In this document: in pieces, positions 1 through 64,000 of the stretch
Numbering within the stretch: position 1 is the stretch's first letter
Layout of the letters: every line of letters begins with the position of its first letter
Assembly: GCA_041645325.1 (NCBI GenBank)
Contig: JBAZQI010000002.1
Coordinates: forward strand, 8,850-72,849
DNA from: an archaeon
GTDB taxonomy: Archaea; Iainarchaeota; Iainarchaeia; Iainarchaeales; GCA-2688035
Reading direction: 5' to 3'
DNA: 64,000 nucleotides
Program-made: the position numbers and the translations under genes
Notes under the pieces: model-generated
What the model saw: the letters and a program-made list of their open reading frames with translations, nothing else
Told to the model about the DNA's origin: nothing
Databases searched by the model: none

Positions 1-163
1 CGCTTATTTTTTCCACTGCAAAGCCCTGCTGCAACAGCACAAAATCGCCTTTTTTTGCCTTTGCCATGTTTATTGCTTCCCTTTCAATGCCCTGCTGTTC
101 AACCAAGACCTTTTTTCCATTCTCTTTCAAGGCAATGACTTTTGCCGGAACCGCAAGGCACAT
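1..163 (-). CDS. hypC: Hydrogenase maturation factor HypC/HupF-like protein (5' part only; runs off window start)
   Basis: Reverse strand from ATG at 161-163 reads MCLAVPAKVIALKENGKKVLVEQQGIEREAINMAKAKKGDFVLLQQGFAVEKIS. N-terminal MCLA(V/I)P plus GDFVL..GFA(V/I)E matches the HypC family signature. Truncated by the window edge; not in the ORF track. Confidence 0.45.
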   Translation of the reverse strand, partial: MCLAVPAKVIALKENGKKVLVEQQGIEREAINMAKAKKGDFVLLQQGFAVEKIS

Positions 164-237
164 TTTTTCACACGCTCTGCCAAAAACAATGGTTTAAATG
201 TTTTATTAACCTTCTTTTTCTAAAAGGGACCGGAAAA

Positions 238-414
238 ATGACTGCTGTGAACGACCCGGAAAAATGCTGCTATTGCGCAGGCTGCCCCATGGTTTGCCCT
301 GTTGCTGCAATAGAGCTCATTGATGAGCGCATTGTGATTGACGCGCAAAAATGCATTAACTGCGGAGCCTGCGTAAGGGTCTGCCCTGTTGGGGCAATGA
401 GGATTGAAAAGTGA
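238..414 (+). CDS. 2x[4Fe-4S] ferredoxin
   Basis: Two CxxCxxCxxxCP motifs (CCYCAGCPMVCP and CINCGACVRVCP). ATG at 238 gives MTAVNDPEK...; the upstream part of the 142..414 ORF is unlikely to be translated. Confidence 0.75.
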   Translation: MTAVNDPEKCCYCAGCPMVCPVAAIELIDERIVIDAQKCINCGACVRVCPVGAMRIEK

Positions 415-421
415 TTGTTTT

Positions 422-619
422 ATGCCTGTCGTGAAAATTGATTTGCTGGAAGGAAGGACTGCAAAGCAAAAGGAAAAGCTTGCCAAGGCACTGCTCGCGG
501 CCTTTGAGGAAAACGGCATTCCAAAAGAATGGGTCAGCATTATTTTCAACGACCTTCCGGCAGAAAACTGGGTGATTTCCGGTGAAATGCTTTCCGAAAA
601 ACTGAAGAGGGAGAAATGA
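422..619 (+). CDS. 4-oxalocrotonate tautomerase family protein
   Basis: 65-aa protein starting MPVVKIDLLEGRT with N-terminal Pro1, the hallmark of the tautomerase superfamily. Overlaps the ferredoxin stop by a few nt, so likely an operon. Confidence 0.6.
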   Translation: MPVVKIDLLEGRTAKQKEKLAKALLAAFEENGIPKEWVSIIFNDLPAENWVISGEMLSEKLKREK

Positions 620-625
620 TTCTCA

Positions 626-1816
626 ATGCGGGAATTTGACGTGATTGTAATAGGCGCAGGGCCGGCAGGCCTGCGAGCGGCCAAAATCCTTGCCGAAGGG
701 AACGCAAAGGTTTTGTGCATTGACAAGAAGCAGGAAATAGGCGTGCCAAAAAGGTGCGGCGAAGGCCTTGGCCTGGGCTGGATGAAAAGGCTCGGCCTCA
801 AGCCTGACAAGAAATGGTGCCTGCAGCCAATCACAGGTGCAGCCCTATACTCACCCTCGCTTAAAAGCATTGAAATTGACGACAAAAAAACTTCAGGCTA
901 TGTCATTGAACGCAGGGTGTTTGAAAAAGAGCTTGCAAAAGAAGCCGCAAAAAAAGGCGCCTTGATAAGGACAAAATGCAGGGCATTCAATTTTGAAAGA
1001 AAAGAAGGCAAAGTCATTGTTTCATGCATTGAACAAGGCGAACACACGCAATACTCCGCGCCGATAATAATTGCGGCAGACGGAACAGAAAGCCTTGCCC
1101 CAAGGCGATTGGGGCTTGACACAAAAATTTCACTGAATGACATTGACTCTGGCTACCAGTATGAAATGGCAAACATTTCCTTTGAAAAGCCAAATTTTAT
1201 CCACCTGTTCTTTGGAAAAGAAGTCGCAAACAGGGGTTATTGCTGGATTTTCCCAAAATCAAAAACCTGTGCAAACGTAGGCATAGGAATTGCAGGCATG
1301 TCGCAAAAAACAGCCAAAGAATACCTTGACCGCTTTGTGGAATCGCATCCAGGTCTCAAGAATGGCAGCATAATTGAAGTAAATGCCGGAACGATTCCGG
1401 TCGGAGGCTTTTTGGAGGAAATGACGGCAGACAACCTTCTTGTGGTGGGCGACGCCGCGCACCAAGTTAACCCGATTCACGGCGGCGGCATAGGCATTGC
1501 AATGGAAGCAGCCACAATTGCAAGCAAGGTTGCGCTTGAAGCCCTTAGGAAAAAAGACTTTTCCCGCGAATTTTTGTCAAAATACAACAAGGCATGGTAT
1601 GAAACAAGGGGCAACAAGCTCAAAAAAATCCTGAAGCAAAGGCGCATGTTTGAAGCCCTTGACGACGATGATTTCGAAACCCTTGCGGAAAGCATTACAG
1701 GGCAGGATATAATGCTCATTGCAGAAGGCGACCTTGCGGCATCGGCAAAAATGGTCATCAAAAAGCTGGTAAAGCACCCGAAGCTTGCGGGGATAATGCT
1801 GAAATACCTGAAATAG
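626..1816 (+). CDS. Geranylgeranyl reductase (digeranylgeranylglycerophospholipid reductase), FAD-dependent
   Basis: N-terminal FAD fold FDVIVIGAGPAGLRAAKILAEGNAKVLCIDKKQEIG, then PKRCGEGLG, and VGDAAHQVNPIHGGGIGIAMEAA. Typical archaeal GGR length of 396 aa. Confidence 0.85.
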   Translation: MREFDVIVIGAGPAGLRAAKILAEGNAKVLCIDKKQEIGVPKRCGEGLGLGWMKRLGLKPDKKWCLQPITGAALYSPSLKSIEIDDKKTSGYVIERRVFEKELAKEAAKKGALIRTKCRAFNFERKEGKVIVSCIEQGEHTQYSAPIIIAADGTESLAPRRLGLDTKISLNDIDSGYQYEMANISFEKPNFIHLFFGKEVANRGYCWIFPKSKTCANVGIGIAGMSQKTAKEYLDRFVESHPGLKNGSIIEVNAGTIPVGGFLEEMTADNLLVVGDAAHQVNPIHGGGIGIAMEAATIASKVALEALRKKDFSREFLSKYNKAWYETRGNKLKKILKQRRMFEALDDDDFETLAESITGQDIMLIAEGDLAASAKMVIKKLVKHPKLAGIMLKYLK

Positions 1817-1883
1817 CAGAAAATTTGTCTTCATTCTTCTGGTTGCAATAAAGCGCCAAAAGATGATTTTCACTTGCCCCATT

Positions 1884-2333
1884 TCAGCAATTTTTTTCCG
1901 CAAATTTTCTGATTATTTCCTTTGCTTCCCCAATTGTTTGGTAAGGGCGGCATTCAAAAGGGGTTTTTACGAATTTTGAGCCCTGCTTTCCTTTGATGTA
2001 AGCGGAAACAGCCTTTCCCAGATGCTTTTTGAAAAGGCAAAGCACCGGTTTTCCCAAATGAACAATGTCAGTTATTTCACCGCCAACCCCCAAGCTAGGG
2101 TTGCTTATCTCAAAAATGCCGATGTCGGATTCCTGCAGCCATTTGAAATCCCTGTCATGAATTTGCGCATCATTGAGCCTGCTTTCTTCCTCAAAAATGC
2201 CTTCTTTTGTCTGGTGCTCTGTTGCAAGCCTGAAGCCAAGCTCCTTTATTGCGCCCTGAATCTGAATCAGCTCTTCCCTGCTTGCATTCGCATAACCACC
2301 CCTCATGCTGCAGCCGAAAAAAATCTTCAACAT
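1884..2333 (-). CDS. Nucleoside 2-deoxyribosyltransferase-like protein
   Basis: FFGCSMRGG N-terminus and ESDIGIFEISNPSLGVGGEITDIVHLGKPVLCLF resemble the PF05014-type fold (D..GTAFE(I/L)G.A.A.GKPV). Start chosen at MLKIFFG; the upstream ORF extension is unlikely. Confidence 0.4.
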   Translation of the reverse strand: MLKIFFGCSMRGGYANASREELIQIQGAIKELGFRLATEHQTKEGIFEEESRLNDAQIHDRDFKWLQESDIGIFEISNPSLGVGGEITDIVHLGKPVLCLFKKHLGKAVSAYIKGKQGSKFVKTPFECRPYQTIGEAKEIIRKFAEKNC

Positions 2334-2394
2334 AAAAACAATTTCCCAGTGAACCATTTAAAGCATTTTTCCCACACTAATTTTCCTGGTTTTC

Positions 2395-3555
2395 ATGCAG
2401 ATTCCGAACATTTCCCTGGCTTACCTTGTTGCAGAGCTCGCCCCGCTACTGGAAGGAAGCATTGTGCGCAAGGTGCAGGAGCTTGAAAACGGCTGGCTCA
2501 AGTTCAGGATGCAGACAAGGCAGGGCACAAAGGATTTGATAGCGGCGCCGGACGCCATTTTCATCACTTCATTTTCAATTCCGGCAAAGCAGGAAACCTC
2601 TGGATACGGCGCTTTCCTGCGCAAAAAGCTTTCCAACAAAAAGGTCCTTTCGCTGAAACAGCAGGGCCTTGACCGCATAGTCACAATGCAGCTTGAAGGA
2701 TTTTTCCTGATATTTGAATTGTTTGCAAAAGGCAATGTCATCCTTGCTGATGAAAGCATGCAAATACTTTCGGCTTACAGGAAAGAGCAATGGAAAGACC
2801 GCATTCTGAAAAAAGGCGAGCAGTACAAGGCGCCTTCCTCAAAAGGCGTGAACCCGCAAATACTTGACGCGGCAAAGCTCGAATCAATTCTCAAACAAAG
2901 CGATTCAGACCTTGTGAGAACGCTTGTAAAAGAGGTCAACATTGCCCCTGTTTTTGCAGACGTCGCCTGCCTCAATGCAGGGAAAGGGGGTAACAGTAGC
3001 GGTAGCAACGGGCTTGAAAAGGAAATGCCTGCAAAAGGGCTCTCTGTGGAAGAAACCGCAAAACTGGCTGCAGAAATAAAGGCGCTTTATGCCATTGACC
3101 TGAAAAAAGAACGCCCTGTGATTGCCGAAATGGACGGCAAAAAAATGTTGCTGCCCTTCCTGCCAAAAATGCCTGGCTTAAAGGAACTCCAAGCATTCCC
3201 CTCATCATCACTGAACTATGCAATTGATGCAATTTACAGCAAAAGCTTTTCAGAATCAAAAGGCGAGCAGGAAAAAACGTCTTTCTCAAAGAAAAAAAAC
3301 GAGCTTGAGCACAGCATGCAGCAGCAAAAAGAGGCCCTTGAAATGCTGCTTGCAAAAGTTGAAAACAACGCAAAAAAAGCCGAATTGATATACGCGAACT
3401 ATTCGCAGCTCTTCGCCCTTGGAGAAGCGCTGCGCTCAGCGAAAAAACAAAACTTGCCGGAAAAAGATGTTATGTATATGTTAGGAAAAGATTTTCCTTT
3501 TCTCAAAAGCATTGGCCTTAAGCAAGGCAAAGCCTTGGTTTACCTCAAAGAATAG
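2395..3555 (+). CDS. NFACT-N domain protein (Rqc2/Tae2/FbpA N-terminal family), truncated-length variant with coiled-coil
   Basis: MQIPNISLAYLVAELAPLLEGSIVRKVQ..., then GAFLRKKLSNKKVLSLKQQGLDRIVTMQLEG...ELFAKGNVILAD. This matches the NFACT-N pattern (M..D...A...EL..L.G.RI.KI.Q ... LRKHL.G..I..I.Q...DRI). Only 386 aa; the C-terminal half is K/E-rich coiled-coil. Confidence 0.5.
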   Translation: MQIPNISLAYLVAELAPLLEGSIVRKVQELENGWLKFRMQTRQGTKDLIAAPDAIFITSFSIPAKQETSGYGAFLRKKLSNKKVLSLKQQGLDRIVTMQLEGFFLIFELFAKGNVILADESMQILSAYRKEQWKDRILKKGEQYKAPSSKGVNPQILDAAKLESILKQSDSDLVRTLVKEVNIAPVFADVACLNAGKGGNSSGSNGLEKEMPAKGLSVEETAKLAAEIKALYAIDLKKERPVIAEMDGKKMLLPFLPKMPGLKELQAFPSSSLNYAIDAIYSKSFSESKGEQEKTSFSKKKNELEHSMQQQKEALEMLLAKVENNAKKAELIYANYSQLFALGEALRSAKKQNLPEKDVMYMLGKDFPFLKSIGLKQGKALVYLKE

Positions 3556-3595
3556 ATAAAAGAAGAAAAAGACCAGAAACTTCTGCTGGAAAATT

Positions 3596-3874
3596 TCAGT
3601 CTTCTGGAGCGGTCTGGGCAGTTTCTATCTCGCGCTCATCAACAATGAACACGTCGCTCACAGCAGTTACTGCGCTGTAAGGAATCTGTATTATCCTGTC
3701 CTTGGCACCAGCTTTTTTCACAAATTTGCTTTCCCTGTCAAGCTCAACCAGCAAATGCTCTATTTCCCCGCTTGCCTCATTGATAAGCAGGTCTGAAAGC
3801 TTTCCAACCTCGTCGCCGCGGTTAGTGATAACTTTCTTTGTTGCCAGCTGCCTTGCGATGGTGTACTTATACAT
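3596..3874 (-). CDS. PRC-barrel domain protein
   Basis: 92 aa with LATKKVITNRGDEVGKLSDLLINEASGEIEHLLVEL, the typical PRC-barrel core (L.GK.V...G..LGKV.D...D...G.I). Confidence 0.6.
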   Translation of the reverse strand: MYKYTIARQLATKKVITNRGDEVGKLSDLLINEASGEIEHLLVELDRESKFVKKAGAKDRIIQIPYSAVTAVSDVFIVDEREIETAQTAPED

Positions 3875-4170
3875 ATTTTTCCCCCATTGAAAATCAACTT
3901 GTACACATAAAAGCCAAACTTATTTATAAATGTTGCTTTAGGTGCTTTCTACATAAAGAGACATTGTCCGAATTGAAAAAATTACCAAAAAACCCCCTTT
4001 TACCCCATTTCTACATAAGCAAGCCTTTTTGCTTCCGAAGCTATCGGCTTTTTACATCCTGATAAATGCCTCCTTTTTGCGAAACTAAAAGTAAATTCAA
4101 ATGATTACCGGAAGGGCTGTTAAGGAAATTATCAGCGGAAACCTATCCTCCTTCCAGGTCTTTTTAAAAC

Positions 4171-5358
4171 GTGAAAATATTTTCTATAGTTATGGTGTGC
4201 AAAGCAAGGGCAAGATTCGAAACAAGAGAGTCTCAAAAGGAATATTTCAATAACGTAAAAAGAAAATTATCCGTTTCTATTAGGAAACTCGCTAAGCTTT
4301 TGAAAGTTTCTGACGGAGGAATTGAGAGTTATTGCTGTGGAAGAACAGCGCCTCCAATTTGGATTATAAAAAGGTTAGAAAACTTAACAGGGCTTGGGGC
4401 TGTTTATGTTGAAGGCAGTGGAAAAATTGTAAGAAAGAGAAGAAGGCTAATGCCAATGGCTTTAGCTGAAGCAAAAGAAGTTTTGGGTAAATATTTTCCT
4501 AGCTGGCTTGAGCGAATCTTGGGCATGATTGAAGAAGGTTATACAATCAAAGAGATTGCAGCTTCTCTTCGCAGGGAAAAATTTGTATTTGATAGTTCTG
4601 CAGTTGTAAAGGCAATAGGGGCATATAAAAAGAATTTTCTAATTAGGATTTGTGATAACATTTCCAAAGAATCTTGTATTGTTGTAAGGGGCCGGGTAGA
4701 TAAATCAAAAGGAGATTGCACTATTAATTTTAACTTAAAACCACTGGCGCAATTGATAGGCAATGATGACAAAATAAGAGTTAGGCTTGAAGTTTCAAAC
4801 GGCCGCACGGTGGTCAAGCTTATTCCATCAAAGATTGGAAGAAAAATTGCATTCATTAAGGGGTGGGGTGCATTTAAAATTCATATTCCTGTCCAGTTAG
4901 GGCTTCTTCCAACCACCCATGTAGATATACTGATTCCAACCGCAGAATTTGGCTTAGATTTTTTTGATTGTATTTATGATAAAGATGCAGTAACACTGGC
5001 AAAGAGGGCAGTTGAAAGGAATCTGCAAATTTTCCCCCTTAGGTCAACGCCAAATAATAGATTAGGTGACCTTGTTTTTGAAGCAAATGATAAACTTGTC
5101 GTAATTGAAATAACTCGTGCGCTTTCGCGAAATTGCGCACACTTCAAACTAGGGCAAAGTTTGATGCAAAAGATTTTGCATAAAGATAAGGACATGATTC
5201 AACTTTTAGTTTGCAAAAAAGGTTTGTTTGATGAAAATCAAAAAGAAGCTCTGAACTTTCTCAGGGTAAATATAATCTACACTGATTTCAAAAATGGCTG
5301 GGAAGATGGTGTACTAAGCCAAATGCCTTCTTATCTAAACGACGCCGAAAACTATTAA
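4171..5358 (+). CDS. Hypothetical protein with N-terminal HTH-like segment; AT-rich (possibly acquired) gene
   Basis: Long ORF in a region of about 37% GC, against roughly 47% in the neighbours. SIRKLAKLLKVSDGGIESY looks HTH-like. The C-terminal part (GDLVFEANDKLVVIEITR) is vaguely nuclease-like; I recognise no family. True start uncertain (MVCKAR... or MPMALAEAK...). Confidence 0.35.
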   Translation: MKIFSIVMVCKARARFETRESQKEYFNNVKRKLSVSIRKLAKLLKVSDGGIESYCCGRTAPPIWIIKRLENLTGLGAVYVEGSGKIVRKRRRLMPMALAEAKEVLGKYFPSWLERILGMIEEGYTIKEIAASLRREKFVFDSSAVVKAIGAYKKNFLIRICDNISKESCIVVRGRVDKSKGDCTINFNLKPLAQLIGNDDKIRVRLEVSNGRTVVKLIPSKIGRKIAFIKGWGAFKIHIPVQLGLLPTTHVDILIPTAEFGLDFFDCIYDKDAVTLAKRAVERNLQIFPLRSTPNNRLGDLVFEANDKLVVIEITRALSRNCAHFKLGQSLMQKILHKDKDMIQLLVCKKGLFDENQKEALNFLRVNIIYTDFKNGWEDGVLSQMPSYLNDAENY

Positions 5359-5362
5359 ATTC

Positions 5363-6322
5363 TTGGTTATGAGAGATTATTCTATGCTATCGGAAAAAGC
5401 CAAGGGGGTACTATACAATCAAGGTTATCGGATTATTGGAAACCACAGTGCGGTAAAGACCTGTCTTTGGTGCAAAAAGGCATTGCGGAGCGAAGGGGTT
5501 TGTTATAAAGACAGCTTTTACGGTATCCAATCCCACAGATGCGTCCAAATGACTCCGGCTTTAAGAAATTGTAACCTTCGCTGCCTGTGGTGCTGGAGAG
5601 CGGTAGAGTTTACTGAAGCGGATTGGAAAGGCCCAGTTAATAGTCCCAAAGAGATAGTTGACGGTTGCCTTGAATCACAAAAAGAATTGCTATCGGGCTT
5701 CGGCGGATATGAAAAAGTAAATAAAAAGCGCTTGCAGGAAAGCAAAAATCCCTCAAACTTCGCTGTTTCCTTAATCGGAGAGCCTACACTTTACCCAAAG
5801 CTCCCAAAATTGATAGATGAAATAAATTCTCGTGGCATGACAAGTTTTCTTGTTTCCAACGGAACCAAGCCCGAAATGATAAAAAGATTAATCAAACACC
5901 AGCCAACGCAGTTATATATTACGCTTCCCGCCCCAAATGAAATAATATTCAATAAATGCTGCAGACCACTTATCAAAGATGCTTGGCAGAAAATTCAGCA
6001 ATCGCTTTCCCTGCTATCAAGATTTGACAGAAGCGTTGTCAGATTAACCTTGGTAAAAGACTTAAACATGATTAACCCTCCAGAATACGCTGATATCTTA
6101 TCAAAAACCAATGTTGATTTTGTCGAATTAAAGGCATACATGTATGTTGGTCTAAGCAGGCAGCGCTTGAAGATTGAAAACATGCCATTGCACGGGGAAG
6201 TAAAGGAATTTGCGGAAAAAATCAACGAAAGCCTTGGCTACAGCTTTGCAGGCGAAAGCAGGCCCTCAAGGGTAGTGCTGCTCTCAAAGAAAAAAGGCGG
6301 AACAAAAATTGCAAAGCCCTAA
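5363..6322 (+). CDS. taw1: tRNA 4-demethylwyosine synthase Taw1/TYW1-like radical SAM enzyme
   Basis: HSAVKTCLWCKK upstream Cys cluster plus radical-SAM motif CNLRCLWCW (Cx3Cx2C). Also FAVSLIGEPTLYP and SNGT motifs; about 320 aa like archaeal Taw1. Confidence 0.6.
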   Translation: MVMRDYSMLSEKAKGVLYNQGYRIIGNHSAVKTCLWCKKALRSEGVCYKDSFYGIQSHRCVQMTPALRNCNLRCLWCWRAVEFTEADWKGPVNSPKEIVDGCLESQKELLSGFGGYEKVNKKRLQESKNPSNFAVSLIGEPTLYPKLPKLIDEINSRGMTSFLVSNGTKPEMIKRLIKHQPTQLYITLPAPNEIIFNKCCRPLIKDAWQKIQQSLSLLSRFDRSVVRLTLVKDLNMINPPEYADILSKTNVDFVELKAYMYVGLSRQRLKIENMPLHGEVKEFAEKINESLGYSFAGESRPSRVVLLSKKKGGTKIAKP

Positions 6323-6374
6323 AATACAGAAAATTTAATAACCACTTAAGCCCTTTATTCTCCGGGTTTTTCAC

Positions 6375-6680
6375 ATGGCTGAAGACTTTGACGAAGAAGA
6401 GGAGCCGCGGAAAAAAAAGAAAAAGGGCAAGGGCCTTTTTTCAGGAAAGCGCATGGCATTGCTTGCAATATTGCTCATTATTTTTGCCTCCGGCGCGGCA
6501 TTCCAGCATTATCTCATAGAGCCGGTAATAGGCTCTGATTTTGCCCAAAAATACGCGCTTTGCCTCTCGCAGCGCAACGTACTTGACGACCGCTTTTCAT
6601 CCTGCGCCCAGCAGCTGAACGACGCAAACAATTCAAAGAACTCGTGCGAATTGCAGCTAAGTCAATGCATTGAAGGGTAA
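6375..6680 (+). CDS. Small membrane protein (polybasic N-terminus, one TM, Cys-containing ecto-part)
   Basis: MAEDFDEEEEPRKKKKKGKG followed by a hydrophobic helix ALLAILLIIFASGAAF. No recognisable family. Confidence 0.35.
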   Translation: MAEDFDEEEEPRKKKKKGKGLFSGKRMALLAILLIIFASGAAFQHYLIEPVIGSDFAQKYALCLSQRNVLDDRFSSCAQQLNDANNSKNSCELQLSQCIEG

Positions 6681-6738
6681 TGACCGAACAATTGCTTGTG
6701 GTAAGGCATAGGAATTATTGCTTAAAATTGATGATATC

Positions 6739-6885
6739 ATGAAAAAAATAAATAAGGACCAGGCGCTGACCACCATCGCAACCATCCTTTTATTGTTCAC
6801 TGCCATGATTACTTGGAACATTTATTCTTGGCTAATTTTGGTGGCGGTAATATTTATTATAACCGCCTGGTATTTCAAAAAATAG
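6739..6885 (+). CDS. Possible 48-aa small transmembrane protein
   Basis: ATG at 6739 gives MKKINKDQALTTIATILLLFTAMITWNIYSWLILVAVIFIITAWYFKK, with two hydrophobic stretches. Found by eye in the intergenic region; too short for the ORF track. Confidence 0.2.
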   Translation: MKKINKDQALTTIATILLLFTAMITWNIYSWLILVAVIFIITAWYFKK

Positions 6886-6910
6886 CTGGCGTGCCCGGCG
6901 CAAATCGTAA

Positions 6911-7516
6911 TTATCCTGTCCTTTCTTCCACTTCGCCTTCCGGCTCTGTTTCGCTGAAAACCTGGGCCTGGAACTTGAACACATGCGTTTCTTTTGACTG
7001 CCACATGCTTTCCATTAGCCCTGCCTTGGCACAGCATTGCTCCAAGAACTCCTCGGCATCCCAGCCCTGTTCTGTGGCAACCTGCGGCAGAAGCAGCCCG
7101 GAATGCCTGCCCCTCTGCACAATCAGGCCGTCTTCCCCGATTTTGACAAACTTCGGCAATTTTTTGCGCTCGCACAGCATCTCTTCAGGCACTGTCAAAA
7201 CGCTCACTTCAACAATAATGCCATTCAATTCGGTTGACTTCATTGGCGGAAACCTCGGGTCATTCAGCGCGGACTCAACAGCCATTTCGGAAACAGCGTT
7301 CCAAAGGGACTTCAGGGGATAAGGCATTCCAATGCAGCCCCTGAGCTCTTTTCCCGGAAAAGAATGCAGTGTCACAAAAACTCCACGCGGCTCAAAAAGC
7401 AGCTTGTCATCGCACATCTCCCTTAATCCGCGCCCTGAGGCAAGCGTGTAATTTACGCTTTTCCTCGCAAGCTTTACAAGCTCTTCTCCCTGCTTCAAAG
7501 AAAGCCTTCCAGGCAT
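6911..7516 (-). CDS. AMMECR1 domain protein
   Basis: GVFVTLHSF...LRGCIG and SGLLLPQVATEQGWDAEEFL are the AMMECR1 signatures. Start moved to MPGRLSL because the longer ORF start would overlap the divergent neighbour. Confidence 0.8.
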   Translation of the reverse strand: MPGRLSLKQGEELVKLARKSVNYTLASGRGLREMCDDKLLFEPRGVFVTLHSFPGKELRGCIGMPYPLKSLWNAVSEMAVESALNDPRFPPMKSTELNGIIVEVSVLTVPEEMLCERKKLPKFVKIGEDGLIVQRGRHSGLLLPQVATEQGWDAEEFLEQCCAKAGLMESMWQSKETHVFKFQAQVFSETEPEGEVEERTG

Positions 7517-7632
7517 AGAAAAATATTGGGTGAAAGGGTATTTTACGCTTTTCCCCGGTCCCTTTTCAATGCCTTCGTTTTTCGCCGAAAACCTTGCCCT
7601 GCTTTTAAATGTTTCCGGCAGCGCTTTTTTTA

Positions 7633-10632
7633 ATGCAAAAAAAATCAATTGCCCTGCTTCTTGCCATTGCCCTTCTCCTTGCCTTAAGCGGCTGCATTGA
7701 CTCGCTTTCGGCAGAGCAGAGGCAGCTTTGCCTGAGCCTCACCGAAAAAAGCTATGCCTTTGTGCCGGAATGCAAGGACGAAAAGCAATGCTTTGGCCTG
7801 CTTGAAAAAAACCTTTTTGATTTTGACCAAAGCGTTTTCAGCGCCAAAATCCAAAGCAGGCTCTACAGCTACAAAAACAATACCGCGTCAAGCTGGCTTT
7901 ACTTCAACAGGGCAAGGCAAAGCATCTCAAACGTGCAAAGAATATGCCAAGGCAACAAAAGCCTTGCAGGCCTGGTGCAGGAGCTGAACGATTTGACCTT
8001 CAATCTGTCAAAGGCGTTTGAGTCTGCGGACAGCGCGAACAGGGAAAGCTTTGCAATCCTGCTGTTGGAACACGAGGATCTCGAAGCTGAAGACATAGCG
8101 CTTGCAAAAGAAGAGCCATTGTTCAATGATTTCGCACTGCTTTCTGAAAATCTGAACCAGGTTTCTTCGCCCTCAAAATGCGCAAGCATGGAAAGCTATG
8201 CCTGCTTTTACTCCTCGCAGGCCGAAAGCTTTGCCTCTCTCGTCGCCCAAACAGGCTTTGAAAAAAGCATTGTTTCCGAAACAAACATTTTTGGCTTGCT
8301 GCAGCCCAATTCCTCAAAAATCGCGGAATATGTCCAGGCAAACCTAAAAATTCCTTTCATTGAATCAGTGCTGCCATCATTTGTTTCATACCTTTCAACG
8401 CTGTTCACGGCAGGCAATGCAATGAATGCGCTTGAAAAAGTTCCGGCATTCCAATTCCTTCAAACCTACAGCAACTTCATGGGAACAGGCAACAGCTGCC
8501 TGTCAAAATTCTCAGGCCTGATGGAACAAAATGCATTGCACAGGAAACAGCTGATTGAGCGGAACTCACTACTTGAAAAAAAAGCAGTCACAGGCATTGA
8601 GGCTGCCAGGCAGAAAACAAGCCTTCTTTTGTCGGAAAAATATAGCGGCTTTGACCAGGCTTTTTTCCAAAAGCTTTACTCAGGCCTGGGGCAGGAAAGC
8701 ACGGTTTCGGCGCAAAAATACAGCATGCGCGATTTCGGGGAACTGAGCGCGCAGGCAGAAACAGAGCTTTCAGGGCTTGAGCAAAGACTGGCCGAACTGC
8801 AAAACAGGGACGCGCTTCACCTTCTAAGCCTTGGCGAAAAAACAGCCTTGCTGAAGCAGCTTAACCTGGAAATAACGGCACTGCAGCAAAACACGGATTA
8901 CCTTGGCGAGGAAATAATAGGCGGCCTGATTTTGATTTGCGGCGAAAGGCATTCTTTCATGGAAAAACAGCTTGAATCAGCGCAACTGCCAGGCGAATAC
9001 TATTCAAAAGCATCAGACCTGAAGGCAAGGGCAGAATTCAAGCTAGGCCTTTTTTCCAAGGCAGAAACAAGCGAAGAAAAGCTGTTGCAATGCAGCGAAA
9101 TGGTTGAAGAATTCTCAAAATTTTCCCTCGCGCTTGAAGACTTTGAAGCATACGAGATTTACGAAGAAACCTCTTTGGAGCAATGCTTTTCATTCCTTGA
9201 AACAGCATTCAAAAATGGCGAATCAAGCGGAATTTCCTTTGACGATTTTCTGCTGCGCTACCACACGCTCACAGGCATTGAAAAGCCCTACTCTGACATC
9301 AGCGCCGTGAAAAGAATATGCGTTTCACTGGAAGCAGACATGAAGGCATTCATCAGGCAGCAGGCAATCATCCCAAGCATAGAAGAAATCTTTTCCGAGT
9401 CATCAAAAATGCTGTCCGCGCTTGAAATTGCGGAAAGCAAAGGCCTTCTCACAACCCAAAAAATGAAAACCCTGAAATCCCAAAAAGCATACTTTGACGG
9501 CTTTTTCCAGGAAGGCAAACTAAACCTTGAAAAAGCCCTTCCCCTCCTGCCTGACCTTGGCAAAAGCCTGGCAGAATACGTTTCCATGCTCAAAGAAACC
9601 CTTGAACAGGCAATAATCCCCTTCATTGAGCAAAACGCCTCAATTTCACAGCTTCAAGGCCAAAACTCTGAGGAAATCACCGAAATAACCATTGACAATC
9701 CTTTTCACCCGATAACAGGACCCCTCACCCTTTACATTCCATTCGACGGAAACCTTGGCGCAAAAACAGCCTCAAGCCCAAACATCCTTTCATTCGCAGG
9801 TGACGGCAAAACCATTTCCATCGACCTAAACGGCATGCCTCAAGGAAAAACAGTATTGCGCCTCTCCAACGGCACAACCGCGGAAGAAACCAAGCCAATT
9901 GAACAGCCGCCGGAAATCCAGCAGATTCAGGAACAGCCAGCCCAAGAAAACACCGGTTCGGAAAAAGTTTCCGGAATATCAAAAAGCATTTCCCTGCTTG
10001 AAGCAGAGATTTCCACAGCAGAGGGAACCCTTTCATTCCTCGAAGGCATTTTCTCAAAGGTTTCGGACGAAGAAATAATTTCCGCAAAATACATCCTGCC
10101 AATAAGCAGGGCTGAAATTGACAAGCTCAGGCTGAACCTCAATTCCCTAAAATCATTCCTTGAAAAAAAACAGTTGCAGGACTTCAAGGAACTTGCGGAA
10201 AAAGGCGACATCGCTGCAGCGCTGAAAAAATCCGAAGGCTTTTCTGCACAGCTTGAAGAAAACGCAGTTGGGGCAAAAAATATTTCCTCAAGGCTGAACA
10301 CAGCCCTGAACGCAATAAAGGAAGACGCCGTTGCCTCATTCAATTCAGCGGCGGAGCAATTCAACCAAAATCCAAACGGCTCGGAAGCAAAGGAAAAACT
10401 GGAAAAAGCAGAAAAATTCCTTTTGGACGGAAGCTACATTGAATCAATAACCGCATCAAAAAACGCAACAGCCCTGATGGCACTGCCTTCGGTGCAAAAC
10501 AGCCTGAATCCGGCAATCCTAGCCATTCCCATCGTAGCTTGCGCAGGCCTCGTGCTCTTTGTCAGATTCAAAAAGGAAAAAAACGCAAAGCAAAAACAAG
10601 AGCTTGTGCAAAGAATAGAAAGCAACTGGTAG
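7633..10632 (+). CDS. Large secreted lipoprotein-like coiled-coil surface protein with C-terminal TM anchor
   Basis: Signal peptide with lipobox-like LALSGC and about 950 aa of low-complexity, coiled-coil-rich sequence. C-terminal hydrophobic helix ILAIPIVACAGLVLFV followed by RFKKEKNAKQK. Confidence 0.6.
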   Translation: MQKKSIALLLAIALLLALSGCIDSLSAEQRQLCLSLTEKSYAFVPECKDEKQCFGLLEKNLFDFDQSVFSAKIQSRLYSYKNNTASSWLYFNRARQSISNVQRICQGNKSLAGLVQELNDLTFNLSKAFESADSANRESFAILLLEHEDLEAEDIALAKEEPLFNDFALLSENLNQVSSPSKCASMESYACFYSSQAESFASLVAQTGFEKSIVSETNIFGLLQPNSSKIAEYVQANLKIPFIESVLPSFVSYLSTLFTAGNAMNALEKVPAFQFLQTYSNFMGTGNSCLSKFSGLMEQNALHRKQLIERNSLLEKKAVTGIEAARQKTSLLLSEKYSGFDQAFFQKLYSGLGQESTVSAQKYSMRDFGELSAQAETELSGLEQRLAELQNRDALHLLSLGEKTALLKQLNLEITALQQNTDYLGEEIIGGLILICGERHSFMEKQLESAQLPGEYYSKASDLKARAEFKLGLFSKAETSEEKLLQCSEMVEEFSKFSLALEDFEAYEIYEETSLEQCFSFLETAFKNGESSGISFDDFLLRYHTLTGIEKPYSDISAVKRICVSLEADMKAFIRQQAIIPSIEEIFSESSKMLSALEIAESKGLLTTQKMKTLKSQKAYFDGFFQEGKLNLEKALPLLPDLGKSLAEYVSMLKETLEQAIIPFIEQNASISQLQGQNSEEITEITIDNPFHPITGPLTLYIPFDGNLGAKTASSPNILSFAGDGKTISIDLNGMPQGKTVLRLSNGTTAEETKPIEQPPEIQQIQEQPAQENTGSEKVSGISKSISLLEAEISTAEGTLSFLEGIFSKVSDEEIISAKYILPISRAEIDKLRLNLNSLKSFLEKKQLQDFKELAEKGDIAAALKKSEGFSAQLEENAVGAKNISSRLNTALNAIKEDAVASFNSAAEQFNQNPNGSEAKEKLEKAEKFLLDGSYIESITASKNATALMALPSVQNSLNPAILAIPIVACAGLVLFVRFKKEKNAKQKQELVQRIESNW

Positions 10633-10860
10633 CAAGCCTTTCTTTCTAAAGAAAGAAAGCCTTGGGAAAGAAAGAGGTTTTTTTGTTGTTGCAAAACCTT
10701 AGAGATGCTTTGGCATCTCTTACGGTTTCTGAACCTTATAGGTTCAGAAAAAACCTTGGGAAAGAAAGTTTCCCTGTTTTCGCCAGTCCCAAGCAAAGCA
10801 TGGCTTTGCGGGCCTCGTACCCTGCAGGGCACTCGGTTTTGGAAAAAGGCTTTTTCCGCC
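10633..10860. repeat. Intergenic repeat cluster: 2 copies of the AAAGCCTTGGGAAAGAAAG motif, a 76-bp double-hairpin module, and palindrome CCTCGTACCCTGCAGGGCACTCGG
   Basis: Motif copies at about 10655-10674 and 10748-10768. The 10693-10768 module (AGAGATGCTTTGGCATCTCT and TCTGAACCTTATAGGTTCAGA hairpins) is nearly identical to 23617-23690. The 10813-10836 palindrome recurs at 62995-63018. Lies between convergent 3' ends. Confidence 0.8.
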
Positions 10861-10863
10861 TGC

Positions 10864-12087
10864 TTACCCTGTTTTCATTATGTAAACATAAACCGCTATG
10901 GCAACAAGCACAAGTGCAATGCCGACATAAATCAACGGGTTTATTTCCGGCTGGCTGAACTCAACAAAGCTGTCCTGGCACTGGCTCTCCGAAATGTTTA
11001 CGTCCGTGTATGTTATTGTGCAGCTTATCGGGAACTTTCCGGCTTCGCCGCTGTTTACCGAAAAGTTCACGTACTTTGTTTCCTTTGGCTGTATTGACCC
11101 AATGCCGGCTTCGCCGCCTGTTGTTTCAGTTGCGGAATTTATCCTGATGCCTAAATCATACAATGGATCAAGGCCTATGTTTTTCACGGCGAGCGTCAAT
11201 TCAATGGGCTGGCCCACAAAAGCGTTTTCCTCTTTCTTAACAATAAACGCCTCTATTTTCCTCTCAGGCTGCCTCACATCCAAGGAAACAAGGTTGCTGA
11301 ATTTTGCCTCCTGTTCCTCGAATTCGTTTTCATAGTAAACTATTGCAGGCGGCAAAGTCATGTGCACCGGAACACGGGGCTTGACAACATAGCTTATTTC
11401 AACTGTTTCGCCTGGCTTCACCAAGCCTGTGAAATATGTATCCCCTTCAACAACAGAAAAGGCATTCTTGTCCTCTGCAAGAGGCCTTGCAAATTCAACC
11501 CTTGCATTGGTCACAGCGCTACCCTCATTATGTAGAAGTATTGTTATTGTTGTTTTTTCGCCTATCACAAGCCCGGTTTTTTCGGCATCCATCCTGAAAG
11601 CATTTTCCCCTGAAAAATCGGCAGTCTTGTAAAGCCCGACACCAGAACCGCTTTTGAGCTTAATGCTTGTTATAGTGTTGCCTGTCCCAAGGCAAACCTT
11701 GATTCTGTTTTCCTCTTCCCTCAATGCATTTTTAGGCAGGAAAAGCCTCTCCCAGCAAACCCCTTCTTTGCACTTGAAATCCCCCGCAGAGGCATAATTC
11801 TCGGCAATAACCTTGCCGTTTAAAAAGGCATTAACGTCTATCTTTCCTTCCTGCACAGGCCCAAATTCAAGGCCTATTGACGCAATCGGGTAGATTTCCC
11901 TGTTTTCAATTGCAATATCGGCAGGGTAAATGAATTCAGCCTCAAAGCAGCCTGTATGCCCAGCAGGGCCGTCAACCAAAAAGTCCTCATAACCCATTTC
12001 CCCAAAGCTTCTCTCATAAACGGCTTCGCCAAAAGCCGTTGGCAGAACCAGAAGCGCAACCAATGCGGCAAAAAAACACTTATTCAT
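10864..12087 (-). CDS. Secreted surface protein with CARDB-like beta-domains and C-terminal TM anchor
   Basis: Signal peptide MNKCFFAALVALLVLPTAFGEA. Repeated ~100-aa segments with G..V.I...V.N.G patterns (LAVKNIGLDPLYDL, ITILLHNEGSAVTNARVEF). C-terminal PLIYVGIALVLVAIAVYVYIMKTG. Confidence 0.55.
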   Translation of the reverse strand: MNKCFFAALVALLVLPTAFGEAVYERSFGEMGYEDFLVDGPAGHTGCFEAEFIYPADIAIENREIYPIASIGLEFGPVQEGKIDVNAFLNGKVIAENYASAGDFKCKEGVCWERLFLPKNALREEENRIKVCLGTGNTITSIKLKSGSGVGLYKTADFSGENAFRMDAEKTGLVIGEKTTITILLHNEGSAVTNARVEFARPLAEDKNAFSVVEGDTYFTGLVKPGETVEISYVVKPRVPVHMTLPPAIVYYENEFEEQEAKFSNLVSLDVRQPERKIEAFIVKKEENAFVGQPIELTLAVKNIGLDPLYDLGIRINSATETTGGEAGIGSIQPKETKYVNFSVNSGEAGKFPISCTITYTDVNISESQCQDSFVEFSQPEINPLIYVGIALVLVAIAVYVYIMKTG

Positions 12088-12578
12088 AACACAGCCCCCT
12101 TTTCTTTTAACCCCTGTACTATTCTATCCAATGTTTCTTTTATACTTTTCCCGCCCTGCACTTCAACAATCTTTTCTCCGGGATAGTTCCCGAGCAAGTG
12201 CTTTTTGCAGTAATCACTGCCCTCGCAGAAAACATTGTCCTGCACCTTTTCCTCGCTGTAATTCCTTGCCTGCAGCCTTGCCTCCAAAACAGCAGGGTCA
12301 ACCCTGATAAGCACAACGAAATCTGCTTTTGTCTTGAGCTCGCACAAAAGATGGCCCTCAATTACCACGCTTTTTTCCCTTGAAAAAAGCCAGTCAAGGG
12401 CCTTTGCAAAGGACTGCAATGGAATCACAAGCTCGTTCTCATCAGGGTCAAATTTTCCTATTTTTTGCTCCAGGGCAAACTGCTTTTCATTGAGAACAGC
12501 GCAGCCAAGTTTCTTGCCAAGCGCCCTTGCCACGCTTGTTTTTCCAACGCCAGGGCTCCCTGTAATTATGATGTGCAT
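12084..12578 (-). CDS. Putative adenylate kinase, AK6/Fap7 family (archaeal nucleotide kinase)
   Basis: MHIIITGSPGVGKTS P-loop at the extreme N-terminus and a length of about 165 aa, typical of Fap7/AK6-type kinases. Confidence 0.75.
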   Translation of the reverse strand: MHIIITGSPGVGKTSVARALGKKLGCAVLNEKQFALEQKIGKFDPDENELVIPLQSFAKALDWLFSREKSVVIEGHLLCELKTKADFVVLIRVDPAVLEARLQARNYSEEKVQDNVFCEGSDYCKKHLLGNYPGEKIVEVQGGKSIKETLDRIVQGLKEKGAVL

Positions 12579-12709
12579 TCAAAGAGAATTTGCCTGGAAA
12601 AGGAATTTAAACCAGGTTGAAACCCAAAAACAGGTTCTCATCATCATGCACGATGATGTAATAGCAAAAAAACCGCAATCTTCCCAACCAAAAATAGGGG
12701 TGAAGGGCA

Positions 12710-12847
12710 TTACCGCCTGCAGCGCTTAGCGAAAGCAGTTTCGCTGTCAGACCTGGTAATGCCCCCTTTGCTTAGAGTCTTGCCTAGCTCAGATGCCTTT
12801 TCAGAACTAAGTTCAGCCACTTCAAAATGGCCTTCGTTTGTTCCCAT
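12710..12847 (-). other. Possible 45-codon small ORF whose 3' end and stop are embedded in a 10-bp perfect inverted repeat (GGGCATTACC...GGTAATGCCC)
   Basis: Reverse strand reads MGTNEGHFEVAELSSEKASELGKTLSKGGITRSDSETAFAKRCRR. There is a TTTATAGGGGG TATA-like element about 50 nt upstream. The stem-loop (12705-12766) could equally be a terminator or RNA element for the upstream FttA gene. Confidence 0.15.
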
Positions 12848-13215
12848 ATATGATCCCTTCGCAAAGCACAACTATTATGCGCAACCCCCTATAAATACTT
12901 TTCGGTAAACAAGCTCAAATTGGGCTTTTTTTTAAGTATCTTGAAAAAATTGGCTTTTGTTTCAAAAAAGAAGCCTGTATAAGGCTTATTTTTTATGTAT
13001 ACTTGCCTTTTTTTGAAATTTTTTTTTTAAAAAATTTTTGGCCAAAAATGGCGTTATGTAGAAAAGGCTTTAAAGGAAAGAATCTGTTTCTTTAGTAGAG
13101 AATGCGTACTTGCTTGTGGCCTATAAAGTTTATACATTGCCACTTTTTTTTGATGAAACTTTTTCCAAAAGTTTCTTGTGCTTAGTTTTAGCGTGTTGCC
13201 TGCAGAATAAGCCCT

Positions 13216-15108
13216 TTATTTTAGCCTTATGGCTTCAAGGTTGTTTGGCGAGATTGCATTGAGCTTGAACCTTGCGCTTATTGCCCTTGCGAATTCCATG
13301 GCCCTTGTCCTTTCGCCGTGGTTTATCAGGGCCTTTTTTGGCTTCGGCTTCAGGTTGCGCACATATGCAAGCAACTGGTCCCTGTCACTGTGCCCTGAAA
13401 AGCCTTCCACTGTTTCAATCCTCATGTTGACATTAAGTGCCCTTGTCCTGCCGTGCTCGTCAGTTTTTGGCAGCATTTTCAGGCCTCCCTGTATTTTTCT
13501 TCCAAGGCTTCCTTCTCCCTGGTAACCCACAAAGATGAGGCAATTTTTTTCGTCTTCCGCCATCTTGTAGAAGTAATCAAGGCTTGCGCCGCCTGTGAGC
13601 ATTCCGCTGCTTGCAATTATTATCGCGCCTTTTTCCTGAAGCACCTCTTCGCGCTTTTTGCCGTTCATTGACTCGAATACGTCCGCAGTGAACGGGCTGT
13701 CGTTCTGCAGTATGCGCCTTTGCACGCCTTTCCTCATATATTCCGGGTAAGCAGTGTGGATTGCGCTTGCCTCGTTTGTCATTCCGTCAACGTAGCATTT
13801 TGCGTCAAGCAGGCCGTTCCTGTAAAAATTTTCCAGCACAAGCATTATTTCCTGGCCCCTTCCGACCGCAAAAACAGGTATCAGGGTGTTTCCGTCCCTT
13901 TCAATTGTTTCCTTGACAACGCGCAAAAGCCTGTCCTCGGCATCCTGCCTGTCCGGCTGTATTGAATCATTGCCGCCGTAAGTGCTTTCAATTATGAGGC
14001 TTTCAAGCCTTGGGTAATGCATGTCAACATTGTTGAACAATCTTGTAAAGCCGTATTTTATGTCGCCGGTGTACACAAGATTGTGTGCGCCCTCGCCTAT
14101 GTGCATGTGCACAGAAGCCGAGCCCAGAATGTGCGCCGCATTGTGCAGGGTAAGCCTCATGTCAGGCGCAATGTCAGTTACCTCGCGGTATTCCCTTGGA
14201 ATGCAGTACTTGAGCATTGTCTTGACATCTGTTTCATTGTAAGGCGCTTCCTTGCCCTCTTTTGTCAAAACATCAATGTAATCGAATTGCAGCAATGTCA
14301 TCAAATCCCTGGTGGGCGGCGTGCAGTACACAGGCCCCTGATAGCCGCTTTTGAACAGGAATGGTATGAAGCCTGAGTGGTCCAAATGCGCGTGCGTTAC
14401 GACAACGGCGTCAATTTCACTCAATGGCAAATGCAATATATTAAGGTATGGGAATGCGTCGCCGTTTCCCGCAACATCTATGCCGCAGTCAAGCAATACC
14501 TTTGTGTGCGGCGTTTCAAGAAAAATGCAGCTCCTGCCGACCTGTTTGAAGCCGCCAAGCGCAACCACCCTGCACCAGTCCCTTGGGCTCTGGTCTATGT
14601 CTGCATAAATCTTTTCCGCGGTTTCCTTGAGGATTTTTTTCCTTTCGGCGCTGTTCTTGTGCAGCTGGTTTCTTATGCCCTTGAGTATATCAGAGGGCTG
14701 TGTCGGTGCCCTGATTATATTAGGCGTCCAGCCTGTTTCAAGTATTATGCGCTTGCTTGTTTCTCCGCCTTTTCCTATAACAAGCCCAGGCTTTATTGAC
14801 TCAATGGTTATTTCCGAAAAAGCAGGGTCAAAGTAAATGTCCTTTATGTCCGCGCCCTCCGGAACTATCTGCTTCACTTTTTCCGTTGCCTCTTTTTCAT
14901 CCATCAGGAGGCTTTTGTCGGTTCTGATGTTTACCCTTTTCTTCAGTTCAAAGGCAGTTTTTGCCACAAAGTTTTCGTTTTCGAAAAATGCGCCAGGGTT
15001 TTTGGTGTAAATGGCAACCTCTGGCCCTTCCATTTCAATCTTTGTGACTTGGCACTTTTCAGGCAAAATGCTCTGAATAGTTTCCTTTATCCGGTCTATA
15101 GTACTCAT
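13216..15108 (-). CDS. fttA: aCPSF1/FttA: KH-domain beta-CASP metallo-beta-lactamase RNase (archaeal transcription termination factor)
   Basis: Two N-terminal KH motifs (IGKGGETSKRI), MBL motif VVVTHAHLDHSG, and a beta-CASP C-terminal region ending GHSDRDQLLAYV. 630 aa, as for CPSF73 homologues. Confidence 0.9.
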   Translation of the reverse strand: MSTIDRIKETIQSILPEKCQVTKIEMEGPEVAIYTKNPGAFFENENFVAKTAFELKKRVNIRTDKSLLMDEKEATEKVKQIVPEGADIKDIYFDPAFSEITIESIKPGLVIGKGGETSKRIILETGWTPNIIRAPTQPSDILKGIRNQLHKNSAERKKILKETAEKIYADIDQSPRDWCRVVALGGFKQVGRSCIFLETPHTKVLLDCGIDVAGNGDAFPYLNILHLPLSEIDAVVVTHAHLDHSGFIPFLFKSGYQGPVYCTPPTRDLMTLLQFDYIDVLTKEGKEAPYNETDVKTMLKYCIPREYREVTDIAPDMRLTLHNAAHILGSASVHMHIGEGAHNLVYTGDIKYGFTRLFNNVDMHYPRLESLIIESTYGGNDSIQPDRQDAEDRLLRVVKETIERDGNTLIPVFAVGRGQEIMLVLENFYRNGLLDAKCYVDGMTNEASAIHTAYPEYMRKGVQRRILQNDSPFTADVFESMNGKKREEVLQEKGAIIIASSGMLTGGASLDYFYKMAEDEKNCLIFVGYQGEGSLGRKIQGGLKMLPKTDEHGRTRALNVNMRIETVEGFSGHSDRDQLLAYVRNLKPKPKKALINHGERTRAMEFARAISARFKLNAISPNNLEAIRLK

Positions 15109-15201
15109 CTAAGAATTCCTCTCGCGCCCCTGGTTCTTTTTCTGAAAAAAAACCAAAGGCAAAATTGTTCTCTTTATTTTGCAAAAATCCCTTTTCGGGA
15201 G

Positions 15202-15843
15202 TTAAGCGTTTTTTGGCATGTACTTTTGGACCTCTGTTTCGGAGAGCTCCCTTATGCCTTTCTTGCTTATTACCATGACTGAAACGCTTTTTCCGCCGCT
15301 GTAGATGTCACGCTTTCTTCCGGCGTTAACAGCCTTTATTGCCAGCGCTACTCCCTCTTCTTCAGTCATTCCTTTTTTGTAATTCTGGTCCAAGGTTGTC
15401 ATTGCCGGCTCGGTTCCGGAACCTGAAACAGCAAACTTATCCCTTTTGAGTACGCCGCCGTAGGGCGTCAGCTCAAAAATTTCCGGGCCGTTGTTTATTC
15501 CGCCCAAAACAAACTGGGCTGCAAAAGGATAATACCTGTTGGCGTTCAAAACGCTTGAAAGGTATGTAACAATCGCATTCGGCGTAATCTTCGTGTCCCT
15601 TTCTATTTCATAAAGCCTTGCATGGCTCTTCAAAAACCTCACAAGCGTCAAACTGTCCCCGACAGCGCCGGCATTTGTCACGGCAATTGTTTCAGTAATC
15701 TTGTAAATCTTCTGGCTTTCCTCATCATATGCAATATGGCCCATGCTTGCCCTCATGTCCGCTGCCAAAACCACGGAATCCGTGGTAATCAATCCGACAG
15801 TAGTAGTCCCTGTCTTGAAATCTTTTATATCAGAATTTTCCAT
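15202..15843 (-). CDS. psmB: Proteasome subunit beta
   Basis: Propeptide MENSDIKDFKTG followed by the catalytic TTTVGL. Family motifs include GSG.......L. Confidence 0.9.
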   Translation of the reverse strand: MENSDIKDFKTGTTTVGLITTDSVVLAADMRASMGHIAYDEESQKIYKITETIAVTNAGAVGDSLTLVRFLKSHARLYEIERDTKITPNAIVTYLSSVLNANRYYPFAAQFVLGGINNGPEIFELTPYGGVLKRDKFAVSGSGTEPAMTTLDQNYKKGMTEEEGVALAIKAVNAGRKRDIYSGGKSVSVMVISKKGIRELSETEVQKYMPKNA

Positions 15844-15929
15844 TCACTACCCACCAAAAAATCTAAGACAAACAGAACAGTTCTCTGAAAAACTTCTATA
15901 GGCAAATCTTTATAAAGCCTTTTCTTTTG

Positions 15930-16005
15930 CTACCGCAAAAGAAAAGCCTTGGGAAAAGAAAGCTTTTCGCTTCGCGAAAAGAGGCCTTAGGCAACTTTTT
16001 TCCAG
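15930..16005. repeat. Intergenic hairpin/repeat element containing AAAAGCCTTGGGAAAAGAAAG
   Basis: Motif copy at about 15942-15962, flanked by hairpins TGCTACCGCAAAAG and CTTTTCGCTTCGCGAAAAG. Lies between the FKBP 3' end and the psmB 5' end. Confidence 0.7.
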
Positions 16006-16007
16006 CC

Positions 16008-16805
16008 CTACTTTTTGCCCTTCCCGGGAGTTTTTGCGGTCCTTTTTACGCCGCTTCCTGCCGCTGACCTTCCGCCTTCCGCAGCCTTTTCGGCAGTCAC
16101 AGGCGCATTTTCAACCGGCTTTTTTTCTTCGGTGAATTCCTCTATAAAGCGCACTTTTCCAAAGCCCTTCACATGCTTTGTAACAATCATGCTGAACAAC
16201 TGCTTCAAAGGCTCAAGGTTTGCGCTCCACCTTGGGCTGAGCATTACCTCAACGCTTTCCTTTTCCATAGAAAGCTTTTTTTCCGCATCAGGAACCATGT
16301 AAAAATACTTTTTGTAAAGCGCCTCAACCTGCTCTTTTGGCTCTGAAATCTCTTTCACAACCTTCAATTCATATTCAAGGTCCCGCCCGGCAAGCGGGTG
16401 GTTAAAATCAATCCTTACCCTGCCGCCGCTCACGCTCTGCACTTTTCCTTCCCTTCCATTCACCTCAACCATTAGGCCCGGAAAAGGCTGCATTTTTTCC
16501 TTCTTGAACTGCTGCAATGGCACAACCGCAATATTGGCAGGCTTTCTCTCGCCCCACCCTTCCTCAGGCTTTACCAAAACCTTGCGTTCCTCTCCAACCT
16601 TCATTTCTTTAAGGGCCTTGTCCAAGCCAGGCAAAACATCGCCTTTGCCCACTATGACAATCATTGGCGCATACTTTTGCTTGGCATTAAAAATGCCTGC
16701 CTCAATTGCCTTTTTTTCAATGGTTGACTCGAAAAACTCGCCGGTCAAAATAGCCTTGCCGGTATAGTCTATTGCAACAATGCTTCCTTCCTTCAAAAAA
16801 ACCAC
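16008..16805 (-). CDS. FKBP-type peptidyl-prolyl cis-trans isomerase (long SlyD-like form with IF insert) with K-rich C-terminal tail
   Basis: VAIDYTGKAILTGEFFEST ... VNGREGKVQSVSGGRVRIDFNHPLAGRDLEYELKVV. The C-terminal 40 aa are A/K/G-rich. Confidence 0.8.
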   Translation of the reverse strand: MVFLKEGSIVAIDYTGKAILTGEFFESTIEKKAIEAGIFNAKQKYAPMIVIVGKGDVLPGLDKALKEMKVGEERKVLVKPEEGWGERKPANIAVVPLQQFKKEKMQPFPGLMVEVNGREGKVQSVSGGRVRIDFNHPLAGRDLEYELKVVKEISEPKEQVEALYKKYFYMVPDAEKKLSMEKESVEVMLSPRWSANLEPLKQLFSMIVTKHVKGFGKVRFIEEFTEEKKPVENAPVTAEKAAEGGRSAAGSGVKRTAKTPGKGKK

Positions 16806-16965
16806 CCTAAAAAAGGAGAGAAAAAGACTCCCTTCCAGTTATTCCATTACACATTTTCTGAAAGCAAAAATATTTAAAAGAAAGCTAAAGTCTTTTTCCA
16901 GCCAATTGATTGCTATTAAATGCAAAAGAAAAATCTTAAATACAAAGAAAACCTAATAGAGTAGA

Positions 16966-18912
16966 ATGAACAAACAATTATTGCTGTTATTCCTCGGGTT
17001 ACTGATTTTGCCAAGCGCGATTTCAGCCTCATGCGGCCTTGCCAACGACAACCAGCTAATCTTCCGGATAAGCGGCGCAACAGACGCGCACGCCGAGCTC
17101 TGGAACGGAGCAAGTGGATATCCCACGGAAATATGCTACAACACGATTTTCGGCTCGGAATATGCTGGCGCAAGCCCGCATTCCGGAAACACCGTGCTAA
17201 AAGCCTCTGCGGCAACAGATGCGCACGTTGAACAATCAAATCAGGCAAACTACCTGACAAACATAAGCTACGGCAGCCTTGCATGCACCTATGGGGCAAA
17301 CTGCGGCGCAGGCGAAACCTGCATTGCCACAATCAGCGGGGCAACAAACGCCCATGTAAGCTCATTGTGCAGCGGCGCAGGAAGCTATCCCCTAAAAGTG
17401 TGCTGCAAAGACACACCTGCGGCTCCGCATTCCTGCGAAATTACAGGCGTTGACCCTGCAACAATCAGGGTTTATGAAGGGGAAACAACAGTAAGCCTTG
17501 ATTATTTGGATTTCTCCTTTAATCCTGCTGCCAGTTCACTTAACTGCGGTGACGGCGGCGCGAGCAGCAATTTTTCCTGCGCAGGAGCCGGTGGCACAGG
17601 CACCTGCAGTTTTGACTGCAGCAACTATGATGATTTGGCCTCTTTTCCATTGGCGGCGTCTTTGCTGGACAATGCGGAAGTGGTTGTTTGCACCAATGAC
17701 GGCGTCTTTATTTTTGTTTACGGCACAATAGTCAAGATTGTTCCGACTTCTTTGAATGCAGGCGATTTTTTTACCACAGCCTATGCCCAGGTGCAGCTTA
17801 GCGGCACCGGCGAACTAGCCGAAGATGGTGAGGCGCCTGTTCCGGATTCTGTGGCATATTTTGCCGACCCGAGAAAAATCTATACTGAAGTGCGTATTTT
17901 TCCGCAAGGCTTTACATGGGATGACTGGGTATTGAAGACTGTGTCTCTTTCCGTGGATATTTCTTATGGAGGCTCATTTACCTTTAATTTTTCCGATAAT
18001 ATCCTCTTTCCGAATTTTGTTGACGACTTTAAGGATCTTCCCGCTGCTGATTACACTTTGCAGGTGAAAACCTATGAGTTTCCAAATACTTTGCTGAATG
18101 AGCCTCCTTCGGTAAACTTCAGCCTTACTGCCGGTGCCAATGTTCCTCCTAATTCAATAATAGACACGCCTGGCTCGAACCAAACAATAACAGTTGGGAA
18201 CAGCATTAATTTTACTGGTCATGGGACAGATACTGATGGGGTAATTGTGGCACACAGTTGGACTTGTGTGGCAGCAAGTGGAATTTGTCCGGCAATTTTT
18301 CCAACGAACCTGCAAAATCCGGGAAGCACGGTATTCAGCACTGTAGGGCAGTACACAATAGCCTATACTGTGCAGGATGATGACGGAGCATGGGATCCAT
18401 CGCCTGCAACGAGAATAATAACAGTCAATGCGGCTGCAGGCTCAGGCGCATACCTGCGGCTGACAAAGATTGATGTGGCGCCTGAAAATTTCAGTGGCGG
18501 TGCGCCGCCTGATTTTACCACGCTGAACGTGACTGTGAAGAACTTCGGCGACTCAACCGTTGCTTCCATAGGCCTTAAGGTTTTTGGGGCAACGGACTTT
18601 TCCATGGCTGCCGGAACAGAGCTTGCTTCCGCAACCTCGGATACCTGTGCCTTGGACCAGGGAGAGGAATGTACATTGCCGTTGGACGAAATTACTGTTT
18701 CCTCTTTGGTGCCTGGCTCCTACAAGTTGATTATAAAAGCCTTTGATAGTGATGGCATTGAACACGATTCTGATTCGGTGTTTTTCGTCGTCATTGGCCC
18801 TGTTCCAGTGCCTGAGCTTGGCCTTGTTTTTGTTCCCCTGCTTGCCCTTTCCGCCCTTGCAATAATGTTCTTTGCAGGCAGAGGAGCGAAAAGGCTAAGA
18901 AATAGCTTATAG
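16966..18912 (+). CDS. Secreted surface protein with three ~40-aa ATDAH Cys-containing repeats, a PKD-like domain and a C-terminal TM/basic sorting-like tail
   Basis: Signal peptide LLLLFLGLLILPSAISASC. Repeats SGATDAHAELWNGASGYPTEICY, ASAATDAHVEQSNQANYLTNISYGSLACTY and SGATNAHVSSLCSGAGSYPLKVCC. PKD-like GHGTDTDGVIVAHSWTC...YTIAYTVQDDDGAWD. C-terminus PVPELGLVFVPLLALSALAIMFFAGRGAKRLRNSL. Confidence 0.6.
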   Translation: MNKQLLLLFLGLLILPSAISASCGLANDNQLIFRISGATDAHAELWNGASGYPTEICYNTIFGSEYAGASPHSGNTVLKASAATDAHVEQSNQANYLTNISYGSLACTYGANCGAGETCIATISGATNAHVSSLCSGAGSYPLKVCCKDTPAAPHSCEITGVDPATIRVYEGETTVSLDYLDFSFNPAASSLNCGDGGASSNFSCAGAGGTGTCSFDCSNYDDLASFPLAASLLDNAEVVVCTNDGVFIFVYGTIVKIVPTSLNAGDFFTTAYAQVQLSGTGELAEDGEAPVPDSVAYFADPRKIYTEVRIFPQGFTWDDWVLKTVSLSVDISYGGSFTFNFSDNILFPNFVDDFKDLPAADYTLQVKTYEFPNTLLNEPPSVNFSLTAGANVPPNSIIDTPGSNQTITVGNSINFTGHGTDTDGVIVAHSWTCVAASGICPAIFPTNLQNPGSTVFSTVGQYTIAYTVQDDDGAWDPSPATRIITVNAAAGSGAYLRLTKIDVAPENFSGGAPPDFTTLNVTVKNFGDSTVASIGLKVFGATDFSMAAGTELASATSDTCALDQGEECTLPLDEITVSSLVPGSYKLIIKAFDSDGIEHDSDSVFFVVIGPVPVPELGLVFVPLLALSALAIMFFAGRGAKRLRNSL

Positions 18913-19052
18913 CGAATGACATTAATAATTGGGCATTTATTGCTCATTCGCCATAAGTAAAAGGCAATTTATTGTTCAAAAATAGGTCTTTTACTATATA
19001 TTCTTATTTTTTTGCTTCTTTATTCACTTCACAGGCACTTGAAGGTTTTTGC

Positions 19053-20405
19053 ATGAAGTTTGATTCAAAGGCAATTTTTTCAATTGTTGTTTCTGTGCTG
19101 ATGATTGGCTCAATTGTGGGCATCACTGCCTTTTACAATTTTCCCGACCAGGAACAGGGCAATGGCAATGACCAGCAGCCTGAGCAGCCGGCGACTTCCC
19201 TGGATTTTGTGGTCAATGACCTGAATGCAACGGTTTTCCAGATGCTTCCAAGCGCGAATATTCAGGCTGAAACCAGGGAAACTGATATCACCAAAATAAA
19301 CAACAGCATTTACGCAATTGATGGCGTGAAAAGGGTTTCCTCAAAGTTCGAGCAAAACCCCAGCACAATGCTTGGAACAGGCTTTATTTACAATGCGGAA
19401 ATAAGCTTTGGCTCTGACCTGAATATTCCTGTCATGCTTGAAAGGCTTGAAAGCCAAGCAAGCCTGCAGTACATAAACGGTTACACCTTTGCGCTGATAG
19501 CACTTCCAAAATCAATTGAATTTAAAAGCAAGGATAGTGCATTGGGCCTTTCCAGAAACTATACTTTTGCAGAAGACATCACCGATGCCCTCGTCAACTT
19601 TGGCACAATGGAAGGCGACCTATTGAATGTTTCAATTTCAGCAACCTTTGTAGGCGAAGAGGCCACAAATCTCATGGCATATGAAAACGAAAATCTTACA
19701 GCGAAGCCTGTGCAGAAGAAGGCTGGGCTTGAGGCCGAAATCGCATCGCTTGAAAACAGGCTTCTTTTTTCCGCAGAAATAACCCGCAGCGGTCTTGGGG
19801 CATTGACTTCACTTGAAGCGGATGCAAACGCGCTTTCAGGCGTTGCAGGCGCAGCGATTTCAATTCCGGCCATTGGGCCCTTGATTTCCATTGAAAGCAA
19901 TGCCACACTTGAACAGGAAAAATTTGCAACGCTTGAGCAATTCCTTAAAGACTTGAACGCGGAATCTGTTTCAATTGAAAACAACCCGGTAAGCGGAACA
20001 GTGTCCTTTTCAAAAGACATTAATAGCGCGGCTTTCCTGGAAAAAAAGCAGGCGATTGAAGAAAAGATTTCAGCCCTTGCCTTTGAAGCGGCCGTAAAAG
20101 AGGCAACAGGCACATTGTCAGGCCAGCTTAACCTTGAAGGCACAGGCTCTTCACAGATAGCTTTAGAATTGTCGAAGCTTCTTGAGAAAACCGCAAACGA
20201 TTTTGAAGTTCTGCAGCCAGGCAAGGTTTCGGTTCAGGGAATTCCTGATGCCGACCTCAACACATCTTATCTGGTTCCAAACGGCGAAATCCAGGCATTG
20301 CTTCTCCCCGGGCACGCAATCGGCAATCCTGTCCAGATTAAAGCAGATTACACCCTTGTAAGGGGAAGCATTGCATCGGCTTTTGCAACCGAAAAAAAGG
20401 CTTAA
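19053..20405 (+). CDS. Membrane-anchored (N-terminal signal anchor) extracellular protein, hypothetical
   Basis: Start chosen at MKFDSKAIFSIVVSVLMIGSIVGITAF. About 450 aa of S/T/A/N-rich ectodomain with no recognised domain. Confidence 0.5.
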   Translation: MKFDSKAIFSIVVSVLMIGSIVGITAFYNFPDQEQGNGNDQQPEQPATSLDFVVNDLNATVFQMLPSANIQAETRETDITKINNSIYAIDGVKRVSSKFEQNPSTMLGTGFIYNAEISFGSDLNIPVMLERLESQASLQYINGYTFALIALPKSIEFKSKDSALGLSRNYTFAEDITDALVNFGTMEGDLLNVSISATFVGEEATNLMAYENENLTAKPVQKKAGLEAEIASLENRLLFSAEITRSGLGALTSLEADANALSGVAGAAISIPAIGPLISIESNATLEQEKFATLEQFLKDLNAESVSIENNPVSGTVSFSKDINSAAFLEKKQAIEEKISALAFEAAVKEATGTLSGQLNLEGTGSSQIALELSKLLEKTANDFEVLQPGKVSVQGIPDADLNTSYLVPNGEIQALLLPGHAIGNPVQIKADYTLVRGSIASAFATEKKA

Positions 20406-20460
20406 AATTGCGGAGCGATTTGGCATAGATTTTTATTAAAGCTTAGCGCATACTGGTACA

Positions 20461-22302
20461 ATGAAGGGATCCATTTTTCTAATCGTGCTTGCGGTTGCAG
20501 CAATAGCGTTAAGCGGCTGCGTGCAACCCGCTGTTTGCGGAAATGGAATATGCGAAACAGGGGAAACACTGCAAAGCTGCCCGCAAGACTGCGGGCAACC
20601 GGCAGAATCGCATTTTGAGTGCTCAAGCCAGCAATGCATGCAAGTGCCAGGTGGAGGAACGGACGAATGTGTAACAAATGCGGAATGCATAACGCCAACG
20701 CACTTTGAATGCCAAAGCCAAGCATGCGTGCAAGTGACCGGCGCGGGAACAGACGAATGCACAGCAAACGCGGAATGCACAGCACCAACGCACACCGAAT
20801 GCCAAAACCAGCAATGCATTACAGTCAGCGGCGCTGGAACAAACCAATGCCAGGCAAACCAGGATTGCACAATAGCCTCAGTTTGCGGAAATGGCGCGGT
20901 TGAGCAAAATGAAGAGTGCGATGGCAATTTAATGTGCCAAGAAGGATACAACTGTGAAAGCTGCAAGTGTGTTGAAATGCCCGTTGCTTGTGGCAATGGG
21001 ATAATCCAGGAAGGAGAAGATTGTGATGTTGAGAATATATGTAGCGAAGGTTTTGAGTGCAAAGATTGCAAGTGTATAAAGAAGGAAGCTGTTTGCGGAA
21101 ATGGCCTGTGCGAGTACTTGGAAGACAAAACTAATTGCCAAGCCGATTGCGACAAGTGTATGGAAATCTATGACGGATACAATAATCCTTCGGCGAACAG
21201 AGCAAACATAATTTTTGCTGCTTTTGAGGTTGATTCAATAAAAGACAAAGCCAAGCAAGCTTTGGATTTGGACGAAAAAACATTGGGCTTGTTTTCGATA
21301 GAGCCCTTTAAAAGCAATAAAAACAAATTCAACTTTTGGTATGTTGACAAAAAATATGCCTCATCAAATGAAGCCTTGTCAGATGAAGCCAAAAAAGAAA
21401 TTGAAAGAATCTGCAATTACAGCAACACTTATTCTTATTATATTGCAAAAGACATAGACAACTTTATGCCCCTGGGAACAGCTGGACAGGGCCCTGGCAA
21501 TAAAGCCACAATTCGCTGGTACAAAGACGATCCAGATCCGCAAACTAATACCATAATAAGTACGGTCATTCATGAGTCAGGCCATTTAATAGGGCGATTA
21601 AAAGATGAATATGTGCTGGCGACAGGAAATGGCTCCATCTTTGATCAAGGCGAATACAAGCTTGACGAAAGTCTAGTCGAAAGAAACATATTCTTTGATT
21701 GGGAATCTTACAAAAATAATGGCAAAACAACAGAGGAAGAATGCCTGCAAAAAACCCATTGGAAAAGCCTTATCGGAAGTGGTTGCGGAAATCCTGCTGT
21801 TGTGGACTGCATTGAATGGCATTTAAAATGGGCTTTTGTGACAGATGAATCAGCAGCCCAAACATCATACGCCAAAATAGTTGGAGCTGATGTGAATTTT
21901 ACAATGCCTGAAAAGATTGACTCGCTTTCAGCAATTTACTACGGAGAAAACGCCTTGAAGATTACCAGCGCTTGCGAATCAAAAGATGGAAAAAACTGGT
22001 TTTGCTCGATATCAAATACTACAGCAGCCATTCTTAGCCTGATTGTGAATGGAGAACGAACCGAATTGAACTCCAACCTAAGACTGTCAGGCGGTGCTAT
22101 AAAATGCAAGGAAGGTATGCCTGACTGTATTATTGAAATTTCTTGCTTTGAGGGGGCACTCTACAAGCAGTACGATGTTTTTAGGCCAACATTTAACTCA
22201 ATAATGAATGAGCTTATAAATCGGCAGAGAGGGCAATATTCGTTTGGCAAAGTAAATGAACAGTTAATACAAAGCGAGTTAGACAAATACTCAAGCAGTT
22301 AA
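20461..22302 (+). CDS. Secreted lipoprotein: Cys-rich repeat modules fused to putative zinc metallopeptidase domain (HExxH...DEY, M64-like), paralogue 1
   Basis: Lipobox IALSGCVQP and the module VCGNGICETGETLQSCPQDCG. Three 26-aa HFEC..Q.C..V.G.GTDEC..N.EC repeats. Two CGNG....EECD/GEDCD repeats of the Myxococcus Cys-rich-repeat type. Catalytic-looking VIHESGHLIGRLKDEY. Confidence 0.6.
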   Translation: MKGSIFLIVLAVAAIALSGCVQPAVCGNGICETGETLQSCPQDCGQPAESHFECSSQQCMQVPGGGTDECVTNAECITPTHFECQSQACVQVTGAGTDECTANAECTAPTHTECQNQQCITVSGAGTNQCQANQDCTIASVCGNGAVEQNEECDGNLMCQEGYNCESCKCVEMPVACGNGIIQEGEDCDVENICSEGFECKDCKCIKKEAVCGNGLCEYLEDKTNCQADCDKCMEIYDGYNNPSANRANIIFAAFEVDSIKDKAKQALDLDEKTLGLFSIEPFKSNKNKFNFWYVDKKYASSNEALSDEAKKEIERICNYSNTYSYYIAKDIDNFMPLGTAGQGPGNKATIRWYKDDPDPQTNTIISTVIHESGHLIGRLKDEYVLATGNGSIFDQGEYKLDESLVERNIFFDWESYKNNGKTTEEECLQKTHWKSLIGSGCGNPAVVDCIEWHLKWAFVTDESAAQTSYAKIVGADVNFTMPEKIDSLSAIYYGENALKITSACESKDGKNWFCSISNTTAAILSLIVNGERTELNSNLRLSGGAIKCKEGMPDCIIEISCFEGALYKQYDVFRPTFNSIMNELINRQRGQYSFGKVNEQLIQSELDKYSSS

Positions 22303-22359
22303 GGCTTGACTGCAAAAGCAGTTGGCTTAAAATTTGGCGCCCCAAAAGAAAGGGCGTCC

Positions 22360-22701
22360 CTAATTTTCGCCCTTGAGTTCAAGGATGGCTGCGGCAATGT
22401 CGCCCTCGTTTTTTTTCAATGCGGCCTCGGCTTTTTTCTCGGAAACGCCTGCCTGCCTTACAACCATTTCAATGTCCTCGCTGCTAATGCCTTTTTCTTC
22501 CTCTTTCTCCTCGCCCATTATAGTGTAGGTTTTTTTGCCCTGCACCTCAACAATTGTAACGCTCGGGTTTTCAATCACAATCTTTTTGGTCTTGCTTTCA
22601 ATGACAACCCGCTCGGCATCCATTTCCTCGTTCTTGATGCCCATCTGCTTCATCATTTTCTGCATTGTCCTTGGGTCCAAGCCCTTCATTCCCGGAAACA
22701 T
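22360..22701 (-). CDS. nac: Nascent polypeptide-associated complex protein (NAC alpha, archaeal)
   Basis: NAC domain VVIESKTKKIVIENPSVTIVEVQGKKTYTI and C-terminal UBA-like SSEDIEMVVRQAGVSEKKAEAALKKNEGDIAAAILEL. Confidence 0.85.
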   Translation of the reverse strand: MFPGMKGLDPRTMQKMMKQMGIKNEEMDAERVVIESKTKKIVIENPSVTIVEVQGKKTYTIMGEEKEEEKGISSEDIEMVVRQAGVSEKKAEAALKKNEGDIAAAILELKGEN

Positions 22702-22779
22702 TCAACCAACTCCCCTTTTGCTAAATAAACCCTTTTATTGGAAAAAGCTTTTTAACCTGCGCCATCCTTATTTGTTTCC

Positions 22780-23433
22780 ATGAAAAAGGACCTTGTGAGT
22801 TCCTTTGAACAGTTGCAGAAAATGCTTCCCCCTGGCCTTGCAATAGAAAACGAAGCCGCAAGGGTTGCTGCGCTCAAACATTACCTTTCAAAGGGCGGCG
22901 TAATACACATTGCTCCAAGCGAAAGCGGCTGGCCAAAATTGCTGTACCCCACAAAAGCCCATTTGAGGAAAAAAATCGACGAAACAAGGGCACTGCGCAC
23001 CCAGTATTACAGGCGCCTTGAAAGCTGGCAGCACAAGTTTGACGGCGCAAAAAGCTACCACCAGGTGCACAGCATAAAAAAGCTCAAAGAGCCATTGTAC
23101 TGGAAACACATGGCCAAATGCATGGTTGATGCAGACTACAGGTCAGACGCCGGCAAGGTAAATCTGCCTGTGCACCTTGTTGCCGACCCAAGGTGGAAGC
23201 CAATGGTCAAAACCTTTATCTCAGACCTGGACTACAGGAAACAGCTTGTTCAAACAGTTGACGAAAGCATTGTCTACAAAAACGACAAAAGGGTGGCGCA
23301 ATACGCAGACCTGCTCCAGGACTTCAGGATGGAACAAAGCAACCGCAAAATAGGTGAACTCAATCAAAAGCTTGCAGCCCTTGACGCGGACATAACCGCA
23401 ATGCAAGAACTCGCAAGATGGGCAAGCTTTTAG
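22780..23433 (+). CDS. Hypothetical protein
   Basis: 217-aa ORF with plausible coding periodicity. No motif recognised. Confidence 0.4.
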   Translation: MKKDLVSSFEQLQKMLPPGLAIENEAARVAALKHYLSKGGVIHIAPSESGWPKLLYPTKAHLRKKIDETRALRTQYYRRLESWQHKFDGAKSYHQVHSIKKLKEPLYWKHMAKCMVDADYRSDAGKVNLPVHLVADPRWKPMVKTFISDLDYRKQLVQTVDESIVYKNDKRVAQYADLLQDFRMEQSNRKIGELNQKLAALDADITAMQELARWASF

Positions 23434-23700
23434 AAGCCTTTCTTTCTAAAAGCCTTTTAATAAAAGGCTTGCGAAAAACGATGGCGAAAAATGCTTCGCG
23501 AGAAAGAAAGCCTCCTGGCAAAACCATTGGTTTTGAAAGGCCCAGCAAAGCTGCAGCTTTGCCGGGTGGGAAAGAAAGCTTTTTGCTTCGCAAAAAGAAG
23601 CCTTTTTTTCTGCTGAAAAACCTTAGAGATGCTTTAGCATCTCTTACGGTTTCTGAACCTTATAGGTTCAGAAAAAGCCTTGGGAAAAAATGCGCTAATT
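23434..23700. repeat. Intergenic repeat cluster: hairpins plus second copy of the ~70-bp double-hairpin module and the AAAAGCCTTGGGAAAA motif
   Basis: 23617-23690 (AAAAACCTTAGAGATGCTTTAGCATCTCTTACGGTTTCTGAACCTTATAGGTTCAGAAAAAGCCTTGGGAAAA) is about 95% identical to 10693-10768. Additional hairpins include AGCCTTTTAATAAAAGGCT and CTTTTTGCTTCGCAAAAAG. Confidence 0.8.
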
Positions 23701-23837
23701 TTTTGCTAAGCATTTTTTTCCATTTCAGCGGATTCTTATTTTTCCGTTTGCAATTGCCTGCAGGAAGTCCATATCAAGGCTGCCCGGGTTACGAGGCCTT
23801 GCCAGGAAAATTTTTGCAGCAGTTTTGCCGGCAGCTT

Positions 23838-24101
23838 CTAGCGCCTTCCGATTCTATTTCTTCCTCTACTAATTTGCCCCAGTAAATCGCTATCGATTTT
23901 TGAAATGTCATGATGCCTTTCCATTATTATTTTTGCAGCTTCTTGTGCGCCAATCTTATTTGCGCGCATCAAATCCTCGACCAGCTTGGAAGTGTAGCCG
24001 ATTTTATCTATTTTGGTTTCACCCACCAGGGGTTTTCCCGTTTGAGTCACTCGCCGTCTTTTTACCTTTCTTACCCTTCTCATAATTGCGTGTTTCACCA
24101 T
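23838..24101 (-). CDS. Small basic protein, possible HhH-type nucleic-acid-binding protein
   Basis: MRRVRKVKRRR... with LMRANKIGAQEAAKII, which is helix-hairpin-helix-like. Family not recognised. Confidence 0.3.
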   Translation of the reverse strand: MVKHAIMRRVRKVKRRRVTQTGKPLVGETKIDKIGYTSKLVEDLMRANKIGAQEAAKIIMERHHDISKIDSDLLGQISRGRNRIGRR

Positions 24102-24235
24102 TAGCCATATGCTTTTCGCTGTTTAAATTTGTTTCTTTTCCAGATGCTCTGGGTTAAACCCTTTTTTTTACGCAATCCGCCGCAAAAAATCGCATAGCAA
24201 AGTAATAAATTCCAGTTTCGCTTTCTTTCTTTGCA

Positions 24236-24757
24236 ATGAGCTCCAAAAAAATCGCCTTAATGCTTTCAGCCATGTTCGCGCTTTTGCTGTGCGCAAGCGT
24301 GTTTGCGGACTTTCAGGTTTCTTCCTTTGAAATTGACCACAGCAAGGTTTTCGTGGCGTCGGGTTCATCAGAGCCGGTTGTTGCCGCTGTTTCGGTTCGC
24401 AATCTGGGCTCAAGCGCAGGCAATGCGCGCCTTGAGGTAATTGTCAAAGACGACGATGGAACGGCAATGCTCACTCAAATCGTGCTAATAAACAACCTTG
24501 CGGCCGGTGGCACCAGGGCACTTGGCGCCGCAGACGGCCTTGTTTTTGTCATCCCAGGCGCTTGGGACGCCGGCAATTACACTTTTTATGCAAGTGTTTA
24601 CGATGCAAGCGACAATTTCCTTGATGACCAAAAAATCAGGATTCTGACCCTTCAAATCGACAAGCCTGCTGTCATTCCCGAATTCCAGGCAATCCTGCTT
24701 CCACTGGTTGCGTTTTCTGTCCTTGCCATGCTTTTCTTGTCCGGAAAGCGGAAATGA
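24236..24757 (+). CDS. Small secreted beta-rich protein with PEF-CTERM-like sorting tail
   Basis: Signal peptide ALMLSAMFALLLCASVFA. C-terminus PAVIPEFQAILLPLVAFSVLAMLFLSGKRK is PEF plus TM plus basic, resembling archaeosortase PEF/PGF-CTERM signals. Confidence 0.5.
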   Translation: MSSKKIALMLSAMFALLLCASVFADFQVSSFEIDHSKVFVASGSSEPVVAAVSVRNLGSSAGNARLEVIVKDDDGTAMLTQIVLINNLAAGGTRALGAADGLVFVIPGAWDAGNYTFYASVYDASDNFLDDQKIRILTLQIDKPAVIPEFQAILLPLVAFSVLAMLFLSGKRK

Positions 24758-24804
24758 ACATGCACCACCTAGCTTTAAATATTTCCTGCCCCTTCTTTTA
24801 GCTG

Positions 24805-26667
24805 ATGAAAAAAGGTTTTGTTTTTATTTTGCTTTTGCTTGCATTGCTTTTGTCAAGCGGGTGCATTCAGCCACCAGTCTGCGGAAACGGAGCATGCGAA
24901 ACAGGAGAGAATCAACAAAACTGCCCACAAGACTGTGGAACAAGTCCAACGCACTTTGAATGCCAAAACCAAAAATGTGCAATTGTTCAAGGCGCGGGAG
25001 TTGATAAATGCCAGACAGACAAACAATGCCTAACTATTCCGGAAAAACACAACGAGTGCAATGAACAACAACAATGCATTGAAATATCAGGAAGCGGACC
25101 GAATGAATGCCAAAGCAGTACTGAATGCAAGCTGCCAAAGTCAGGTAATATTAATTTTGTTAAAATCCATGAAGGCACATATACAGGCACAAAAATAAAC
25201 TTATATTTTGTTAATTTTGGTTACCCCTCAGACAACTATGCCTCTTTTGTTTATGATGTCAACTACGCATTGTTTGCTGATGATTCTTTCGAAGGAAAAA
25301 GACAAAGAGGTCTTCTCAATGCAGAGCCATTTAAAACTTACAAAGAAAGATTTGACATTTATCAACTAAAAAAAATATTGGATGGGGAGGAAATAGGTTG
25401 CGGTGATTCGTGCAACATGATGGATGTGACCGTTTTTATAGAGTCTGCTGATGGGCTAAACCTTGGAAAGTGTTCCAATGATTACTCTTTAATTGATGAC
25501 AAATATTCTCTTGTTAATTGCAATGAATTTGTCCTCTTAATTAAAACACTTCCCTCCGGTTGGCAAGTAACGGCTGATAATGAATATATGCCTATACAAA
25601 CGGGGATTGAATCCCGCCTCGAAATATTTTTACATGAAATGGGGCATTTATTTGGCGGCATTAGGGATGAATATGACGAAGGTTATAACCAAGTATTACA
25701 ACAGACGGGCGAATATGACAACTTAAATTCCTTAAGCGTGTCACTTGAAGGGCAAAATTGCGATGTCAGGCCTGGCTGCCCAAGCTGGTGCAGTGGACCG
25801 GCAAAAAAAGTTCAAATAACAGGCGCGTGCACTTACAGTACGACTGAAAGCGCGTGCAATTCAAACTATGCTGACAGCTGTGTGTGGATTACAAATCCAG
25901 AATTAGTTGATTATTTTGGGTCAAATTGCATTCCACAATGGCCTAGCGGGGATGTTCTTTCATGGAATAGCGGGAATCAATGCGGTGAAGAATTAGGCTG
26001 TTACTATGGTTGTGATGGTTTTGGTTGGAGACCAACTAAAATTTCCCTTTATGGCCCGAATCTTTATATGTGGGATTCTGTTGAATGGAATAATTATACA
26101 AAAGATGGCCTTGAACCTTTTAATTCAATTCAAAAAAAAATGATTAATGAGAAAATAGAAAAAAATACAAATTACGTTAGCGGCAATGACATCCCGATCA
26201 GCACTGAAGTAGCAAGGACTAGAATGGTTTGGGACTTGCCTGAACTTACCGGATTTATCCCTGGCGGAATGTGGAATTTGAGCAAATCTGAAACCCAAAC
26301 CATTTATCACATCGATTTGCGTTATATTAAAGTAGACCAAAGGTCAGAATTTGCGCTCGACATCATTGAAGACCCCGCCTCTATGATAGTTACTGCACTA
26401 CCAGACTCATTTTTGGATGAAAAAGTAAGTGAAGCACGAGGCATATGGAAAGATATATCATTGAAGGAAATTAATGGCAACAAGATTTTTGAAGGGACAA
26501 CAGATGCTTCGGCAGGAAAACAAAAATATGCCTTGTGGATATCTGAAGACAATTTTGTTAGGGGCTGGAACGGCAATGATGAAGGCACTGTTATTGATGA
26601 TGCCTTATTTGATGCTCTTCTAAACGCATACCTTAAAAAATACCCCTCAACATACGGGCGCGGATAG
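24805..26667 (+). CDS. Secreted lipoprotein Cys-rich/M64-like putative zinc metallopeptidase, paralogue 2
   Basis: LLSSGCIQPPVCGNGACETGENQQNCPQDCG, then two HFEC-type repeats, then FLHEMGHLFGGIRDEYDEGYN. Lower GC than paralogue 1. Confidence 0.55.
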   Translation: MKKGFVFILLLLALLLSSGCIQPPVCGNGACETGENQQNCPQDCGTSPTHFECQNQKCAIVQGAGVDKCQTDKQCLTIPEKHNECNEQQQCIEISGSGPNECQSSTECKLPKSGNINFVKIHEGTYTGTKINLYFVNFGYPSDNYASFVYDVNYALFADDSFEGKRQRGLLNAEPFKTYKERFDIYQLKKILDGEEIGCGDSCNMMDVTVFIESADGLNLGKCSNDYSLIDDKYSLVNCNEFVLLIKTLPSGWQVTADNEYMPIQTGIESRLEIFLHEMGHLFGGIRDEYDEGYNQVLQQTGEYDNLNSLSVSLEGQNCDVRPGCPSWCSGPAKKVQITGACTYSTTESACNSNYADSCVWITNPELVDYFGSNCIPQWPSGDVLSWNSGNQCGEELGCYYGCDGFGWRPTKISLYGPNLYMWDSVEWNNYTKDGLEPFNSIQKKMINEKIEKNTNYVSGNDIPISTEVARTRMVWDLPELTGFIPGGMWNLSKSETQTIYHIDLRYIKVDQRSEFALDIIEDPASMIVTALPDSFLDEKVSEARGIWKDISLKEINGNKIFEGTTDASAGKQKYALWISEDNFVRGWNGNDEGTVIDDALFDALLNAYLKKYPSTYGRG

Positions 26668-26877
26668 CAGTACCGTTTGCCCGCCATGCAAATCTGGAAT
26701 GCGCCCCGATTCCGCCATTAAACCCCAAAAAAGCATGCAAAAATCCTGAAATTAAAATCCTGATTATTGGAAACTGTTCTGCAGAATAAGTTCCGATCTT
26801 TTTTATTCTGCCTTTTCTTCGACTTCGCCTTTTCTTACAATATGTTTTAAATAGCGGCTAATTCTTATGATATTGCA

Positions 26878-28563
26878 ATGAAAAAAGAATTTTTGCTTGT
26901 TTCTTTGCTTGTTGCGGCGCTTGCATTAAGCGGGTGCATTCAGCAGCCGGTTTGCGGAAACGGAGCATGCGAAGCAGGCGAGAATCAACAAAACTGCATG
27001 GAGGATTGCAAACTGACTGATGCAAATTGTTCTGATGGAACTACAGATGGAAGTTGTTCAATAACAAATGGCTTGCTTTGCAATAATGGAAAGCTTGAAA
27101 TGAACTGTGAAAAGTGCGTTTGCACTCCATTAATCGCTTGTTCTGGAGGCAATTGTGGAAAAAGAAATGTTGCAGAAGCAAACTATAATTGCACTTTTTG
27201 CAATGGTTTTTGCTTTGCAACGGATTCCCGGCTAAAGTCAATGTGTGAAAATAGTGTCTTTTATGAATGGAATCCTGAAAATGGCGAAGGAAAATCTTGT
27301 TTGACAGACCAAGATTGCACTTTGAGAGATTATCCACGGTGTGTGAAAAATGTTTGTTTACAGTCACTTCTGCATGAATATCCAACAAAAATCGCAGTAT
27401 CTTACCCGCGTTATGTTCAACAAAACAAACCGTTTTCATTTAAAGTAGATGTGGAAAATACCACTACGACACAGTTAACGTTCAGGCTATTTGATGTTTT
27501 TACCAGCTACTACAATCAGCAGGACAAAAAAATTGGATTTGATGAATACAAGGAAATAGCGCCAAAAAGCAAAGCTAGTTTTGAGATAACAAGCCCTGGA
27601 TTAGATGAAGTTTCAGCAGCATCAACGGTTTTCTTTAGATATAACATGCAACAGGACCGCCAGATATACGGCTCTTTTGGCTGGGAGTCTTTTGAGCATG
27701 GCCCAATAATTGTTGGGACTTGCCCTGAATCAGAAACAGAAATCTGTGGCGATTTGAAATATTGCCCAAAAGACAGGTTGGGCATCTGCTCAAATGGCAT
27801 ATTTTACCCTGTTGAACCAGGAACAGCCTGCAGCACCAATTCCGATTGCGAAAGCGGGCTTTCTGTTTGCCTGAACCATTCGTGCAGAGCAACTAACACA
27901 CAATATGGGTTAAATCCCTACATTAAAAATGAAGTGGGGATATTGGGAATTTTTATTTACAATGATAATGCTAAATTCGAAATCGAAAAAAAAACTAAGA
28001 ATGCCGATTTGAAATGGCTAACTGATAGCGCTAACGCGTGGGTTAAATCAGAAAGGGCATATTGGAATGCAACAAACGATTTTGATTTAGAGTTCACGGC
28101 AATAGAAAAAGAATGCAAGTTAGATAAAAAGCAATACCTTGAATTGTTTAAGTCTTGTGAATCTGGTGAAACAAGGAATTGCACTGAAAAAGAACTTGCT
28201 GCTTGTGGCATAGAACAAAAATTTGATGTAATAGCAATGCACGAATTTTTTGAAGAGGGATTATTGGACCAAGAAATAACTGATGAATTAATCAGGATAG
28301 GTTATCCTGGCTCTGCAGGATTAAATGAGGGAAACATCGTTAGATTTAGCTATAATACTGGCGATGAAGGAAAGACAAATTCTGTGCTGATTCACGAAAC
28401 TTTACACTCATTTGGAGAACAGGACCTGTATATAACAAACAAACAATATAATTCATTGTATCAAGAAAGAAACTGCAATCTGTATAATGCAATCTGGTCT
28501 GCCTTTGACAATAATCCGCACCTTTGCGAATTAGAAGCGAAATTAATCGGATGGAAGCAATAA
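26878..28563 (+). CDS. Secreted lipoprotein Cys-rich/putative zinc metallopeptidase (HETLH...DLY variant), paralogue 3
   Basis: LALSGCIQQPVCGNGACEAGENQQNCMEDC with a different Cys-rich middle section and C-terminal SVLIHETLHSFGEQDLY. AT-rich. Confidence 0.5.
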   Translation: MKKEFLLVSLLVAALALSGCIQQPVCGNGACEAGENQQNCMEDCKLTDANCSDGTTDGSCSITNGLLCNNGKLEMNCEKCVCTPLIACSGGNCGKRNVAEANYNCTFCNGFCFATDSRLKSMCENSVFYEWNPENGEGKSCLTDQDCTLRDYPRCVKNVCLQSLLHEYPTKIAVSYPRYVQQNKPFSFKVDVENTTTTQLTFRLFDVFTSYYNQQDKKIGFDEYKEIAPKSKASFEITSPGLDEVSAASTVFFRYNMQQDRQIYGSFGWESFEHGPIIVGTCPESETEICGDLKYCPKDRLGICSNGIFYPVEPGTACSTNSDCESGLSVCLNHSCRATNTQYGLNPYIKNEVGILGIFIYNDNAKFEIEKKTKNADLKWLTDSANAWVKSERAYWNATNDFDLEFTAIEKECKLDKKQYLELFKSCESGETRNCTEKELAACGIEQKFDVIAMHEFFEEGLLDQEITDELIRIGYPGSAGLNEGNIVRFSYNTGDEGKTNSVLIHETLHSFGEQDLYITNKQYNSLYQERNCNLYNAIWSAFDNNPHLCELEAKLIGWKQ

Positions 28564-28686
28564 AAAAATGACCAAAAAAAACAAAACTTGATTTTTTTAC
28601 AAGAAATATTCATCATTTTGGCTAAAAACATCCTTCCAATCAAAAAAAGGAAAGAATAAATAATCCAATCCCCCATATTTTAGCAA

Positions 28687-29271
28687 ATGAACAAGTATTT
28701 CCTGATTTTTTTATTCTGCCTTTTGGTTTTTGCAAGCGGCTGCATCCAGTCGCAGCAGCCCGTGGGGCAGAACCGCATTGAAAAATACGGCTTCAGCCTC
28801 GCGCCGCCGCAAAGCGCTGTGTGGTTTGACTGGAAAAACATTCCTTTCGGCGAAACGCTTTTCCAGGCAATGACCGAAGACATGGAGGGCGAGCCGATGC
28901 TGATTCTCCTGAAGCCGGAGGCAGGCGACGGAAACGGCATGAGCGTCATTGCAGTAATGCTTGCCGACAACAATAGCGGCTACAATGACGTGAGCCAGAT
29001 TCCGCAGGAAATGCTTCAGGCCGGTGGCGGCATCACAGGTTTTGGTTCCATTCAGGCAAGCCAGGCAAATAGAATAGGCAGCCTAAACTGGATTTTGATG
29101 GAAGTTGATCCCACTGATGAAAACAAAGCGCCCTTCATATCAGACATTGCAATAACAATCTGCGGAAAAAAGGTTGCGGCCCTGATTCTTATGAACGGCC
29201 TGCAGGGCCTTGAAGAAAACCGCGCCTACTTTGCAAAGCTTGCAGAATCAGGGCAGTGCAATTCTCCGTAA
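28687..29271 (+). CDS. Secreted lipoprotein, hypothetical
   Basis: MNKYFLIFLFCLLVFASGCIQSQQP is the same SGCIQ lipobox context as the three peptidase paralogues. Confidence 0.45.
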   Translation: MNKYFLIFLFCLLVFASGCIQSQQPVGQNRIEKYGFSLAPPQSAVWFDWKNIPFGETLFQAMTEDMEGEPMLILLKPEAGDGNGMSVIAVMLADNNSGYNDVSQIPQEMLQAGGGITGFGSIQASQANRIGSLNWILMEVDPTDENKAPFISDIAITICGKKVAALILMNGLQGLEENRAYFAKLAESGQCNSP

Positions 29272-29329
29272 TTCACCGGAAGCCCGCTTTAAATTTCCTT
29301 TAAATGCCTTTTCCCAAAGGGCATTATTT

Positions 29330-31447
29330 ATGGACGCGGAAAAGCAGGCGCTTGAATTAAGCGGCATTGAATCCTTCAACCCGATGCAGGTTGCCGCGCT
29401 TAAAAAAAACTGGCGCGGCAAAAGCCTTGTGGTTTCAGCCCCGACGGCTTCCGGAAAAACCCTTCTTGCGGAAATAGCTTCCATTGATTCTATTGCCAAC
29501 AGGCAGCAAAAGGTGATTTACACAGGGCCTTTGAGGGCGCTTGCCTCGGAACACTTTTCTGAATTCAAAAAAAAGTACTCAAAGGAATTGAAAATAAGGG
29601 CCGCCCTGAGCACAGGCGACCTTGACGGCAGCAGCTCCCATCTTCAGAATTACGACATCATTTTTTCAACTTTTGAAAAACTGGACAGCCTTCAGAGGCA
29701 TAAGGCGAACTGGCTTGGGGCAGTAGGGCTTCTTGTCATTGATGAGGTTCATTCCCTCGGAAGTGACAGGGGCCCGACAATAGAGGTTGCGGTTACAAAG
29801 CTCAGAATGCTCAATCCTGGGCTGAGGGTGCTTGCCCTGAGCGCAACCATTCCGAATGCGCACGAGCTTTCGGACTGGCTTGAGGCAGAGCTTATTGAAA
29901 GCGATTACAGGCCTGTGCCGCTTGAAGAAGGCATTTTTTTCAACGGCAAGGTGCATTATGCTTCAGGGCAAAGCGAATCCTTTGGCCTGAAAGAGCCGAT
30001 AAAGGCGCTTGTAAAGGACACGGTTTTTGCCAAGGGAAAGCAGGCGCTTGTTTTTGCAAACACGAGGAAAAATGCGGAAAGCATTGCCATAAAGCTAGCC
30101 CCTTTTGTTGAAAAGGCATTGCGGGAAAAGGAGAAAAATGAACTGAAAAAGGAAAGCGATTCATTGCTTGGCATTCTTGAGCAGCCCACCGAGCAGTGCA
30201 GAAAGCTTTCCTCGCTTGTTGCAAGCGGCGTTGCGTTCCACCATGCAGGCCTTCTTTCGGGCCAGCGCACCCTGATTGAGAACGCGTTCCGCTCGAACAA
30301 AATCAAGGTTATTGCCGCAACGCCAACACTTGCGGCCGGGGTAAATTTGCCGAGCCATACTGTGATAATTCCTTCGCTTTACCGCTACACCGCAGGGGGA
30401 ATGGCAAGAATTCCTGTTTCGGAATTCAAGCAGCAAATTGGAAGGGCAGGCAGGCCAAAATATGACAAGGAGGGCAGGGGAATTGTTGTGGCAAGGTGCG
30501 AGGCTGAAAAGGACGAGCTTTTTGAGGAATACATTTGCGGCAAGGTGGAGCCTGTTGAGTCAAGGCTTGGCGTTGAGCCTGTGCTGAGAATGCATGTGCT
30601 TGCCCTGGTGGCAAGCGGCTTTGTTTTTGATTTGGCAAGCATGGGCGATTTTTTCAAAAAAACGCTGTATGCAAAGCAATTCAGCAACATGCAGGCGCTG
30701 TTTGAAAAGCTGCAATCTGTTTTGCAGCAGCTTGTAGAAATGGGCTTTATTGAAGCAAATGAAAAGCGCATTTCGGCAACAGTTTTGGGGCAAAGGGTGA
30801 GCGAGCTTTACCTTGACCCTCAAAGCGCCTTTGAAATGATAAGCGCGATGAAGGCAAGCGCAAAATTCACGCCTTTTTCATACCTTTTCATTTTGTGCAA
30901 CTGCTCGGAAATGATGCCCTGGCTTTCGGTTCCAAAGGCAAAGGAGCCGGAATTGTGGGAGCAGTTGCAGCTCTCCAAGCCGCAGATGCCGATTGACCTT
31001 GATAGGGAAATGTACTTTGACCTGAATCTTTTGAAAAAATTCAACACGGCTGAAATGCTTGAAAAATGGATTGACGAATCCTTTGAACAATCCATAATGG
31101 AAGACTTCAAGACCCAGCCAGGCATTCTCCACTCAAAGCTAAGCATCTGCGACTGGCTGTGCTATTCTTCCCTTGAAATTGCAAAGCTTTTGTCTTTGGA
31201 AAATCACTTCTTGCCATTGTCAAGGCTGAGGAAAAGGCTCAAGTATGGCGTCAGGGAAGAGCTTTTGCCGCTTACCAACGTAAGGCATATCGGAAGGGTG
31301 AGGGCAAGAAAACTGTGGAGAAGCAACATAAGAAGCGTTGCAGAGCTCAAAAATGCTGATTTGAAGGACCTTGGCAGGATTCTCGGGCCTGCTGTTGCTG
31401 AAAAGGTCAAAAGCGCATTGGGGCAAAGACTTATTCCATTAAACTGA
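29330..31447 (+). CDS. hel308: Hel308/Hjm-type Ski2-like DNA helicase
   Basis: Walker A APTASGKT, DEAH-like VIDEVH, motif VI QQIGRAGRP, and winged-helix plus C-terminal HhH regions. Start set at MDAEKQALELSGIESFNPMQ. Confidence 0.85.
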   Translation: MDAEKQALELSGIESFNPMQVAALKKNWRGKSLVVSAPTASGKTLLAEIASIDSIANRQQKVIYTGPLRALASEHFSEFKKKYSKELKIRAALSTGDLDGSSSHLQNYDIIFSTFEKLDSLQRHKANWLGAVGLLVIDEVHSLGSDRGPTIEVAVTKLRMLNPGLRVLALSATIPNAHELSDWLEAELIESDYRPVPLEEGIFFNGKVHYASGQSESFGLKEPIKALVKDTVFAKGKQALVFANTRKNAESIAIKLAPFVEKALREKEKNELKKESDSLLGILEQPTEQCRKLSSLVASGVAFHHAGLLSGQRTLIENAFRSNKIKVIAATPTLAAGVNLPSHTVIIPSLYRYTAGGMARIPVSEFKQQIGRAGRPKYDKEGRGIVVARCEAEKDELFEEYICGKVEPVESRLGVEPVLRMHVLALVASGFVFDLASMGDFFKKTLYAKQFSNMQALFEKLQSVLQQLVEMGFIEANEKRISATVLGQRVSELYLDPQSAFEMISAMKASAKFTPFSYLFILCNCSEMMPWLSVPKAKEPELWEQLQLSKPQMPIDLDREMYFDLNLLKKFNTAEMLEKWIDESFEQSIMEDFKTQPGILHSKLSICDWLCYSSLEIAKLLSLENHFLPLSRLRKRLKYGVREELLPLTNVRHIGRVRARKLWRSNIRSVAELKNADLKDLGRILGPAVAEKVKSALGQRLIPLN

Positions 31448-31467
31448 GCCGTTTTTGCTCAAGGCAC

Positions 31468-31728
31468 TTTTCCCAAGGCTTTTTCTGAAGGAAAAAGGCT
31501 TAGCAACGCATCAGCGTTGCTGTTTTCCCAAGGCTTTTTCCGAAGGAAAAAGGCTTAGCAACGCATCAGCGTTGCTGTTTTCCCAAGGCTTTTTTCAACA
31601 GAAAAAAGGCTTTGCGCGAAGCGCATTTTTCCCAAGGCTTTTTCTGAAGGAAAAAGGCTTAGCAACGCATCAGCGTTGCTGTTTTCCCAAGGCTTTTTGC
31701 CAACAGGCAAAAAGGCTTCTGCACAAAA
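31468..31728. repeat. Tandem array of five ~46-57-bp units, each TTTTCCCAAGG + A/U hairpin + GC hairpin (AGCAACGCATCAGCGTTGCT) + GTTTT
   Basis: Units start at about 31468, 31523, 31578, 31626 and 31683. Units 1, 2 and 4 are near-identical; 3 and 5 have variant hairpins (TGCGCGAAGCGCA; CTTTTTGCCAACAGGCAAAAAG). Contains the reverse complement of the dispersed AAAAGCCTTGGGAAAA motif. Confidence 0.85.
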
Positions 31729-31808
31729 TTTATTAATAATGAAAGTATTCTATTAGTGTGCATATTCTATTAGTGTGCAAACCACAGCGTCAGGGAGCGT
31801 TTTTTTGA

Positions 31809-34800
31809 ATGGATAACCCTTTGAACAGCATAGTTGAGTCTTTCAAGAAAGGCTACTATTTCCTTGAAGACCGCTACTATATGCTTTTGGACAAGGTAAA
31901 CGGGCATGTTCCAATCTACAAGGCAATTGACCCTGTGGACCGTGTGTTTCCCTCCTTTGTGCTGCTGATTGCCGTACTGGCCTGCCTTGCAATTCTCCTG
32001 ACTTTTACGCTCTTGCCGCAGGTTTCACTGTCTGCAACACTGCGCGTGCTTGACGAAAACAACAACCCGCTGGAGGGCGCGCACATCTCGGTTTCATTCA
32101 ACGACGAGTCAATAGGCCTTGACACCGACGATTTCGGCGAAGCAAAGCTTGCGTTGCCGCAAAGCGGGGTTGAAGCCGCAATACTCGTGTCAAAGGACGG
32201 TTTTGACAGGCTAAGCCAGACCATAACACTGAAAACAAACGACCTTGTTGACCTTCTTCTCAGCAGGACAAAAGCCTCCTTTCAAGCCACCAAATCCACA
32301 ATATACGTTGTCGACTCAAGAACAAACAGGCTGATTAAGGGACAGGTGCACCTTGAATTCACCTGCTCAACCGGCACCCCAGCCCCTGCGCCTCTATCTG
32401 GCGCAACAGGCGAATTCAAGGACATGGCGGTTTCAGGTGAATGCGGCACGCTTCTTGCAAAGGCCATGGCTGAAGGATACGAGCCAAAGGCAAGCGTTGC
32501 CATAACAAGGAATCCAACCTACCTAAAGCTTGACCCTCTTGACCCTGTTGAAACAACAACCGGAATAAACGTGATTGTAAGGGACCATGCCGGAAACGCG
32601 GTGCAGGGCGCAATAGTCAAGGCCTTCGGCGGCGGCAACGTGCTGGTGCAGCAGCTTTCAACCGACACAAGCGGCACAGTCTCAATCCAGGGCATTGAAC
32701 CCGGCATTTACTCGGTTACCGCAAGCCATTCCGACGGAAGGTATGCCGAAAAAACCGGCGTAGAAGCCCTTATAGGCACGCCCGCAACTGTCACGCTTTC
32801 CTTCGCACAGCCGGCCACAGGCGACGGAGAGAAAATATCCATGCACTTCACCGATGCGGTAACAAACGCAAGCATCCCGAACGCAACAGTCCTGATTTAC
32901 GCAAACAACCTGCTCTTTGATTCAAAAACAAGTGATTCCTCAGGCCTAATAGAAAAGGCGGTTGACGGCAACAACTCGTCATTCATTGCCGTGGCATCAC
33001 ACGACAATTATGTAACAAGAATAATCACAAACGTGGCGGTAATGGACGCATCCAGCAAAACCCCGCAGGCAATAAAGCTCACGCCACTCGCATCCGACGG
33101 CTCAAACAGCGGCAAGGTAAGCATCTTTGTTTCCGACTATGAAACAAAAAAGCCGGTTGAGGGCGCACAGGTATTCCTCTACAGCGCGGACTATCCCGAA
33201 ATAATACTCGATTATCCCTACGCGCTCACAAACGCGGACGGCAACATGCTTATTTCAAGGCTGCCTGAAGGCTCTTACTTTGTAAAGGTAAAAAAGTCCA
33301 ATACCGAGGGAACAAGCGAAACAGGCAAACTTGTAGCTGGTGCAACCCTGGGCTTTTCCATTATGCTTATTACAACTGAAGGCAAGGTCAAGGCTGAGGT
33401 TGTTGACAAAAAAACAGGCAGTCCGATACAGGGCGCTGAAATAACCTTTACTGACTACGCCACTGATTCCGTGCTCCAAAGCGGCTTTTCTGACGCGCAG
33501 GGAAAGCTTGAATCACAGCCCTTCAAGTCAAACAAGACCGTTTACGTGAAAGCCGTAGCCGCAGGATACTTCTCTGCAACAAGCATGCCGCTTCCCATAG
33601 TGTCAAAAAGCGCGCAAAGCGTCAGGCTGGAACTTGACTCAAAAAGCGATATAAGCCTTGACCAGAATATGGCAATCAAATTCGAGGGCTTTTACGCCGA
33701 CAAGGCCCTGAAGCAGAAGGCAACAACCCTCGAATCAGGCGAAACAGGCCAGCTCTACTATTATATCAAATTCACGGTGCTTACCGCAAAAGACGCAAAC
33801 TACTCGAATATTATGCACCACATAAGGCTCGATTCAGAGGAAAAAGGCAAAAGCCCGGAAAAACTGCCTACCCCGACAGGATACACCGCAAGGCTTCTTA
33901 ACTACGCCGCAAGCTCGCCCTACTCATCGACAATCTTCAGCGCATGCTACAATCCTGAAAATGTATTCTCAAGCCCGGAGGCCTGCATAACAGACCTTGT
34001 CGCAAAACAGGCAAACACGCTTTGGGCAACAGCCTCAAGGCAAACAGCTTACACCCTTGTGCTTAAAATGGAAATCGAGCAAAACCTTGAGGACGGCACG
34101 GAAATAGAGCTGCGCTACCAGGGCAAAGCCATAATGAACAATTCCGAATTCATGACACAGCCATTCCTGCAGACCTTCAGAATAGGCGAGCCAATCTGCT
34201 CGCCACCCGACTGCCCTGCAGCCATAATGCGCTTCTGGCTCCAGGATTCAAACGGCAACAAGGCAATCCTCCAAAGCTTTTCGGGCGAAAGCGATTACAC
34301 GACCGGGCAGGAAACCGAGCTTGCAAGCTATTCCAATTACAAGCTGTTCTACGAGGTCCGCAACACAAGCGGTGTGGAACTGACAGCAACACTGAAGCTT
34401 GAAAACGCTGACCCCCCCAATGTGGTTTCAATACAGGGCGAAAACATTCAAACCGCATTTTCAGGGCTGCAAATTGCCGCCCACACTGTTGCCTCACAGG
34501 GCTCGCCTGTGCAGCTGAAAACAGGTAGTGAAGCCGCATTCACTAAAATCAAGGCCTCTTTTACTTCAACACAGGGCAAGGCCATGGAACAATTCATCCC
34601 GTTCACGGTAACAGCCGCAAAAGAGCTCACACTGGCGGTTTCGCCCTCGGTGCTAATACCAAACGATGGCAGCCAGATTTTAAGCGGCTATGTTAAGTCA
34701 AGTGATGGCACCCCGGTTCAGGGCGCCTCAATAAGCATCTTCCTGCCTGGCAACACGCTGTTCGAATCGCTTGTTTCCGGCGAAACAGGGGCTTTCTCCT

Positions 34801-36317
34801 CAACAAGGAACTTCAGGCTGCAGCCCAACGAAAAGGTCAGCTTGGTGGCAACAGCGCCGGGCTACAAGAAGACAACTGTTGAGGTGCCGGTAAATTTCGG
34901 CGACTACTTTGACCCAAGGTACAACTGCATAGAGGTTCCCTCACTTGGAGAAGACGTCCGCACATTCAAGGACACAAGGCCGGGCGGCAAGGGCCTGTTT
35001 GAAGTTGTCAACAACTGCGAAACGCCTGTTGAAATAATGTTCAACAGCAAGCTCAAAGTTGAGCCGAAGCAAATGCAGATTCCGGCCGGTGCAAGCGCGC
35101 AGGCAACATTTACCGCAGACAATCCCGAGGGAGGCGAACAGGTTTACCTCGGGCAATACCCGATTTACGTCAAGGCAAAAATGCAGGGCGACGTGCGCTT
35201 TGTGAACGCAGTGAAAGTGCTTGTGATTATTTCAGACCCTGTGGGAAGCTGCTTTGCAATTGACAAGACAAGCTTTAATCTTCTGGACAGCAACATGGAC
35301 AGCGGCGAAATAACAAATGATTGCGCTGTCCAGTTCAACGACGCATGGGCCCCTGAGCTTGCCCTTGACTCCTTCAAGGCGATAATTAGAAGGGATGATG
35401 TGCAGATTCCGGACATGTTCCCCTTCGAATGGGGCGTGAGGGCAGAACTGAGCCTTTCAACGCCTGTAAGGGTTGAATTTGAGGAAAAAAGGGAAAACAC
35501 ATGGAACGATTTTTACATTCCCACAGGGGCTGATACAGGCCCTGATCATACCATAAACAAAAGCATAACGGTTAACGTGGGAGAAAGCATGGAAGACATA
35601 ACCGCCCTGAAATTTGATTCGATAATTATCCCTATTTTGCCAATAGACTTGTCCGGTGTTATTGACTACGGTTCCATTGCATATGTAGCAAGCGCGAACA
35701 TTTACGTTGACGGCATTCCGGTGCCGGTGCCTGAATGCGGCTTAAGTGGCTGCACCTGGGAAGAAAGCGGCAAGACAAATGATGCGGCAAAATGCCATTA
35801 CATCGCAGCATCGTGCTATTACAACTCGTTTGAAGTCCAGCTTCAACGTGACTCAATAGGCTCAATCACGTTCCCAATATACAACTCAGAAAACAGGGCT
35901 TTCCTGTTTTTCTCGCTAAACGGCACGCTCATTGAAACATCATACGGCTTTGACGTAAACCACACTCAATTTGAGCTTGAGTTTGGGCCCCCGCCCACAA
36001 ATCTTTTCCGCTCAACAATAGTTCCTGTCAGGGGCCTGGGCTTTGCGCTTGGAAAAATTGACCTCTCGCTGGCAAACAAGCTTGGCGAAGGGCTCTATTC
36101 GGTTGACGATGCAAACATCACAGCATACAGCAACAGCCCAGAAGTTGAAGTATGGCTTGTTGACAACGTCATATATGGAAAATATGTGGGCAATGATGCA
36201 GCAGATGATGACCAAGGGGCTACGCCTTTTACGATAAAGGACCTTTATCTCGACACAACCCAGTATAATTTAATTTACGTTGACGATTATGTAAACGAAC
36301 TGAGGCCTGCCAAATGA
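31809..36317 (+). CDS. Giant (1502 aa) type-II membrane-anchored surface protein with multiple carboxypeptidase-regulatory-like/Ig-like beta-sandwich repeats
   Basis: 40-aa cytoplasmic N-terminus then TM FVLLIAVLACLAILLTFTLL. At least six ~80-aa repeats of the CarboxypepD_reg type (for example GINVIVRDHAGNAVQGAIVKAF...TDTSGTVSIQGIEPGIYSVTAS). The C-terminal 700 aa carry no recognised motif. Confidence 0.6.
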   Translation: MDNPLNSIVESFKKGYYFLEDRYYMLLDKVNGHVPIYKAIDPVDRVFPSFVLLIAVLACLAILLTFTLLPQVSLSATLRVLDENNNPLEGAHISVSFNDESIGLDTDDFGEAKLALPQSGVEAAILVSKDGFDRLSQTITLKTNDLVDLLLSRTKASFQATKSTIYVVDSRTNRLIKGQVHLEFTCSTGTPAPAPLSGATGEFKDMAVSGECGTLLAKAMAEGYEPKASVAITRNPTYLKLDPLDPVETTTGINVIVRDHAGNAVQGAIVKAFGGGNVLVQQLSTDTSGTVSIQGIEPGIYSVTASHSDGRYAEKTGVEALIGTPATVTLSFAQPATGDGEKISMHFTDAVTNASIPNATVLIYANNLLFDSKTSDSSGLIEKAVDGNNSSFIAVASHDNYVTRIITNVAVMDASSKTPQAIKLTPLASDGSNSGKVSIFVSDYETKKPVEGAQVFLYSADYPEIILDYPYALTNADGNMLISRLPEGSYFVKVKKSNTEGTSETGKLVAGATLGFSIMLITTEGKVKAEVVDKKTGSPIQGAEITFTDYATDSVLQSGFSDAQGKLESQPFKSNKTVYVKAVAAGYFSATSMPLPIVSKSAQSVRLELDSKSDISLDQNMAIKFEGFYADKALKQKATTLESGETGQLYYYIKFTVLTAKDANYSNIMHHIRLDSEEKGKSPEKLPTPTGYTARLLNYAASSPYSSTIFSACYNPENVFSSPEACITDLVAKQANTLWATASRQTAYTLVLKMEIEQNLEDGTEIELRYQGKAIMNNSEFMTQPFLQTFRIGEPICSPPDCPAAIMRFWLQDSNGNKAILQSFSGESDYTTGQETELASYSNYKLFYEVRNTSGVELTATLKLENADPPNVVSIQGENIQTAFSGLQIAAHTVASQGSPVQLKTGSEAAFTKIKASFTSTQGKAMEQFIPFTVTAAKELTLAVSPSVLIPNDGSQILSGYVKSSDGTPVQGASISIFLPGNTLFESLVSGETGAFSSTRNFRLQPNEKVSLVATAPGYKKTTVEVPVNFGDYFDPRYNCIEVPSLGEDVRTFKDTRPGGKGLFEVVNNCETPVEIMFNSKLKVEPKQMQIPAGASAQATFTADNPEGGEQVYLGQYPIYVKAKMQGDVRFVNAVKVLVIISDPVGSCFAIDKTSFNLLDSNMDSGEITNDCAVQFNDAWAPELALDSFKAIIRRDDVQIPDMFPFEWGVRAELSLSTPVRVEFEEKRENTWNDFYIPTGADTGPDHTINKSITVNVGESMEDITALKFDSIIIPILPIDLSGVIDYGSIAYVASANIYVDGIPVPVPECGLSGCTWEESGKTNDAAKCHYIAASCYYNSFEVQLQRDSIGSITFPIYNSENRAFLFFSLNGTLIETSYGFDVNHTQFELEFGPPPTNLFRSTIVPVRGLGFALGKIDLSLANKLGEGLYSVDDANITAYSNSPEVEVWLVDNVIYGKYVGNDAADDDQGATPFTIKDLYLDTTQYNLIYVDDYVNELRPAK

Positions 36318-38077
36318 GCAAAAAAAATGCAATCGCTTTCATTGCGCTGCTCCTGCTTTTCGCAGGCTATGCAAGTGCTGCACAGCCCGAGCTGTTCTAC
36401 AAAAGCAACCTGTTTGTAAAGCTCAACGAGGAAACGTTTTCGCCGGGAGAAACGCTTGAAGCCACAATAGAACTGCTCAATATGGAGGATTTCCCGATAG
36501 CGGAAGCATATGTTGTTGTCGAACTTGTGCAAGGCGATGATTACTATTACCCCAGCCAGATGCAGGATACGGACAACATTTTCTTTGAGGAAAAAATAAC
36601 TGGCCTGAACATCGCGCCCCACGAAAAGGTTTCCGAAACCTTTTCATACAATCTGCCCTCTGGCCTCAAACCCGGCAATTACAGGATAGATGTCTACGCC
36701 AAGACAAACAAGACCTCGCTTGTCGGAGCGCCCCACATATTCGCTTCGCCAAACTCCGTGCGCTTCGCAGTATCAGGCGTCGGCAATGAGTTCCCTGAAG
36801 CCAAATTCATAAGGACAAAGACAATGTTCCATGAGTTTCTTGGGCCCGTGGGCCCGGGAATAAAACCCGGCGAAGAAATTGAAAACGGGGTTTTTGTGCA
36901 AAATATTTCCGGCAAATCTCTCAGCAATGTTATACTGTTTGTGGGATTATGCGAGTGGGATGACACAAGCTGCGCTTCCTATGAATCGACAGCAACTGAA
37001 AAAATCGCGCTGCTTGCGCCTGGCGAAGAAAAAGCAGTAAGCGTAAAGCTCAAAGCTCCGCAAATGCCGGACGCGTACGCAATAAGGCTTGAGTTGCGGG
37101 ACAGTAGCGGCAGGCTGCTCTCCCTTTACAGGAACAGGAGCATTGTCTACGGTGGCACTGCCAAAATACACCAGCTCAACATAAGCGACTACTCTTTTGA
37201 GCAAGGTTCCCAGGGCGAAATAAGCATGTTTATAGGCCCAAGCCCGGACCATTACAATTTCCCCCCTTTTGAAGATTTCACAGTCAAGGCCTGGATTGAA
37301 AATGCAAGGGACAACAACAGGGTAATTTTCAGCGATGAACGGCAGGTTGCGTCAATAGCCAGCCCGGACTTCCTTACATTTGCCTTTCCCTTTACCGCCG
37401 AAAAAGCGCTTGACCTCTTCAAGGTATGCGGTTCGGTATCAAAAGGCGGGGAAGAGCACGAGCATTACTGCTACCTTGTGGACGCAAGCAAGTTCCCGAA
37501 AAAGGAGCTGGCAAGTGAAATAGCCATTGAATGGAACTATGACTTCTCAAATAGAACACTTAATCTTTTATTCTCAAACGAGGACACCAAGCTGAAGGAA
37601 ATGAACGCCGCATTCATGCTTCTGCGCCCTGAAACAAGCGAGCTCGTCGCAACCAAGGCCCTCAAAGGTGAAAGCCCGGTGGCTGAATCCATAGCTGTGG
37701 AGCCTGAAAACTTCGTGCTTTTGCTGAATAATTTTTCCACGCGAAAACAGCAGAAAGTGGAAATAAATATCGTGGGCCGGGAAGCGGCATTCACCCTGAA
37801 GTCATGCCCTGAACTCGGCGGAAGCATGTGTTCGGAAGGGCAATTATGCGACAATCCTGCGGCAAGCAGCGAAGGGAAGTGGTGCTGCCTGACACAATGC
37901 AGGGGCCGGGCAAGCACAAGCCAACAGTCCTTGCCCTGGGGCACGGTTTACTCCCTGCTTTTGTGGGTTGCCGCAATCGTTGTCATACTTGTAATCGCAT
38001 ACAATGCCTATGTCAGATTCGGCGGCAGAGGCAATGAGGAATTTGGAGGTGAGAACATTGAAAACGACCTGCGGTAA
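36314..38077 (+). CDS. Secreted surface protein with CARDB-like domains and C-terminal TM anchor (587 aa)
   Basis: ATGA overlap with the upstream gene stop. Signal peptide IAFIALLLLFAGYASAA. CARDB-like PGNYRIDVYAKT and APGEEKAVSVKLKAPQMPDAYAIRLEL. C-terminal VYSLLLWVAAIVVILVIAYNAYV plus basic/acidic tail. Confidence 0.55.
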   Translation: MSKKNAIAFIALLLLFAGYASAAQPELFYKSNLFVKLNEETFSPGETLEATIELLNMEDFPIAEAYVVVELVQGDDYYYPSQMQDTDNIFFEEKITGLNIAPHEKVSETFSYNLPSGLKPGNYRIDVYAKTNKTSLVGAPHIFASPNSVRFAVSGVGNEFPEAKFIRTKTMFHEFLGPVGPGIKPGEEIENGVFVQNISGKSLSNVILFVGLCEWDDTSCASYESTATEKIALLAPGEEKAVSVKLKAPQMPDAYAIRLELRDSSGRLLSLYRNRSIVYGGTAKIHQLNISDYSFEQGSQGEISMFIGPSPDHYNFPPFEDFTVKAWIENARDNNRVIFSDERQVASIASPDFLTFAFPFTAEKALDLFKVCGSVSKGGEEHEHYCYLVDASKFPKKELASEIAIEWNYDFSNRTLNLLFSNEDTKLKEMNAAFMLLRPETSELVATKALKGESPVAESIAVEPENFVLLLNNFSTRKQQKVEINIVGREAAFTLKSCPELGGSMCSEGQLCDNPAASSEGKWCCLTQCRGRASTSQQSLPWGTVYSLLLWVAAIVVILVIAYNAYVRFGGRGNEEFGGENIENDLR

Positions 38078-40460
38078 GGTTACGGCCTTTTTCTTTGTCC
38101 TGTTCCTGGTATGCCTTTCACAGGTTTCCCTTGCTTCGCCCGGTGATTTTATTTCCCTGGACCCAAGCACCTGTGGCACATGGGGCGGGGGCAAGCACTG
38201 CTGGCATGAACAAAACGTACAGGGCATCACTAATGTTGATTTTATAATATCCTTTGACAAGCCCGTCGCTTTCGGGGATGGGAACACATATGTAGTGCCA
38301 ATTATGACCCTGATGAGCATAACGAATTTTGTCTCTTATATAAATGTGTGCGTTGACGGCGCTTCAGCCCCGGATGCAGTTCTCCCGGCAGATATCCTTG
38401 TTGATGGCGAAAAGGTCGGTGACAATTACATTAAAACCAATGTCGAATCCTGCCACGGCGGCACAGTATGGAAGGGCAATCAGGGCCCAGTCAAGTACCT
38501 TTTTTCCAAGCAGGGTCTGCACCACGTGCAGATTGTCGTTGCAAGCCAAAACAACGGAACATGCGGCGTAGTCTCACGCGAATTTGACGTTATTGTCGTG
38601 CATCCAGTCCTTTCAGTCAACGGAAGCGCCTCCAGGATAATTTCCTTCGGCAGAAATGAGGCAGAAAAGGCATTCAACATAATCTGGACCATTAAAAACC
38701 TGGGCGGTTTCGCAAGCACTCTGGAAACAGTAACGGCAACAGGCTGTGGCGAAAACCTTGAATGCAATTTCATTGCCTTCGGGCCATTGGACCTAAATCC
38801 GAACGAAAGCATCATTGTAGTGGAAGAGGTCAAGGCAAAAAGACCCGCAGCCATAACCGCGCCTGTGGCAGTGGAAGAACTCGGTATTGAGCTGGGTTAC
38901 ATTGACATATTCGGGTTAAGCCGCCTTAATAAGCAGTCATCACTTCCCGTGAATGTTGCGCTTTTATGGAATGAAGAGCAGCGCTTTCACGTGGAACTGG
39001 TCGGCGGTCAGCAGGATTACTGCATAGGCCAGGATGGCAAGCTCGGCGGCACAGGCCCGGGCGAAGTGCCCCATGTGCTGTTCAATTGGGCTTGGTCAAG
39101 CATAGGCATAAACGAGCCAGGCGCATACAGCTGCGACAAGAAAAGCCCAAATGATCTTGAATACATTTACTGTGACCCCACGCAATTCAGCATAGAGCTG
39201 CTCAAAAGGCTAAACATGATAAAGACCGCGGCTGAAGAGGGAAAATTCGACAAGGCCGCAGAGCTATCGCATTTCCAGGCCTACCTAATCGGCGACAGCA
39301 TAAACCCCGACTTCAGAAAAGACTTTGACTATTACTACAAGACAACGGAATTCTTCGGCGCAGACTGGTACAACAGCCCCAATTCACCCTGGGACCTGTA
39401 CTTTACCGACACCCAGCGCATGGTTTTCAGCCCAGAAAAAATAGATTCCGGCCTTTACGACGTGGAACTTGACTTCGATTTCGAATCCGACAAATACAAG
39501 TTCTTCTGGTCGGAAAACGAGCTTGCCGCCAAAATAACCGTCAGGCTTACCAAAATAAGTAACCCCCTTTCCCAGAACCCGCTTTACTACCTTCCCTTCA
39601 ACGGCGAAGTCGGCCTGCAGCGCATTGACGAAGACGGCCTTGCAAGGCGCAACGGCTACGGCCTCGGCTTCTCAGGGGACGAGCTAAGGCTTGACGAATT
39701 CAGGCTCGGCTCCTTCATCCTGACAAAAGGCGAAGGCGAAAAAATTGTGCAAACAGCATACATGCAGGACTTCTACAAGTCAAACATCTCGGAAAAAGGC
39801 CTTATACTTTCCATAGCAAAGGACGGCTCATCAATGGTGTTTTCGCCCTCATACGCAACGCCCGTAATAATGGAACTCAAGGCAAACGAGGCAACAGCAA
39901 GGGCAGACGGCTACTACTCCGTGCACAACGGCGCAAAAACAATGGTTTCGCCGTCAGGCTACATGAATCTCTGGACAGGCTTTGCCTCAACGCCAATGAC
40001 CTGCGCAAACTTTGACGAAAGCTCGCTGTACTACCAAAGGAACGACGGCACGGCATCCGAAGTCCCGGGCTTGGCAACCACGCCGGAAAACCCGGCCTAC
40101 GGCTTCACCTGGAAAGACGTCCCAGCACAAAACCTCCAGCAGGGCAAACTGTACCTTGAAACAGTCTTCTACACGCCGATAGACTCAGGAATGACCTTGA
40201 GCGGCGAAAGCACTACTGTCCTGATGAGCCCAAGTGGCACAGGGCAGGCAGTCTCGCTTAACTACAAGGGCATGAGCCCAATAATTGAAAGCGTGTTCGG
40301 CCTTGTAAACGACAAGTATGTCTGCGTCAGCCTCAGCGACAGTGCGCTTGAATTCTGGTGGAACCCACAGCGCGTCACCAAGGACCTTGACGGCATAAAA
40401 GCCGCACAAATAAGCGAAGCCTGGATGTCAGGCTGCTCGGTGGAAGGCGAGGCAAAGTAG
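38034..40460 (+). CDS. Large secreted protein (about 800 aa), hypothetical; third gene of overlapping surface-protein operon
   Basis: Overlaps the upstream gene's 3' end. Signal peptide TAFFFVLFLVCLSQVSLASP. A GTG at 38049, directly preceded by GGAGG, is an alternative start. No domain recognised. Confidence 0.55.
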   Translation: MRNLEVRTLKTTCGKVTAFFFVLFLVCLSQVSLASPGDFISLDPSTCGTWGGGKHCWHEQNVQGITNVDFIISFDKPVAFGDGNTYVVPIMTLMSITNFVSYINVCVDGASAPDAVLPADILVDGEKVGDNYIKTNVESCHGGTVWKGNQGPVKYLFSKQGLHHVQIVVASQNNGTCGVVSREFDVIVVHPVLSVNGSASRIISFGRNEAEKAFNIIWTIKNLGGFASTLETVTATGCGENLECNFIAFGPLDLNPNESIIVVEEVKAKRPAAITAPVAVEELGIELGYIDIFGLSRLNKQSSLPVNVALLWNEEQRFHVELVGGQQDYCIGQDGKLGGTGPGEVPHVLFNWAWSSIGINEPGAYSCDKKSPNDLEYIYCDPTQFSIELLKRLNMIKTAAEEGKFDKAAELSHFQAYLIGDSINPDFRKDFDYYYKTTEFFGADWYNSPNSPWDLYFTDTQRMVFSPEKIDSGLYDVELDFDFESDKYKFFWSENELAAKITVRLTKISNPLSQNPLYYLPFNGEVGLQRIDEDGLARRNGYGLGFSGDELRLDEFRLGSFILTKGEGEKIVQTAYMQDFYKSNISEKGLILSIAKDGSSMVFSPSYATPVIMELKANEATARADGYYSVHNGAKTMVSPSGYMNLWTGFASTPMTCANFDESSLYYQRNDGTASEVPGLATTPENPAYGFTWKDVPAQNLQQGKLYLETVFYTPIDSGMTLSGESTTVLMSPSGTGQAVSLNYKGMSPIIESVFGLVNDKYVCVSLSDSALEFWWNPQRVTKDLDGIKAAQISEAWMSGCSVEGEAK

Positions 40461-40468
40461 CTGTTCCT

Positions 40469-41248
40469 TCAAAGGAACAGCACAATCGCGGCAATGGCAA
40501 TTATCAGGGCAAGGCTGATCCAGAAAGCCGGCTTTCCCAACAGGCGCCATTTTCTTCCAGAATCAGCGCTTACGGCCTGCGTTTTTTCCACGTTTCCCTT
40601 TTTTCCCGCAAGCTTTTCTCCGCCGATTGCCGCAATCTCCCTGCTGTACCTCAGCCAGGCGCCAGGTTCCTTCAATTCCTCAAGGGCCTCTTTTGTAAGC
40701 TCAACAAAGCCCTTTTCCTTTTCGGGAACATTTTCCTTGCCCAGCATTTCCCCGGTTACCGCGCTTATTTCAAATTTGTGCGTTTCGCCGGCAACCGTGG
40801 CAAACGCAAGCCACACAGGGTAATAGATTTCCCGAAAGCTGGAAAGCACGACGTTTTTCCTGTCAGTGCCGAGAAAAGAGGCTGTCTTCAGCAGTGCAAT
40901 CTTTTCAGCCTCGCTTTTTGAAAAAACCGCCTTTTTTATCACAAGGGCATATTTGTCCGGAAGCTCTTTCAAAAGCGCTTCTTCTTCAGGCATTGACTCT
41001 GCAAGCTCCTTGTTCAATTCGGCTGTTTCGCCGTTCAGGGCAAGCAGGCCACGCCTGGTTTCCCCATTTGGCTTTCCTTTTTCCCCAAAGACAGCATCGT
41101 AATAGAAAAGAAAAAAGGGGGTGAGGACAAGCTTTATGTCCCCTCTCTCAAAATTGTGCCGGTTTTTTTTAAGCAGGGCTTTCTCCACAATCTCGGCGGC
41201 CTTTTCAAGCGTGAAAGAGATTGGGAATACCGGGTTTCCTACAAACAT
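40469..41248 (-). CDS. C-terminally TM-anchored hypothetical protein
   Basis: 259 aa; soluble domain then WISLALIIAIAAIVLFL at the C-terminus (tail-anchored topology). Confidence 0.45.
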   Translation of the reverse strand: MFVGNPVFPISFTLEKAAEIVEKALLKKNRHNFERGDIKLVLTPFFLFYYDAVFGEKGKPNGETRRGLLALNGETAELNKELAESMPEEEALLKELPDKYALVIKKAVFSKSEAEKIALLKTASFLGTDRKNVVLSSFREIYYPVWLAFATVAGETHKFEISAVTGEMLGKENVPEKEKGFVELTKEALEELKEPGAWLRYSREIAAIGGEKLAGKKGNVEKTQAVSADSGRKWRLLGKPAFWISLALIIAIAAIVLFL

Positions 41249-41259
41249 GCTGTTCTATT

Positions 41260-41619
41260 TTATTGCAGCTCTTTCTTCTTAATAATCTTTACCTTGCTTG
41301 GCGTCACAAGAATGTGCTCGTGGCTGATTCTTGCTATATCCCCGTTGATTCCCTCAATGCCGCCTTTTATCTTGGTCACAATTTCCTTGAGCTTTATCGC
41401 GTTTCTCTTGCTCAGGTCCCCTATGTTCACAAGGACAATATTGCCTGCTTTTGCCTCGTTTACAACATTCTGCGCATCGGCTTCGGTTGTAAGCGTAATG
41501 GGCTTCACGAAGGCATCGGCATCCTCGTAAATGGTTTCATCCTCGGCATCAAGGTTGTTCAAAAAGCCCTCAATGTCTATTCCTTCTTCTCTCTTCAAAA
41601 CCTTTTCTAAAAAAGCCAT
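41260..41619 (-). CDS. sepF: Cell division protein SepF-like (DUF552)
   Basis: MAFLEKVLKREEGIDIEGFLN...AKAGNIVLVNIGDL...GDIARISHEHILVTP matches archaeal SepF (IVL.N...L......R..DFL.G..YAL.G...RI....FL.TP). Confidence 0.6.
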   Translation of the reverse strand: MAFLEKVLKREEGIDIEGFLNNLDAEDETIYEDADAFVKPITLTTEADAQNVVNEAKAGNIVLVNIGDLSKRNAIKLKEIVTKIKGGIEGINGDIARISHEHILVTPSKVKIIKKKELQ

Positions 41620-41906
41620 TATTTTTTGCACCCCCAAATTCAATTATAGTATTTCTCCCACAATTGTTTTTTAAAACACTTCGCTTGCATCCCCTACATA
41701 ACAAGCCGCCCCAGCCGGCTGATCTGGGTGCCATAAGCTCGCTTTTGCTCGCTATGGCCCAGGTAAGGAAACCGAATTCTTTGCCAAACCCCAGGTTTGC
41801 TTTCTCAATAAAGCATGCTTTTTAATTGCCCGGCCATAATAGTTATGCTCCCAACTTTTTTCAGGAATTTTTACCCGACACAAACACAGCCTAGGGTGGG
41901 TTTTTT

Positions 41907-43130
41907 TTGATTGAGCAAAGCTTGCATGAAAACATTTTCCAGAAACAGCTTGAAAAAAACACGGTTTTCACGGACAGAAACACAATAACCCCGCACTACA
42001 CGCCAAGCAATCTCCCATTCAGGGAAAAGCAGATAGAGGAAATCTCGCAATTGCTTTCGGTTGCATTGCACGGCGCAAAGCCGGACAATCTTTTCATCTA
42101 CGGCAAGGTCGGCACAGGCAAGACAGTAACCGTAAACCATGTGCTTTTGCAGTTAAACGATTTCATAGCCCACAATGCCAACAAAAGCGTTGACTTTGCC
42201 TACGTCAACTGCAGGAACCATAACACAAAATACAAGGTTTTGCTCAAGGCGCTTTCAAAATTCTTTCCGGAAGAAGACTTCATAGGATACAGCTCTGCCT
42301 TTGTCTACGAAAAAATGCTCAAGCACGCGGAATCCGGAAAGCAGGTGATAATCGTGCTTGATGAAATAGACAAGGTCAAGGACCTTGACGAGCTAATCTA
42401 CGCGCTCACAAGGTCAAACGACGAGCTGCAAAAAGGCGGCATTGCGGTGATAGGAATAAGCAACAACCTTTTCTTCAAGGACAAGCTTGACGTGAGGACA
42501 AAAAGCACGCTGCTGCAGAGGGAAATGGTTTTTCCGCCATACAATGCGGAAGAGCTCAGGGCAATCCTGCAGGCGCGCATTAAAACCGCGTTCAAGCCAA
42601 GTGCGGTTGAGGATAGCGCCATTAACCTTGCCGCCGCAATTGCGGCACAGGAATCAGGGGACGCTAGGGCAGCGGTAATGCTCATGCTCAGGGCAGGCGA
42701 AGAGGCTGACCGCTCCCTGCTAAGGGTTGTGAAAGAAGAACATGTAAGGCTTGCAAGGACGCGCGTTGAAGAAGAGGTTACCTTGAACATGGTGGAAACC
42801 CTGCCAAAGCAGCAGCAACTGGTGCTCTACGCCTTGTCCTTGATGACTGCGCAGGGCAAGGGCTATGGAAAGCTCATGGGCGGCAAGGAAGAAGGCGTCT
42901 TTTTTTCAGGCGACGCCTACAGGGAATACGAGCGCATTGCCGCCTCAATGCAGGAACAGGTTGTCTCAAGCCGATGGTTCAGGGAATACGTAAACGAGCT
43001 TGAAACCTACGGCCTGATTTTGACAACAGCTTCAGGCAAGGGCATAAGAGGCACAACAACGCTGATAAAGCTCGGCTTTGACGCAAAAAAACTCAAGCAG
43101 GCGCTGGAAAAAGAACTGATGTGCGCATAG
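41907..43130 (+). CDS. cdc6: Orc1/Cdc6 replication initiator
   Basis: Walker A IYGKVGTGKT, Walker B IIVLDEID, sensor motifs, and a C-terminal winged helix. 407 aa. Confidence 0.9.
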   Translation: MIEQSLHENIFQKQLEKNTVFTDRNTITPHYTPSNLPFREKQIEEISQLLSVALHGAKPDNLFIYGKVGTGKTVTVNHVLLQLNDFIAHNANKSVDFAYVNCRNHNTKYKVLLKALSKFFPEEDFIGYSSAFVYEKMLKHAESGKQVIIVLDEIDKVKDLDELIYALTRSNDELQKGGIAVIGISNNLFFKDKLDVRTKSTLLQREMVFPPYNAEELRAILQARIKTAFKPSAVEDSAINLAAAIAAQESGDARAAVMLMLRAGEEADRSLLRVVKEEHVRLARTRVEEEVTLNMVETLPKQQQLVLYALSLMTAQGKGYGKLMGGKEEGVFFSGDAYREYERIAASMQEQVVSSRWFREYVNELETYGLILTTASGKGIRGTTTLIKLGFDAKKLKQALEKELMCA

Positions 43131-43141
43131 TTGATTCTCCC

Positions 43142-46100
43142 CTAAACAAATTCAGCCAGCTTTTTTTGCTCCGGCTGCTCGTTTTTGAACACGCTGTTTA
43201 TTTCCTGGTCTATCAAATCGAGCCTTTGCCTTAAGTATGCGCTCAGGTCGAATTCCCTTGCCAAGTTTTTTGCAATCTCAAGGTATTTTCGAACGCCGCC
43301 CTCGTTTACCGTGAGGATGATTTTTTCCTGCGCGCACTTTGGGCATTTTCCATCAAGGGGAATGCGCCTGATTTTTGCGTTGCAGTTCGTGCACCTGAAT
43401 TTTTGCCTGCTGAACGCCCTTGTGTTGCCGATGATGTCAGGCAAAAGGTGCGTCACCATCACCCTTTCCAGGGCATCCTTGCTGTCCACAGCCCTTATTT
43501 TCCCCTGCAGCTTTGCCTGTGCCCTGATTTTTTCCTCCATTGTATTCAACTGCACATACCTTGAAGTTGTGGGGCCTGCGTCAAACTGCGTTGTCTCATG
43601 TGAATAGCCAAAACCAGAGTACTGCCCTTCTTTTCCCACAATGTGCTCTATCCTTCTGATGCCTTCAACGTCCGCAGGCGCCATTTTTTGCGCGTTCTCG
43701 TACAATTCAAGAGGGTAATCCCAGTTTGTTTCCATGTCATAGCATTCGTTGTCTATTTCCGTCGGCTTTAATGCAACTGTAAAGACAAGCGATGCGTCCA
43801 TTCTGCCGCCCCTGCTTCCCGGAAGATAGCTGTGGGAAAAGTTCAGGATGTTGTCCATAAGGAGCATGAGGCTGTCCTGGTCCCCGTCAACATTCCTTCT
43901 TTTTGTCTGATGGAAATAAGGGTGGGCAAAGCACGCCCTTGCTTTTGTGAAACCAATGAGCCTGCCAACAATCGCGGCAGAGGTGTGCGGCGCCAGGCCA
44001 AGCAAGAGCTGGCCGACAAGGTCCTCTTTTTTCTGCGCGTTGAAATACGGCCCAAGCTTGTAAAACCTTGCAAGCAACTCATCAACGAATTTTGAGACCT
44101 TCACAAAAAAGTCCCCCGCTGTGTCGTTTATCACAATGTCCTGCGGGAACAGCTCAACAACCTGGCCTGCGTCAACAAGTTCTTTCCCAAAAGTGTCCTT
44201 TTCATAGCCAAGCTCTCTTGCCTTTTCAACGCTTAATCCGATTTCTTTCGGCTTGAAGTGCGTCAATGGCGCGTCAATCGCCTCGTACCTTATTGTTGCG
44301 TCCCTGAAAACATGCAAATCATATTTTGCCCTGAGTATCCCTTTTTCCAGGGGCTCTGCCGACTTGCCTGTGTTAATCATTCCCTTTACGCCCTTAACAA
44401 TATCCGGAATTCTCACCCCGAGGTTTTCGGCCGCCTGCCTCATTGTTTCCTGCAAATCAATGCTTCTCTTGCTGAACGCCTCTGTTTCGAAACCGCACTT
44501 GCCGCATTTTTTTTCCTTGGTAAGGGCGCCGCAGTTCGGGCACATGCTTGTTTTTTCCGTTCGCTCATTGCATTTCCTGCAGTAAGGCTGTTCCCTTATT
44601 GCGCCGCACTTTGGGCAGCTGTAAAGCGCAATCTCAACAATGACAGAGCCCTCTTTTCCCTCGCCGGTGCCCGCCATTGCCTTGTTTATTGACCTGATGT
44701 TTCCTCCCGCCGCGCCTATCGGAAAAAGCATATGCGGGCTGCCCGCCATTTTCCTCGGCTTGCTTGCCTCAGGCCTTCCCATCCTTGCCCCAATCCAGGT
44801 TCCGGCCTTGTCCCTTATCTGCATGCCTGATGCAAGGTTCAGCGCAGAAATGACATCTTCGGCCTTTTCAACCGCCTCTTCAAGCCTTCCAATGCCATTG
44901 CCAAGCCCAAGGGTTTTTTTCACGGCATTGAACATTCCCTCTTCAATAAAAATTTTTCCCTCTTTTACCTCGTGGCACAGGCCTATTTTTTCCAAAAGAC
45001 CTTTTCCAGCATCGTCTTTCTCAAGCGCAATTGCATTCCCTTCCTTTTCGCCTTTTTCCAAAAACCTTGCAAGTAGCAAAAGCTCTTTTTTTTCAACGCC
45101 CTTGTAATAACAAAGCGCATTTGGATGCAATGGCAAATTGTATTTTTCCGCAAGCTCAATCGCCTGTTCCGGCGCAACATTCAAGGGCTCTTTCAAAATT
45201 TTTTCAATTTCTTTTGCCTTTTCCCCAAGCTGCCTTTCGGCTTCCTTTGCCCACCATTCCTCACAATAGCCGGCAGGCACAAGGGGATGCGCGCTGTACC
45301 TGAAATCGCCGATGCTTATCAGCAAATCCCCGAGGAAAAGTATTTCTTCAACCCTCGGCTTTATTTTAATGGCCTCTTCCAGCGTGTTTACCTTCACAAC
45401 ACTGCCGCTGAAAAGTTTCACAATAGGGCCCTCAATGCTGTCAACAGGCGCCATTTCCGCGGCCTTCCCGGGCCTTTCAACCTTCATCTGCGTGGCATTT
45501 GCAATAAATCCATCAAGAATGTGCATGGTAGCAGGATGTATGCCCTTGCCCATTATTCCCGTGTTCCTTGCCCTGCCATACCTCAGCCTGAAGCCCCCGA
45601 ACCTCATGGGATAGGCAAGAATAGGCCTGCCTGCGGCAGCCCCAATCAAAAACTTTTCATTTGGCCTGAGCTTTTTGTCGCCTGAATCAACCTTGCCGAC
45701 CTTTATTATGTCCTCAAGCCAGTTCCACTCAAGGCCGAGCTTTTTTGAAAATCGCAAAATCTTTGCCGCTTTTAATGCAACGCCTTCGCTTAGCACAAGG
45801 CACATTCCCCCCCTTACCCTGTTGTTTGGAATCCTTGGCAAATCCCTGTTCACAGAAACCTCGCGTTCCTCGGTCGGCTCGCCGTTGATGCACACATTGC
45901 AGTTCCTCACAATCTTCCTTACCTCGTCGTCTGTGGGCTTGTACTGCCTTGTAACAATCTCGTCGTAAATCTGGCATTCCTCAACATACCTTTCAACCTC
46001 GTCATCGGTTGGCTTGTACTTGTCAAGCTCAAGAAGCTTTCTTGCGTAATCCCCAAGAATGAGCGGCAAAACCTGGCTTGTTCCGCCGGCCGCCCTGATA

Positions 46101-46633
46101 GGCCCTGCATAGTAAATGTCAATGAACCTGCTTCCATCAGGATTCCTGTTTATTTCAACCTTTGGCACGCCATCCAGCGGCGCGACAACAACGCCTTCGG
46201 TGTTCAAAACCAAAGCAGTCTTAATCGCCTGCTCAACCCTTTTTCCCTCATCCTCTATCTTGCACCATTCCTGCTCGATGATTTCGCGGAAAAGCTGAAA
46301 AATGGCTTCAAGCCTGTCCCCCTTTTTTTCCTCAAAAACTTCCCTGTACCTTTTCGCTATCCCGACAGGCCCTATGATTGTTTCTGTCCTGTCCGCAAGG
46401 TCTGCCACCGGCTTTGACTCTATAGCCGTGCTTAAATCAAAGCCTTTTTCCTTTGCCTTTTCGGCAACCGAAAGCTGTTTTTCAACCTCGGCAATAATGC
46501 CCTGATAATATTTTTTTATCGCAGGCGTTCCCTCAACCTCTATCTCAAGCTTCATGCCCATTCCCTTCCCCTGTTTGCCCAGGCATTTCCCGCTTCCATC
46601 CCTGGCTTCATTTTCATTCCTCTTTTTCCACAA
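43142..46633 (-). CDS. polC: DNA polymerase II (PolD) large subunit DP2
   Basis: 1163 aa with Cys clusters CPKCG...CRKC and CPNCG...CGKCG. Length and architecture typical of DP2, with no intein. The likely true start is MGMKLEIEVEG (about 46561), which removes the overlap with DP1. Confidence 0.9.
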   Translation of the reverse strand: MWKKRNENEARDGSGKCLGKQGKGMGMKLEIEVEGTPAIKKYYQGIIAEVEKQLSVAEKAKEKGFDLSTAIESKPVADLADRTETIIGPVGIAKRYREVFEEKKGDRLEAIFQLFREIIEQEWCKIEDEGKRVEQAIKTALVLNTEGVVVAPLDGVPKVEINRNPDGSRFIDIYYAGPIRAAGGTSQVLPLILGDYARKLLELDKYKPTDDEVERYVEECQIYDEIVTRQYKPTDDEVRKIVRNCNVCINGEPTEEREVSVNRDLPRIPNNRVRGGMCLVLSEGVALKAAKILRFSKKLGLEWNWLEDIIKVGKVDSGDKKLRPNEKFLIGAAAGRPILAYPMRFGGFRLRYGRARNTGIMGKGIHPATMHILDGFIANATQMKVERPGKAAEMAPVDSIEGPIVKLFSGSVVKVNTLEEAIKIKPRVEEILFLGDLLISIGDFRYSAHPLVPAGYCEEWWAKEAERQLGEKAKEIEKILKEPLNVAPEQAIELAEKYNLPLHPNALCYYKGVEKKELLLLARFLEKGEKEGNAIALEKDDAGKGLLEKIGLCHEVKEGKIFIEEGMFNAVKKTLGLGNGIGRLEEAVEKAEDVISALNLASGMQIRDKAGTWIGARMGRPEASKPRKMAGSPHMLFPIGAAGGNIRSINKAMAGTGEGKEGSVIVEIALYSCPKCGAIREQPYCRKCNERTEKTSMCPNCGALTKEKKCGKCGFETEAFSKRSIDLQETMRQAAENLGVRIPDIVKGVKGMINTGKSAEPLEKGILRAKYDLHVFRDATIRYEAIDAPLTHFKPKEIGLSVEKARELGYEKDTFGKELVDAGQVVELFPQDIVINDTAGDFFVKVSKFVDELLARFYKLGPYFNAQKKEDLVGQLLLGLAPHTSAAIVGRLIGFTKARACFAHPYFHQTKRRNVDGDQDSLMLLMDNILNFSHSYLPGSRGGRMDASLVFTVALKPTEIDNECYDMETNWDYPLELYENAQKMAPADVEGIRRIEHIVGKEGQYSGFGYSHETTQFDAGPTTSRYVQLNTMEEKIRAQAKLQGKIRAVDSKDALERVMVTHLLPDIIGNTRAFSRQKFRCTNCNAKIRRIPLDGKCPKCAQEKIILTVNEGGVRKYLEIAKNLAREFDLSAYLRQRLDLIDQEINSVFKNEQPEQKKLAEFV

Positions 46634-48125
46634 AATAATTCTCGCTGATTTTTCCCGTTTTCATGTCATAAATTGGCACGATTCCCGGCGTGGGAACATG
46701 ACCGAGCTTTACCTGGTAATCTGTCCTTGCCTGCCAGGTTCCAGAGTTTATCACTGTTGTGCCCCTGTAGCTTCCATAGGCATTGTGGTGCATGTCGCCA
46801 ATGTAAACAAGGTCAGGCTCCTCCTTTATCACAAGAAAGTCCTCTTTTTCAGGCACGTAAGGCTGTTTCATCCCATATGTTGACATAAGGTCCCTTTTTT
46901 TCAGGGCCTCAATCATCGCCTGCTCCGGATGCGCGCTGTTCAGGAAGCTCACGCTTCCTATCAGGTCATGCAATGCGCCTCCGTGGTAAAGCATTATTTT
47001 CAGGCCCTCTATTTCAACCCAGCCAGGGCTTCCCACAAAATGAATGTTGCCTTTTTCGTAAAGGCTTTTCACAAATTCCTTTGGGATTGCTGGCTGCGGG
47101 TCTGCCCATCTCACGGCATCGTGCTGCCCCGGGATAATCACAACCTCAATGTATTCAGGAACCTGCTCTATCAGCCTGCTGAATTCCTCATACTGCTTGT
47201 AGATGTCCTTTATTGTGAGCTCAACAAACTGGTTTGGGTAAATGCCAACGCCGTCAACATTGTCGCCTGTTATTATCAGGTATTTTATCCTGCCGACCTT
47301 TTCCTGTTCCCTTGTTCCGCCTTCTTTTCCATTGAGCCAGCTCAGGAAACTGTTGCACTCTTTTTCAAGAAACAGCCTGCTTCCGATGTGAAAATCGCTC
47401 GTGGACGCAATCACAAAGTCCGTGTCAACAAGCTTCTGCGGCCTCAATGGCAAATCAGGCCAGAAGATTTCCTTGATTATTACAAGGTCATCATTCCATT
47501 TCACCGCCTTGACGGCTATAACACTGTCGACAAGAACGCGCTCCGCCAGCCCCTCGGTTTCCTTGTCGCCCTTAATGAACAGGGCAATGCACTTTGCCTC
47601 AAGGTCCTCAAGCTCTATTGCAACATGGCCTTTTTTCGTGACCCATTTCCTCAAAACCATTCCTATTACGTCAACCTTTTCGTTTTTTACAGCCGCCTTC
47701 AGCCTCTTTATGGGCCTTGGGCTCAGGCCCTGCCTTCTCTTCAGCATCTGGGACAAAAGCTCGTACTTGCGCCTGAAGTAATCCAAAAAATCCTTGACCT
47801 TGCCCTCGCTGTTGCTCTGGCCAGTGACGTCATTTTTTGAAAGAACCCTTATTTTGGCATCATATTCTTTTGCCGCAGGCTTGAAGGAAGCGCCCTGCAC
47901 CACGGCCTCTTGCTGCGGAACATCATCAAGCTTTGTCTTCAGGAGCTTTTTTTCCACGTCCTCCCTGTTTATGAAGACAATGCCCTCTTCAAGCAACTTG
48001 TCGACGATTTCGCGGAAGTTTTCCTGCCCTGCCAGCAGCTCAACAGCCTTTTCGTCAACAAAGGCGTCTTTCCCGCCGGCATAGCCGATGATTTCGCTTT
48101 TCCTTTTTTCAGCCAGCACCTGCAC
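46614..48125 (-). CDS. polB: DNA polymerase II (PolD) small subunit DP1 (calcineurin-like phosphoesterase exonuclease)
   Basis: OB-fold N-region and phosphoesterase motifs DFHIGS, ITGDNVDG, GQHD and GDMHHN. 503 aa. Confidence 0.9.
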   Translation of the reverse strand: MQVLAEKRKSEIIGYAGGKDAFVDEKAVELLAGQENFREIVDKLLEEGIVFINREDVEKKLLKTKLDDVPQQEAVVQGASFKPAAKEYDAKIRVLSKNDVTGQSNSEGKVKDFLDYFRRKYELLSQMLKRRQGLSPRPIKRLKAAVKNEKVDVIGMVLRKWVTKKGHVAIELEDLEAKCIALFIKGDKETEGLAERVLVDSVIAVKAVKWNDDLVIIKEIFWPDLPLRPQKLVDTDFVIASTSDFHIGSRLFLEKECNSFLSWLNGKEGGTREQEKVGRIKYLIITGDNVDGVGIYPNQFVELTIKDIYKQYEEFSRLIEQVPEYIEVVIIPGQHDAVRWADPQPAIPKEFVKSLYEKGNIHFVGSPGWVEIEGLKIMLYHGGALHDLIGSVSFLNSAHPEQAMIEALKKRDLMSTYGMKQPYVPEKEDFLVIKEEPDLVYIGDMHHNAYGSYRGTTVINSGTWQARTDYQVKLGHVPTPGIVPIYDMKTGKISENYFVEKEE

Positions 48126-48130
48126 CCTGA

Positions 48131-48406
48131 CTACTCCTTTATTTTTTCCTTAATGGATTCCATTCGGCTGATTATTTCCCAAATGTCGGTCCTTGTGTGG
48201 TCAGGTATGTTCAGGTCCTTGCTAATGTCATCCATCAGGTAAACAGCGGTGCACAAATCCTCAATCTTGGGCTTGCTGCCAGAAACCTTTTTCACGGCTT
48301 CCTCAACAATGCCCCTTATGTTCCTTGGCACGCTGTAATCCAAAGCAACTTCCTGCATAAGCTCAAGCAATTCCTTGAGCTCTTTCTTTACGTCTTCCAT
48401 GGCCAT
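48131..48406 (-). CDS. UPF0147 family small protein
   Basis: 91 aa: VPRNIRGIVEEAVKKV...LCTAVYLMDDISKDLNIPDHTRTDIWEIISRMESI fits the conserved UPF0147 pattern (NIRR.A.EA...L.ELDEIS.DPN.P.H.R..IW.I.S.LE). Confidence 0.6.
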   Translation of the reverse strand: MAMEDVKKELKELLELMQEVALDYSVPRNIRGIVEEAVKKVSGSKPKIEDLCTAVYLMDDISKDLNIPDHTRTDIWEIISRMESIKEKIKE

Positions 48407-48665
48407 TCCCCCAAATCAGCACCAAATGGAAAAGTCAATTAAAATCCACTTGGCTTGCTTTAAGCCAAAAAAACAGTGCTGGGAAAAAGATTTAAAGGAA
48501 ACCTTATCCATTCAAAGCCACGGCAAAAGGAACCAGGGCTAAAAGGCGCACGATTTCCAAAAACAGTCTTGTGTTAGACCAGCCCTGTTTGCAGGGCTGT
48601 TTCGTAATTATAACAAAAGATAGCTTTTTATTATTTTTTGTTATATACTGTTTTTGGTGATTGAT

Positions 48666-48908
48666 ATGGTTCAGGCTATTGTGACTTTTGATGAGCACCA
48701 GGACAGGGTTTTGACTATTGTAAAGGGCAAATATGGTTTGAAGAATAAGGCCCAGGCTGTTAATCTGATTGTTGAGCAGTATGAGAAAAACCTTTTGGAG
48801 CCTGAATTGAGGCCCGAGTATAAGGAGGACTTGTTGAAGATTGACAAAGGCAAGTTCAGGCCTTTTTCCAGTGTTGAAGCGTTGAGAAGGGAACTTGAGC
48901 ATGCTTGA
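48666..48908 (+). CDS. Putative antitoxin of type II TA pair
   Basis: 80-aa MVQAIVTFDEHQDRVLTIVKGKYGLKNKAQAVNLIVEQYEKN, RHH/DUF-like. Immediately precedes a RelE-like ORF and overlaps it by 14 nt. AT-rich. Confidence 0.45.
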   Translation: MVQAIVTFDEHQDRVLTIVKGKYGLKNKAQAVNLIVEQYEKNLLEPELRPEYKEDLLKIDKGKFRPFSSVEALRRELEHA

Positions 48909-49173
48909 CTTTGAAATCAGCGAAAAATTGCAGCGCGTTTTTAAAAAGCTGAGGAAAAAAGACAAGGCCAGGCTTGAAATAGCCCTGAAAAAGATTGATG
49001 AAATCTGTTCAGGCCAAGACATTGAGCATTACAAGAACCTTGCGTACGATTTAAAGGAATTCAAGCGGGTCCACATTGACTCGCATTTTGTTTTGATATT
49101 CAAATTTGACAAAAAGGCCGGCAAAATAAAATTTGAAGACCTGCAGCACCACGACACAATCTACAAAAGATAA
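48895..49173 (+). CDS. RelE/ParE-family toxin-like protein
   Basis: EISEKLQRVFKKLRKKDKARLEIALKKIDEI...YKNLAYDLKEFKRVHIDSHFVLIFKFDKKAGKIKFEDLQHHDTIYKR matches the RelE/YoeB pattern (F.K.LKKL...........I..I...P......L.....RVRIG.YR(I/L)IY....I.I..I.HR). Confidence 0.55.
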   Translation: MSMLDFEISEKLQRVFKKLRKKDKARLEIALKKIDEICSGQDIEHYKNLAYDLKEFKRVHIDSHFVLIFKFDKKAGKIKFEDLQHHDTIYKR

Positions 49174-49426
49174 GAGCGCCTCTCCCAAGCGATTTAAATC
49201 TGTTGTGTTTGGGCAGTAAAAAATATGTTATTCCGGTATATTTTGCCATAATAGAAACCTATCCAAATGGCATTATTTGATTTTTTTGGGCAGTAAATAA
49301 TGCCTGTTTTTTAAGGGATTTCGGCAGTAAAAACAAAAGCGTCCTGCAATTATTTGTTTTCCTTTTTGTTTGAACTGGCGGATATTTCTCCAAAGAATTA
49401 TTCATTTATTATGATAGTGCCCTTTA

Positions 49427-49891
49427 ATGTACTTTATGAAACGACCAACCGGCAGACCTCGACGTTTTATGGGCCTAATTATGGGGCGAAAGGGGCCGTC
49501 TGAAGCAGAAACCAACCGTATCCTAACAGAAATCTACCCTAGCCCTTTTCAGAGTGATTTAAGTAAAATGCGGCGAATTAGTGAAGAGTTGCAGTGGCAA
49601 AAAGGTTTAAGGGGCGACCCGAGTGTGCATTCTGCTCGTTGGGACCAGGAAGTGGAATATATTGAATTATGTTTGAAGCGCGGTGTTTGCATTGTATGGC
49701 CCAGAGACAAAGGATTAGAAAATGATGTAGCTGAATTAACGCCTAAACGACGAGAATTATTTCGCAAAAGACTGCAGCAACTCAAGAACAAAATTAATCG
49801 TCAGCTTGCCCGTGAGGCGAAAGCGCGTAGAAAAACACCCCGCTCGCCCCAATATTTGTTAAAAAGCCGATTCAAAAAATCTAAAAGATAA
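49427..49891 (+). CDS. Hypothetical basic protein (possibly foreign origin)
   Basis: 154 aa with RPTGRPRRF near the N-terminus and a very basic C-terminal third (RKRLQQLKNKINRQLAREAKARRKTPRSP...KSRFKKSKR). Codon use differs from neighbours (CGA/CGT Arg). Preceded by three GGCAGTAAA direct repeats. Confidence 0.35.
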   Translation: MYFMKRPTGRPRRFMGLIMGRKGPSEAETNRILTEIYPSPFQSDLSKMRRISEELQWQKGLRGDPSVHSARWDQEVEYIELCLKRGVCIVWPRDKGLENDVAELTPKRRELFRKRLQQLKNKINRQLAREAKARRKTPRSPQYLLKSRFKKSKR

Positions 49892-50083
49892 TGCCTCTTT
49901 TTTTTGCCTTCGTGACGCTGGTCAGCGCAATTTTCACTCTCTTATGCCGGCTGGTTTGTATTTGCTGTATCAGGGGGCATTACTCCTTGTAGCACATGCA
50001 AGAGTGTAAATTTTCGTTCTTTTCCTTTCCTTCCGCCTCTTGAGCAAGGATATGACTCCTTCAACAAAGGGCATTGCCTACTA

Positions 50084-51172
50084 TTATTCTTCTTCAGCTT
50101 CTTCTTCCCCGTCTTCCTTTCCAGATTCGCCTGCCTTTTCCCGCGCCTTTTCCTCTTCAATCGCCTTTTCGCGTTCCATTTCCTCTTCGTTTGCTTTCTT
50201 CAAAAGCATTTCCGCAACCTTCTTGCCTACGCCTGATTCAATTCCTTCCCCCTCAACAAATGCATCCGGAAAGGCCTTTTTTGCCTTTTCCATTTCTTCT
50301 TTTGTCGCAACATCGGCCTTGTTTATCACAGTGAACACAGGCAGGTCTTCGAATTCTTTCCTGATTTCGTTCAGCAGCGAAACCTGTTTTTCCAATGGAA
50401 AGCCGCACTGCATTGTTGGGTCTGCCACAAATATGAGGGCATCGGCAAGGTGCCTCAATGCAGCAACGCCCTTTTTTTCAACAGGGTTCCTTTCTTCAAA
50501 ATGCCTGTCCAATAAACCAGGGGTGTCAATGAACTGAACCTTCAGATAGTTATGTATAAGATATCCTATTTCCAGCTTTTTTGTTGTGAATGGATAGGCC
50601 GCAACCTTTGGCTGGCTTTCCGTAAGCCTTCCAAGCATTGTGCTTTTTCCCGTGTTCGGATAGCCGGCAATTATTGCAGTTGGCATTTCCTTGATATGGG
50701 GAAGCTCCTTGAGCTTCTTTGCAGCCCTGTCATAGTTTTCTATGCTTTTGTCAAGCTTCTTCAAAAGCCCCGCCATTCTCCCATAGAATTCCTTCACTAT
50801 TGGCGCGGCTTTTCTCGCCTCTTCCCTTTCAAGCCCCTTTATCCTGCCAATGGACAATCCCTTAATCTTCAGTATTATTCTCCTTTCCGCGGAAATATGG
50901 CCCAATGCCTTCAATGTCAGGGGCATATCAATCGTTGATTCCATTAGCTCCCTGTAAAAAGGCGTTACCTCTTTCATGCTTGGAAAGCCAACAACAGCAT
51001 TCTGCAGCATTTCCGCAACGTAATTCGAGCTTACCTCTATTCTCTTTATGTTCTTGCCCTTTGCATCCTTGATCGGATTGCGCTCGCTTTTCAGCATTGC
51101 CGACTCTTTCCTCGCCCTGCTGAATGCGGAGTCAAGCAATTCATTGCTTTTTGGCAAAATAATAAGGTTCAT
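50084..51172 (-). CDS. NOG1-family GTPase (archaeal Nog1/MJ1464-like) with acidic C-terminal tail
   Basis: NOG1 N-domain then G1 GYPNTGKST, G3 DTPG, G4 NKAD, and an E/K-rich tail ending EEEAEEE. Confidence 0.85.
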   Translation of the reverse strand: MNLIILPKSNELLDSAFSRARKESAMLKSERNPIKDAKGKNIKRIEVSSNYVAEMLQNAVVGFPSMKEVTPFYRELMESTIDMPLTLKALGHISAERRIILKIKGLSIGRIKGLEREEARKAAPIVKEFYGRMAGLLKKLDKSIENYDRAAKKLKELPHIKEMPTAIIAGYPNTGKSTMLGRLTESQPKVAAYPFTTKKLEIGYLIHNYLKVQFIDTPGLLDRHFEERNPVEKKGVAALRHLADALIFVADPTMQCGFPLEKQVSLLNEIRKEFEDLPVFTVINKADVATKEEMEKAKKAFPDAFVEGEGIESGVGKKVAEMLLKKANEEEMEREKAIEEEKAREKAGESGKEDGEEEAEEE

Positions 51173-51332
51173 TTTTCCCGCCTCTTCCCAAAAATCCAGC
51201 TTTTAGCCCTGTTTTCCAGTTCATTCCGGCTTTTGACAATCTTTTTAATCCTTTGGATAATCTATTGTTATAAAAGCTCTTTTTAAAGCTTTTAAAACGG
51301 TTTTTTTTGGCGGGAAAAAAGGGGTTGTTTCA

Positions 51333-52409
51333 TTGGACCTTGAAAATTTCTATTCTGGCAAAAAATACAGGCTCTACATGGGAATTCCGGCAATCCTTTT
51401 CATCATATTTGCCTTCCTTGCATTCATTTACCCGGCTGTGCCAAAAGGAATTGACCTTCAGGGCGGAACACTCATTGTCATAAGGGGCGACAAGCCGATT
51501 GACGCAGTTGAACTTGAACAGATACTAAACCAGCAATTTGACCTCATTGACCTGAAAGTAAACAGCATCACAGGGCCGAGCGGAAGCGGAGTCAATGTGC
51601 AATTCGCCGCAAGCACCTCAATACAAAATGCATTGCAGCAAGTAGATTCGGCAAAGGCAATGCTTGCCACAAACCCAACAGGGGCGCTGCAGGAGGCCCA
51701 AACCGCCGTGAATTCAATCTCAAGTTTCCTTGGAAGCACCGAACTGCCAAGCCAGCCGGACAAGGCTGTTCCGCAGGCAGAGCTCTACATCATCGAAGCC
51801 AAAAAAAATCTCACCCAAAAAATCCAGGACACCATTATTGGAACATTCTCCCTTCCGGAAGCATCCGCCTTCCAGATAAGGGAAGTCAGCCCGGCATTGG
51901 GCGCATCATTCTGGCAAACAGCCCTGAATGTCAGCATAATGGCCGCAATCCTGATGACACTGGTCATATTCGTCTTTTTCAGGAAAATAGTTCCCACAAT
52001 CGCGGTGCTGCAGGCCGCACTCTTTGATGTCCTTTGTGCGCTTGCCATGATGGCGGTTTTCGCCATTCCACTTTCGCTTAGCAGCATTCCCGCACTTTTA
52101 ATGCTCGTGGGCTACAGCGTTGACACAGACATAATGCTCACGACAAGGGTGCTGCAGGGCAAGGAAGGAACGCCGGCAAAAAGGGCGGCAGGCAGCCTTT
52201 CAACAGGCCTCACAATGACAGGCACGACAATAGCAGCGCTGCTTTCAATGGCGGTTGTTTCCTACCTGAACCAGATAGCTGTGATATTTGAAATTTCAGT
52301 GGTGCTGCTGTTCGGCATGTTCGGAGACCTGATTTCAACCTGGTTCATGAACGCAGGCATAATGCTGTTATACACCGAAAGGAAAAACAAGGGCAAGGGT
52401 GTGTTCTGA
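51333..52409 (+). CDS. secF: Protein-export membrane protein SecF
   Basis: N-terminal TM, GIDLQGGT signature, about 150-aa periplasmic region and a C-terminal six-TM bundle. 358 aa. The shorter gene precedes the longer one, which I recall (unchecked) as the usual archaeal secF-secD order. Confidence 0.7.
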   Translation: MDLENFYSGKKYRLYMGIPAILFIIFAFLAFIYPAVPKGIDLQGGTLIVIRGDKPIDAVELEQILNQQFDLIDLKVNSITGPSGSGVNVQFAASTSIQNALQQVDSAKAMLATNPTGALQEAQTAVNSISSFLGSTELPSQPDKAVPQAELYIIEAKKNLTQKIQDTIIGTFSLPEASAFQIREVSPALGASFWQTALNVSIMAAILMTLVIFVFFRKIVPTIAVLQAALFDVLCALAMMAVFAIPLSLSSIPALLMLVGYSVDTDIMLTTRVLQGKEGTPAKRAAGSLSTGLTMTGTTIAALLSMAVVSYLNQIAVIFEISVVLLFGMFGDLISTWFMNAGIMLLYTERKNKGKGVF

Positions 52410-54022
52410 TGGCCGAACTTTACAAGAATTGGAGGATAATCCTGGTTGCCTTGTTCGTCATTCTTGCCATTGGCATCATAGCATTCAGGGGCGTGCAATT
52501 TGGCATTGATTTCAAGGGCGGAACGCTTTTCCAGGTGCAATTGTCAGAATCCATAAAAGACCTCGATGAAAGGGCAAGGGTTGTGCAGACCATTCAGCAA
52601 AGGCTTGACTGGACAGGCCTCAGGGACATGAGCGTGAACTTTTTCGGCGACGAATTTGTAATAGTCCAGATTGCGGAATCAGACCCTGCGACCATTGAAA
52701 GGATAGAATCGCTGCTGAAAAAACAGGGCATCTTTGAAGCCACAATTGACGGCAACGTGATTTTTTCCGGCGAAGACATAATTGAAATGCCAAAAGACCC
52801 GGCAAAAGGCTACTCGCTTTACTCCGAAGGCTCGGGCGTAAGGTGGGTTCTGCCGTTTGTGCTGAAAAGCTCGGCCGCACAGCGCTTCACCGAAATGACC
52901 TTCCACAAGTGCGACCTTGTTTCCTTTTCCGCCGAAACAGGCCGCGAGTACGAATGCGCAGAAACATTCTTTTTCATAGACCGGCCAAGGGAAGCAGTAA
53001 TCGTGATGCCAAAAGACCTTTTCTTTGACGAAGAACAATTGCTGCTGCAGGGAATTCCAAGCGAAGGAATCTCCGAGGGCACAAAAATTGAGGAAGTAAT
53101 GCTCAACGCGCAGATTCCATACTACCTGGTTGAAAAAGGCCTGCTTTCGCAGGAACAGCTTGAAAGCCTGAAAGGAAACGCGCAAAAAAGGCCTGTTGCA
53201 ATAATCCCAAACAGCCTTCCGGAAGAGGCACAGCAGCAGCTTGAGGCCGCAGGCTTTGAGCTGAAGGTTATTCAGGCAGAAGAAGGAAACCCGTTTGTTT
53301 TTGACGCCGTTGGAATGCGTAGCATCATCGGGTTAAGCGAAAGCGTTGCCCAAATGGACGTGGCAAGGATTGAAGATGCAAAGCCAATGGACAAGTTGCA
53401 GATTTTTGGCTCTGCCGGAACAAGGGACGCCGCTGTGCAAAGAAGGGCTGACCTTGAAATACTGCTCCAATCAGGAAGCCTCTCGGTTTCAGTCAAAAGC
53501 ATCAGCACTGAAACAATTTCACCGCTGCTCGGGGAAACCTTCCTGTGGGATGCCGGCATAACAGCCCTGCTTGCGCTTGCCGCAGTCGCCCTCGTGCTCT
53601 TCATAAGATACAGGTCACTAAAGCTTGTTTCAGTCAACATGTCAATTGACATAATTGAAGTCCTGATAACAGTTGCCCTTGTTTCCCTGATAAGCAAATT
53701 TGACCTCGGCGCAATTGCAGGAATCCTTGCAGCAGTGGGAATAGGCGTTGACGACCAAATAGTAATAATGGACGAGCTGAAAAAAGGCGAAAAAGGCGAA
53801 ACAGGAAACCTTATTGCAAGGGCAAAAAGGGCCTTTTTCATAGTGGTAGCCGCATCGGCAACAATAATCGCGGCAATGCTCCCCATAATACTCATAGGCT
53901 TCGGCCTTGGCAGGCTGGTGGGCTTTGCAATAACAACCATAATGGGCACTCTTGTCGGCGTGCTGATAACAAGGCCTGCTTTCGGCGAAATAGCGAAAAA
54001 ACTGTTTGAAAAAAACGAGTGA
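52409..54022 (+). CDS. secD: Protein-export membrane protein SecD
   Basis: ATGA start/stop overlap with secF. GIDFKGGT signature and a large (~330 aa) periplasmic domain, with C-terminal TM bundle VGIGVDDQIVIMDE. 537 aa. Confidence 0.75.
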   Translation: MAELYKNWRIILVALFVILAIGIIAFRGVQFGIDFKGGTLFQVQLSESIKDLDERARVVQTIQQRLDWTGLRDMSVNFFGDEFVIVQIAESDPATIERIESLLKKQGIFEATIDGNVIFSGEDIIEMPKDPAKGYSLYSEGSGVRWVLPFVLKSSAAQRFTEMTFHKCDLVSFSAETGREYECAETFFFIDRPREAVIVMPKDLFFDEEQLLLQGIPSEGISEGTKIEEVMLNAQIPYYLVEKGLLSQEQLESLKGNAQKRPVAIIPNSLPEEAQQQLEAAGFELKVIQAEEGNPFVFDAVGMRSIIGLSESVAQMDVARIEDAKPMDKLQIFGSAGTRDAAVQRRADLEILLQSGSLSVSVKSISTETISPLLGETFLWDAGITALLALAAVALVLFIRYRSLKLVSVNMSIDIIEVLITVALVSLISKFDLGAIAGILAAVGIGVDDQIVIMDELKKGEKGETGNLIARAKRAFFIVVAASATIIAAMLPIILIGFGLGRLVGFAITTIMGTLVGVLITRPAFGEIAKKLFEKNE

Positions 54023-54023
54023 C

Positions 54024-54521
54024 TCAAAGAAGCGAAGCGAATTCCTTTACCTTTGCAGCCCTCTTTGTAAGCCAGTACCAAAGCAGGATTATTGCCGCGC
54101 TAACCGCAAACCATGAGGCTGTATGAAGCCCCTCGGCCATTTCCGGTCCGAATGAAATTGCGGCCAAAAGCACAAGGTATAAGCGCAGAAGATTAAGCGG
54201 GAAAAGAGCCAGCGTGCCAAATGCAAGAAGCAAAATCTTTTTCTTCAGTTCAGGCCTGCGCAGCGCAAAAATTATCGAGGCAAGCACGCTTATTCCGACA
54301 AGGCCTGTGCAGTTCGGCACAATCTGGAAAGCATGCGAATCAAAGAAAATGGCATTTCCTTCCGCCTGCAGGCCAAGCGCGTTCGCCTCAAGCAATGCAA
54401 TGCCGTTTTCAAGAAAGCCCAAGGGCAGGGAAACAATCAAGAACTGCAGCAGGGCGTAGATAACAAAAAATTTTACAAGAAAAACAAGCGCCTTTTCCCA
54501 GAACCGCTTTGCTTTGGACAT
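54024..54521 (-). CDS. Short exosortase/archaeosortase-family protein (candidate archaeosortase)
   Basis: 165-aa polytopic membrane protein. FQIVPNCTGLVGISVLASIIFALRRPE carries a Cys within a CxG motif, followed about 20 residues later by Arg, as in the exosortase/archaeosortase catalytic Cys/Arg core. One nt downstream of carS on the same strand. Confidence 0.5.
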   Translation of the reverse strand: MSKAKRFWEKALVFLVKFFVIYALLQFLIVSLPLGFLENGIALLEANALGLQAEGNAIFFDSHAFQIVPNCTGLVGISVLASIIFALRRPELKKKILLLAFGTLALFPLNLLRLYLVLLAAISFGPEMAEGLHTASWFAVSAAIILLWYWLTKRAAKVKEFASLL

Positions 54522-54522
54522 T

Positions 54523-55050
54523 TCACCACGGAACCCTTTTTATTTTCCCGATATAGGCAACCCTGTTGCTCACAACATGTAACAGAAGCGTGAAAGCAAG
54601 CAGAAAAATTGCTTCAAGCGTGCTTGGAACAGCGAGCAATGCGCCGGCTGCAAGGCCACCTGCAACAAAATCAAGCTGGTCAAGCAAAAACACGCTTTTT
54701 CCCCTTTCAATGTTAAGCCTTCTTTTCAGGAAGCTTCCGGCAAAGTCGCCGAGAATTGCCCCAAAGGCAAGCAGCACGCCGTACCAGAAATAATTTGTGC
54801 CCAATATTTCCCCTGTCTGGGGAAACACAACATTTATCGCCAGCACCCCCAAAGAGGCGAAGAAAATGCCGGCAAATGTGCCCTTTATGCTTTTCCCGTT
54901 TCCAAGGATTCTGCGGCCGTCAAAAAAATTCCTGCCAAAATCAATCGGCGTTTTTCCGCCAAAAATCAGCGCAAAGCCGTTGCACAAATAAAGCGGAATT
55001 GCCATCAGGCTAACCCTCAAAACAAACAAAACCCAGAAATCCATAAACAA
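54523..55050 (-). CDS. carS: CDP-archaeol synthase (CTP:2,3-di-O-geranylgeranyl-sn-glycero-1-phosphate cytidyltransferase)
   Basis: 175-aa membrane protein with NGFALIFGGKTPIDFG...DGRRILGNGKSIKGTFAGIFF...GDFAGSFLKRRL, matching the DUF46/CarS motifs. Confidence 0.75.
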   Translation of the reverse strand: MFMDFWVLFVLRVSLMAIPLYLCNGFALIFGGKTPIDFGRNFFDGRRILGNGKSIKGTFAGIFFASLGVLAINVVFPQTGEILGTNYFWYGVLLAFGAILGDFAGSFLKRRLNIERGKSVFLLDQLDFVAGGLAAGALLAVPSTLEAIFLLAFTLLLHVVSNRVAYIGKIKRVPW

Positions 55051-55116
55051 TCCCTTTCCCTGAAAGAATTTGCTTCAACCTGATTTAAACCTTTTGCCGT
55101 GCCGATTGCCTGCCCA

Positions 55117-55794
55117 TTACACCAGCCAAACAAGCGCCCAGGCCAATGCCGTGCCGCCAAGGCTCCCCAAAAAGTTCACTTCCGCATTGTTCAGCATGCC
55201 CTTTCTTTCAAAGGCAGCGCCAAAAAAGCTGTCAGCAAGCGACCCAAAGACGCCGCATACCGCAAGCACGATGAAAAGGAACCAGTTTTGGAAGAACAAA
55301 AAATGCACTGCCGCAATAACCAGCGCGCCGGCAAGCGCAGCCGCCATTCCCAATGGCGTTATGCCGCCGTCCGTTCCAGGCTCAACCTTTTTCCAGGTAG
55401 TGATTAGCACGGGCTTTCTTTTTGAAAGCAGGCCTATTTCGCTGCTAAGGGTGTCAGCCAAGGCGCTTGCAAAAGCCGCAAAGAAGCCGAAGGGAAAGCC
55501 AAATGCAAGCGCAAGAATCGCTGTGCCGCTGTTTCCCAAAATGTTTCCCGCAGTCCTTGTCTCATGCCTTGGCTTTCTATTTGCGGCGTAAAGCGTTCCG
55601 GCTTCGGCCACGGCAAAGAACAGTATTGCAACAAAAAAGTACTTGAGGTCGCCTTCTGCCAGAAGAAAAATGGCTATGCCAACAATGTTTGCTATGAGCA
55701 CGCCCTCAAAATTAAGAAGCTTTCTTTTGAATGACAATGCGCTGAAAACACCGAGTATGACAAAGAGGATTAGCACTTCCAGCGGAAGGTCCAT
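55117..55794 (-). CDS. DUF92/TMEM19-family integral membrane protein
   Basis: GNILGNSGTAILALAF...ALADTLSSEIGLLSKRKPVLITTWKKVEPGTDGGITPLGMAAALAGA is the DUF92 signature (GN.LGNGG...LADT.ASEIG..S...P.LIT....V..G..GG(V/I)S..G). Confidence 0.6.
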   Translation of the reverse strand: MDLPLEVLILFVILGVFSALSFKRKLLNFEGVLIANIVGIAIFLLAEGDLKYFFVAILFFAVAEAGTLYAANRKPRHETRTAGNILGNSGTAILALAFGFPFGFFAAFASALADTLSSEIGLLSKRKPVLITTWKKVEPGTDGGITPLGMAAALAGALVIAAVHFLFFQNWFLFIVLAVCGVFGSLADSFFGAAFERKGMLNNAEVNFLGSLGGTALAWALVWLV

Positions 55795-55795
55795 T

Positions 55796-56443
55796 TTACT
55801 TCCCTTCAATCAGCCTGCTTTTGATTACTTCGACCCTTTTAATGGGCGCAATCTTTGTCAAATGCTTAAAAACCTTCGCGGCAATTGCGCCAAAAATCAT
55901 TTCCTGCGAGACCTCGACAAAAGGCTTTTTCTCCACCGCTTTTTCAACCATCTCGCCCATGCTTTTCCTGATGTCTGCTTCCTGCTGCCTTGACAGCTTT
56001 CTTGCCGACAAAGCAATGGTTTTCACGTGCACCTTCTTTTTGTCCGCGGTTTCAAGCGTCTGCACAATCTCAATCTTGCTTGTCCTTCTCCTCACAAGCC
56101 TGTTTACAAAGCCAGGGCTTGCCTCGTGGCCCAAGGTAATGCAGTTCGCATTGTTTCCCTCAACCCTTTCAATCCTGAACAGCACACTGATATAACGCTT
56201 CTGCCTCTGCCCTGCAAGCTGGCCCAAATCAACCCTTATAATCCTGCCTTCAACGTTCTTGGGCTTTTCCCCGACCGTTTCGCCTATTATGGCCTTGCTA
56301 AACTCGTCAGGCGCAACAATGTTATACCACTGCTTTTTCTTCCACTTGTCAACAGTCCTGCCCTTTTTTGGCTTTGCCTTGGCCTGCTGTTTCTGCTCGG
56401 CCTCTTTTTCTTTTTTTTCCGCTTTTTCCGCCTTGTCAGCCAT
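55796..56443 (-). CDS. rps3ae: 30S ribosomal protein S3Ae (eS1)
   Basis: KKGRTVDKWKKKQWYNIVAPDEF...GRIIRVDLGQL matches eS1 (KK.K.VDPF.KK.WYD(I/V).AP..F). Start taken at MADKAEK. Confidence 0.85.
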   Translation of the reverse strand: MADKAEKAEKKEKEAEQKQQAKAKPKKGRTVDKWKKKQWYNIVAPDEFSKAIIGETVGEKPKNVEGRIIRVDLGQLAGQRQKRYISVLFRIERVEGNNANCITLGHEASPGFVNRLVRRRTSKIEIVQTLETADKKKVHVKTIALSARKLSRQQEADIRKSMGEMVEKAVEKKPFVEVSQEMIFGAIAAKVFKHLTKIAPIKRVEVIKSRLIEGK

Positions 56444-56574
56444 AAAAATCACTTCATTTTCACAACAATCGAATCAAGCTTTTTTGCAAGCCTTTCAATC
56501 TCTTCATTGCCCTCTTCCTTCAAAACCTCTTTTCCGTTCCTCTTCAAAACAAATTCATAATGCATTCAAAAACC

Positions 56575-57054
56575 CTATTTTGCAAGCAAGGAGGCTGTTT
56601 CCGCAGAATATCTCCATTCCATCGGCAGAACTCCCTTTTGCTTGTAATACTTTTCAAGCGCCTTGATTTTTGACACAGTGAGCATGAGGCCGCGCTTTGC
56701 GCTCATGTCCTTTTTGTTTTTTGCCAAGTGTTCCCTCAGGGTAACGCTTTTCCTTATAAGGCTCATCATGTCGTCCGGAATAGGCGGCAAAAGGCTGTGC
56801 TCCCTGAGAATCGCGCAAAGCTTTTTTCCCATTGCCTTGCCGACCATTGGAACGCCGTACTGGTCCCTTAAAATCATCCCTATTTCGGAAGCGCTGTGGC
56901 CCTCGTTTGCCAAATGCACTATAGCCTCGGTTATCTCCGCAGGCTTCAGTTCAACAAAATCCCTTTTCTGGTGCTTTCCCTTCTTCGGCCTGCGGTTTTT
57001 TTCATGTTCCACATGCCCTTCAGTTTCGCCTGAAACCGCTTCCTCCAAACTCAT
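56575..57054 (-). CDS. rps15: 30S ribosomal protein S15 (uS15)
   Basis: GHSASEIGMILRDQYGVP...LPPIPDDMMSLIRKSVTLREHLAKNKKDMSAKRGLMLTVSKIKALEKYY. Start placed at the first in-frame ATG (MSLEEAV), giving about 159 aa, typical of archaeal uS15. The ORF continues 144 codons upstream with no stop. Confidence 0.8.
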   Translation of the reverse strand: MSLEEAVSGETEGHVEHEKNRRPKKGKHQKRDFVELKPAEITEAIVHLANEGHSASEIGMILRDQYGVPMVGKAMGKKLCAILREHSLLPPIPDDMMSLIRKSVTLREHLAKNKKDMSAKRGLMLTVSKIKALEKYYKQKGVLPMEWRYSAETASLLAK

Positions 57055-57486
57055 TTCCTCTTCTTCGGCAGCATGCACGTGCCCTTTCTTTGCATGCCCG
57101 GCTTCCTCTTCCGCATAAGCCGCTTCTTCCTTATGGTTTTTTTCTGCATGCCTTTTCCCGTGCTCTTCGGCAGGCTCCTCTTCCCCCTTGGGCTCAATCT
57201 TCTTTTCATGCTTTTCATCTTTGGAAGCATGCTTTTTTTCGGCTTTATGGCTATCTTCCTTGGCCTTATGGCTGTCCTTTTTGGCTTTCTCTTCAGCCTT
57301 ATGGCTGTGCTTTTCTTCAGCCTTCTTTTCAGCATTCTCTTCTTTCTTTTCAGCCTTTTTCGCCAAAAAACTCACTCCCAATAGAGAGCTACCTTCCCGC
57401 CCCGCAAAGGCACGGGAAAGACGATAACAAAAATCGTAATAAGATTGGATTTGGAAACCTTTAAAAACAATGCGCCTTGCGCCCAA
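57055..57486 (-). repeat. In-frame K/E/H-rich tandem-repeat region upstream of rps15 (possible N-terminal extension)
   Basis: Nucleotide tandem repeats of 24-27 nt (GGCCTTATGGCTGTCC, AGCCTTATGGCTGTGC, GGCTTTATGGCTATC) encode ...EKHSHKAEEKAKKDSHKAKEDSHKAEKKHASKDEKHEKK... in frame with uS15. No ATG within the extension. Confidence 0.6.
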
Positions 57487-57569
57487 TTAGCGCTTTGTCC
57501 CTGCCTTATTCCCTGACAAAACCAATCCGCCTGTTTTTTGCGGTCATTTTGACGAAATGCCGCAGAGGC

Positions 57570-57791
57570 TTATTTGCTTAATAGTTCTGCTATTTCTGTT
57601 TCATTTAGCTTTGCTTGTTTCAATATCGCATTCAACGTTCCTTTTGATATTTCTTTGTGCATCGGAATTATTGCTTTTGCATTTCTTGAAATGGAAACCA
57701 TTTTGGCATGTGAGCCTTTTCTGCCATATATTTGAAAGCCTTTTCTTGAGAGAAACTTTGCCAGTTCCAAGCCAGAAACGGTTTTAGGCAT
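57570..57791 (-). CDS. hicA: HicA-family toxin-like protein
   Basis: 73 aa: GLELAKFLSRKGFQIYGRKGSHAKM...IPMHKEISKGTLNAILKQAKL fits HicA (KEL.K.L.K.GF.....KGSH.......VP.H.....GT...ILKQAGL). Confidence 0.6.
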   Translation of the reverse strand: MPKTVSGLELAKFLSRKGFQIYGRKGSHAKMVSISRNAKAIIPMHKEISKGTLNAILKQAKLNETEIAELLSK

Positions 57792-58008
57792 GCATTAGAA
57801 CCTTTGCCTTAAATTCAACAACTTCGCGTTTTTCCGGCAAGCCTATAGGGTCACATTCAAGAAAGAGTTCAACAGCCTCTTTAAGGTTCTTTAATGCGCT
57901 TTTCCTTGTTTTTCCTTGGGATGCAACTCCAAGCTCCGGGCAATAGGAAACAAACCACTTTTCTTCTTTCGTAAGAACCGCTGAAAACTTTTGTTCCATC
58001 AACATCAC
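57784..58008 (-). CDS. hicB: HicB-family antitoxin-like protein (UPF0150-type)
   Basis: 74 aa: KFSAVLTKEEKWFVSYCPELGVASQGKTRKSALKNLKEAVELFLE fits the HicB N-domain (Y..V.E.E..G.Y.A..P.L.G..SQG.T.EEA..N.KEA..L.LE). Overlaps hicA by 8 nt. Confidence 0.6.
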   Translation of the reverse strand: MMLMEQKFSAVLTKEEKWFVSYCPELGVASQGKTRKSALKNLKEAVELFLECDPIGLPEKREVVEFKAKVLMHA

Positions 58009-58134
58009 AAAGATATATTGCCAGCGTAATATAAAAACATTTGTTATTTTTTCGGCATTTGACGCCTAGCTTGGCCATACCAATAAGCATTTCCAGTCTG
58101 ATTGCGCACGAAGGAAAAACAGGGGACCTGCTGT

Positions 58135-59058
58135 TTAAATCTCCCCCGCGAGGTATCTCAGGGCTTTTTGCTTGTAGGCCTTGGCGCCCTCTGTCTTTGG
58201 CCTGAAATTTTTCACAAGGACATCCATGTCCGCCTTGCATTCCAAGCCATGAGCAAAAAACTTTTCTGCTATTTCAATTGCCCAGGGACTTCTTTCCTCG
58301 AGGGCTGCGATAAACACCTTGGTTTCCGCCATGTACTTTTCAAGTGTGGGCAGGACTTCCTTTGGGTAATACTGCTTTGCAGGAATCGTGTCAATTGGCT
58401 TTCTGTCCCTGTAGATTCCCGGGTTTTCTCCGTACATTATTTCGTCCCTCGCGTCCTTCAGGATGAGCCATATCTTTGCTTCCCTCTCGGCTTCCTGTCT
58501 GGAAATCCCCCTTTCTTGCATTACTGCCGCCATTTGCCTGAAGCGCCTGACTCTGTCGGGAAGCTCGGCATTTGCAGCGCATGTCCTGAATACGCCCCAT
58601 GCGCCGTTCTCATCCAGCCTGTCTCCAAAGAACACGGCGTCCTTGACCGGGTCAGACAGTTTTCTTTTTCCGCCTTTTACGGCCGGCACTCCGTGGAAGG
58701 CCATTGCCCCCGTTATCCTACCCCTTGTCCTTTTTCCAACCCTGTCCCTGAGCATTTCTCCCGTTCTTTTTGCAGACGCAAGGCCGTGTTCCTTTCCAGT
58801 TCTCACCAGGTCGTGGCCTATTGCGCCAAGCTCCCCGAGGTTCATTTGTTTTTGGGTCGCCCCGATTTTTTCGAGGTACCACCTTGCGTTCCTCGCCACA
58901 TTCAATTGGTGTGAAATGCCGTGAGCCGGCATTTTCCTGACCCTTCTTGCGTTTGCTCTCCGCAAAGCACCGAGTAAAAAAGCCTTTCTTTCGCTGTGCA
59001 TTTCGTTGTGCTTGAGTACACTCTGTCCTTTGGGGTTGACTCGCTTTCTTTTGTCCAT
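58135..59058 (-). CDS. HD-domain phosphohydrolase-like protein
   Basis: H...H (AHGISHQLNVARNARW) followed by IGHDLVRTGKEHG gives an HD motif. 307 aa with a basic N-terminus. Confidence 0.55.
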   Translation of the reverse strand: MDKRKRVNPKGQSVLKHNEMHSERKAFLLGALRRANARRVRKMPAHGISHQLNVARNARWYLEKIGATQKQMNLGELGAIGHDLVRTGKEHGLASAKRTGEMLRDRVGKRTRGRITGAMAFHGVPAVKGGKRKLSDPVKDAVFFGDRLDENGAWGVFRTCAANAELPDRVRRFRQMAAVMQERGISRQEAEREAKIWLILKDARDEIMYGENPGIYRDRKPIDTIPAKQYYPKEVLPTLEKYMAETKVFIAALEERSPWAIEIAEKFFAHGLECKADMDVLVKNFRPKTEGAKAYKQKALRYLAGEI

Positions 59059-59105
59059 AGTAAAAACTGCTTTCCCCTGCTATATTAAGCTTGGCTTTTG
59101 GAATT

Positions 59106-59708
59106 TCAATGGTACCTTACCCTTGCCTCAACCTTTTCCATTTGCCCCAGAACATCCTTTTTGCCGCCTTTTGCAAGATAGCCTTCCAGAATTAGTTCCC
59201 AGCCTTTGGGCATGAGTTCACAGTGGGTTGCCTCAAAGGTCTTTTTGAAAACAAGCAAATCAACAGCCTTGTCCTCTGCCTTGGCAGAGCTTTTTCCAAG
59301 GCCAAAGTCAATAAAGTAAAGCTCTCCGCCTTTCACAAGAATGTTGCTTGTAGTAAGGTCGCCATGAACCAGATTTGATTCGTGCATTAATGCAATGATT
59401 TCCCCAACCTGCCTGCACAATTCAATGTTCTCTTTTTCCAGAACGTCCTTTAGGCGTTTTCCTTCAATGAACTCCATTGCAATTTCTTTTTTGCCTTTGT
59501 CAATGCCATAAATCATCGGTGTTTTCACGCCAATGCTTCTTGCCTTCCTCAAAAGGCTTGCTTCGCTGTTCGTCCTCGTGCTCCTGAGCAAATCGTCAAG
59601 CTCTTTGCACCTGTAGCCCTTTGGAACGCGCTGTTTCAAAAGTGCCGGCTTTCCCTCAAATTCTGTTTTGAAAAGCTTTGCCTCTGCTCCCTGTGCAATG
59701 AGTTTCAT
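59106..59708 (-). CDS. bud32: Kae1-associated kinase Bud32 (KEOPS complex)
   Basis: LIAQGAEAKLFK, YRCKELDDLLRSTRTNSEASLLRKARSIGVKTP, catalytic LVHGDLTTSNIL and YFIDFGLG; about 200 aa. Start moved to MKLIAQGAEAK. Confidence 0.85.
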   Translation of the reverse strand: MKLIAQGAEAKLFKTEFEGKPALLKQRVPKGYRCKELDDLLRSTRTNSEASLLRKARSIGVKTPMIYGIDKGKKEIAMEFIEGKRLKDVLEKENIELCRQVGEIIALMHESNLVHGDLTTSNILVKGGELYFIDFGLGKSSAKAEDKAVDLLVFKKTFEATHCELMPKGWELILEGYLAKGGKKDVLGQMEKVEARVRYH

Positions 59709-59719
59709 AAAAACCAGTT

Positions 59720-62119
59720 TTAATAGCAAAGTTCAACCCTGAACTCTTTTGCCTTTTTTATCTCAAGGGCCTGAACAGCCATTGTCCTCTTTATTGCTTC
59801 TTCACCGAGGCGCAGCCTTTCCGGCTCTTCAACGGAAACAATTGCCTTTGCAACAGGCGCATTCAGGGGTTTTCTTGCATCGCTTTTCTGCTTTCTCATT
59901 TCTGCCACAGCCTGGTTTATCAGCGCGCCTGTTTTTTCGGCTTCCTCATCAATGAAACTTTCATCAGCTTCAGGCCATTTCTCCAAGCTTACGCTCTTGC
60001 CAGCAAGCATTTCCTTAAAATTTGCGTGCGCAATTTCTTCAGCAGTGTGCGGCAGGAAAGGCGTGAGCAAGAGAAGCGTTTTCCAGGCAACCTCACGCAG
60101 CACTGCAGCCGCAATCTTTCCGGTTTCATCTTCCTTGCAGTAAACCCTTGTTTTCACTTCTTCAATGTAAAAGTCCGCGAATTCAAGCCAGAAAAAGTTC
60201 CTGGCAGGGTTAAGGCACTTGCTGAACTCAAAGTTTTCAAAGGCCTCTGTGCACTCCTTTATGGTGCGGTTCAGCCTGCTCAAAATAGCCTTGTCTTCAG
60301 GCAAAAGCTTTTTCCTGTCAATCTTTTCGGTCTTCACGCCCTTGGTTGCCATTGCCACAAAGTTGTTTGCGTTCAGCATTTTTGTCACAAACTTTTTGCC
60401 TGCAACCATTTCTTTTTCCTGGAACGGCACATCTTCGCCCAAAACAGGCAGGCCTGCCCAGTACCTCAGGGCATCTGCACAGTACTTTGAGGTCATTTCC
60501 TCCGGCTTCACGACATTGCCCAGGCTTTTTGACATTTTCTTGCCGTGCGGGTCAAGCGCCCAGCCGTTTATCGTGATTGTTTTCCAGGGCAGCTCATGCT
60601 GGTGGAACAACGCCTTTACAATTGTGTTGAATGCCCACAATGCTATTATGTCATGGCCCTGGGGCCTCAAGTCCATTGGGAACATTTTTTTGAAGAAAGC
60701 CTTGTCCTCAACCCATTTGCAGTTAATCTGCGGCGTCAGGCTGCTTGTGAACCATGTGTCAAACGTGTCCTTTTCCCCCTCAAAGTCCTGGCAGCCGCAT
60801 TTGCATTTTCGCAGAGGCTTGTCCTTGAGCGGGTCAACAGGCAATTGCTTTTCATCAGCCAAAACAACCGAACCGCATTTTTTGCAGTACCAAACAGGGA
60901 ACGGTATGCCGTAATACCTTTGCCTTGAAATATTCCAATCCCATTTCAGTCCATTGATCCAATTATCAAGCCTTTTCCGCATGTATGCCGGAACCCATTG
61001 CAGTTGCCCTGCTTTTGCAATAAATTCATCCCGCAGGTCGAGATAGCGGATAAACCACTGCTTTGCCGTGAGTATTTCAATCGGCGTCTTGCATCTCTCA
61101 TGCACATTTACAACATGCTTTATAGGCTCCTGCTTTATCAAATGCCCGCTCTTTTTCAACTCCCCAATTATCTTCTCTCTTGCTTCTTTTGTCCTCAATC
61201 CCCGCAAAATGCCGGCTTTTTCATTGAATGTTCCATCCTTGTCAATTATTTCAATTACAGGCAAATTCGTTTCAAGAATCCATTCAACATCATCAAGGTC
61301 GCCAAAAGTGCAGTGGTATACTGCGCCTGTCCCAAATTCAGGGTCAACACCCTTGTTTGCAAAAACCTTTACCGTCCTGCCGTTAGTGAATGGAATCTTT
61401 ACTTCTTTTCCGATGAAGCGCTGGTATCTTTTGTCATCCGGGTGAACGTGCACTGCAACGCATGCAGGCATCAATTCAGGCCTTGTTGTTGCAATTGTTA
61501 TCTTTTCCCCATCGGTTGTTTCGAATTGAATATAATTGAAGCTGCTTTCCTCCTCCCTGTCCTCCAGCTCAGCCTGGGATATTGCGGTAGCGCAGTTCGG
61601 GCACCACATCGCCGGCGCGTCTTTTTGGTAAAGCCTTTCCTGCCTGTGCAAATCCAAAAAGCTGTATTGCGCGGTTTTTCTTGCCAATTTGTCAATGGTC
61701 CTGTAAAGAAGGCTCCAGTCAATGCTCAAGCCAATGCTTTTGAATGCGGCGAGCATTTTTGCCTCTTCTTCGGCTGTGCCCTCCAAAACTATTTTTATGA
61801 ATTCGTCCCTTGAAAAGTTTTTTTGCTTTATGCCCCTCTTCTTTTCAACCATCAAGGCCGTGGCCAATCCGTTGTTGTCAAAGCCGAACGGGTGAAAAAC
61901 CTCAAAGCCGCGCATTTTCTTGTAGCGTGCAATGAAGTCCTGCTGTGTGAATGCAAAGGCATGGCCCAGGTGCATTGTGCCTGAGACAGTCGGCGGCGGC
62001 GAGTCAACACTGTAAACCTTTTTCCTGCTTTTTGCATCAAACTTGTAGATTTGCTCGCTTTCCCAGTACTTTTGCCACTTTTTTTCCATTTCCTGCAAAT
62101 CCAAAGCCATGCCAGCCAA
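59720..62119 (-). CDS. valS: Valyl-tRNA synthetase (class I aaRS)
   Basis: PPPTVSGTMHLGHAF (HIGH-type motif in the ValRS-typical PPPTVSG context), KMSKSLGNVV, and a CP1 editing-like insert. 799 aa. Confidence 0.8.
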   Translation of the reverse strand: MAGMALDLQEMEKKWQKYWESEQIYKFDAKSRKKVYSVDSPPPTVSGTMHLGHAFAFTQQDFIARYKKMRGFEVFHPFGFDNNGLATALMVEKKRGIKQKNFSRDEFIKIVLEGTAEEEAKMLAAFKSIGLSIDWSLLYRTIDKLARKTAQYSFLDLHRQERLYQKDAPAMWCPNCATAISQAELEDREEESSFNYIQFETTDGEKITIATTRPELMPACVAVHVHPDDKRYQRFIGKEVKIPFTNGRTVKVFANKGVDPEFGTGAVYHCTFGDLDDVEWILETNLPVIEIIDKDGTFNEKAGILRGLRTKEAREKIIGELKKSGHLIKQEPIKHVVNVHERCKTPIEILTAKQWFIRYLDLRDEFIAKAGQLQWVPAYMRKRLDNWINGLKWDWNISRQRYYGIPFPVWYCKKCGSVVLADEKQLPVDPLKDKPLRKCKCGCQDFEGEKDTFDTWFTSSLTPQINCKWVEDKAFFKKMFPMDLRPQGHDIIALWAFNTIVKALFHQHELPWKTITINGWALDPHGKKMSKSLGNVVKPEEMTSKYCADALRYWAGLPVLGEDVPFQEKEMVAGKKFVTKMLNANNFVAMATKGVKTEKIDRKKLLPEDKAILSRLNRTIKECTEAFENFEFSKCLNPARNFFWLEFADFYIEEVKTRVYCKEDETGKIAAAVLREVAWKTLLLLTPFLPHTAEEIAHANFKEMLAGKSVSLEKWPEADESFIDEEAEKTGALINQAVAEMRKQKSDARKPLNAPVAKAIVSVEEPERLRLGEEAIKRTMAVQALEIKKAKEFRVELCY

Positions 62120-62225
62120 ACCCCTTAAATCGCCTTTAGAGAAATTCGGAAGGAAATTAATTTAAAGGCAATTTAAGGCGCCTTTGCGCAGGAGGGATAA
62201 GAATAAAAACCGCGCAATCCTATTT

Positions 62226-62885
62226 ATGCCTATGGCCTCTTTTAAGGTTTTCAAGGCAGGCACTTTTGCCCTCACAATAATTGCGGTTTTGCTCGCTTTC
62301 CTGGTTTATGCGACCCTGCCGCCAGCAGTGCCAACTCACTGGAACATGTGGGGCGAAGTTGACGGCTTTGGCCCAAGCTGGTTCGCAGCCTTCCTTATTC
62401 CAATCATGATGGTTTTTGTGCTTTTGCTGTTCGTAATAATTCCCATAATCGAGGTTTTCAAGAAAAACCTTCATTCCTTTGAAAGGCAATACTGGATTCT
62501 CGGCTATGCAATACAATTGTTCTTCCTGCTTTTTTTTGCAATAACCCTTTTGCCAGACTATGGCTATGTATTCAACTTCAACCAGCTTTTCATGCTGCCA
62601 ATGGCAATGCTTTTCATAACAATCGGCGTTTTGCTGCCTTCATTCAAAAGAAACTTTCTTGTCGGCATAAGGACTCCCTGGACGCTTGCCAATGACACAG
62701 TGTGGAAAAAAACCCATGATCTAGGCGGAAAAGCATTCATACTCGCAGGCTTTGCCCTGCTCATAAGCCTGCCTTTCCCAAACGCAATCTTTTTCGTTCT
62801 CATTGCCGATGTAATCCTTGTTCTTGCCGCAACAGTCCTGTACTCCTACCTTGAATACAGGAAAAACCCAAAAGCAGACCTATAA
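62226..62885 (+). CDS. SdpI/YhfL-family membrane protein (DUF1648 + SdpI domains)
   Basis: PTHWNMWGEVDGFGPS (DUF1648-like) and GIRTPWTLANDTVWKKTHDLGGKAF (SdpI/YhfL signature), with about 6 TM helices. Start taken at MPMASFKV. Confidence 0.6.
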   Translation: MPMASFKVFKAGTFALTIIAVLLAFLVYATLPPAVPTHWNMWGEVDGFGPSWFAAFLIPIMMVFVLLLFVIIPIIEVFKKNLHSFERQYWILGYAIQLFFLLFFAITLLPDYGYVFNFNQLFMLPMAMLFITIGVLLPSFKRNFLVGIRTPWTLANDTVWKKTHDLGGKAFILAGFALLISLPFPNAIFFVLIADVILVLAATVLYSYLEYRKNPKADL

Positions 62886-63040
62886 AAGCCTTTTTGCCTC
62901 ACGGCAAAAAGCCTTGGGAAAGAAAGAAGCCTTTTTTGCTTGGGCAAAAAAGCCTTGGGAAAACCAAAACATAGAAAAGCAAAAGCTTTTCGTGCCTCGT
63001 ACCCTGCAGGGTACTCGGTCGCTGTTGCGATTTTAAGCCT
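62886..63040. repeat. Intergenic repeat cluster: two copies of the AAAAGCCTTGGGAAA motif, hairpins, and palindrome CCTCGTACCCTGCAGGGTACTCGG
   Basis: Motif copies at about 62906-62926 and 62947-62964. Hairpin TTTTGCCTCACGGCAAAA. The 62995-63018 palindrome matches 10813-10836. Lies between convergent 3' ends. Confidence 0.8.
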
Positions 63041-63280
63041 TTTTTGCCCTGCTACATGCAGAAGCAAAGTTTTAGCGCCCTCTTGATTGCTCCCGAAATT
63101 AATTCCTTACTATTTTTTACTATTTCAGATAGGATTGGTACTATTATCTGGTTTACTTTTTCTGATTCTATCTCCGATATTATACCTCTGATATTTTCAC
63201 TTATATTATCCCCTCCTATAGGGGAGAACAAGAGGGCTAAAACTTTTACCTTAATTTTATTAAGTATTTCTTCGCTTTCC

Positions 63281-64000
63281 CTACCCGAACTTTTTCTTCA
63301 CTTTTTCAAAAAAGCCTTTCCTTTCTTTTTTCAATGCGTCTTCTTTTGCAAGCTCTTCAAAAAGCTTCCTCTGCCTTGCGCTCATTTTTTTCGGCGTCTG
63401 CACAATAACCTTGACATACTCGTCTCCAAAGCCCTGTTCTTCCAGCTTTTTTATGCCCTTGCCCCTGAGCCTGAAAATCGTTCCGGCTTGCGTGGCAGGA
63501 GGAATGTTTACCGTTGCCTCGCCCTTCAAGGTGGGAACGTCAAGCATTGTTCCAAGTGCAGCCTCGGAAAAGGAAATCGGCATTTCCGCAAAAATATCGG
63601 CGCCATCCCTCTTGAATACCCCGCTTGGCTCAACAAATATGACTGCAAACAGGTCACCTGCCTTTCCTCCCCTGATGCCTGCATTGCCCTCGCCCTGAAG
63701 CCTCAAATGGTTGCCTGTGTCAATTCCGGCAGGAATTTTTATCTTTATTTCGCGCCTTGCCTTGACCCTGCCTTTTCCCTCGCATTTCGCACATGCCCTC
63801 TTGAACACGCTTCCGGAACCATTGCATTTCGGGCAAATTCCCTGCGACACAAAAGAGCCGAATGGCGTGCGCCTGACCTGCCTTACCACGCCTGAACCGC
63901 GGCACTGGCTGCATTCTTCCTCGCCAAAGCCGCCTTTGCCTTTGCATTCCCCGCAGTCTTCAATGCGCGAAACCAAAACTGTTTTTTCCGTGCCAAAAGC
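63281..64000 (-). CDS. dnaJ: Chaperone DnaJ (C-terminal part; N-terminal J-domain lies beyond window end)
   Basis: Four CxxCxGxG zinc-finger repeats (CGECKGKG, CSQCRGSG, CPKCNGSG, CAKCEGKG) and the C-terminal beta domains. The reading frame is open to position 64000. Confidence 0.8.
   Translation of the reverse strand, partial: AFGTEKTVLVSRIEDCGECKGKGGFGEEECSQCRGSGVVRQVRRTPFGSFVSQGICPKCNGSGSVFKRACAKCEGKGRVKARREIKIKIPAGIDTGNHLRLQGEGNAGIRGGKAGDLFAVIFVEPSGVFKRDGADIFAEMPISFSEAALGTMLDVPTLKGEATVNIPPATQAGTIFRLRGKGIKKLEEQGFGDEYVKVIVQTPKKMSARQRKLFEELAKEDALKKERKGFFEKVKKKFG

Follow-up and report, generated by a model that had tools for sequence, protein, structure and literature searches.

A tandem hairpin array beside hel308 in an Iainarchaeota genome, probably a local amplification of a repeat dispersed among DPANN archaea

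Downstream of hel308, a MAG of the Iainarchaeota/Diapherotrites carries a tandem array of hairpin units. We propose that this array probably arose when a non-autonomous, dispersed hairpin repeat native to DPANN archaea inserted here recently and was amplified on the spot; the repeat is similar in kind to REP, BIME, BOX and MITE elements, and any role in termination would be incidental. A first-pass annotation of the locus had offered a multi-copy terminator or insulator, a small-RNA array, or amplified MITE-like units; the last of these fits best, since the unit belongs to a dispersed repeat found in many genomes and shows a clean presence/absence polymorphism at the locus.

Structure of the array

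Tandem Repeats Finder (TRF) placed the array at 31468-31718 of the window (the whole 64,000-nt stretch of DNA that was analysed), with a period of 55 nt, 4.6 copies and a score of 347, and detected a higher-order period of 104 nt across 31523-31718 (94% matches). The five tandem hairpin units described in the first-pass annotation are therefore real, with the fifth truncated, and the array ends at 31718 and not at 31728, as positions 31719-31728 (CTGCACAAAA) are ancestral flank. The units are arranged head-to-tail, measure 55, 55, 49, 55 and 37 nt (Table 1), and share a layout in which the linker TTTTCCCAAGG is followed by hairpin A (AAGGCTTTTT..AAAAAGGCTT, with a variable interior) and then by a GC-rich hairpin B. 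Units 1 and 4 are exactly identical and unit 2 differs from both by one loop base, in agreement with the near-identity reported for these three; the variant stems reported for units 3 and 5 were also seen, differing from those of the other units yet self-complementary. The palindromic core of hairpin A lies between direct repeats of AAGGCTT, which gives the hairpin a conserved G.G mismatch. Compared with shuffled sequences, the array folds much better on either strand (z of -6.9 on + and -4.6 on -). Regarding the hairpin-plus-U-run shape attributed to each unit, a GC-rich hairpin B followed by a T-run is indeed present, but on the + strand this run is only T4, and the longer T5-T6 runs belong to the 5' arm of hairpin A.

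Table 1. Features of the hel308 locus and further family loci, in window coordinates
Feature	Position	Strand	Description
hel308, archaeal Hel308/Ski2-type helicase, upstream gene	29330..31447	+	stop TGA 31445-31447
Native T-run GCCGTTTTTGC, ancestral terminator-like signal	31448..31458	+	directly 3' of hel308 stop
Left junction AAGGCAC	31461..31467	+	GCAC (31464-31467) recurs at right junction CTGCAC
Unit 1	31468-31522	+	55 nt; linker TTTTCCCAAGG
Unit 1 hairpin A	31475-31501	+	loop CTGAAGG
Unit 1 hairpin B	31502-31521	+	AGCAACGC-ATCA-GCGTTGCT
Unit 2	31523-31577	+	55 nt; hairpin A 31530-31556, loop CCGAAGG; hairpin B 31557-31576
Unit 3	31578-31626	+	49 nt; hairpin A 31585-31612, CTTTTTTC-AACA-GAAAAAAG
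Unit 3 hairpin B	31613-31625	+	TGCGC-GAA-GCGCA; includes mini-hairpin word GCGAAGC
Unit 4	31627-31681	+	55 nt; hairpin A 31634-31660; hairpin B 31661-31680
Unit 5	31682-31718	+	37 nt, truncated; linker and hairpin A only, without hairpin B
Unit 5 hairpin A	31689-31718	+	CTTTTTGCC-AACA-GGCAAAAAG
Right junction CTGCAC, ancestral	31719..31724	+	same in L098/L132; found in outgroup L100 too
BRE/TATA-like sequence AAAATTTATTAATAA, putative promoter of downstream surface-protein gene	31725..31739	+	
Perfect 17-bp tandem duplication TATTCTATTAGTGTGCA x2, leader/operator region	31746..31779	+	TRF; outside the repeat family
1502-aa CarboxypepD_reg/Ig-like repeat protein, first of the 'giant protein' cluster	31809..36317	+	Pfam
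Family locus, convergent gene ends	10634..10764	-	hairpin-A unit 10634-10670; variant unit fused to module Q 10697-10764
Family locus, FKBP -> proteasome beta	15915..15985	-	hairpin B CTTTTCGC-GAA-GCGAAAAG, TTTTCCCAAGG, then hairpin A
Family locus, composite of degenerate/variant units and module Q	23434..23700	-	begins at stop codon of gene 22780-23433
Family locus, SdpI / DnaJ convergent spacer	62886..62963	-	two tandem units; first abuts SdpI stop codon

A 93-aa open reading frame spanning the array (31455-31736) is spurious, because neither 55 nor 49 nt, the unit lengths, is divisible by 3, and relatives lack the array. A CRISPR array had rightly been dismissed: the would-be spacers are palindromes of 13-21 nt, three of them identical, and the window has no cas domains. 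The exact copy number comes from one short-read metagenome assembly, and some other contigs carrying the family (L024, L046, L089) end within arrays, as might be expected of an assembly artefact or a mis-joined repeat. We find this hardly credible here, given that the contig name implies an assembly k-mer of 141, longer than any internal repeat (at most 81 nt), diagnostic positions distinguish the units, the flanks match three independent assemblies base-for-base, and similar arrays occur in many independent assemblies.

Empty sites in relatives

The upstream gene encodes DEAD, Helicase_C, Helicase_dom4_arc and HHH_5 domains (Pfam), and its ATG start at 29330 agrees with the deposited 705-aa protein (P0241 / MFA4855113.1). 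Synteny from hel308 to the gene of the 1502-aa protein is kept in relatives. Three of them, L098 (whose Hel308 is 96% identical), L132 and L133, all in the same 90% Hel308 cluster and with Hel308 proteins of about 96% identity, are free of the array: their sites read TGA-GCCGCTTTTGCCCA-CTGCAC-AAAATTTATTAATAA, with the native T-run as GCCGCTTTTGC and an empty junction, ...TTTTGCCCA CTGCAC AAAATTT, whose correspondence to the filled one was placed by eye. The array is also absent from the outgroups L099-L101, which keep the promoter; AAAATTTATTAATAA is found at the same distance from the ATG in L098, L099, L100, L101, L132 and L133. The array entered exactly between the T-run of hel308 and the conserved putative promoter of the gene that follows, and the spacer separating the two genes has grown from about 100 nt to 361 nt. 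Since the sites in relatives are cleanly empty, we conclude that the array was recently inserted and amplified; it is a young and dispensable insertion. GCAC (or AGGCAC / CTGCAC), 4-6 nt, is found on both sides of the insert and is possibly a target-site duplication, although it could be there by chance; the junctions of other sites could not be aligned. Where the window has the 17-bp duplication in the leader, relatives have one copy containing TATTCTATTA.

Copies in the window and in other genomes

The units had been said to embed a genome-dispersed motif, and so they do: the 16-mer TTTTCCCAAGGCTTTT occurs 12 times in the window at up to 2 mismatches, compared with 0.41 expected, and none of 100 shuffles reached 12. 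The same module is found at four further gene-end spacers (Table 1). The spacer at 10634..10764 is empty in relatives L107 and L109. The copy at 15915..15985, in which the GGCTT end of hairpin A merges into the TATA box TTTATAAAG, is absent from relatives L104-L110. Among 88-100% relatives, L130 and L131 have a single unit in the SdpI / DnaJ spacer and L129 has a pair of different ones. Counting the hel308 site, relatives lack the repeat at three of the window's loci, and at one more they differ in how many units they carry. The word AAGGCTT was counted 46 times away from the repeat loci, where 6-mer frequencies predict 39, so it shows none of the excess that would point to a DNA-uptake-sequence-like word. 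A promoter mimic was also discarded: promoters of this genome are (G/C)CTTTAAAT or TTTATAAA, GGCTTTTTC matches neither, and only a minority of hairpin centres in other genomes are TATA-like.

A pattern of 22 specified bases, scanned over 596 Gb with about 2 chance matches expected, matched at least 97 loci, nearly all in DPANN MAGs of several phyla (among the matches listed, mostly Iainarchaeota, with Aenigmat-, Woese-, Nano- and Micrarchaeota also represented). Many matches are in tandem, with periods of ~42-55 nt (L002, L046, L097, L024, L029). The unit is therefore neither unique to the hel308 locus nor without structural conservation, while this particular array is itself not conserved; and a module so widespread in the window and in DPANN archaea is no regulatory device specific to this locus. 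The collections of viral contigs, plasmids and phages that were searched contained no copy. We looked for a neighbouring mobilising enzyme and rejected this candidate: Pfam scans of ~45 window ORFs gave no transposase, and clustering 1293 ORFs near the 97 listed loci all-against-all returned housekeeping families only and no recurrent mobilising family, which is consistent with a non-autonomous element. Copies apparently inside long ORFs were mostly ORF-extension artefacts or chance bacterial coding matches.

The module's flanks of 14+8 nt are identical across archaeal phyla, and we therefore infer either a conserved trans-acting partner or frequent horizontal transfer. Such identity is unusual for a neutral repeat and counts against a dispersed-repeat reading. 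The searches identified neither a partner nor a transfer behind it, and they likewise gave no mobilising enzyme, unambiguous terminal inverted repeats or consistent target-site duplication, which also speaks against that reading.

Covariation analysis bore out, and strongly, over more than 100 copies, the observation that stem pairing is kept despite sequence change. Among the matches listed, hairpin A shows 103 distinct interiors in 120 instances; 85 of the 103 are perfect palindromes, compared with 17 in shuffles, pairing reaches 99.7%, and double-sided changes number 34 against 6.7. Its base, AAGGCTTT...AAAGGCTT, is invariant, with one G.G mismatch, as is the single-stranded linker. The stem of one orthologous hairpin, from a relative at 90% identity, is entirely different, although its flanks have hardly changed. 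The further claim, that this argues for selection on structure, is not thereby proved as regards RNA, because intra-strand template switching or copy replacement can keep palindromes perfect. Hairpin-B loops are strand-asymmetric, with C-GAA-G and similar triloops in 30 of 82 (among the matches listed). Covariation and asymmetric hairpin-B loops could together reflect a selected function that the repeat reading does not name. Small and compact though DPANN genomes are, they put up with, or make use of, a modular hairpin repeat that keeps the same flanks from phylum to phylum and lets its stems drift under strict complementarity.

Alternative explanations

In M. maripaludis, two U4-tracts within ~18 nt form the minimal aCPSF1-binding terminator, and more U-tracts give more termination (PMC8716108). 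Each unit reads TTTT-CCCAAGGC-TTTTT(T) on the + strand, with U-tracts of at least 4, two of them within 17 nt, so that the array carries the archaeal U-tract signature (at least 4 U, two tracts within ~18 nt, sense strand, downstream of the gene). One could thus imagine a selected multi-copy terminator or insulator, whose double U-tracts would be read by RNAP and FttA/aCPSF1, possibly with help from the hairpins, and which would shield the regulated surface-protein gene from hel308 read-through. Its invariant core, UUUU-CCCAAGGC-UUUUU, corresponds to the M. maripaludis minimum; T-runs of at least 4 number 11 on the + strand (31452-31698) and 6 on the - strand; the FttA gene is present in the window (13216-15108); all 12 listed tRNA-intron copies avoid the TTTCCC orientation; and all five window loci lie at the 3' end of a gene transcribed in the TTTCCC direction, an arrangement that fits a terminator as well and to that extent tells against the repeat. 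We nonetheless consider a selected terminator unlikely. Sites without the array, in L098, L132, L133 and L099-L101, keep promoter and T-run, and what is conserved with the terminated gene is only the native T-run; the absence of the array from close relatives, combined with hel308's own T5 (31452-31456), means that it is not a conserved insulator. The module is present in ~5 of ~45 window spacers and is therefore not the general terminator. Orientation relative to protein genes shows no bias across the listed DPANN loci by a crude ORF heuristic (8 co-directional, 7 antisense, 6 convergent, 5 divergent). A depletion of long T-runs in intron copies, which would have been indirect proof of termination, is not significant: runs of at least 5 occur in 3 of 12 intron copies and 36 of 92 elsewhere (p = 0.53, among the matches listed), so intron-copy T-runs are not shorter. 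Finally, termination leaves the invariance of CCCAAGGC and GGCTT unexplained. As for a bacterial intrinsic terminator, defined by a GC-rich stem-loop followed by a U-tract of at least 5-8, a consensus scan flags 5 sites, 1 on the + strand and 4 on the - strand, and the + strand has only T4 after hairpin B. Such logic is unfit in any case, because the host is archaeal and its signal consists of U-tracts with FttA/aCPSF1. Of the terminator or insulator first put forward, then, the double U-tract makes termination plausible, while the bacterial reasoning was misapplied and the conserved insulator falls. It is likely that the array would stop hel308 read-through with FttA/aCPSF1 as a side effect of a dispensable element. 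At the hel308 locus our reading is deflationary, as the array does not act as a conserved insulator of the giant-protein operon; the family, with a double U-tract as its invariant core, lends itself to tests of archaeal termination.

Other readings start from copies in structural RNA genes. Among the matches listed, 12 tRNA introns have the reverse-complemented module as their 5' part, and it is also found within a 16S rRNA gene, with the orientation the same throughout; variants of it begin the introns of bystander tRNAs; and UUGGG after hairpin A can, by inspection, pair with anticodon-loop positions 32-35 (YUYR), resembling the central helix of a bulge-helix-bulge motif. On this view the module would be an RNA, of intron type or processed, that tRNA-splicing endonuclease or some other RNase cuts and that is possibly circularised, with the array as a minus-strand reservoir or multi-copy gene (AAGCC-> sense). 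We rate this as very improbable. A bulge-helix-bulge consists of a 4-bp helix between two 3-nt bulges, at exon-intron boundaries in tRNA, rRNA or mRNA; the array has none, as the 4 nt preceding each AAGCC lack complementarity to UGGG on inspection, and pairing fails equally around intergenic units and the stop codon of SdpI. The 3' strand of the motif in real introns is a separate, anticodon-specific segment at the 3' end and not the UUGGG of the module. The minus strand is without a promoter-like TATA box, the window contains no tRNA or rRNA, and Rfam 15 gave no match at the gathering threshold (best permissive hit, 24 bits against a threshold of 249). With neither an Rfam match nor a promoter, the small-RNA array suggested earlier is unsupported. 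A different use of the intron copies, which we regard as speculative and rather improbable, would make the module a mobile building block of DPANN introns: a cross-phylum, non-autonomous cassette that seeds or extends bulge-helix-bulge introns in tRNA and rRNA genes, with intergenic singles and arrays as its reservoir. Beside this stand the constant ends AAGCC...GCCUUGGGAAA and the capacity of UUGGG to pair with positions 32-35. Lastly, the units might be DNA-level protein-binding or single-strand hairpin sites (for a recombinase, an HUH enzyme or a chromatin protein) and the array a binding cluster. The AAGGCTT direct repeat flanking each palindrome, the invariant flanks and the strand-asymmetric hairpin-B loops, dominated by C-GAA-G / C-GCA-G / C-AAA-G triloops, would suit such sites, and so would GCGAAGC, a word that forms an unusually stable DNA mini-hairpin. 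This is nevertheless most unlikely, for no candidate protein was found nearby, the triloop type is restricted to the 30 of 82 hairpins B, the array's three dominant hairpins B have an ATCA loop, and module orientation shows no pattern relative to the putative origin near cdc6.

Proposed origin and relation to known elements

In the dispersed-repeat reading, which we prefer, a module of ~50-55 nt, composed of the invariant linker TTTTCCCAAGG, a hairpin A whose interior is free but self-complementary and a variable hairpin B, would send new copies into the little non-essential sequence available at gene ends, such as the spacers between a stop codon and a promoter or between two convergent stop codons and the 3' flanks of tRNA genes, in addition to the interiors of tRNA/rRNA introns. 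Once there, copies may increase in number through slipped-strand or unequal recombination at the identical 17-25-nt unit junctions; at hel308, 55-nt duplications would have come first and 104-nt duplications next. By archaeal termination rules, the UUUU-N8-UUUUU of each unit on the hel308 strand would probably also stop read-through.

The family is best read as a hairpin repeat of the REP/BIME/BOX/MITE-like kind that is new for DPANN archaea; a description of it was not found in the literature searched, an absence that is no proof of novelty. Repetitive extragenic palindromes and bacterial interspersed mosaic elements (REP/BIME; PMC2817692, PMC3733652) are short (20-55 nt), imperfect, multi-copy extragenic palindromes, as are the DPANN units, with which they share high copy number, composite gene-end arrays, non-coding nature and proposed side roles in termination and mRNA stability. 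The DPANN family differs in its archaeal host, in lacking a GTAG/CGTC head, in having invariant flanks around a free stem interior, so that stems are not conserved (the 103 distinct interiors in 120 listed instances), and in occurring inside tRNA/rRNA introns. Moreover, REPs alternate in orientation in BIMEs, whereas DPANN units are strictly head-to-tail in this and other arrays, and REPs are linked to RAYT transposases (IS200/IS605-like Y1), of which there was none among the ~45 Pfam-scanned window ORFs or recurrent at the 97 listed loci. BOX elements of Streptococcus pneumoniae have a modular boxA-boxB(n)-boxC structure. Like them, the DPANN repeats are intergenic mosaics of short hairpin modules, one of which is tandemly repeated to a variable extent, with strain-variable copy number and no transposase of their own; unlike them, they have an unrelated sequence, belong to another domain of life and have no established fixed A-B-C order, and the conservation of BOX modules extends to sequence as well as structure. 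With MITEs and the IS200/IS605-derived palindrome-associated elements of archaea they share non-autonomy, insertion in spacers, presence/absence polymorphism between strains and a possible short duplication at the insertion site. However, DPANN units are much smaller, tandem amplification dominates, and their ends are not convincing terminal inverted repeats: those of the inserted block (..AAGGCTTTTT / AAAAAGGCTT..) match at 9 of 12 positions simply because they are the arms of hairpin A, and no inverted repeat is formed by the ends of the full unit (TTTTCCC... ...GCTG). Neither the window nor the listed loci, nor the viral, plasmid and phage collections, yielded a cognate autonomous IS with matching ends or a TnpA/TnpB.

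The array resembles bacterial intrinsic terminators in having a GC-rich hairpin B followed by a T-run, and archaeal U-tract/aCPSF1 (FttA) terminators in having consecutive tracts, at least 2 of at least 4 U within ~18 nt downstream of a gene, in a genome that encodes FttA. In contrast to the array, known archaeal terminators have no conserved non-U sequence, need no hairpins and are positionally conserved with their genes (PMC8716108). A parallel to the intron copies is offered by the 'transposed' tRNA introns of Thermoproteales (Fujishima et al. 2010), in which similar sequences in different tRNA species imply spread; the DPANN module is likewise an intron sequence common to different tRNA species within a lineage. 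It has another sequence and is also abundant as intergenic singles and arrays, which the parts of the Thermoproteales account considered here do not report (PMC4033280). The presence of the module at tRNA-intron starts and in a 16S rRNA gene ties these intergenic repeats to the unsolved gain and spread of archaeal introns; if the module were indeed an intron-seeding cassette, archaeal intron gain would be driven by a dispersed repeat family, and its spread could be traced by presence/absence polymorphisms.

The array downstream of hel308

The feature downstream of the archaeal hel308 gene is real. Tandem Repeats Finder reports a head-to-tail array at 31468-31718 (period 55, 4.6 copies, score 347) with a second-order period of 104 nt across 31523-31718 (94% matches), and this output and the sequence of 31200-32000 bear out the tandem array described in the first-pass annotation, with its right end at 31718 instead of 31728. 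Each unit has three parts: a linker, TTTTCCCAAGG; hairpin A, AAGGCTTTTT-(variable, self-complementary)-AAAAAGGCTT; and hairpin B, which reads AGCAACGC-ATCA-GCGTTGCT in U1, U2 and U4, TGCGC-GAA-GCGCA in U3, and is missing from U5. The near-identity claimed for units 1, 2 and 4 is correct (U1 and U4 have the same sequence and U2 is one loop base off), and so are the variant stems of U3 and U5, which differ from those of the other units yet are internally complementary. The T-run noted after hairpin B is present, at a length of only T4. Because AAGGCTT is a direct repeat flanking the palindromic core of hairpin A, a constant G.G mismatch lies at the base of the stem. RNA folding, a check proposed in the annotation, gave far better structures than shuffles on both strands (z -6.9 and -4.6).

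Coordinates of the array, its neighbouring genes and the other module loci of the window
Feature	Position	Strand	Remarks
Archaeal Hel308 gene	29330-31447	+	upstream of array
U1	31468-31522		55 nt
U2	31523-31577		55 nt
U3	31578-31626		49 nt
U4	31627-31681		55 nt
U5	31682-31718		37 nt
CarboxypepD_reg/Ig-repeat protein gene	31809-36317		1502 aa; downstream of array
Other module locus	10634-10764	-	
Other module locus	15915-15985	-	
Other module locus	23434-23700	-	composite
Other module locus	62886-62963	-	two tandem units

The window belongs to a 104-kb MAG contig (ENA ERZ27249422 k141_404798). The surroundings are ordinary chromosome, encoding PolD, Cdc6/Orc1, FttA/aCPSF1, proteasome beta, an aminoacyl-tRNA synthetase, ribosomal proteins and SecDF, and neither transposase nor cas genes were seen in the window. 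Homologues of its Hel308 carry the labels Diapherotrites/Iainarchaeum, and the order of hel308 and the 1502-aa gene is kept in relatives. Several relatives have a Hel308 of ~1170-1225 aa with intein/LAGLIDADG domains (PF14528, PF14890; proteins P0016, P0031, P0035, P0046, P0080, P0082 and P0102), which the window Hel308 lacks.

A dispersed family in DPANN archaea

The unit belongs to a dispersed family and is not a local device. As the annotation had noticed, its motif recurs: with up to 2 mismatches, 12 copies of the 16-mer core are present in the window, against 0.41 expected. The four other window loci are mosaics that also share further small hairpin modules, namely a 51-nt double hairpin common to 10697-10747 and 23621-23671 (-), CTGAACCTATAAGGTTCAG...AGAGATGCnAAAGCATCTCT, fused to TTTCCCAAGG-type heads, and a palindrome module of ~49 nt centred on GTACCCTGCAGGGTAC (10817-10832 and 62999-63014). 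One genome per prokaryotic species was scanned with the pattern TTTCCCAAGGCTTT-N5-35-AAAGGCTT, whose 22 specified bases would give ~2 chance matches. It returned at least 97 loci, nearly all in DPANN MAGs and chiefly in Iainarchaeota; among the matches listed, further records are titled Aenigmatarchaeota, Woesearchaeota, Nanoarchaeia/Nanobdellati and Micrarchaeota, and the few bacterial ones appear to be chance hits in coding sequence or products of mis-binning. Many loci (e.g. L002, L046, L097, L024 and L029) have hairpin B upstream and tandem units with a period of ~42-55, and a minimal form, TTTCCCAAGGCTTTT-NNN-AAAAGGCTT, is found in Woese- and Nanoarchaeota.

Pairing is retained in hairpin A while its sequence changes. 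In 85 of the 103 distinct hairpin-A interiors the palindrome is unbroken down to a loop of at most 8, compared with 17 in shuffles. A covariation analysis used a gap-free alignment of 25 distinct 36-nt copies, in which the outer 14+8 columns are set by the search pattern and hence uninformative: 99.7% of cells are paired, 5 of 12 pairs covary, and double-sided changes number 34 against 6.7 in shuffles, while slid controls collapse. In 82 of 116 flanks a hairpin B lies no more than 34 nt upstream, and its loops (C-GAA-G, n=15; C-AAA-G, n=8; C-GCA-G, n=4; C-AGA-G, n=3) are strand-asymmetric, the complementary loops being absent among hairpins B of these 116 flanks. The loop types include the word GCGAAGC, an unusually stable DNA mini-hairpin, and this stability is a lead for hairpin B.

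Preserved pairing had been read as selection on structure. In one relative (L129), however, the first orthologous hairpin of the SdpI/DnaJ spacer has an entirely different stem, ACGC/GCGT in place of GCC/GGC, while only 3 of 34 positions differ in the adjoining coding flank. This contrast in rate points to copy replacement or concerted change of the palindrome over slow compensatory substitution, and it makes a weaker case for reading the covariation solely as selection on RNA structure.

Empty sites and the age of the array

Three independent assemblies (L098, L132 and L133) fall in the same 90%-identity Hel308 cluster as the window, L098 with a Hel308 96% identical, and all have an array-free site, ...TGA GCCGCTTTTGCCCA CTGCAC AAAATTTATTAATAA..., in which the T-run of hel308 leads directly to the promoter-like box of its downstream neighbour. 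The corresponding window sequence is ...TGA GCCGTTTTTGCTCA AGGCAC [251-nt array] CTGCAC AAAATTTATTAATAA.... Relatives further removed (L099-L101, 72-74% identity) have no array either and retain CTGCAC and/or the TTTATTAATA box, plus the TATTCTATTA motif. By parsimony, the array is young and was inserted in the window's lineage. The sole junction signature, the GCAC/CTGCAC repeat, could be a target duplication of 4-6 bp or could have arisen by chance. In one of the relatives at 72% (L100, 8110-8135), CTCTTTTTTTCCCAAAAGCAGG stands directly 3' of hel308, a T-run and CCCAA word resembling the module head; it may be a relic, or a native sequence type that the module mimics.

Other spacers vary likewise. 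Relatives at 70-87% identity have no element between the FKBP and proteasome genes or between the convergent 407-aa and 1007-aa genes. Copies are present in the SdpI/DnaJ spacer of relatives at 88-100% identity, but their number and content vary: one unit in L130 and L131, two in the window and L128, and two different ones in L129. The GTACCCTGCAGGGTAC module is inserted in the window spacer and missing from its L130/L131 orthologue.

Copies in tRNA and rRNA introns

In DPANN loci, 12 tRNA introns begin right at their 5' end with the unit in reverse complement (ARAGORN with intron search; tRNAs called as Leu, Ser, Pro, Ala and Gly), as AAGCC-hairpin A-GCCTTGGGAAA, often with hairpin B next; the 100-nt intron of tRNA-Leu(CAA) in L026 opens AAGCCTTTCTTTGCCTTGCAAAGAAAGCCTTGGGAAAGAAACAATTTGCTTTGCAAATTG.... 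All 12 share one orientation, though they represent ~6-7 different tRNA species and not 12 independent events, and of five copies next to tRNA 3' ends, four are oriented as in introns. Bystander introns in matched loci, which the search pattern did not select (L013, L022, L059, L073 and L077; tRNA-Arg, -Thr and -Ser), open with diverged versions, e.g. ACAGCTTTTCTTTAGAAAAGAAAGGCTGGCGAAAA, which suggests that the family dominates tRNA introns in these Iainarchaeota. An Aenigmatarchaeota MAG (L063) has the module within a 16S rRNA gene (2328-3292, -; 680 Rfam model positions in 965 nt) with ~285 nt of insertions in total, one of which, ~95 nt long, opens with the module after ...GTGCCGTGT.

Terminator, intron cassette or mobile repeat

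Archaeal termination uses U-tracts together with FttA/aCPSF1; in M. maripaludis the smallest element bound by aCPSF1 consists of two U4-tracts within ~18 nt, and efficacy is higher with more U-tracts (PMC8716108). On the hel308 strand the invariant unit core reads UUUU-CCCAAGGC-UUUUU, T-runs of at least 4 number 11 on the + strand of the array and 6 on the -, and FttA is encoded at 13216-15108. By analogy, RNA polymerase leaving hel308 would likely be stopped in the array. That termination is the reason for its existence, as a terminator or insulator reading would have it, is doubtful. This rival is kept alive by the window itself, where a gene transcribed in the TTTCCC direction (the unit orientation along the hel308 strand) stands upstream of each of the five module loci. 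Against it, the array has the sequence of a U-tract terminator without its positional conservation, being missing in close relatives; a native T5 of hel308 precedes it, and the 1502-aa gene has its own conserved promoter. Protein-gene contexts across DPANN show no orientation bias (8 co-directional, 7 antisense, 6 convergent and 5 divergent, from crude ORF calls), and T-runs are not depleted in intron copies. With the family in only ~5 of ~45 window spacers, the module is ruled out as the genome's general terminator or promoter.

That the module is an intron cassette is a minority reading. UUGGG after hairpin A could, from its sequence, pair with anticodon-loop positions 32-35, but in the introns examined a separate segment at the intron 3' end, specific to the anticodon, provides the 3' strand of the splice motif, and the window array has neither a tRNA/rRNA context nor a drawable bulge-helix-bulge. 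Among introns, the closest parallel comes from Thermoproteales, where a family of similar introns has spread between tRNAs (Fujishima 2010, via PMC4033280); for that family the excerpted text of PMC4033280 mentions no intergenic counterpart of the kind seen for the DPANN module.

Amplified MITE-like units, the third option of the annotation, fit best, given the dispersed family and the empty sites in relatives. In its behaviour the family resembles small dispersed bacterial repeats (REP/BIME, modular BOX, MITEs), but it has no GTAG/CGTC head or alternating orientation as in REP/BIME and no clear terminal inverted repeats as in MITEs, and neither a RAYT nor a parent IS was found in the window or recurrently near the 97 loci. 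Rfam and collections of viral contigs, plasmids and phages gave no match to it. Our literature searches found no description of a DPANN hairpin-repeat family, and within them this is the first such family documentable for these archaea. Its unusual traits are identical flanks across phyla, stems free in sequence but strictly paired, and residence in tRNA and rRNA introns; its mechanism of spread and any selected function we infer.

Other features of the window

Between the TATA-like box (31725-31739) and the ATG of the 1502-aa gene lies a perfect 17-bp tandem duplication, TATTCTATTAGTGTGCA x2 (31746-31779), a candidate operator or TSS region; relatives have a single copy of the conserved TATTCTATTA motif, and the duplication is confined to the window lineage. 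After SdpI, the long + ORF 63044-63895 is spurious: deposited gene calls place DnaJ at 63281-63976 (-), followed by DnaK and GrpE past the window end, and the 62886-63280 spacer is therefore convergent. Here 16-18-bp inverted repeats (AGTTTTAGCGCCCTCTTG at 63068-63085, CAAGAGGGCTAAAACT at 63229-63244) bracket ~145 nt between the repeat units and DnaJ, a layout kept in L130 and replaced by a 252-aa gene in L129; the region looks like a MITE or RNA processing stem.

The 637 nt after FttA/aCPSF1 (13216-15108, -) hold no long ORF (12579-13215) and contain promoter words resembling AAAGGCTTTAAAGG, so that a small gene or ncRNA is possible. Cdc6/Orc1 (41907-43130), with an upstream spacer of 296 nt, adjoins the PolD DP2/DP1 genes (43142-48125, -), making 41611-43130 a candidate replication origin region. 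A HicA-toxin/DUF7387 gene pair lies at ~57570-58005 (-), per deposited gene calls (L127 5339-5774). The 90-nt x 2.9 tandem repeat at 20609-20872 (75% identity) is a coding repeat inside a 613-aa ORF (20461-22302) with a weak Peptidase_M64 match.

Follow-up and report, generated by a model that had tools for sequence, protein, structure and literature searches.

Organization of the locus

The window, the whole stretch of 64,000 nucleotides that was analysed, comes from an uncultivated DPANN archaeon of the Iainarchaeota (formerly Diapherotrites). Three long ORFs with overlapping boundaries, g1, g2 and g3, lie on its forward strand with the positions and lengths given by an earlier sequence-only reading (Table 1). 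The products of all three are predicted by hydropathy to be extracytoplasmic, in agreement with their description as surface proteins. The ORFs extend far beyond chance and have orthologues of the same length in other assemblies (1464–1509, 571–599 and 787–815 aa, respectively), while orthologue alignments showed that all ectodomain cysteines of g1 (n=14) and g2 (n=10) are invariant. Together with the conserved motifs described below, this shows that g1, g2 and g3 are real, intact genes and indicates that they are under constraint. None of the three proteins as a whole matched a characterised family in Pfam, NCBIfam or PDB searches, in keeping with the earlier judgement that this is not a defined system.

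The g1 and g2 ORFs share an ATGA at 36314–36317. A start for g3 had been placed at a GTG at 38049 preceded by GGAGG, and this sequence is present. However, an ATG at 38034, which overlaps g2 by 44 nt, is the likelier start because the database entry for the exact protein is 808 aa long and an orthologue of 60 % identity shares this ATG, set in the equivalent sequence GGCGGCAGAGGC[A/G]ATG. These overlaps suggest that the three genes may be co-translated by translational coupling, and no intergenic space is available at the junctions to hold promoters of g2 and g3.

Table 1. Positions of genes, protein regions and upstream features in the window
Feature	Residues	Position (nt)	Strand	Description or basis
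Tandem hairpin array		31468–31718	+	TRF: period 55, about 4.6 copies
Putative archaeal promoter		31720–31779	+	Archaeal promoter consensus
g1	1–1502	31809–36317	+	ORF, 1502 aa
g1 N-terminal tail	1–48	31809–31952	+	Predicted cytoplasmic, conserved
g1 TM/signal-anchor	~49–72	31953–32024	+	Hydropathy, alignment
g1 putative stalk	73–612	32025–33644	+	Six successive beta-sandwich-sized units, ~90 aa each
g1 middle region	613–957	33645–34679	+	Conserved Cys pairs 713/726, 797/802
g1 further CarboxypepD_reg domain	~958–1030	34680–34898	+	
g1 distal region	1031–1502	34899–36317	+	Conservation profile, HMM mapping
g2	1–587	36314–38077	+	ORF, 587 aa
g2 Cys-rich juxtamembrane stalk	498–529	37805–37900	+	
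g2 TM	~545–567	37946–38014	+	Hydropathy; short cytoplasmic tail follows
g3		38034/38004–40460	+	ORF, 818 aa from 38004; 808 aa from 38034
g3 N-terminal part	1–312	38034–38969	+	Signal peptide (1–34), Ig-like beta-sandwich domains (~56–310)
g3 module	~313–808	38970–40460	+	Conserved ~480 aa, alignment
Tail-anchored protein		40469–41248	−	ORF, hydropathy; 259 aa

Upstream region

The putative promoter of g1 contains a BRE/TATA element, TGCACAAAATTTATTAA (31720–31736), and an initiator-like sequence, GTATTCTATTA (31745–31755), within a window-specific 17-bp direct repeat of two copies (31746–31779) identified by TRF. A TATA-box promoter was kept at the same position in four of the five other loci read. 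The TATA-box motif and a downstream TATTCTATTA-like motif were conserved in L001, L003 and L008, and TTTATAAA variants were found in L004 and L009. The segment probably acts as a promoter.

The tandem hairpin array, which the sequence-only reading had placed in front of the operon, is real, with a fold z-score of −5.7, and sits downstream of a helicase gene. It consists of two alternating hairpins, CCAAGGCTTTTT..AAAAAGGCTT and AGCAACGC-ATCA-GCGTTGCT, the latter followed by TTTT. However, its motif is dispersed, with 10 occurrences in the window against 0.05 expected and copies outside the array at 10747, 15940, 23671, 62905 and 62946 on the minus strand, and the array was absent upstream of g1 in all five other loci read. 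The array is a locally amplified form of an intergenic palindrome that is dispersed, and not a conserved part of the operon.

Conservation and genomic context

The three genes are kept together outside the window. The triplet was found in the same order in seven other archaeal assemblies (loci L001, L003, L008, L004/5/6, L009, L012 and L017) at 29–62 % identity, and in each of the six loci read neighbouring genes of the triplet either overlapped or were separated by no more than 5 nt. Named relatives are labelled Diapherotrites or Iainarchaeum. Two unrelated genomic contexts were observed: that of the window, helicase...sepF/cdc6/PolD, in L001 and L012, with the helicase retained in L003; and PPDK...aspartate kinase in L004, with the aspartate kinase retained in L009. 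The preservation of order and of tight or overlapping junctions in seven assemblies and two contexts indicates that the three genes behave as one unit.

Surface proteins usually diverge more than housekeeping genes. Identity to the window was 58–62 % for the triplet and 79–84 % for neighbouring housekeeping genes in L001, with corresponding values of 29–42 % and 55–60 % in L012. The anchored protein described on the opposite strand is present, but its gene travels with sepF, in the sepF operon, rather than with the triplet. Surface-protein genes also cluster elsewhere in the window.

Domain structure of the three proteins

Hydropathy analysis identified a single TM in g1, after the 48-aa tail, consistent with the type-II anchoring proposed earlier. 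In the conservation profile of g1, the tail ranks with the best-conserved 50-aa blocks, with the motif GY(F/Y)FLEDRYYxLLDKxNxxVPIYKxIDPxDxVxPSF and 16 residues invariant across six orthologues and two giant paralogues (see below). It had no PDB match, and the only proteins recovered by a profile search were 24 short database entries, mostly from contigs smaller than 2 kb. A small residue (A/S/G) is conserved in the alignment between the TM and the first beta-sandwich domain; signal peptidase might cleave after the TM, which would change the anchoring scheme.

Four of the six units in residues 73–612 matched CarboxypepD_reg (transthyretin-like fold), and this region is read as a stalk. The whole protein matched Pfam PF13620 (CarboxypepD_reg) over five stretches at 124.8 bits (cut-off 32.3), and a segment scan was positive for residues 73–165, 245–340, 428–522, 518–612 and 940–1035, while two interleaved segments of equal length gave no match. 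At least six CarboxypepD_reg-like repeats had been counted from the sequence; six units of ~90 aa are indeed present, but the Pfam match is confined to five segments, one of which is the separate domain at ~958–1030. Among PDB sequences, g1 matched only NOMO2, weakly (E 0.0014).

The C-terminal 700 aa of g1, earlier called uncharacterised, are interrupted by that domain, which was recovered from the isolated segment (Pfam E 3e-9) and is the best-modelled part of the AF2 model. Residues 613–957 had no Pfam match; their AF2 model was mostly beta with low to moderate confidence and matched only generic beta-sandwich domain arrays in Foldseek. In the distal region, residues ~1035–1200 (the NDAWAPELALDSFKAII block) are the most conserved ectodomain stretch and are common to the giants, residues ~1200–1390 were unmatched in giants by HMM mapping, and the final ~100 aa are found again in several giants, 200–350 aa upstream of a g3-type module. 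Invariant cysteines occur at 1040/1070, 1148/1172, 1310/1315 and 1329/1336.

Alignment and hydropathy placed a signal peptide at residues 1–22 of g2, and the C-terminal TM described earlier was recovered. The ectodomain has two invariant motifs, CEWDDT(S/A)C and GPSPDHY. CARDB-like domains, which the sequence-only reading had assigned to g2, were not found in the Pfam search; the Ig-like matches, to Arrestin_C (1.3e-4), N_BRCA1_IG and NPCBM_assoc, were all sub-threshold. No PDB chain was matched at E≤10, and profile comparison showed g2 to be unrelated to g1 or g3. Of the three proteins, g2 is the closest to its own orthologues. It had no counterpart in giants except for a Cys-rich motif in P0077, and is specific to the triplet.

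By hydropathy, g3 has an N-terminal signal peptide and no TM anchor, and it matched no Pfam or NCBIfam family and no PDB chain at E≤10, in agreement with the absence of recognisable domains noted earlier. The motifs of its C-terminal module are YCDPTQFSIELL, FxAYLIGD..DFRKDFDYYY, LPFNGEVG, GYGLGF, WTG and WWN, together with conserved cysteines. Even a family profile of the module gave no Pfam or PDB match. The AF2 models used had pLDDT values of 64 and 57, and confidence was very low at residues ~512–576, where the best-conserved motifs of the module lie.

A family of giant paralogues

A search with the module recovered 875 representative clusters at E≤1e-3, 499 of them at ≤1e-30. About half of the best 150 of these 875 were giants of 2000–3000 aa, the named members of which are labelled Candidatus Diapherotrites. 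Their layout comprises a g1-like tail (in most giants), the TM and the remainder of g1 residues 1–~1200, then a variable middle, then the g3 module at the C-terminal, membrane-distal end; hydropathy identified the N-terminal TM only. In L003 and L007, giants adjoin the triplet, one polypeptide matching both g1 residues 1–1198 (E 1e-157) and g3 residues 314–791 (E 6e-81), and in another genome a 2888-aa giant occupies the helicase–cdc6 slot in place of the triplet. Compared with the giants, the locus in the window has two separate polypeptides, a g3 with its own signal peptide and Ig-like N-terminal part, and g2 inserted between them.

These matches indicate that g1 and g3 correspond to a single giant surface protein divided between two genes. 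No description of the giant family was found in the literature searched, and this large, undescribed family, with g1 and g3 as its separated halves, is the main new result. Split and fused forms occur together in the same genomes at 28–34 % identity, which indicates that the split is old and stable. It was not a simple cut, since the Ig-like part of g3 has no detectable relation to the region preceding the module in giants. By the gene-fusion argument, g1 and g3 would be expected to act together.

The module is also joined, at one end or the other, to unrelated passengers (Peptidase_C1+PEGA, Peptidase_C25, PKD and Big_3); in some proteins it forms the N-terminal part, with a cysteine peptidase domain downstream. 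Secreted papain-type (C1) and C25 peptidases and PKD proteins carry it without any TM.

Proposed complex and alternative explanations

On balance, the locus is probably one operon encoding three subunits of one cell-envelope complex, a split version of the giants common in named relatives. The best reading is a heteromeric stalk-and-head complex, S-layer-like or adhesive, and the constant joint inheritance of the three genes, with the relation of g1 and g3 to the giants, points to one that is lineage-specific. In such a complex, g1 would be inserted into the membrane by its signal-anchor behind the conserved cytoplasmic tail and would project a long stalk of transthyretin-like beta-sandwiches ending in the disulfide-rich distal region. 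Secreted through a normal signal peptide and lacking an anchor, g3 would dock its module non-covalently onto distal g1 as a 'head', the position at which the module is covalently attached at the far end of the stalk in giants. With its weak Ig-like matches, Cys-rich stalk and C-terminal TM, g2 may be a second membrane anchor or adaptor in a SlaB-like layout; this is the weakest step because g2 has no counterpart in giants. The three products would be held at a constant ratio by the overlap of stop and start codons. Because the module is also found on TM-less secreted peptidases and PKD proteins, we propose for it, from architecture, a docking or self-assembly role in which it places different passengers in the same outer layer; the system would then be S-layer-like or act as a scaffold for surface display. 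The known picture of archaeal surfaces would not be overturned.

A ligand-binding role for the module fits the same data. The module may be a head on the tip of the stalk that binds a host cell, partner cell, mineral or polymer, the triplet then being an attachment apparatus, a possibility to which we assign a clearly minor share. A role in attachment is commonly proposed for giant surface proteins of other DPANN archaea. Candidate surface proteins of Nanobdella have also been discussed in a paper. The membrane-distal position of the module in N-anchored giants, the several diverged paralogues per genome with variable middle regions, and the greater divergence of the triplet than of its housekeeping neighbours are all consistent with adhesion. 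So is the joining of the module to anchorless secreted peptidases, and it is conceivable, at similarly limited probability, that these fusions target enzymes to the same ligand, as carbohydrate-binding modules do for glycosidases. However, the module gave no match to a lectin, CBM or known adhesin fold. It is also the part of the family with the highest conservation, whereas the ligand-binding tips of adhesins are usually the most variable. Nor is the earlier description of the locus as typical of host-attached small archaea supported here.

It is unlikely that the genes encode three independent surface proteins that share a promoter and form no complex, with common domain ancestry explaining the relation of g1 and g3 to the giants. 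The association of the products is itself inferred, g2 is unrelated to the other two, and surface-protein genes form clusters at other places in the window, but gene order and overlapping junctions persist over the range from 62 down to 29 % identity and after relocation to another genomic context, g3 lacks any anchor, and hundreds of paralogues carry the module in covalent linkage to a g1-type stalk. The resemblance of g1 and g3 together to one giant gene could also suggest a decaying gene split by frameshifts or stop codons. This is very improbable: seven other assemblies have the same three genes at the same lengths, g3 itself carries a signal peptide, g2 is complete with signal peptide and TM, motifs and cysteines are conserved, and the low identity to fused paralogues implies an ancient split. 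Pseudogenisation is contradicted by the conserved triplet, intact signal peptides and motifs. Faint Pfam matches to bMG3, MG2 and MG4, together with structural matches to alpha-2-macroglobulin, raised an alpha-2-macroglobulin-like or complement-like protease trap, which is scarcely credible because these matches cover generic beta-sandwich arrays (TM-scores 0.1–0.17), no thioester-domain or A2M family was among the Pfam matches, and the defining C[GLA]EQ thioester motif is absent from g1, g2 and g3.

Comparison with known systems

SlaA and SlaB form the two-component S-layer of the Sulfolobales. The triplet resembles them in having adjacent genes for a large (~1400-aa), beta-sandwich-rich outer subunit and a smaller anchored subunit, the latter with the SlaB layout of a signal peptide, then Ig-like domains, then a TM anchor at the C-terminus. 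Also in common are an extracytoplasmic location, acidity and N-glycosylation sequons. In contrast to SlaA/SlaB, the locus comprises three genes rather than two, g1 as the large subunit carries an N-terminal TM of its own behind a conserved cytoplasmic tail, g2 showed no coiled-coil stalk, and the PDB searches returned nothing at E≤10 for g2 or g3 and only a weak NOMO2 match for g1.

In the CWB2 proteins of Clostridioides difficile, one conserved terminal module is found at either end of many paralogues per genome and places variable passengers, including a papain-type cysteine protease, in the same surface layer. The g3 module is analogous in its many paralogues, its position at either end and its variable passengers, a papain-type protease among them. 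However, CWB2 is bacterial and has a polymer of the cell wall as its ligand, the two are unrelated in sequence and fold, the module here is ~480 aa long, and many of its carriers are additionally TM-anchored.

Tetrabrachion of Staphylothermus marinus is a giant TM-anchored stalk with a distal canopy and a protease on the stalk. The logic of stalk, distal layer and proteases is the same, but tetrabrachion is anchored C-terminally and has a coiled-coil stalk, whereas g1 is a string of beta-sandwiches, and the two are not homologous. NOMO (BOS complex) and other CarboxypepD_reg strings share the domain type of the g1 stalk. This likeness does not extend beyond the domains: NOMO resides in the eukaryotic ER lumen and has its TM at the C-terminus, and the tail and distal regions of g1 and the g3 module, without counterpart in NOMO, set the archaeal proteins apart.

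Gene models and surroundings of the operon

The sequence-only reading described an operon of three long surface-protein ORFs on the + strand. ORFs of 1502, 587 and 818 aa (g1, g2 and g3; collectively, the triplet) were all present, with g1 and g2 joined by the reported ATGA overlap (coordinates are collected in the table below). The GTG preceded by GGAGG that had been proposed as the start of g3 exists at 38049, but the ATG at 38034 was adopted instead, because the database entry identical to g3 is 808 aa long, matching this ATG, and an orthologue of 60 % identity shares both this ATG and its context. An exact-sequence search with the 818-aa form had no match, owing to the shorter length of that entry. 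With this start, g3 overlaps g2 by 44 nt. A simple hydropathy scan assigned g1 a single transmembrane segment (TM, approximately residues 49-72) preceded by a tail of 48 residues, g2 an N-terminal signal peptide and the C-terminal TM previously claimed (approximately 545-567), and g3 a signal peptide and nothing else membrane-related; the earlier description of g3 as lacking a recognizable domain agreed with its having no Pfam or NCBIfam family. All three products are acidic (pI 4.7-4.9) and contain 12, 6 and 4 N-glycosylation sequons, respectively, equivalent to 0.5-1.0 per 100 residues; the neighbouring cytoplasmic proteins have 0-0.26 per 100.

The genes flanking the triplet are archaeal. 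Rfam and tRNA scans of the window gave no matches, and no convincing origin-recognition-type repeats were seen between sepF and cdc6. The anchored gene noted on the opposite strand does exist and encodes a tail-anchored protein of 259 aa without a family match, but it belongs to the sepF operon and not to the triplet, following sepF at a distance of 12 nt in the same orientation. Homologues accompany sepF in four other loci (L001, L010, L011 and L012). The protein was rejected as a candidate fourth component, because of its link to sepF and because the gene that follows the triplet in L004 is not related to it. Possibly it is a membrane partner of SepF, the FtsZ anchor, that is specific to the lineage.

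The 7-29 kb region of the window is rich in surface proteins. It includes a cluster of secreted proteins with lipobox-type signal peptides (..SGC..), three of which are paralogues with an N-terminal SGC(I/V)QxxVCGNGxCExGE, two of them with weak Peptidase_M64 matches.

Coordinates of features in the window and at two compared loci
Feature	Sequence	Position	Strand	Remark
g1	window	31809-36317	+	ORF, 1502 aa
g2	window	36314-38077	+	ORF, 587 aa
g3	window	38004-40460	+	span as ORF, 818 aa
Hel308-type helicase	window	29210-31447		
Hairpin array	window	31468-31718		follows helicase stop codon
17-bp direct repeat	window	31746-31779		perfect, two copies
Hairpin element copies	window	10747-10764, 15940-15957, 23671-23688, 62905-62963	-	single or double
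Tail-anchored protein	window	40469-41248	-	259 aa
SepF	window	41260-41643	-	Pfam 5e-15
Orc1/Cdc6	window	41907-43130		
PolD large subunit	window	43142-46633	-	
PolD small subunit	window	46614-48125	-	
Archaeosortase-family gene	window	54024-54521	-	165 aa (short)
Secreted, PEF-CTERM-like ends	window	24236-24757, 16966-18912	+	
Secreted, lipobox-type	window	20461-22302, 24805-26667, 26878-28563; also 7609-10632, 28687-29271		
Helicase-cdc6 slot	window	31809-40460		triplet; also in L001 and L012
Helicase-cdc6 slot	L011	8001-16667		single 2888-aa giant
Set adjoining cdc6	L010	63-4023		230 + 478 (CHU_C-like) + 626-aa (PKD + module)

The triplet is conserved as a unit

Full-length relatives of g3 formed 11 clusters among 5.8 billion in a word-indexed search. 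The proposed unit held up among them, with the same three genes in the same order around every full-length relative that had enough readable flanking DNA (table below). A scan of species-representative genomes with g2 gave seven loci and added one assembly, L017 (Candidatus Iainarchaeum). Informatively named relatives were labelled Candidatus Diapherotrites or Candidatus Iainarchaeum (Iainarchaeota, kingdom Nanobdellati, DPANN); a few discordant metagenome-assembled genome labels among the g2-scan loci (Chloroflexi, Thaumarchaeota and Nanohalarchaeota) were taken as binning labels.

Triplets at other loci and approximate identity to the window
Locus	g1/g2/g3 length (aa)	Identity (%)
L001	1487/585/809	58-62
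L003	1488/583/787	46-57
L008	1495/587/795	50-58
L004/5/6	1475/571/787	29-36
L009	1464/582/789	30-36
L012	1509/599/815	29-42

The triplet occurs in two unrelated genomic contexts, one running from the helicase to sepF/cdc6/PolD (the window, L001 and L012, with the helicase retained in L003) and the other from PPDK to aspartate kinase (L004, with aspartate kinase retained in L009). Gene junctions within it were overlaps or gaps of at most 5 nt in all six loci examined, and most internal starts were preceded by purine-rich Shine-Dalgarno-like strings. Ectodomain cysteines were invariant among orthologues (14 of 14 in g1 and 10 of 10 in g2), and conserved motifs were found in g2 (CEWDDT(S/A)C and GPSPDHY) and g3 (YCDPTQF, AYLIGD, LPFNG and WWN). 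This conservation indicates functional genes and not pseudogenes. Identity of the triplet was much lower than that of housekeeping neighbours both in L001 (58-62 % versus 79-84 %) and in L012 (29-42 % versus 55-60 %), with g2 the most similar to its orthologues of the three genes. Judged from these sequences, the triplet is an intact conserved unit whose products are predicted to be extracytoplasmic, cysteine-rich and rich in beta-sandwiches.

Upstream of g1 in the window, L001, L003 and L008, a TATA-box motif (TGCACAAAATTTATTAA) is followed after approximately 9 nt by a TATTCTATTA-like motif, while L004 and L009 carry TTTATAAA variants. In the window, a 17-bp direct repeat (TATTCTATTAGTGTGCA x 2) lies between this TATA box and the start of g1 and doubles the conserved initiator-like motif, of which the orthologous loci have one copy only. 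The tandem hairpin array reported ahead of the operon is real, but it is absent upstream of g1 in all five other loci read, four of which retain the promoter motif; the array is not a conserved element regulating the operon. Each array unit contains a GC-stem followed by T's, and the core motif TTTTCCCAAGGCTTTTT recurs at five further sites in the window as single or double hairpins. On reading these copies, the base of the stem was conserved and the inner stems varied with pairing retained. In our reading, a dispersed intergenic palindrome of terminator-like or REP-like type has expanded locally to form the array, which may insulate the operon against read-through. At two sites, approximately 15905 (AAAAGGCTTTATAAAG) and 62885 (AAAAGGCTTTTATAGG), the right hairpin arm touches a TATA-like box, and the element may unite terminator and promoter in one module or may be a mobile palindrome.

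Domain content and rejected families

The CarboxypepD_reg-like repeats attributed to g1 were confirmed, with g1 reaching 124.8 bits against this family (PF13620; gathering cut-off 32.3) over five stretches, which places it among CarboxypepD_reg domain-containing proteins. A segment-by-segment Pfam scan located five matching segments (73-165, 245-340, 428-522, 518-612 and 940-1035). Segments 245-340 and 940-1035 each exceeded the cut-off in isolation, and two interleaved g1 segments of equal length had no CarboxypepD_reg match. No family matched g1 613-957 or 1031-1502. The CARDB-like domains (PF07705) suggested for g2 were absent from its Pfam matches at E<=0.1; all the matches that it did have were sub-threshold (Arrestin_C, N_BRCA1_IG, NPCBM_assoc and Big_14), and an Ig-like fold is plausible. 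For g2 and g3, neither NCBIfam nor PHROGs had any match, and g1 had sub-threshold NCBIfam matches only. Against PDB sequences, the family profile of the g1 repeats had a lone, non-significant match to NOMO2 (E 0.0014), and profiles of g1, g2, g3, the C-terminal part of g3 and the g1 tail found nothing significant. Thioester, HExxH, LPxTG and PGF motifs were all lacking in g1-g3. Sequence homology between the triplet proteins and any characterized surface protein was not detectable by these searches.

An alpha-2-macroglobulin-type thioester protein was considered for the triplet. The structural matches to such proteins were generic MG-like sandwiches with TM-scores of at most 0.17, there is no C[GLA]EQ motif in g1-g3, and no thioester-domain or A2M Pfam family was listed, so this reading was rejected. 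Viral or phage structural proteins were likewise dismissed, as g1-g3 had no PHROG match and the C-terminal part of g3 had no relative on IMG/VR contigs. The layout of an archaeosortase substrate (a C-terminal signature motif, a TM and, as the last element, a basic cluster) was also sought. At the C-terminus of g2, a motif that contains proline but lacks conservation is accompanied by a TM and basic residues; the tail of g2 is long in the window, while the g2 orthologues of L004 and L009 stop directly after the basic cluster. The resemblance to a PEF-CTERM-like layout is a loose one. Elsewhere in the window, two secreted proteins have PEF-CTERM-like ends (...IPEF + TM + GKRK and ...VPELG + TM + RGAKRLR), and a short archaeosortase-family gene (TIGR04178, 9.4e-15; closest models ArtD, ArtE and pacearchaeosortase) adjoins CDP-archaeol synthase.

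g1 and g3 as a split form of a giant protein family

A search of 1.84 billion cluster representatives with the g3 profile, made without a word index, found 875 proteins at E<=1e-3, of which 499 were at E<=1e-30. The part common to these relatives is the C-terminal ~480 residues of g3 (profile A1 positions ~308-790), referred to here as the module. When profiles of g1, g2, g3 and the tail were placed on the best 150 of the 875 matches, about half of the 150 proved to be giants of 2000-3000 aa, consisting of a g1-type N-terminal tail, a TM, g1 positions ~10-1200, a variable middle and the g3 module at the extreme C-terminus, with no second TM. Profiles A5 (g1 tail region) and A3 matched the giants across g1 positions ~10-1200, and their C-termini matched profile A1 (~308-790) at E 1e-80 to 1e-137. 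In several giants the last ~100 residues of g1 recur 200-350 residues ahead of the module. Giants directly follow the triplet in L003 (2227 aa) and L007 (2219 aa), and BLASTP aligned the L003 giant with g1 1-1198 (E 1e-157) and g3 314-791 (E 6e-81). In the L004 genome, one 1.19-Mb contig bears the triplet together with no fewer than two giants, P0072 and P0089, with P0072 (2888 aa) filling the helicase-cdc6 slot that the triplet holds in the window.

These matches show that a large family of N-anchored giant surface proteins, whose named members are labelled Diapherotrites, has its split form in g1 and g3. The window has both the g1 part and the g3 part of such a protein, but on separate genes with g2 between them instead of in one polypeptide, which makes it a split variant and not a standard member of the family. 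A triplet that is merely a decayed giant would be a pseudogene; this reading fails, since identity between split and fused forms is only 28-34 %, within as well as between genomes, and both forms are therefore old. No counterpart of g2 was found in the giants, except for a Cys-rich juxtamembrane motif in P0077, and hhalign detected no relationship of g2 with g1 or g3, or of the giants' pre-module region with the g3 N-terminus (probabilities <3 % in each case).

The module also occurs without the g1 part, behind a signal peptide and ahead of Peptidase_C1 and PEGA in P0085, ahead of Peptidase_C25 in P0112, after PKD in P0010 and P0011, and after Big_3 in P0042. It had no Pfam family and no PDB sequence match, even as a 16-member profile, and Pfam found no recurrent family on 16 module-bearing proteins. 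From these profile comparisons, the ~480-aa module is a novel terminal domain that combines with unrelated passengers.

Three giants (P0075, P0082 and P0086) have a DxSxS motif upstream of the module (e.g. VFVIDKSGSMNDEW), recalling the MIDAS site of vWA domains; a vWA domain was not confirmed, Pfam giving no VWA match at E<=0.001. Downstream of the giants in the L003 (19183-22237) and L007 (9805-12887) regions lies an archaeal prepilin-type peptidase (Peptidase_A24 + Arc_PepC), followed in the same stretch by a small HxsD-match protein, a small ORF and a SPASM radical-SAM enzyme. From genome to genome, different members of one surface-protein family fill the slot that separates the Hel308-type helicase from cdc6/sepF/PolD.

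The 48 residues ahead of the g1 TM are among the protein's most conserved blocks, with 16 residues invariant across orthologues and two giants, and most giants carry a tail of this type. A tail profile search found only 24 short database proteins, which are probably fragments of larger proteins because most are on contigs under 2 kb; the tail had no match in the PDB. On what is predicted to be the cytoplasmic side, conservation of this kind implies a specific partner, perhaps a targeting factor, an export factor or an intracellular structure. In alignment A5, a conserved small residue (A/S/G) immediately precedes the first sandwich domain of g1, so that cleavage as an unusually long signal peptide is possible.

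Proposed organization and comparison with known systems

We propose that g3 docks on the distal part of g1 through a non-covalent contact that replaces the covalent link of the giants, that g2 serves as a second anchor or adaptor, and that the overlapping genes couple translation of all three. The module would be a docking or self-assembly domain through which stalk proteins, proteases and other passengers all enter a single outer layer, and the system would then be S-layer-like; S-layers as a class form regular two-dimensional lattices and belong to the most abundant proteins. In the main rival explanation, an external ligand is bound by the module and the system would be an adhesin; both readings fit the data at hand. 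A more far-reaching form of the S-layer-like proposal is that the module is an undescribed self-assembling or lattice domain building the S-layer of Iainarchaeota. Here g1-type stalks would carry a canopy of modules at a great distance from the membrane, the module would also bring proteases and other passengers into this canopy, and the conserved cytoplasmic tail would link the envelope to an intracellular partner. We regard this as unlikely; if true, a whole DPANN phylum would have an S-layer architecture of a new kind.

By itself the locus changes no general concept, since archaea are well known to have TM-anchored surface complexes made of several beta-sandwich subunits. What the locus defines is a three-gene unit and a large unannotated family, 875 clusters with a module absent from Pfam and the PDB. 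The natural split/fusion pair indicates which parts should touch, the conserved cytoplasmic tail could serve as a handle to intracellular partners, and the locus provides a model of the envelope in an uncultivated phylum that is concrete enough to be tested. The literature searched contained no description of the giant/module family and nothing on Iainarchaeota surface proteins. A 2023 preprint on Nanobdella notes that the S-layer proteins of DPANN archaea are proposed candidates, none of them determined by experiment.

Family profiles and PDB chains, assuming that the solved SlaA and SlaB chains are among those searched, gave no S-layer protein match to g1 (E<=1) or to g2 and g3 (E<=10). In layout, the closest known systems are the two-component archaeal S-layers of SlaA/SlaB type. 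The resemblance of g2 to SlaB is one of architecture only, comprising a signal peptide, Ig-like matches (sub-threshold), a C-terminal TM and a position beside the gene for a large subunit. Surface-protein families that have one common anchoring module are close to the triplet and giants in logic.

What the first reader, a model, noticed from the sequence alone, without database searches (positions are those of the whole stretch)
54024..55050. carS-archaeosortase-like two-gene operon beside secFD, with candidate C-terminal-tail substrates in the window
Seen in sequence: CDP-archaeol synthase (54523-55050) is followed 1 nt later, on the same strand, by a 165-aa exosortase/archaeosortase-like membrane protein with an NCTG...(20 aa)...RRP arrangement. 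Both sit directly next to secF-secD. Several secreted proteins in this window end in TM plus basic tails: 24236-24757 (...PEFQAILLPLVAFSVLAMLFLSGKRK), 16966-18912 (...PVPELGLVF...FFAGRGAKRLR), 36314-38077 and 10864-12087. Established knowledge: archaeosortase ArtA cleaves PGF-CTERM proteins and attaches an archaetidyl-type lipid anchor. A sortase gene co-transcribed with the enzyme making the CDP-archaeol lipid donor would be a tidy functional coupling, and a short (165 aa) archaeosortase would be an unusually minimal form. Inference: this may be a compact surface-protein lipid-anchoring module.
Basis: partly seen in the sequence, partly recalled or inferred. Interest (0 to 1): 0.7.

Follow-up and report, generated by a model that had tools for sequence, protein, structure and literature searches.

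The report
DPANN archaeosortase co-transcribed with CDP-archaeol synthase
A small membrane protease of the archaeosortase family sits in an operon with the enzyme that makes the activated archaeal lipid CDP-archaeol, a pairing kept in about 40 related tiny-archaeon (DPANN) genomes, and nearby surface proteins carry a matching C-terminal sorting tail, which supports but does not prove a protein lipid-anchoring module.

Summary
54024-54521(-) encodes a 165-aa exosortase/archaeosortase-family protein (TIGR04178 54.7 bits, cut-off 23). It starts 1 nt after the stop of a bona fide CarS (54523-55050). It lies tail-to-tail with secD.

The catalytic guess was half right. Cys71 is invariant. The "RRP" arginines are not conserved. 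The invariant residues are C71, N110, R113 and H133.

A length of 165 aa is normal for short archaeosortases (ArtB, ArtD, ArtE and pacearchaeosortase models are 150-167 positions). No named subfamily cut-off is reached, so this is an unnamed clade from Iainarchaeota and Micrarchaeota.

CarS lies directly upstream on the same strand in 39 of 39 related loci, down to 27-36% identity and in several different surroundings. The secDF adjacency is only lineage-level synteny.

Two window proteins (24236-24757 and 16966-18912) share a conserved tail, PxP[VI]PE[LF]...PL[IL]A[FL]S[VA]LA..FF[SA]G[KR][KR]. About 19 homologues of varied architecture carry it too. It resembles PEF-CTERM but scores below that model's cut-off.

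Verdict: a new member of a known kind of system. The gene linkage parallels the known artA-pssA-pssD cluster. Lipid attachment remains inferred.

The parts
54024..54521 (-). Short (165 aa) archaeosortase-family membrane protein of an unnamed Iainarchaeota/Micrarchaeota subfamily. Probable catalytic residues are C71, R113 and H133, with N110, W137 and W148 also invariant.
   Evidence: TIGR04178 54.7 bits (cut-off 23) and PF09721 38.6 bits (GA 25.7). All named subfamilies are below cut-off. Invariant residues come from alignments A1 and A3. AF2 model has pLDDT 90.8, with four long helices and an extracytoplasmic beta-hairpin.
54523..55050 (-). carS, CDP-archaeol (CDP-2,3-bis-O-geranylgeranyl-sn-glycerol) synthase. 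The likely true start is the ATG at 55044. Its stop is 1 nt before the archaeosortase ATG.
   Evidence: NF003114 165.7 bits (cut-off 148) and PF01864 138.9 bits. Sequence read directly. CarS is directly upstream of the sortase in 39 of 39 related loci.
55083..55089 (-). TTTAAAT, an archaeal TATA-box-like element in the 66-nt DUF92-carS gap, about 40 nt upstream of the carS ATG. It is a possible internal promoter for carS-art.
   Evidence: Read from the sequence. Inference only. The promoter scanner offered does not cover archaeal promoters and was not run.
24236..24757 (+). Secreted 173-aa protein with an N-terminal signal peptide. Residues 144-173 (nt 24665-24754) form the tail PAVIPEFQAILLPLVAFSVLAMLFLSGKRK. 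Strongest candidate substrate.
   Evidence: The tail is almost invariant in five orthologues of 61-95% identity. It scores 13-18 bits on PEF-CTERM TIGR03024, cut-off 23.
16966..18912 (+). Secreted 648-aa PKD-domain surface protein. Residues ~611-648 (nt 18796-18909) form the tail PVPVPELGLVFVPLLALSALAIMFFAGRGAKRLRNSL. Candidate substrate.
   Evidence: The best BLASTP HSP against the 173-aa protein is tail against tail. About 19 homologues of 310-1003 aa keep the same tail. The positional orthologue P0100 lies on the same 122-kb contig as the sortase orthologue P0009. PKD hits are weak.
10864..12087 (-). Secreted 407-aa CARDB/TRAP-beta-like protein ending in ...SQPEINPLIYVGIALVLVAIAVYVYIMKTG. 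Weak candidate substrate: it has PEI followed by a TM, but only one basic residue and lacks the conserved P+8 and S+13.
   Evidence: Not matched by the tail HMM.
55117..55809 (-). DUF92 (PF01940) integral membrane protein upstream in the same gene string. Context only; not shown to be part of the module.
   Evidence: PF01940 161.7 bits. Present within 1.4 kb upstream of carS in 28 of 40 related loci, all Iainarchaeota-type.
51333..54022 (+). secF (51333-52409) and secD (52409-54022), convergent with the archaeosortase gene. Context only.
   Evidence: A convergent SecD lies downstream in 27 of 33 loci with enough DNA, but not in the Micrarchaeia-type loci.

Best explanation
54024-54521 encodes a functional short archaeosortase, a polytopic membrane cysteine protease or transpeptidase. 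It belongs to a so-far unnamed subfamily found in the DPANN phyla Iainarchaeota and Micrarchaeota, and it is transcribed together with carS.

Its substrates are Sec-exported surface proteins that end in a tripartite domain: the motif P-x-P-[VI]-P-E-[LF] abutting a conserved TM helix (..P-L-[IL]-A-[FL]-S-[VA]-L-A..F-F) and then a G-[KR]-[KR] cluster. The window holds at least two of them, 24236-24757 and 16966-18912.

By analogy with ArtA, Cys71 attacks the chain at or next to the PE[LF] motif at the outer membrane face, assisted by R113 and H133. The TM-plus-basic remnant is released. The new C-terminus is then passed to a membrane lipid made from CDP-archaeol, most plausibly an amine-bearing lipid such as archaetidylethanolamine, so the protein stays lipid-anchored.

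Shown here: family membership, invariant residues, operon arrangement, conservation of the carS-art pair, and existence and conservation of the tail. Inferred: cleavage, the cleavage site, lipid attachment, the identity of the lipid, and the reason for the carS linkage (local supply of the lipid-donor precursor, or co-regulation of envelope biogenesis).
For: - Family membership: TIGR04178 54.7 bits against a cut-off of 23; PF09721 38.6 bits against 25.7. All 12 diverse members match the signature.
- Catalytic residues: C71, R113 and H133 are invariant in 23- and 12-sequence alignments down to 30% identity. Cys/Arg/His is the suspected triad of the family (bioRxiv 10.1101/2023.06.07.544157). 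ArtA C173 and R214 are 41 residues apart (PMC9263693); here the spacing is 42.
- Structure: the AF2 model is confident, with pLDDT 90.8.
- Operon: the carS stop and the art start are 1 nt apart.
- Conserved pairing: CarS is directly upstream on the same strand in 39 of 39 loci. These include five Micrarchaeia-type loci at 27-36% identity whose other neighbours differ.
- Tail: conserved in orthologues, shared between unrelated architectures, and present in the same genome as a sortase orthologue.
- Precedent: artA-pssA-pssD are clustered in Methanosarcina, PssA uses CDP-archaeol, and PssA and PssD are needed for ArtA-dependent lipidation in H. volcanii (PMC7157517).
Against: - There is no biochemical evidence of any kind.
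- CarS is a housekeeping enzyme needed for all polar lipids. The gene string also contains ribosomal protein genes (S15, S3Ae), so operon membership alone does not prove a mechanistic link.
- CDP-archaeol itself has no obvious nucleophile to resolve a thioester. A further enzyme of the PssA/PssD type is therefore needed, and none was found in the window. The window is only 64 kb of the genome.
- Genome-wide co-occurrence of tail and sortase could not be computed.
- The tails score below the PEF-CTERM cut-off.
- No carS-art fusion protein was seen among the 61 homologues (lengths 112-236 aa).
Confidence: 0.65

Rival explanations
1. The sortase is real and processes the PE[LF]-tailed proteins, but its position after carS is inherited operon structure with no mechanistic coupling. 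It would be a general 'membrane/envelope housekeeping' gene string in small, streamlined genomes.
For: The string S15-S3Ae-DUF92-carS-art is conserved with ribosomal protein genes that clearly have nothing to do with lipids. Iainarchaeota and Micrarchaeota are both DPANN, so common descent could explain the shared pair. In haloarchaea, artA, pssA and pssD function together although they are unclustered (PMC7157517), so clustering is not required for function.
Against: The pair is the only adjacency kept in all 39 loci. S15, S3Ae, DUF92 and SecDF are lost or moved in L038-L043, where sortase identity is 27-36%. Adjacency that outlives the surrounding synteny is the usual signature of functional linkage. 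The pathway logic also matches the artA-pssA-pssD precedent.
Confidence: 0.25
2. The 165-aa protein is a non-proteolytic relative of exosortases, for example a CarS accessory subunit or lipid-handling membrane protein. On this reading the C-terminal tails are ordinary permanent TM anchors.
For: No activity data exist for any short archaeosortase. The protein reaches no named-subfamily cut-off. The tails are below the PEF-CTERM cut-off. The strict pairing with a lipid enzyme could mean a lipid role.
Against: Cys, Arg and His are invariant at the family's signature positions across 30%-identity homologues. A plain TM anchor would not conserve a P-E-[LF] motif, an internal Pro at +8 and a Ser at +13 across proteins of unrelated architecture. 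Such conservation points to recognition by a dedicated intramembrane enzyme (argument in bioRxiv 10.1101/2023.06.07.544157).
Confidence: 0.07
3. The sortase cleaves its substrates and releases them, or hands them to a non-lipid acceptor such as a glycan or S-layer component, without any lipid anchor. This is what has been considered for bacterial PEP-CTERM/exosortase systems.
For: Lipid attachment has been shown only for ArtA. The acceptor for every other family member is unknown. No PssA/PssD-like gene was seen in the window.
Against: The conserved linkage to carS and the archaeal ArtA precedent favour a lipid acceptor.
Confidence: 0.15

Closest known systems
Archaeosortase A (ArtA, TIGR04125) / PGF-CTERM system of Haloferax volcanii, with PssA and PssD
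   Same: Same superfamily signature, with conserved Cys and Arg at nearly the same spacing (41 against 42 residues). Tripartite C-terminal signal (motif abutting a TM, then basic residues) on Sec-exported surface proteins. Pathway link to CDP-archaeol-derived lipids.
   Different: ArtA is about 300 aa; this protein is 165 aa and scores 24.8 bits against ArtA's cut-off of 75. The signal motif is PE[LF], not PGF. The linked lipid gene is carS, one step upstream of pssA. The host is DPANN, not Euryarchaeota.
artA-pssA-pssD gene cluster of Methanosarcina spp. (PMC7157517)
   Same: An archaeosortase gene is physically clustered with enzymes of the CDP-archaeol to archaetidylserine to archaetidylethanolamine branch.
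   Different: Here the partner is CarS, the producer of CDP-archaeol. No pssA or pssD is in the cluster. [quoted passage not shown]
Archaeosortase C (TIGR03762) / PEF-CTERM (TIGR03024)
   Same: The tail begins with PEF or PEL directly before the TM. PEF-CTERM is the only sorting-domain model that repeatedly gives weak hits, 10-18 bits.
   Different: All tails are below the 23-bit cut-off, and several give no hit at all. The enzyme scores only 23.1 bits on ArtC (cut-off 100). The ArtC model is 274 positions long, so ArtC is a long form.
Short archaeosortases: ArtD (TIGR04175), ArtE (TIGR04124), ArtB (TIGR04144) and pacearchaeosortase (NF033505)
   Same: Same compact size (models of 150-167 positions) and the same core. 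ArtD is the best-scoring subfamily (43.4 bits). Pacearchaeosortase is likewise a DPANN form.
   Different: All scores are far below cut-off: 43 against 125, 34 against 95, 28 against 150 and 31 against 80. This is therefore a separate clade. Whether those subfamilies are also linked to carS was not tested.
Bacterial exosortase XrtA / PEP-CTERM
   Same: Homologous enzyme core. The sorting motif begins with P-E and abuts the TM.
   Different: Bacterial; usually about 260-500 aa; linked to exopolysaccharide loci rather than ether-lipid synthesis. Scores 20.1 bits against a cut-off of 208.

Membership tests
Exosortase/archaeosortase superfamily (TIGR04178 signature, Pfam PF09721) | Score above the curated cut-off of the family signature models | tested here: met
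   TIGR04178 54.7 bits (cut-off 23) over residues 65-151. PF09721 38.6 bits (GA 25.7). 12 of 12 diverse relatives also match.
Exosortase/archaeosortase superfamily | Near-invariant Cys, Arg and His (suspected catalytic triad) | tested here: met
   C71, R113 and H133 are invariant in A1 (23 sequences) and A3 (12 sequences, down to 30% identity). Cys-to-Arg spacing is 42, against 41 in ArtA. Equivalence to the ArtA residues rests on spacing and on the region covered by the signature model, not on a direct alignment.
Exosortase/archaeosortase superfamily | Polytopic integral membrane protein with the active site at the outer membrane face | tested here: inconclusive
   The AF2 model (pLDDT 90.8) has helices 3-31, 35-49, 74-86, 92-124 and 126-155 plus a beta-hairpin at 52-66. 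By the positive-inside rule, C71, R113 and H133 would sit near the outer leaflet and RRPELKKK in the cytoplasm.
Exosortase/archaeosortase superfamily | Cognate tripartite C-terminal sorting domain on several proteins of the same genome | tested here: met
   Two clear instances within 64 kb (24236-24757 and 16966-18912). The tail is conserved in orthologues and across architectures. It co-occurs with a sortase orthologue on one contig. Genome-wide co-occurrence was not computed.
Exosortase/archaeosortase superfamily | C-terminal endoproteolysis or transpeptidation of substrates | not testable with these tools
   Requires biochemistry or proteomics.
Archaeosortase A / PGF-CTERM | TIGR04125 at or above 75 bits, and PGF-CTERM substrates | tested here: not met
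   24.8 bits. No PGF-CTERM hit on any scanned tail, even at E<=10.
Archaeosortase C / PEF-CTERM | TIGR03762 at or above 100 bits, and tails at or above 23 bits on TIGR03024 | tested here: not met
   Enzyme 23.1 bits. Tails 10-18 bits or no hit.
Archaeosortase D, ArtE, ArtB and pacearchaeosortase | Score above the respective NCBIfam cut-off (125, 95, 150 and 80 bits) | tested here: not met
   43.4, 34.1, 27.9 and 31.1 bits. No member of A3 does better than E=4e-13 on ArtD.
CDP-archaeol synthase CarS (NF003114, PF01864), for 54523-55050 | Score above the equivalog cut-off, full-length match | tested here: met
   165.7 bits (cut-off 148), covering model positions 7-172 of 172. PF01864 138.9 bits.

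The most novel reading that the evidence does not exclude
Across Iainarchaeota and Micrarchaeota, CarS and a minimal archaeosortase form a dedicated membrane module, often with a divergently transcribed S49 (SppA-like) peptidase and, in Iainarchaeota, a DUF92/VTE6-like putative CTP-dependent lipid kinase. In this module, activation of archaeol lipids to CDP-archaeol is directly channelled into C-terminal lipid anchoring of PE[LF]-CTERM surface proteins, and the S49 peptidase clears the released TM peptides. The lipids may be scavenged from a host. This would extend archaeosortase-dependent lipid anchoring outside Euryarchaeota. It would also tie surface-protein display in reduced, host-dependent archaea to lipid salvage.
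Probability: 0.25. Interest if true: 0.65.

Novelty: new member of a known kind. Interest (0 to 1): 0.45.

Why it matters
Experimental knowledge of archaeosortases comes from one enzyme, H. volcanii ArtA. The review read here describes the family as occurring in a subset of Euryarchaeota. The lipid donor and the one-step or two-step mechanism are still open questions.

A second, independent and far more strictly conserved gene linkage between an archaeosortase and the CDP-archaeol pathway strengthens the lipid-anchoring model. This time the linkage is in DPANN archaea and involves carS itself.

The finding also gives a compact four-helix enzyme, with a defined sorting tail, that could be tested heterologously. 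It supplies the seed for a new sortase subfamily model and a new CTERM sorting-domain model, which would improve annotation of DPANN surface proteomes. These proteomes are central to how such small archaea attach to hosts.

Tried and rejected
- Direct alignment to H. volcanii ArtA. I had no ArtA sequence and no homology searches left. Residue equivalence therefore rests on spacing and on the span of the signature model.
- The primary paper, Haft et al. 2012 (PMC3256604), is not held. The cognate signals of ArtB to ArtE could not be checked from it.
- The search for related loci with the 23-sequence alignment failed because no stretch was conserved enough. A narrower alignment worked.
- A CarS-anchored scan of metagenome contigs failed for the same reason. 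It was meant to ask whether other archaeal lineages pair carS with a sortase.
- A tail HMM searched against all ORFs of the window and 43 loci recovered only its own training sequences above noise. The about 8 kb around the sortase rarely holds substrates, so this says little.
- Rejected: 'RRP' as the catalytic Arg (not conserved).
- Rejected: 36314-38077 and 7609-10632 as substrates (no PE motif, long non-basic cytoplasmic tails).
- Rejected: secDF as part of the module (convergent, and lost in Micrarchaeia).
- A literature search for DUF92 in archaea returned only irrelevant DUF92x hits.
- No carS-sortase fusion was found among 61 homologues.
Full report
**1. Observation**

The two ORFs are exactly as described. 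54024-54521(-) encodes 165 aa. 54523-55050(-) encodes 175 aa from a TTG, or 173 aa from the ATG at 55044, which matches the 169-174-aa CarS of most Iainarchaeota relatives. The carS stop (TGA, 54525-54523) is followed by a single base and then the ATG of the second gene. secF (51333-52409) and secD (52409-54022) lie on the other strand and converge on the 165-aa gene. The two stop codons are 1 nt apart. The gene string on the minus strand is rpS15 (56575-57486), rpS3Ae (55796-56452), DUF92 (55117-55809), carS, then the sortase-like gene.

**2. What the 165-aa protein is**

- It passes the curated cut-offs of both general family models. Pfam Exosortase_EpsH scores 38.6 bits (GA 25.7). The NCBIfam exosortase/archaeosortase signature TIGR04178 scores 54.7 bits (cut-off 23, E=9e-15) over residues 65-151.
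- The upstream protein passes the CarS equivalog model (NF003114, 165.7 bits, cut-off 148).
- In an alignment of 23 homologues (40-76% identity) the invariant residues are K17, F18, C71, G73, F85, P90, K95, G102, L106, N110, R113, H133, W137 and W148.
- After adding Micrarchaeia members (30% identity), the invariant core is K17, F18, C71, G73, L80, L106, N110, R113, H133, W137 and W148.
The 'RRP' arginines (R88, R89) are variable: NRP, RKP, CKP, SRP, KKP and TKP all occur.
- The invariant Arg is R113, 42 residues after the Cys. In H. volcanii ArtA the essential residues are C173, R214 and R253 (PMC9263693), a Cys-to-Arg spacing of 41.
- Cys, Arg and His are the suspected triad of the whole family (bioRxiv 10.1101/2023.06.07.544157).
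- An AlphaFold2 model built on the alignment is confident (pLDDT 90.8, pTM 0.80). It shows helices 3-31, 35-49, 74-86, 92-124 and 126-155, and a beta-hairpin at 52-66.
- With the basic N-terminus, the RRPELKKK loop and the basic C-terminus placed inside, C71, R113 and H133 would all lie towards the outer leaflet. That is where a motif abutting a substrate TM would sit. This is an inference from the positive-inside rule, because no coordinates were available to me.

**3. Subfamily and size**

No named subfamily cut-off is approached:

| Subfamily | Score (bits) | Cut-off (bits) |
|---|---|---|
| ArtD | 43.4 | 125 |
| ArtE | 34.1 | 95 |
| pacearchaeosortase | 31.1 | 80 |
| ArtB | 27.9 | 150 |
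| ArtA | 24.8 | 75 |
| ArtC | 23.1 | 100 |

The same holds for 12 diverse relatives. The protein therefore belongs to an unnamed clade. Its length is ordinary for the short class, whose models (ArtD 150, ArtE 153, ArtB 156, pacearchaeosortase 167 positions) are the same size. 'Unusually minimal' is not supported.

**4. Who carries it**

Sequence searches returned 61 homologues of 112-236 aa. The few that are named come from Candidatus Diapherotrites or Micrarchaeota MAGs. A scan of one genome per GTDB species found 35 loci. Nearly all are labelled Candidatus Iainarchaeum (phylum Iainarchaeota, kingdom Nanobdellati, i.e. DPANN), plus two Micrarchaeia. The window is thus from an Iainarchaeota-type DPANN archaeon.

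**5. Is the carS-sortase adjacency conserved?**

I annotated 40 non-redundant related loci with phmmer, using the window's proteins as queries.

- CarS lies immediately upstream on the same strand in 39 of them. The one exception (L011) has only about 100 nt of upstream DNA.
- Estimated spacing ranges from -22 to +118 nt.
- The wider string S15-S3Ae-DUF92-...-carS-art, followed by convergent secD-secF-NOG1, is typical of Iainarchaeota. DUF92 is present in 28 loci. A convergent SecD is present in 27 of 33 loci with enough downstream DNA.
- That wider string is not kept in the most distant loci. L038, L039, L040 and L043 keep an S49 peptidase (divergent), carS and art, and are flanked by AlaRS or other genes. 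L041 has secF-secD upstream, in a different arrangement from the window's convergent downstream secD-secF. L042 has a large CARDB-type surface protein upstream and a Lon_C-like gene downstream.
- Sortase identity in these loci is 27-36%.

The pair is therefore the one adjacency that outlives all surrounding synteny. This is good comparative evidence for functional linkage, although both phyla are DPANN and common descent contributes. No carS-sortase fusion was seen.

**6. Substrates**

- 24236-24757 ends PAVIPEFQAILLPLVAFSVLAMLFLSGKRK.
- 16966-18912 ends PVPVPELGLVFVPLLALSALAIMFFAGRGAKRLRNSL.

Both have N-terminal signal peptides. Their best BLASTP alignment is tail against tail (28 aa, 39% identity, 68% positives).

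*Conservation.* Five orthologues of the 173-aa protein (61-95% identity) keep the tail almost invariant, more so than the mature domain. A full HMMER search with the 648-aa protein gave 150 listed representatives. Twenty-two of them have a C-terminal TM with basic residues near the C-terminus, and about 19 of those carry the same domain on proteins of 310-1003 aa with differing architectures.

*Consensus.* Aligning the 24 clear instances gives P-[AV]-P-[VI]-P-E-[LF]-x-[LA]-x-L-L-P-L-[IL]-A-[FL]-S-[VA]-L-A-x-L-F-F-[SA]-G-[KR]-[KR]. The motif abuts the TM without a spacer. The TM itself carries conserved positions (Pro at +8, Ser at +13). Both features are described for signals read by deeply membrane-embedded sorting enzymes.

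*Co-occurrence.* One tail-bearing protein, P0100, is the positional orthologue of 16966-18912 (next to the proteasome and FKBP genes, as in the window). It lies on the same 122,219-bp Iainarchaeum contig as the sortase orthologue P0009.

*Known models.* The only one that responds is PEF-CTERM (TIGR03024). It always scores below its 23-bit cut-off (10-18 bits), and several tails give no hit.

*More distant relatives.* Secreted proteins close to the sortase gene in more distant Iainarchaeota end in looser [IVT]-P-[DE]-x-x + TM + K/R tails. Examples are L003, L026, L031, L036, L016 and L018. This would fit a signal that drifts together with its enzyme, but it was not tested further.

*The other named candidates.* 10864-12087 (…QPEINPLIYVG…MKTG) is a weak candidate. 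36314-38077 and 7609-10632 do not fit.

**7. Mechanism**

Shown:
- a family member with intact signature residues;
- a translationally tight carS-art pair;
- strict conservation of that pair;
- a conserved tripartite tail on exported proteins of the same genomes.

Inferred, by analogy with ArtA (PMC7157517):
- Cys71 cleaves at or next to PE[LF], forming a thioester.
- The TM-plus-basic remnant is released.
- The new C-terminus is transferred to an amine-bearing lipid derived from CDP-archaeol.

CarS makes the common precursor, so the linkage would secure or co-regulate donor supply. A TATA-like TTTAAAT at 55083-55089 in the DUF92-carS gap could give the pair its own promoter (inference only).

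A weakness remains. CDP-archaeol itself is not an obvious nucleophile, so a PssA/PssD-type step is still needed. No such gene is in the window.

**8. Comparison with what is known**

- The closest functional precedent is the artA-pssA-pssD cluster of Methanosarcina, together with the demonstrated need for PssA and PssD in ArtA-dependent lipidation in H. volcanii. PssA consumes CDP-archaeol.
- The present case differs in several ways. The enzyme subfamily is short and unnamed. The signal is PE[LF] rather than PGF. The partner gene is carS, one step earlier in the pathway. The host is DPANN rather than Euryarchaeota. [quoted passage not shown]
- I found no paper in the held library that mentions an archaeosortase together with Iainarchaeota, Diapherotrites or Micrarchaeota in this sense, or a carS-sortase operon.
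- NCBI and JGI already label some members 'exosortase/archaeosortase family protein'.

**9. Rivals**

- (a) The sortase is real but the carS adjacency is inherited operon structure without mechanistic meaning. This is supported by the ribosomal genes in the same string. It is weakened by the survival of only this pair in rearranged loci.
- (b) The protein is a non-proteolytic lipid-related protein and the tails are plain anchors. The invariant Cys/Arg/His and the motif conservation inside the tails argue against this.
- (c) The sortase cleaves and then releases the substrate, or uses a non-lipid acceptor. This cannot be excluded.

**10. Verdict**

This is a new member (subfamily plus cognate signal) of the known archaeosortase/CTERM kind of system. 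Its carS linkage is strictly conserved, was not found in the literature searched here, and is biologically sensible. Interest is moderate. It adds independent genomic support for lipid-coupled archaeosortase action and offers a compact, testable system. The central chemistry remains inferred.

**11. Dead ends**

- afdb50 was unavailable.
- Haft 2012 was not held.
- The tail HMM found nothing new in the sortase-flanking loci.
- The DUF92 literature search was unproductive.

Noticed in passing
L002 4377-5354(-), L038 6210-7313(-), L039 4179-5093(-), L040 3334-4248(-), L043 3260-4267(-) and 12 further loci; absent from window 55051-55116: An S49 (SppA-like, PF01343 with NfeD1b_N) membrane peptidase is transcribed divergently, immediately upstream of carS-art. 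It is present in 16-17 of 39 related loci, including four of the six most distant, Micrarchaeia-type loci (L038, L039, L040, L043). The window's lineage lacks it at this position and anywhere in the 64 kb. It could clear the TM peptides released by the sortase.
   Followed up: partly
window 55117-55809 (-): A DUF92 (PF01940) membrane protein lies directly upstream of carS, with a 14-nt overlap with rpS3Ae. This arrangement is conserved in 28 Iainarchaeota-type loci. From my own knowledge, DUF92 corresponds to COG1836, which includes plant VTE6 phytyl-phosphate kinase (the COG1836-VTE6 link is in PMC9782597). A CTP-dependent prenyl or lipid kinase next to CarS would fit a lipid-salvage route in a DPANN archaeon.
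   Followed up: partly
window 20461-22302, 24805-26667, 26878-28563 (+): Three paralogous secreted proteins of about 560-620 aa have lipobox-like signal peptides (…ALSGC, …LSSGC, …ALSGC). Two have weak Peptidase_M64 matches. They are probable archaeal lipoproteins, i.e. N-terminal lipid anchoring alongside the C-terminal sortase system. An AliA_AliB gene appears in related locus L042.
   Followed up: partly
L003 1070-2800, L026 1152-4604, L031 1692-2165, L036 498-4376, L016 1261-3900, L018 2631-5171: In more distant Iainarchaeota, secreted proteins a few kb upstream of the sortase operon end in looser [IVT]-P-[DE]-x-x + TM + KK/KR tails (for example VPDNGIIVIIAALAIVVGLLSKRRN). Several share a Cys-rich motif just before the tail. 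The sorting motif may co-vary with the sortase.
   Followed up: partly
window 56575-57486 (-): Ribosomal protein S15 (S13/S15 N domain from residue 173) carries a K/E/H-rich N-terminal extension of about 170 aa. Relatives have 139-245 aa, so the extension is variable in length. The annotated TTG start may also be too far upstream.
   Followed up: no
window 57570-57791 (-) and 57784-58008 (-): Two small overlapping ORFs look like a HicA-type toxin (…GSHAKM…) and its HicB-like antitoxin. In L001 a HicA_toxin gene sits between the sortase gene and secD instead. The window ORFs were not tested with models.
   Followed up: no
L006, L007, L034 (genome contigs records): Contigs carrying the full Iainarchaeota S15-S3Ae-DUF92-carS-art-secDF synteny are deposited in MAGs labelled Chloroflexi, Thaumarchaeota and Candidatus Falkowbacteria (all AB_1215 bins). 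These are probably binning errors.
   Followed up: no
window 31809-36317 (+), 36314-38077 (+), 38004-40460 (+): A cluster of very large surface proteins, including a 1502-aa protein with four CarboxypepD_reg repeats and an N-terminal TM anchor. The genes overlap by 4 to 74 nt. None carries the PE[LF] tail, so not all envelope proteins of this organism use the sortase route.
   Followed up: partly
window 55083-55089 (-): A TTTAAAT element in the 66-nt DUF92-carS gap is a possible archaeal TATA box. It would give carS-art its own promoter inside the longer ribosomal-protein gene string.
   Followed up: no
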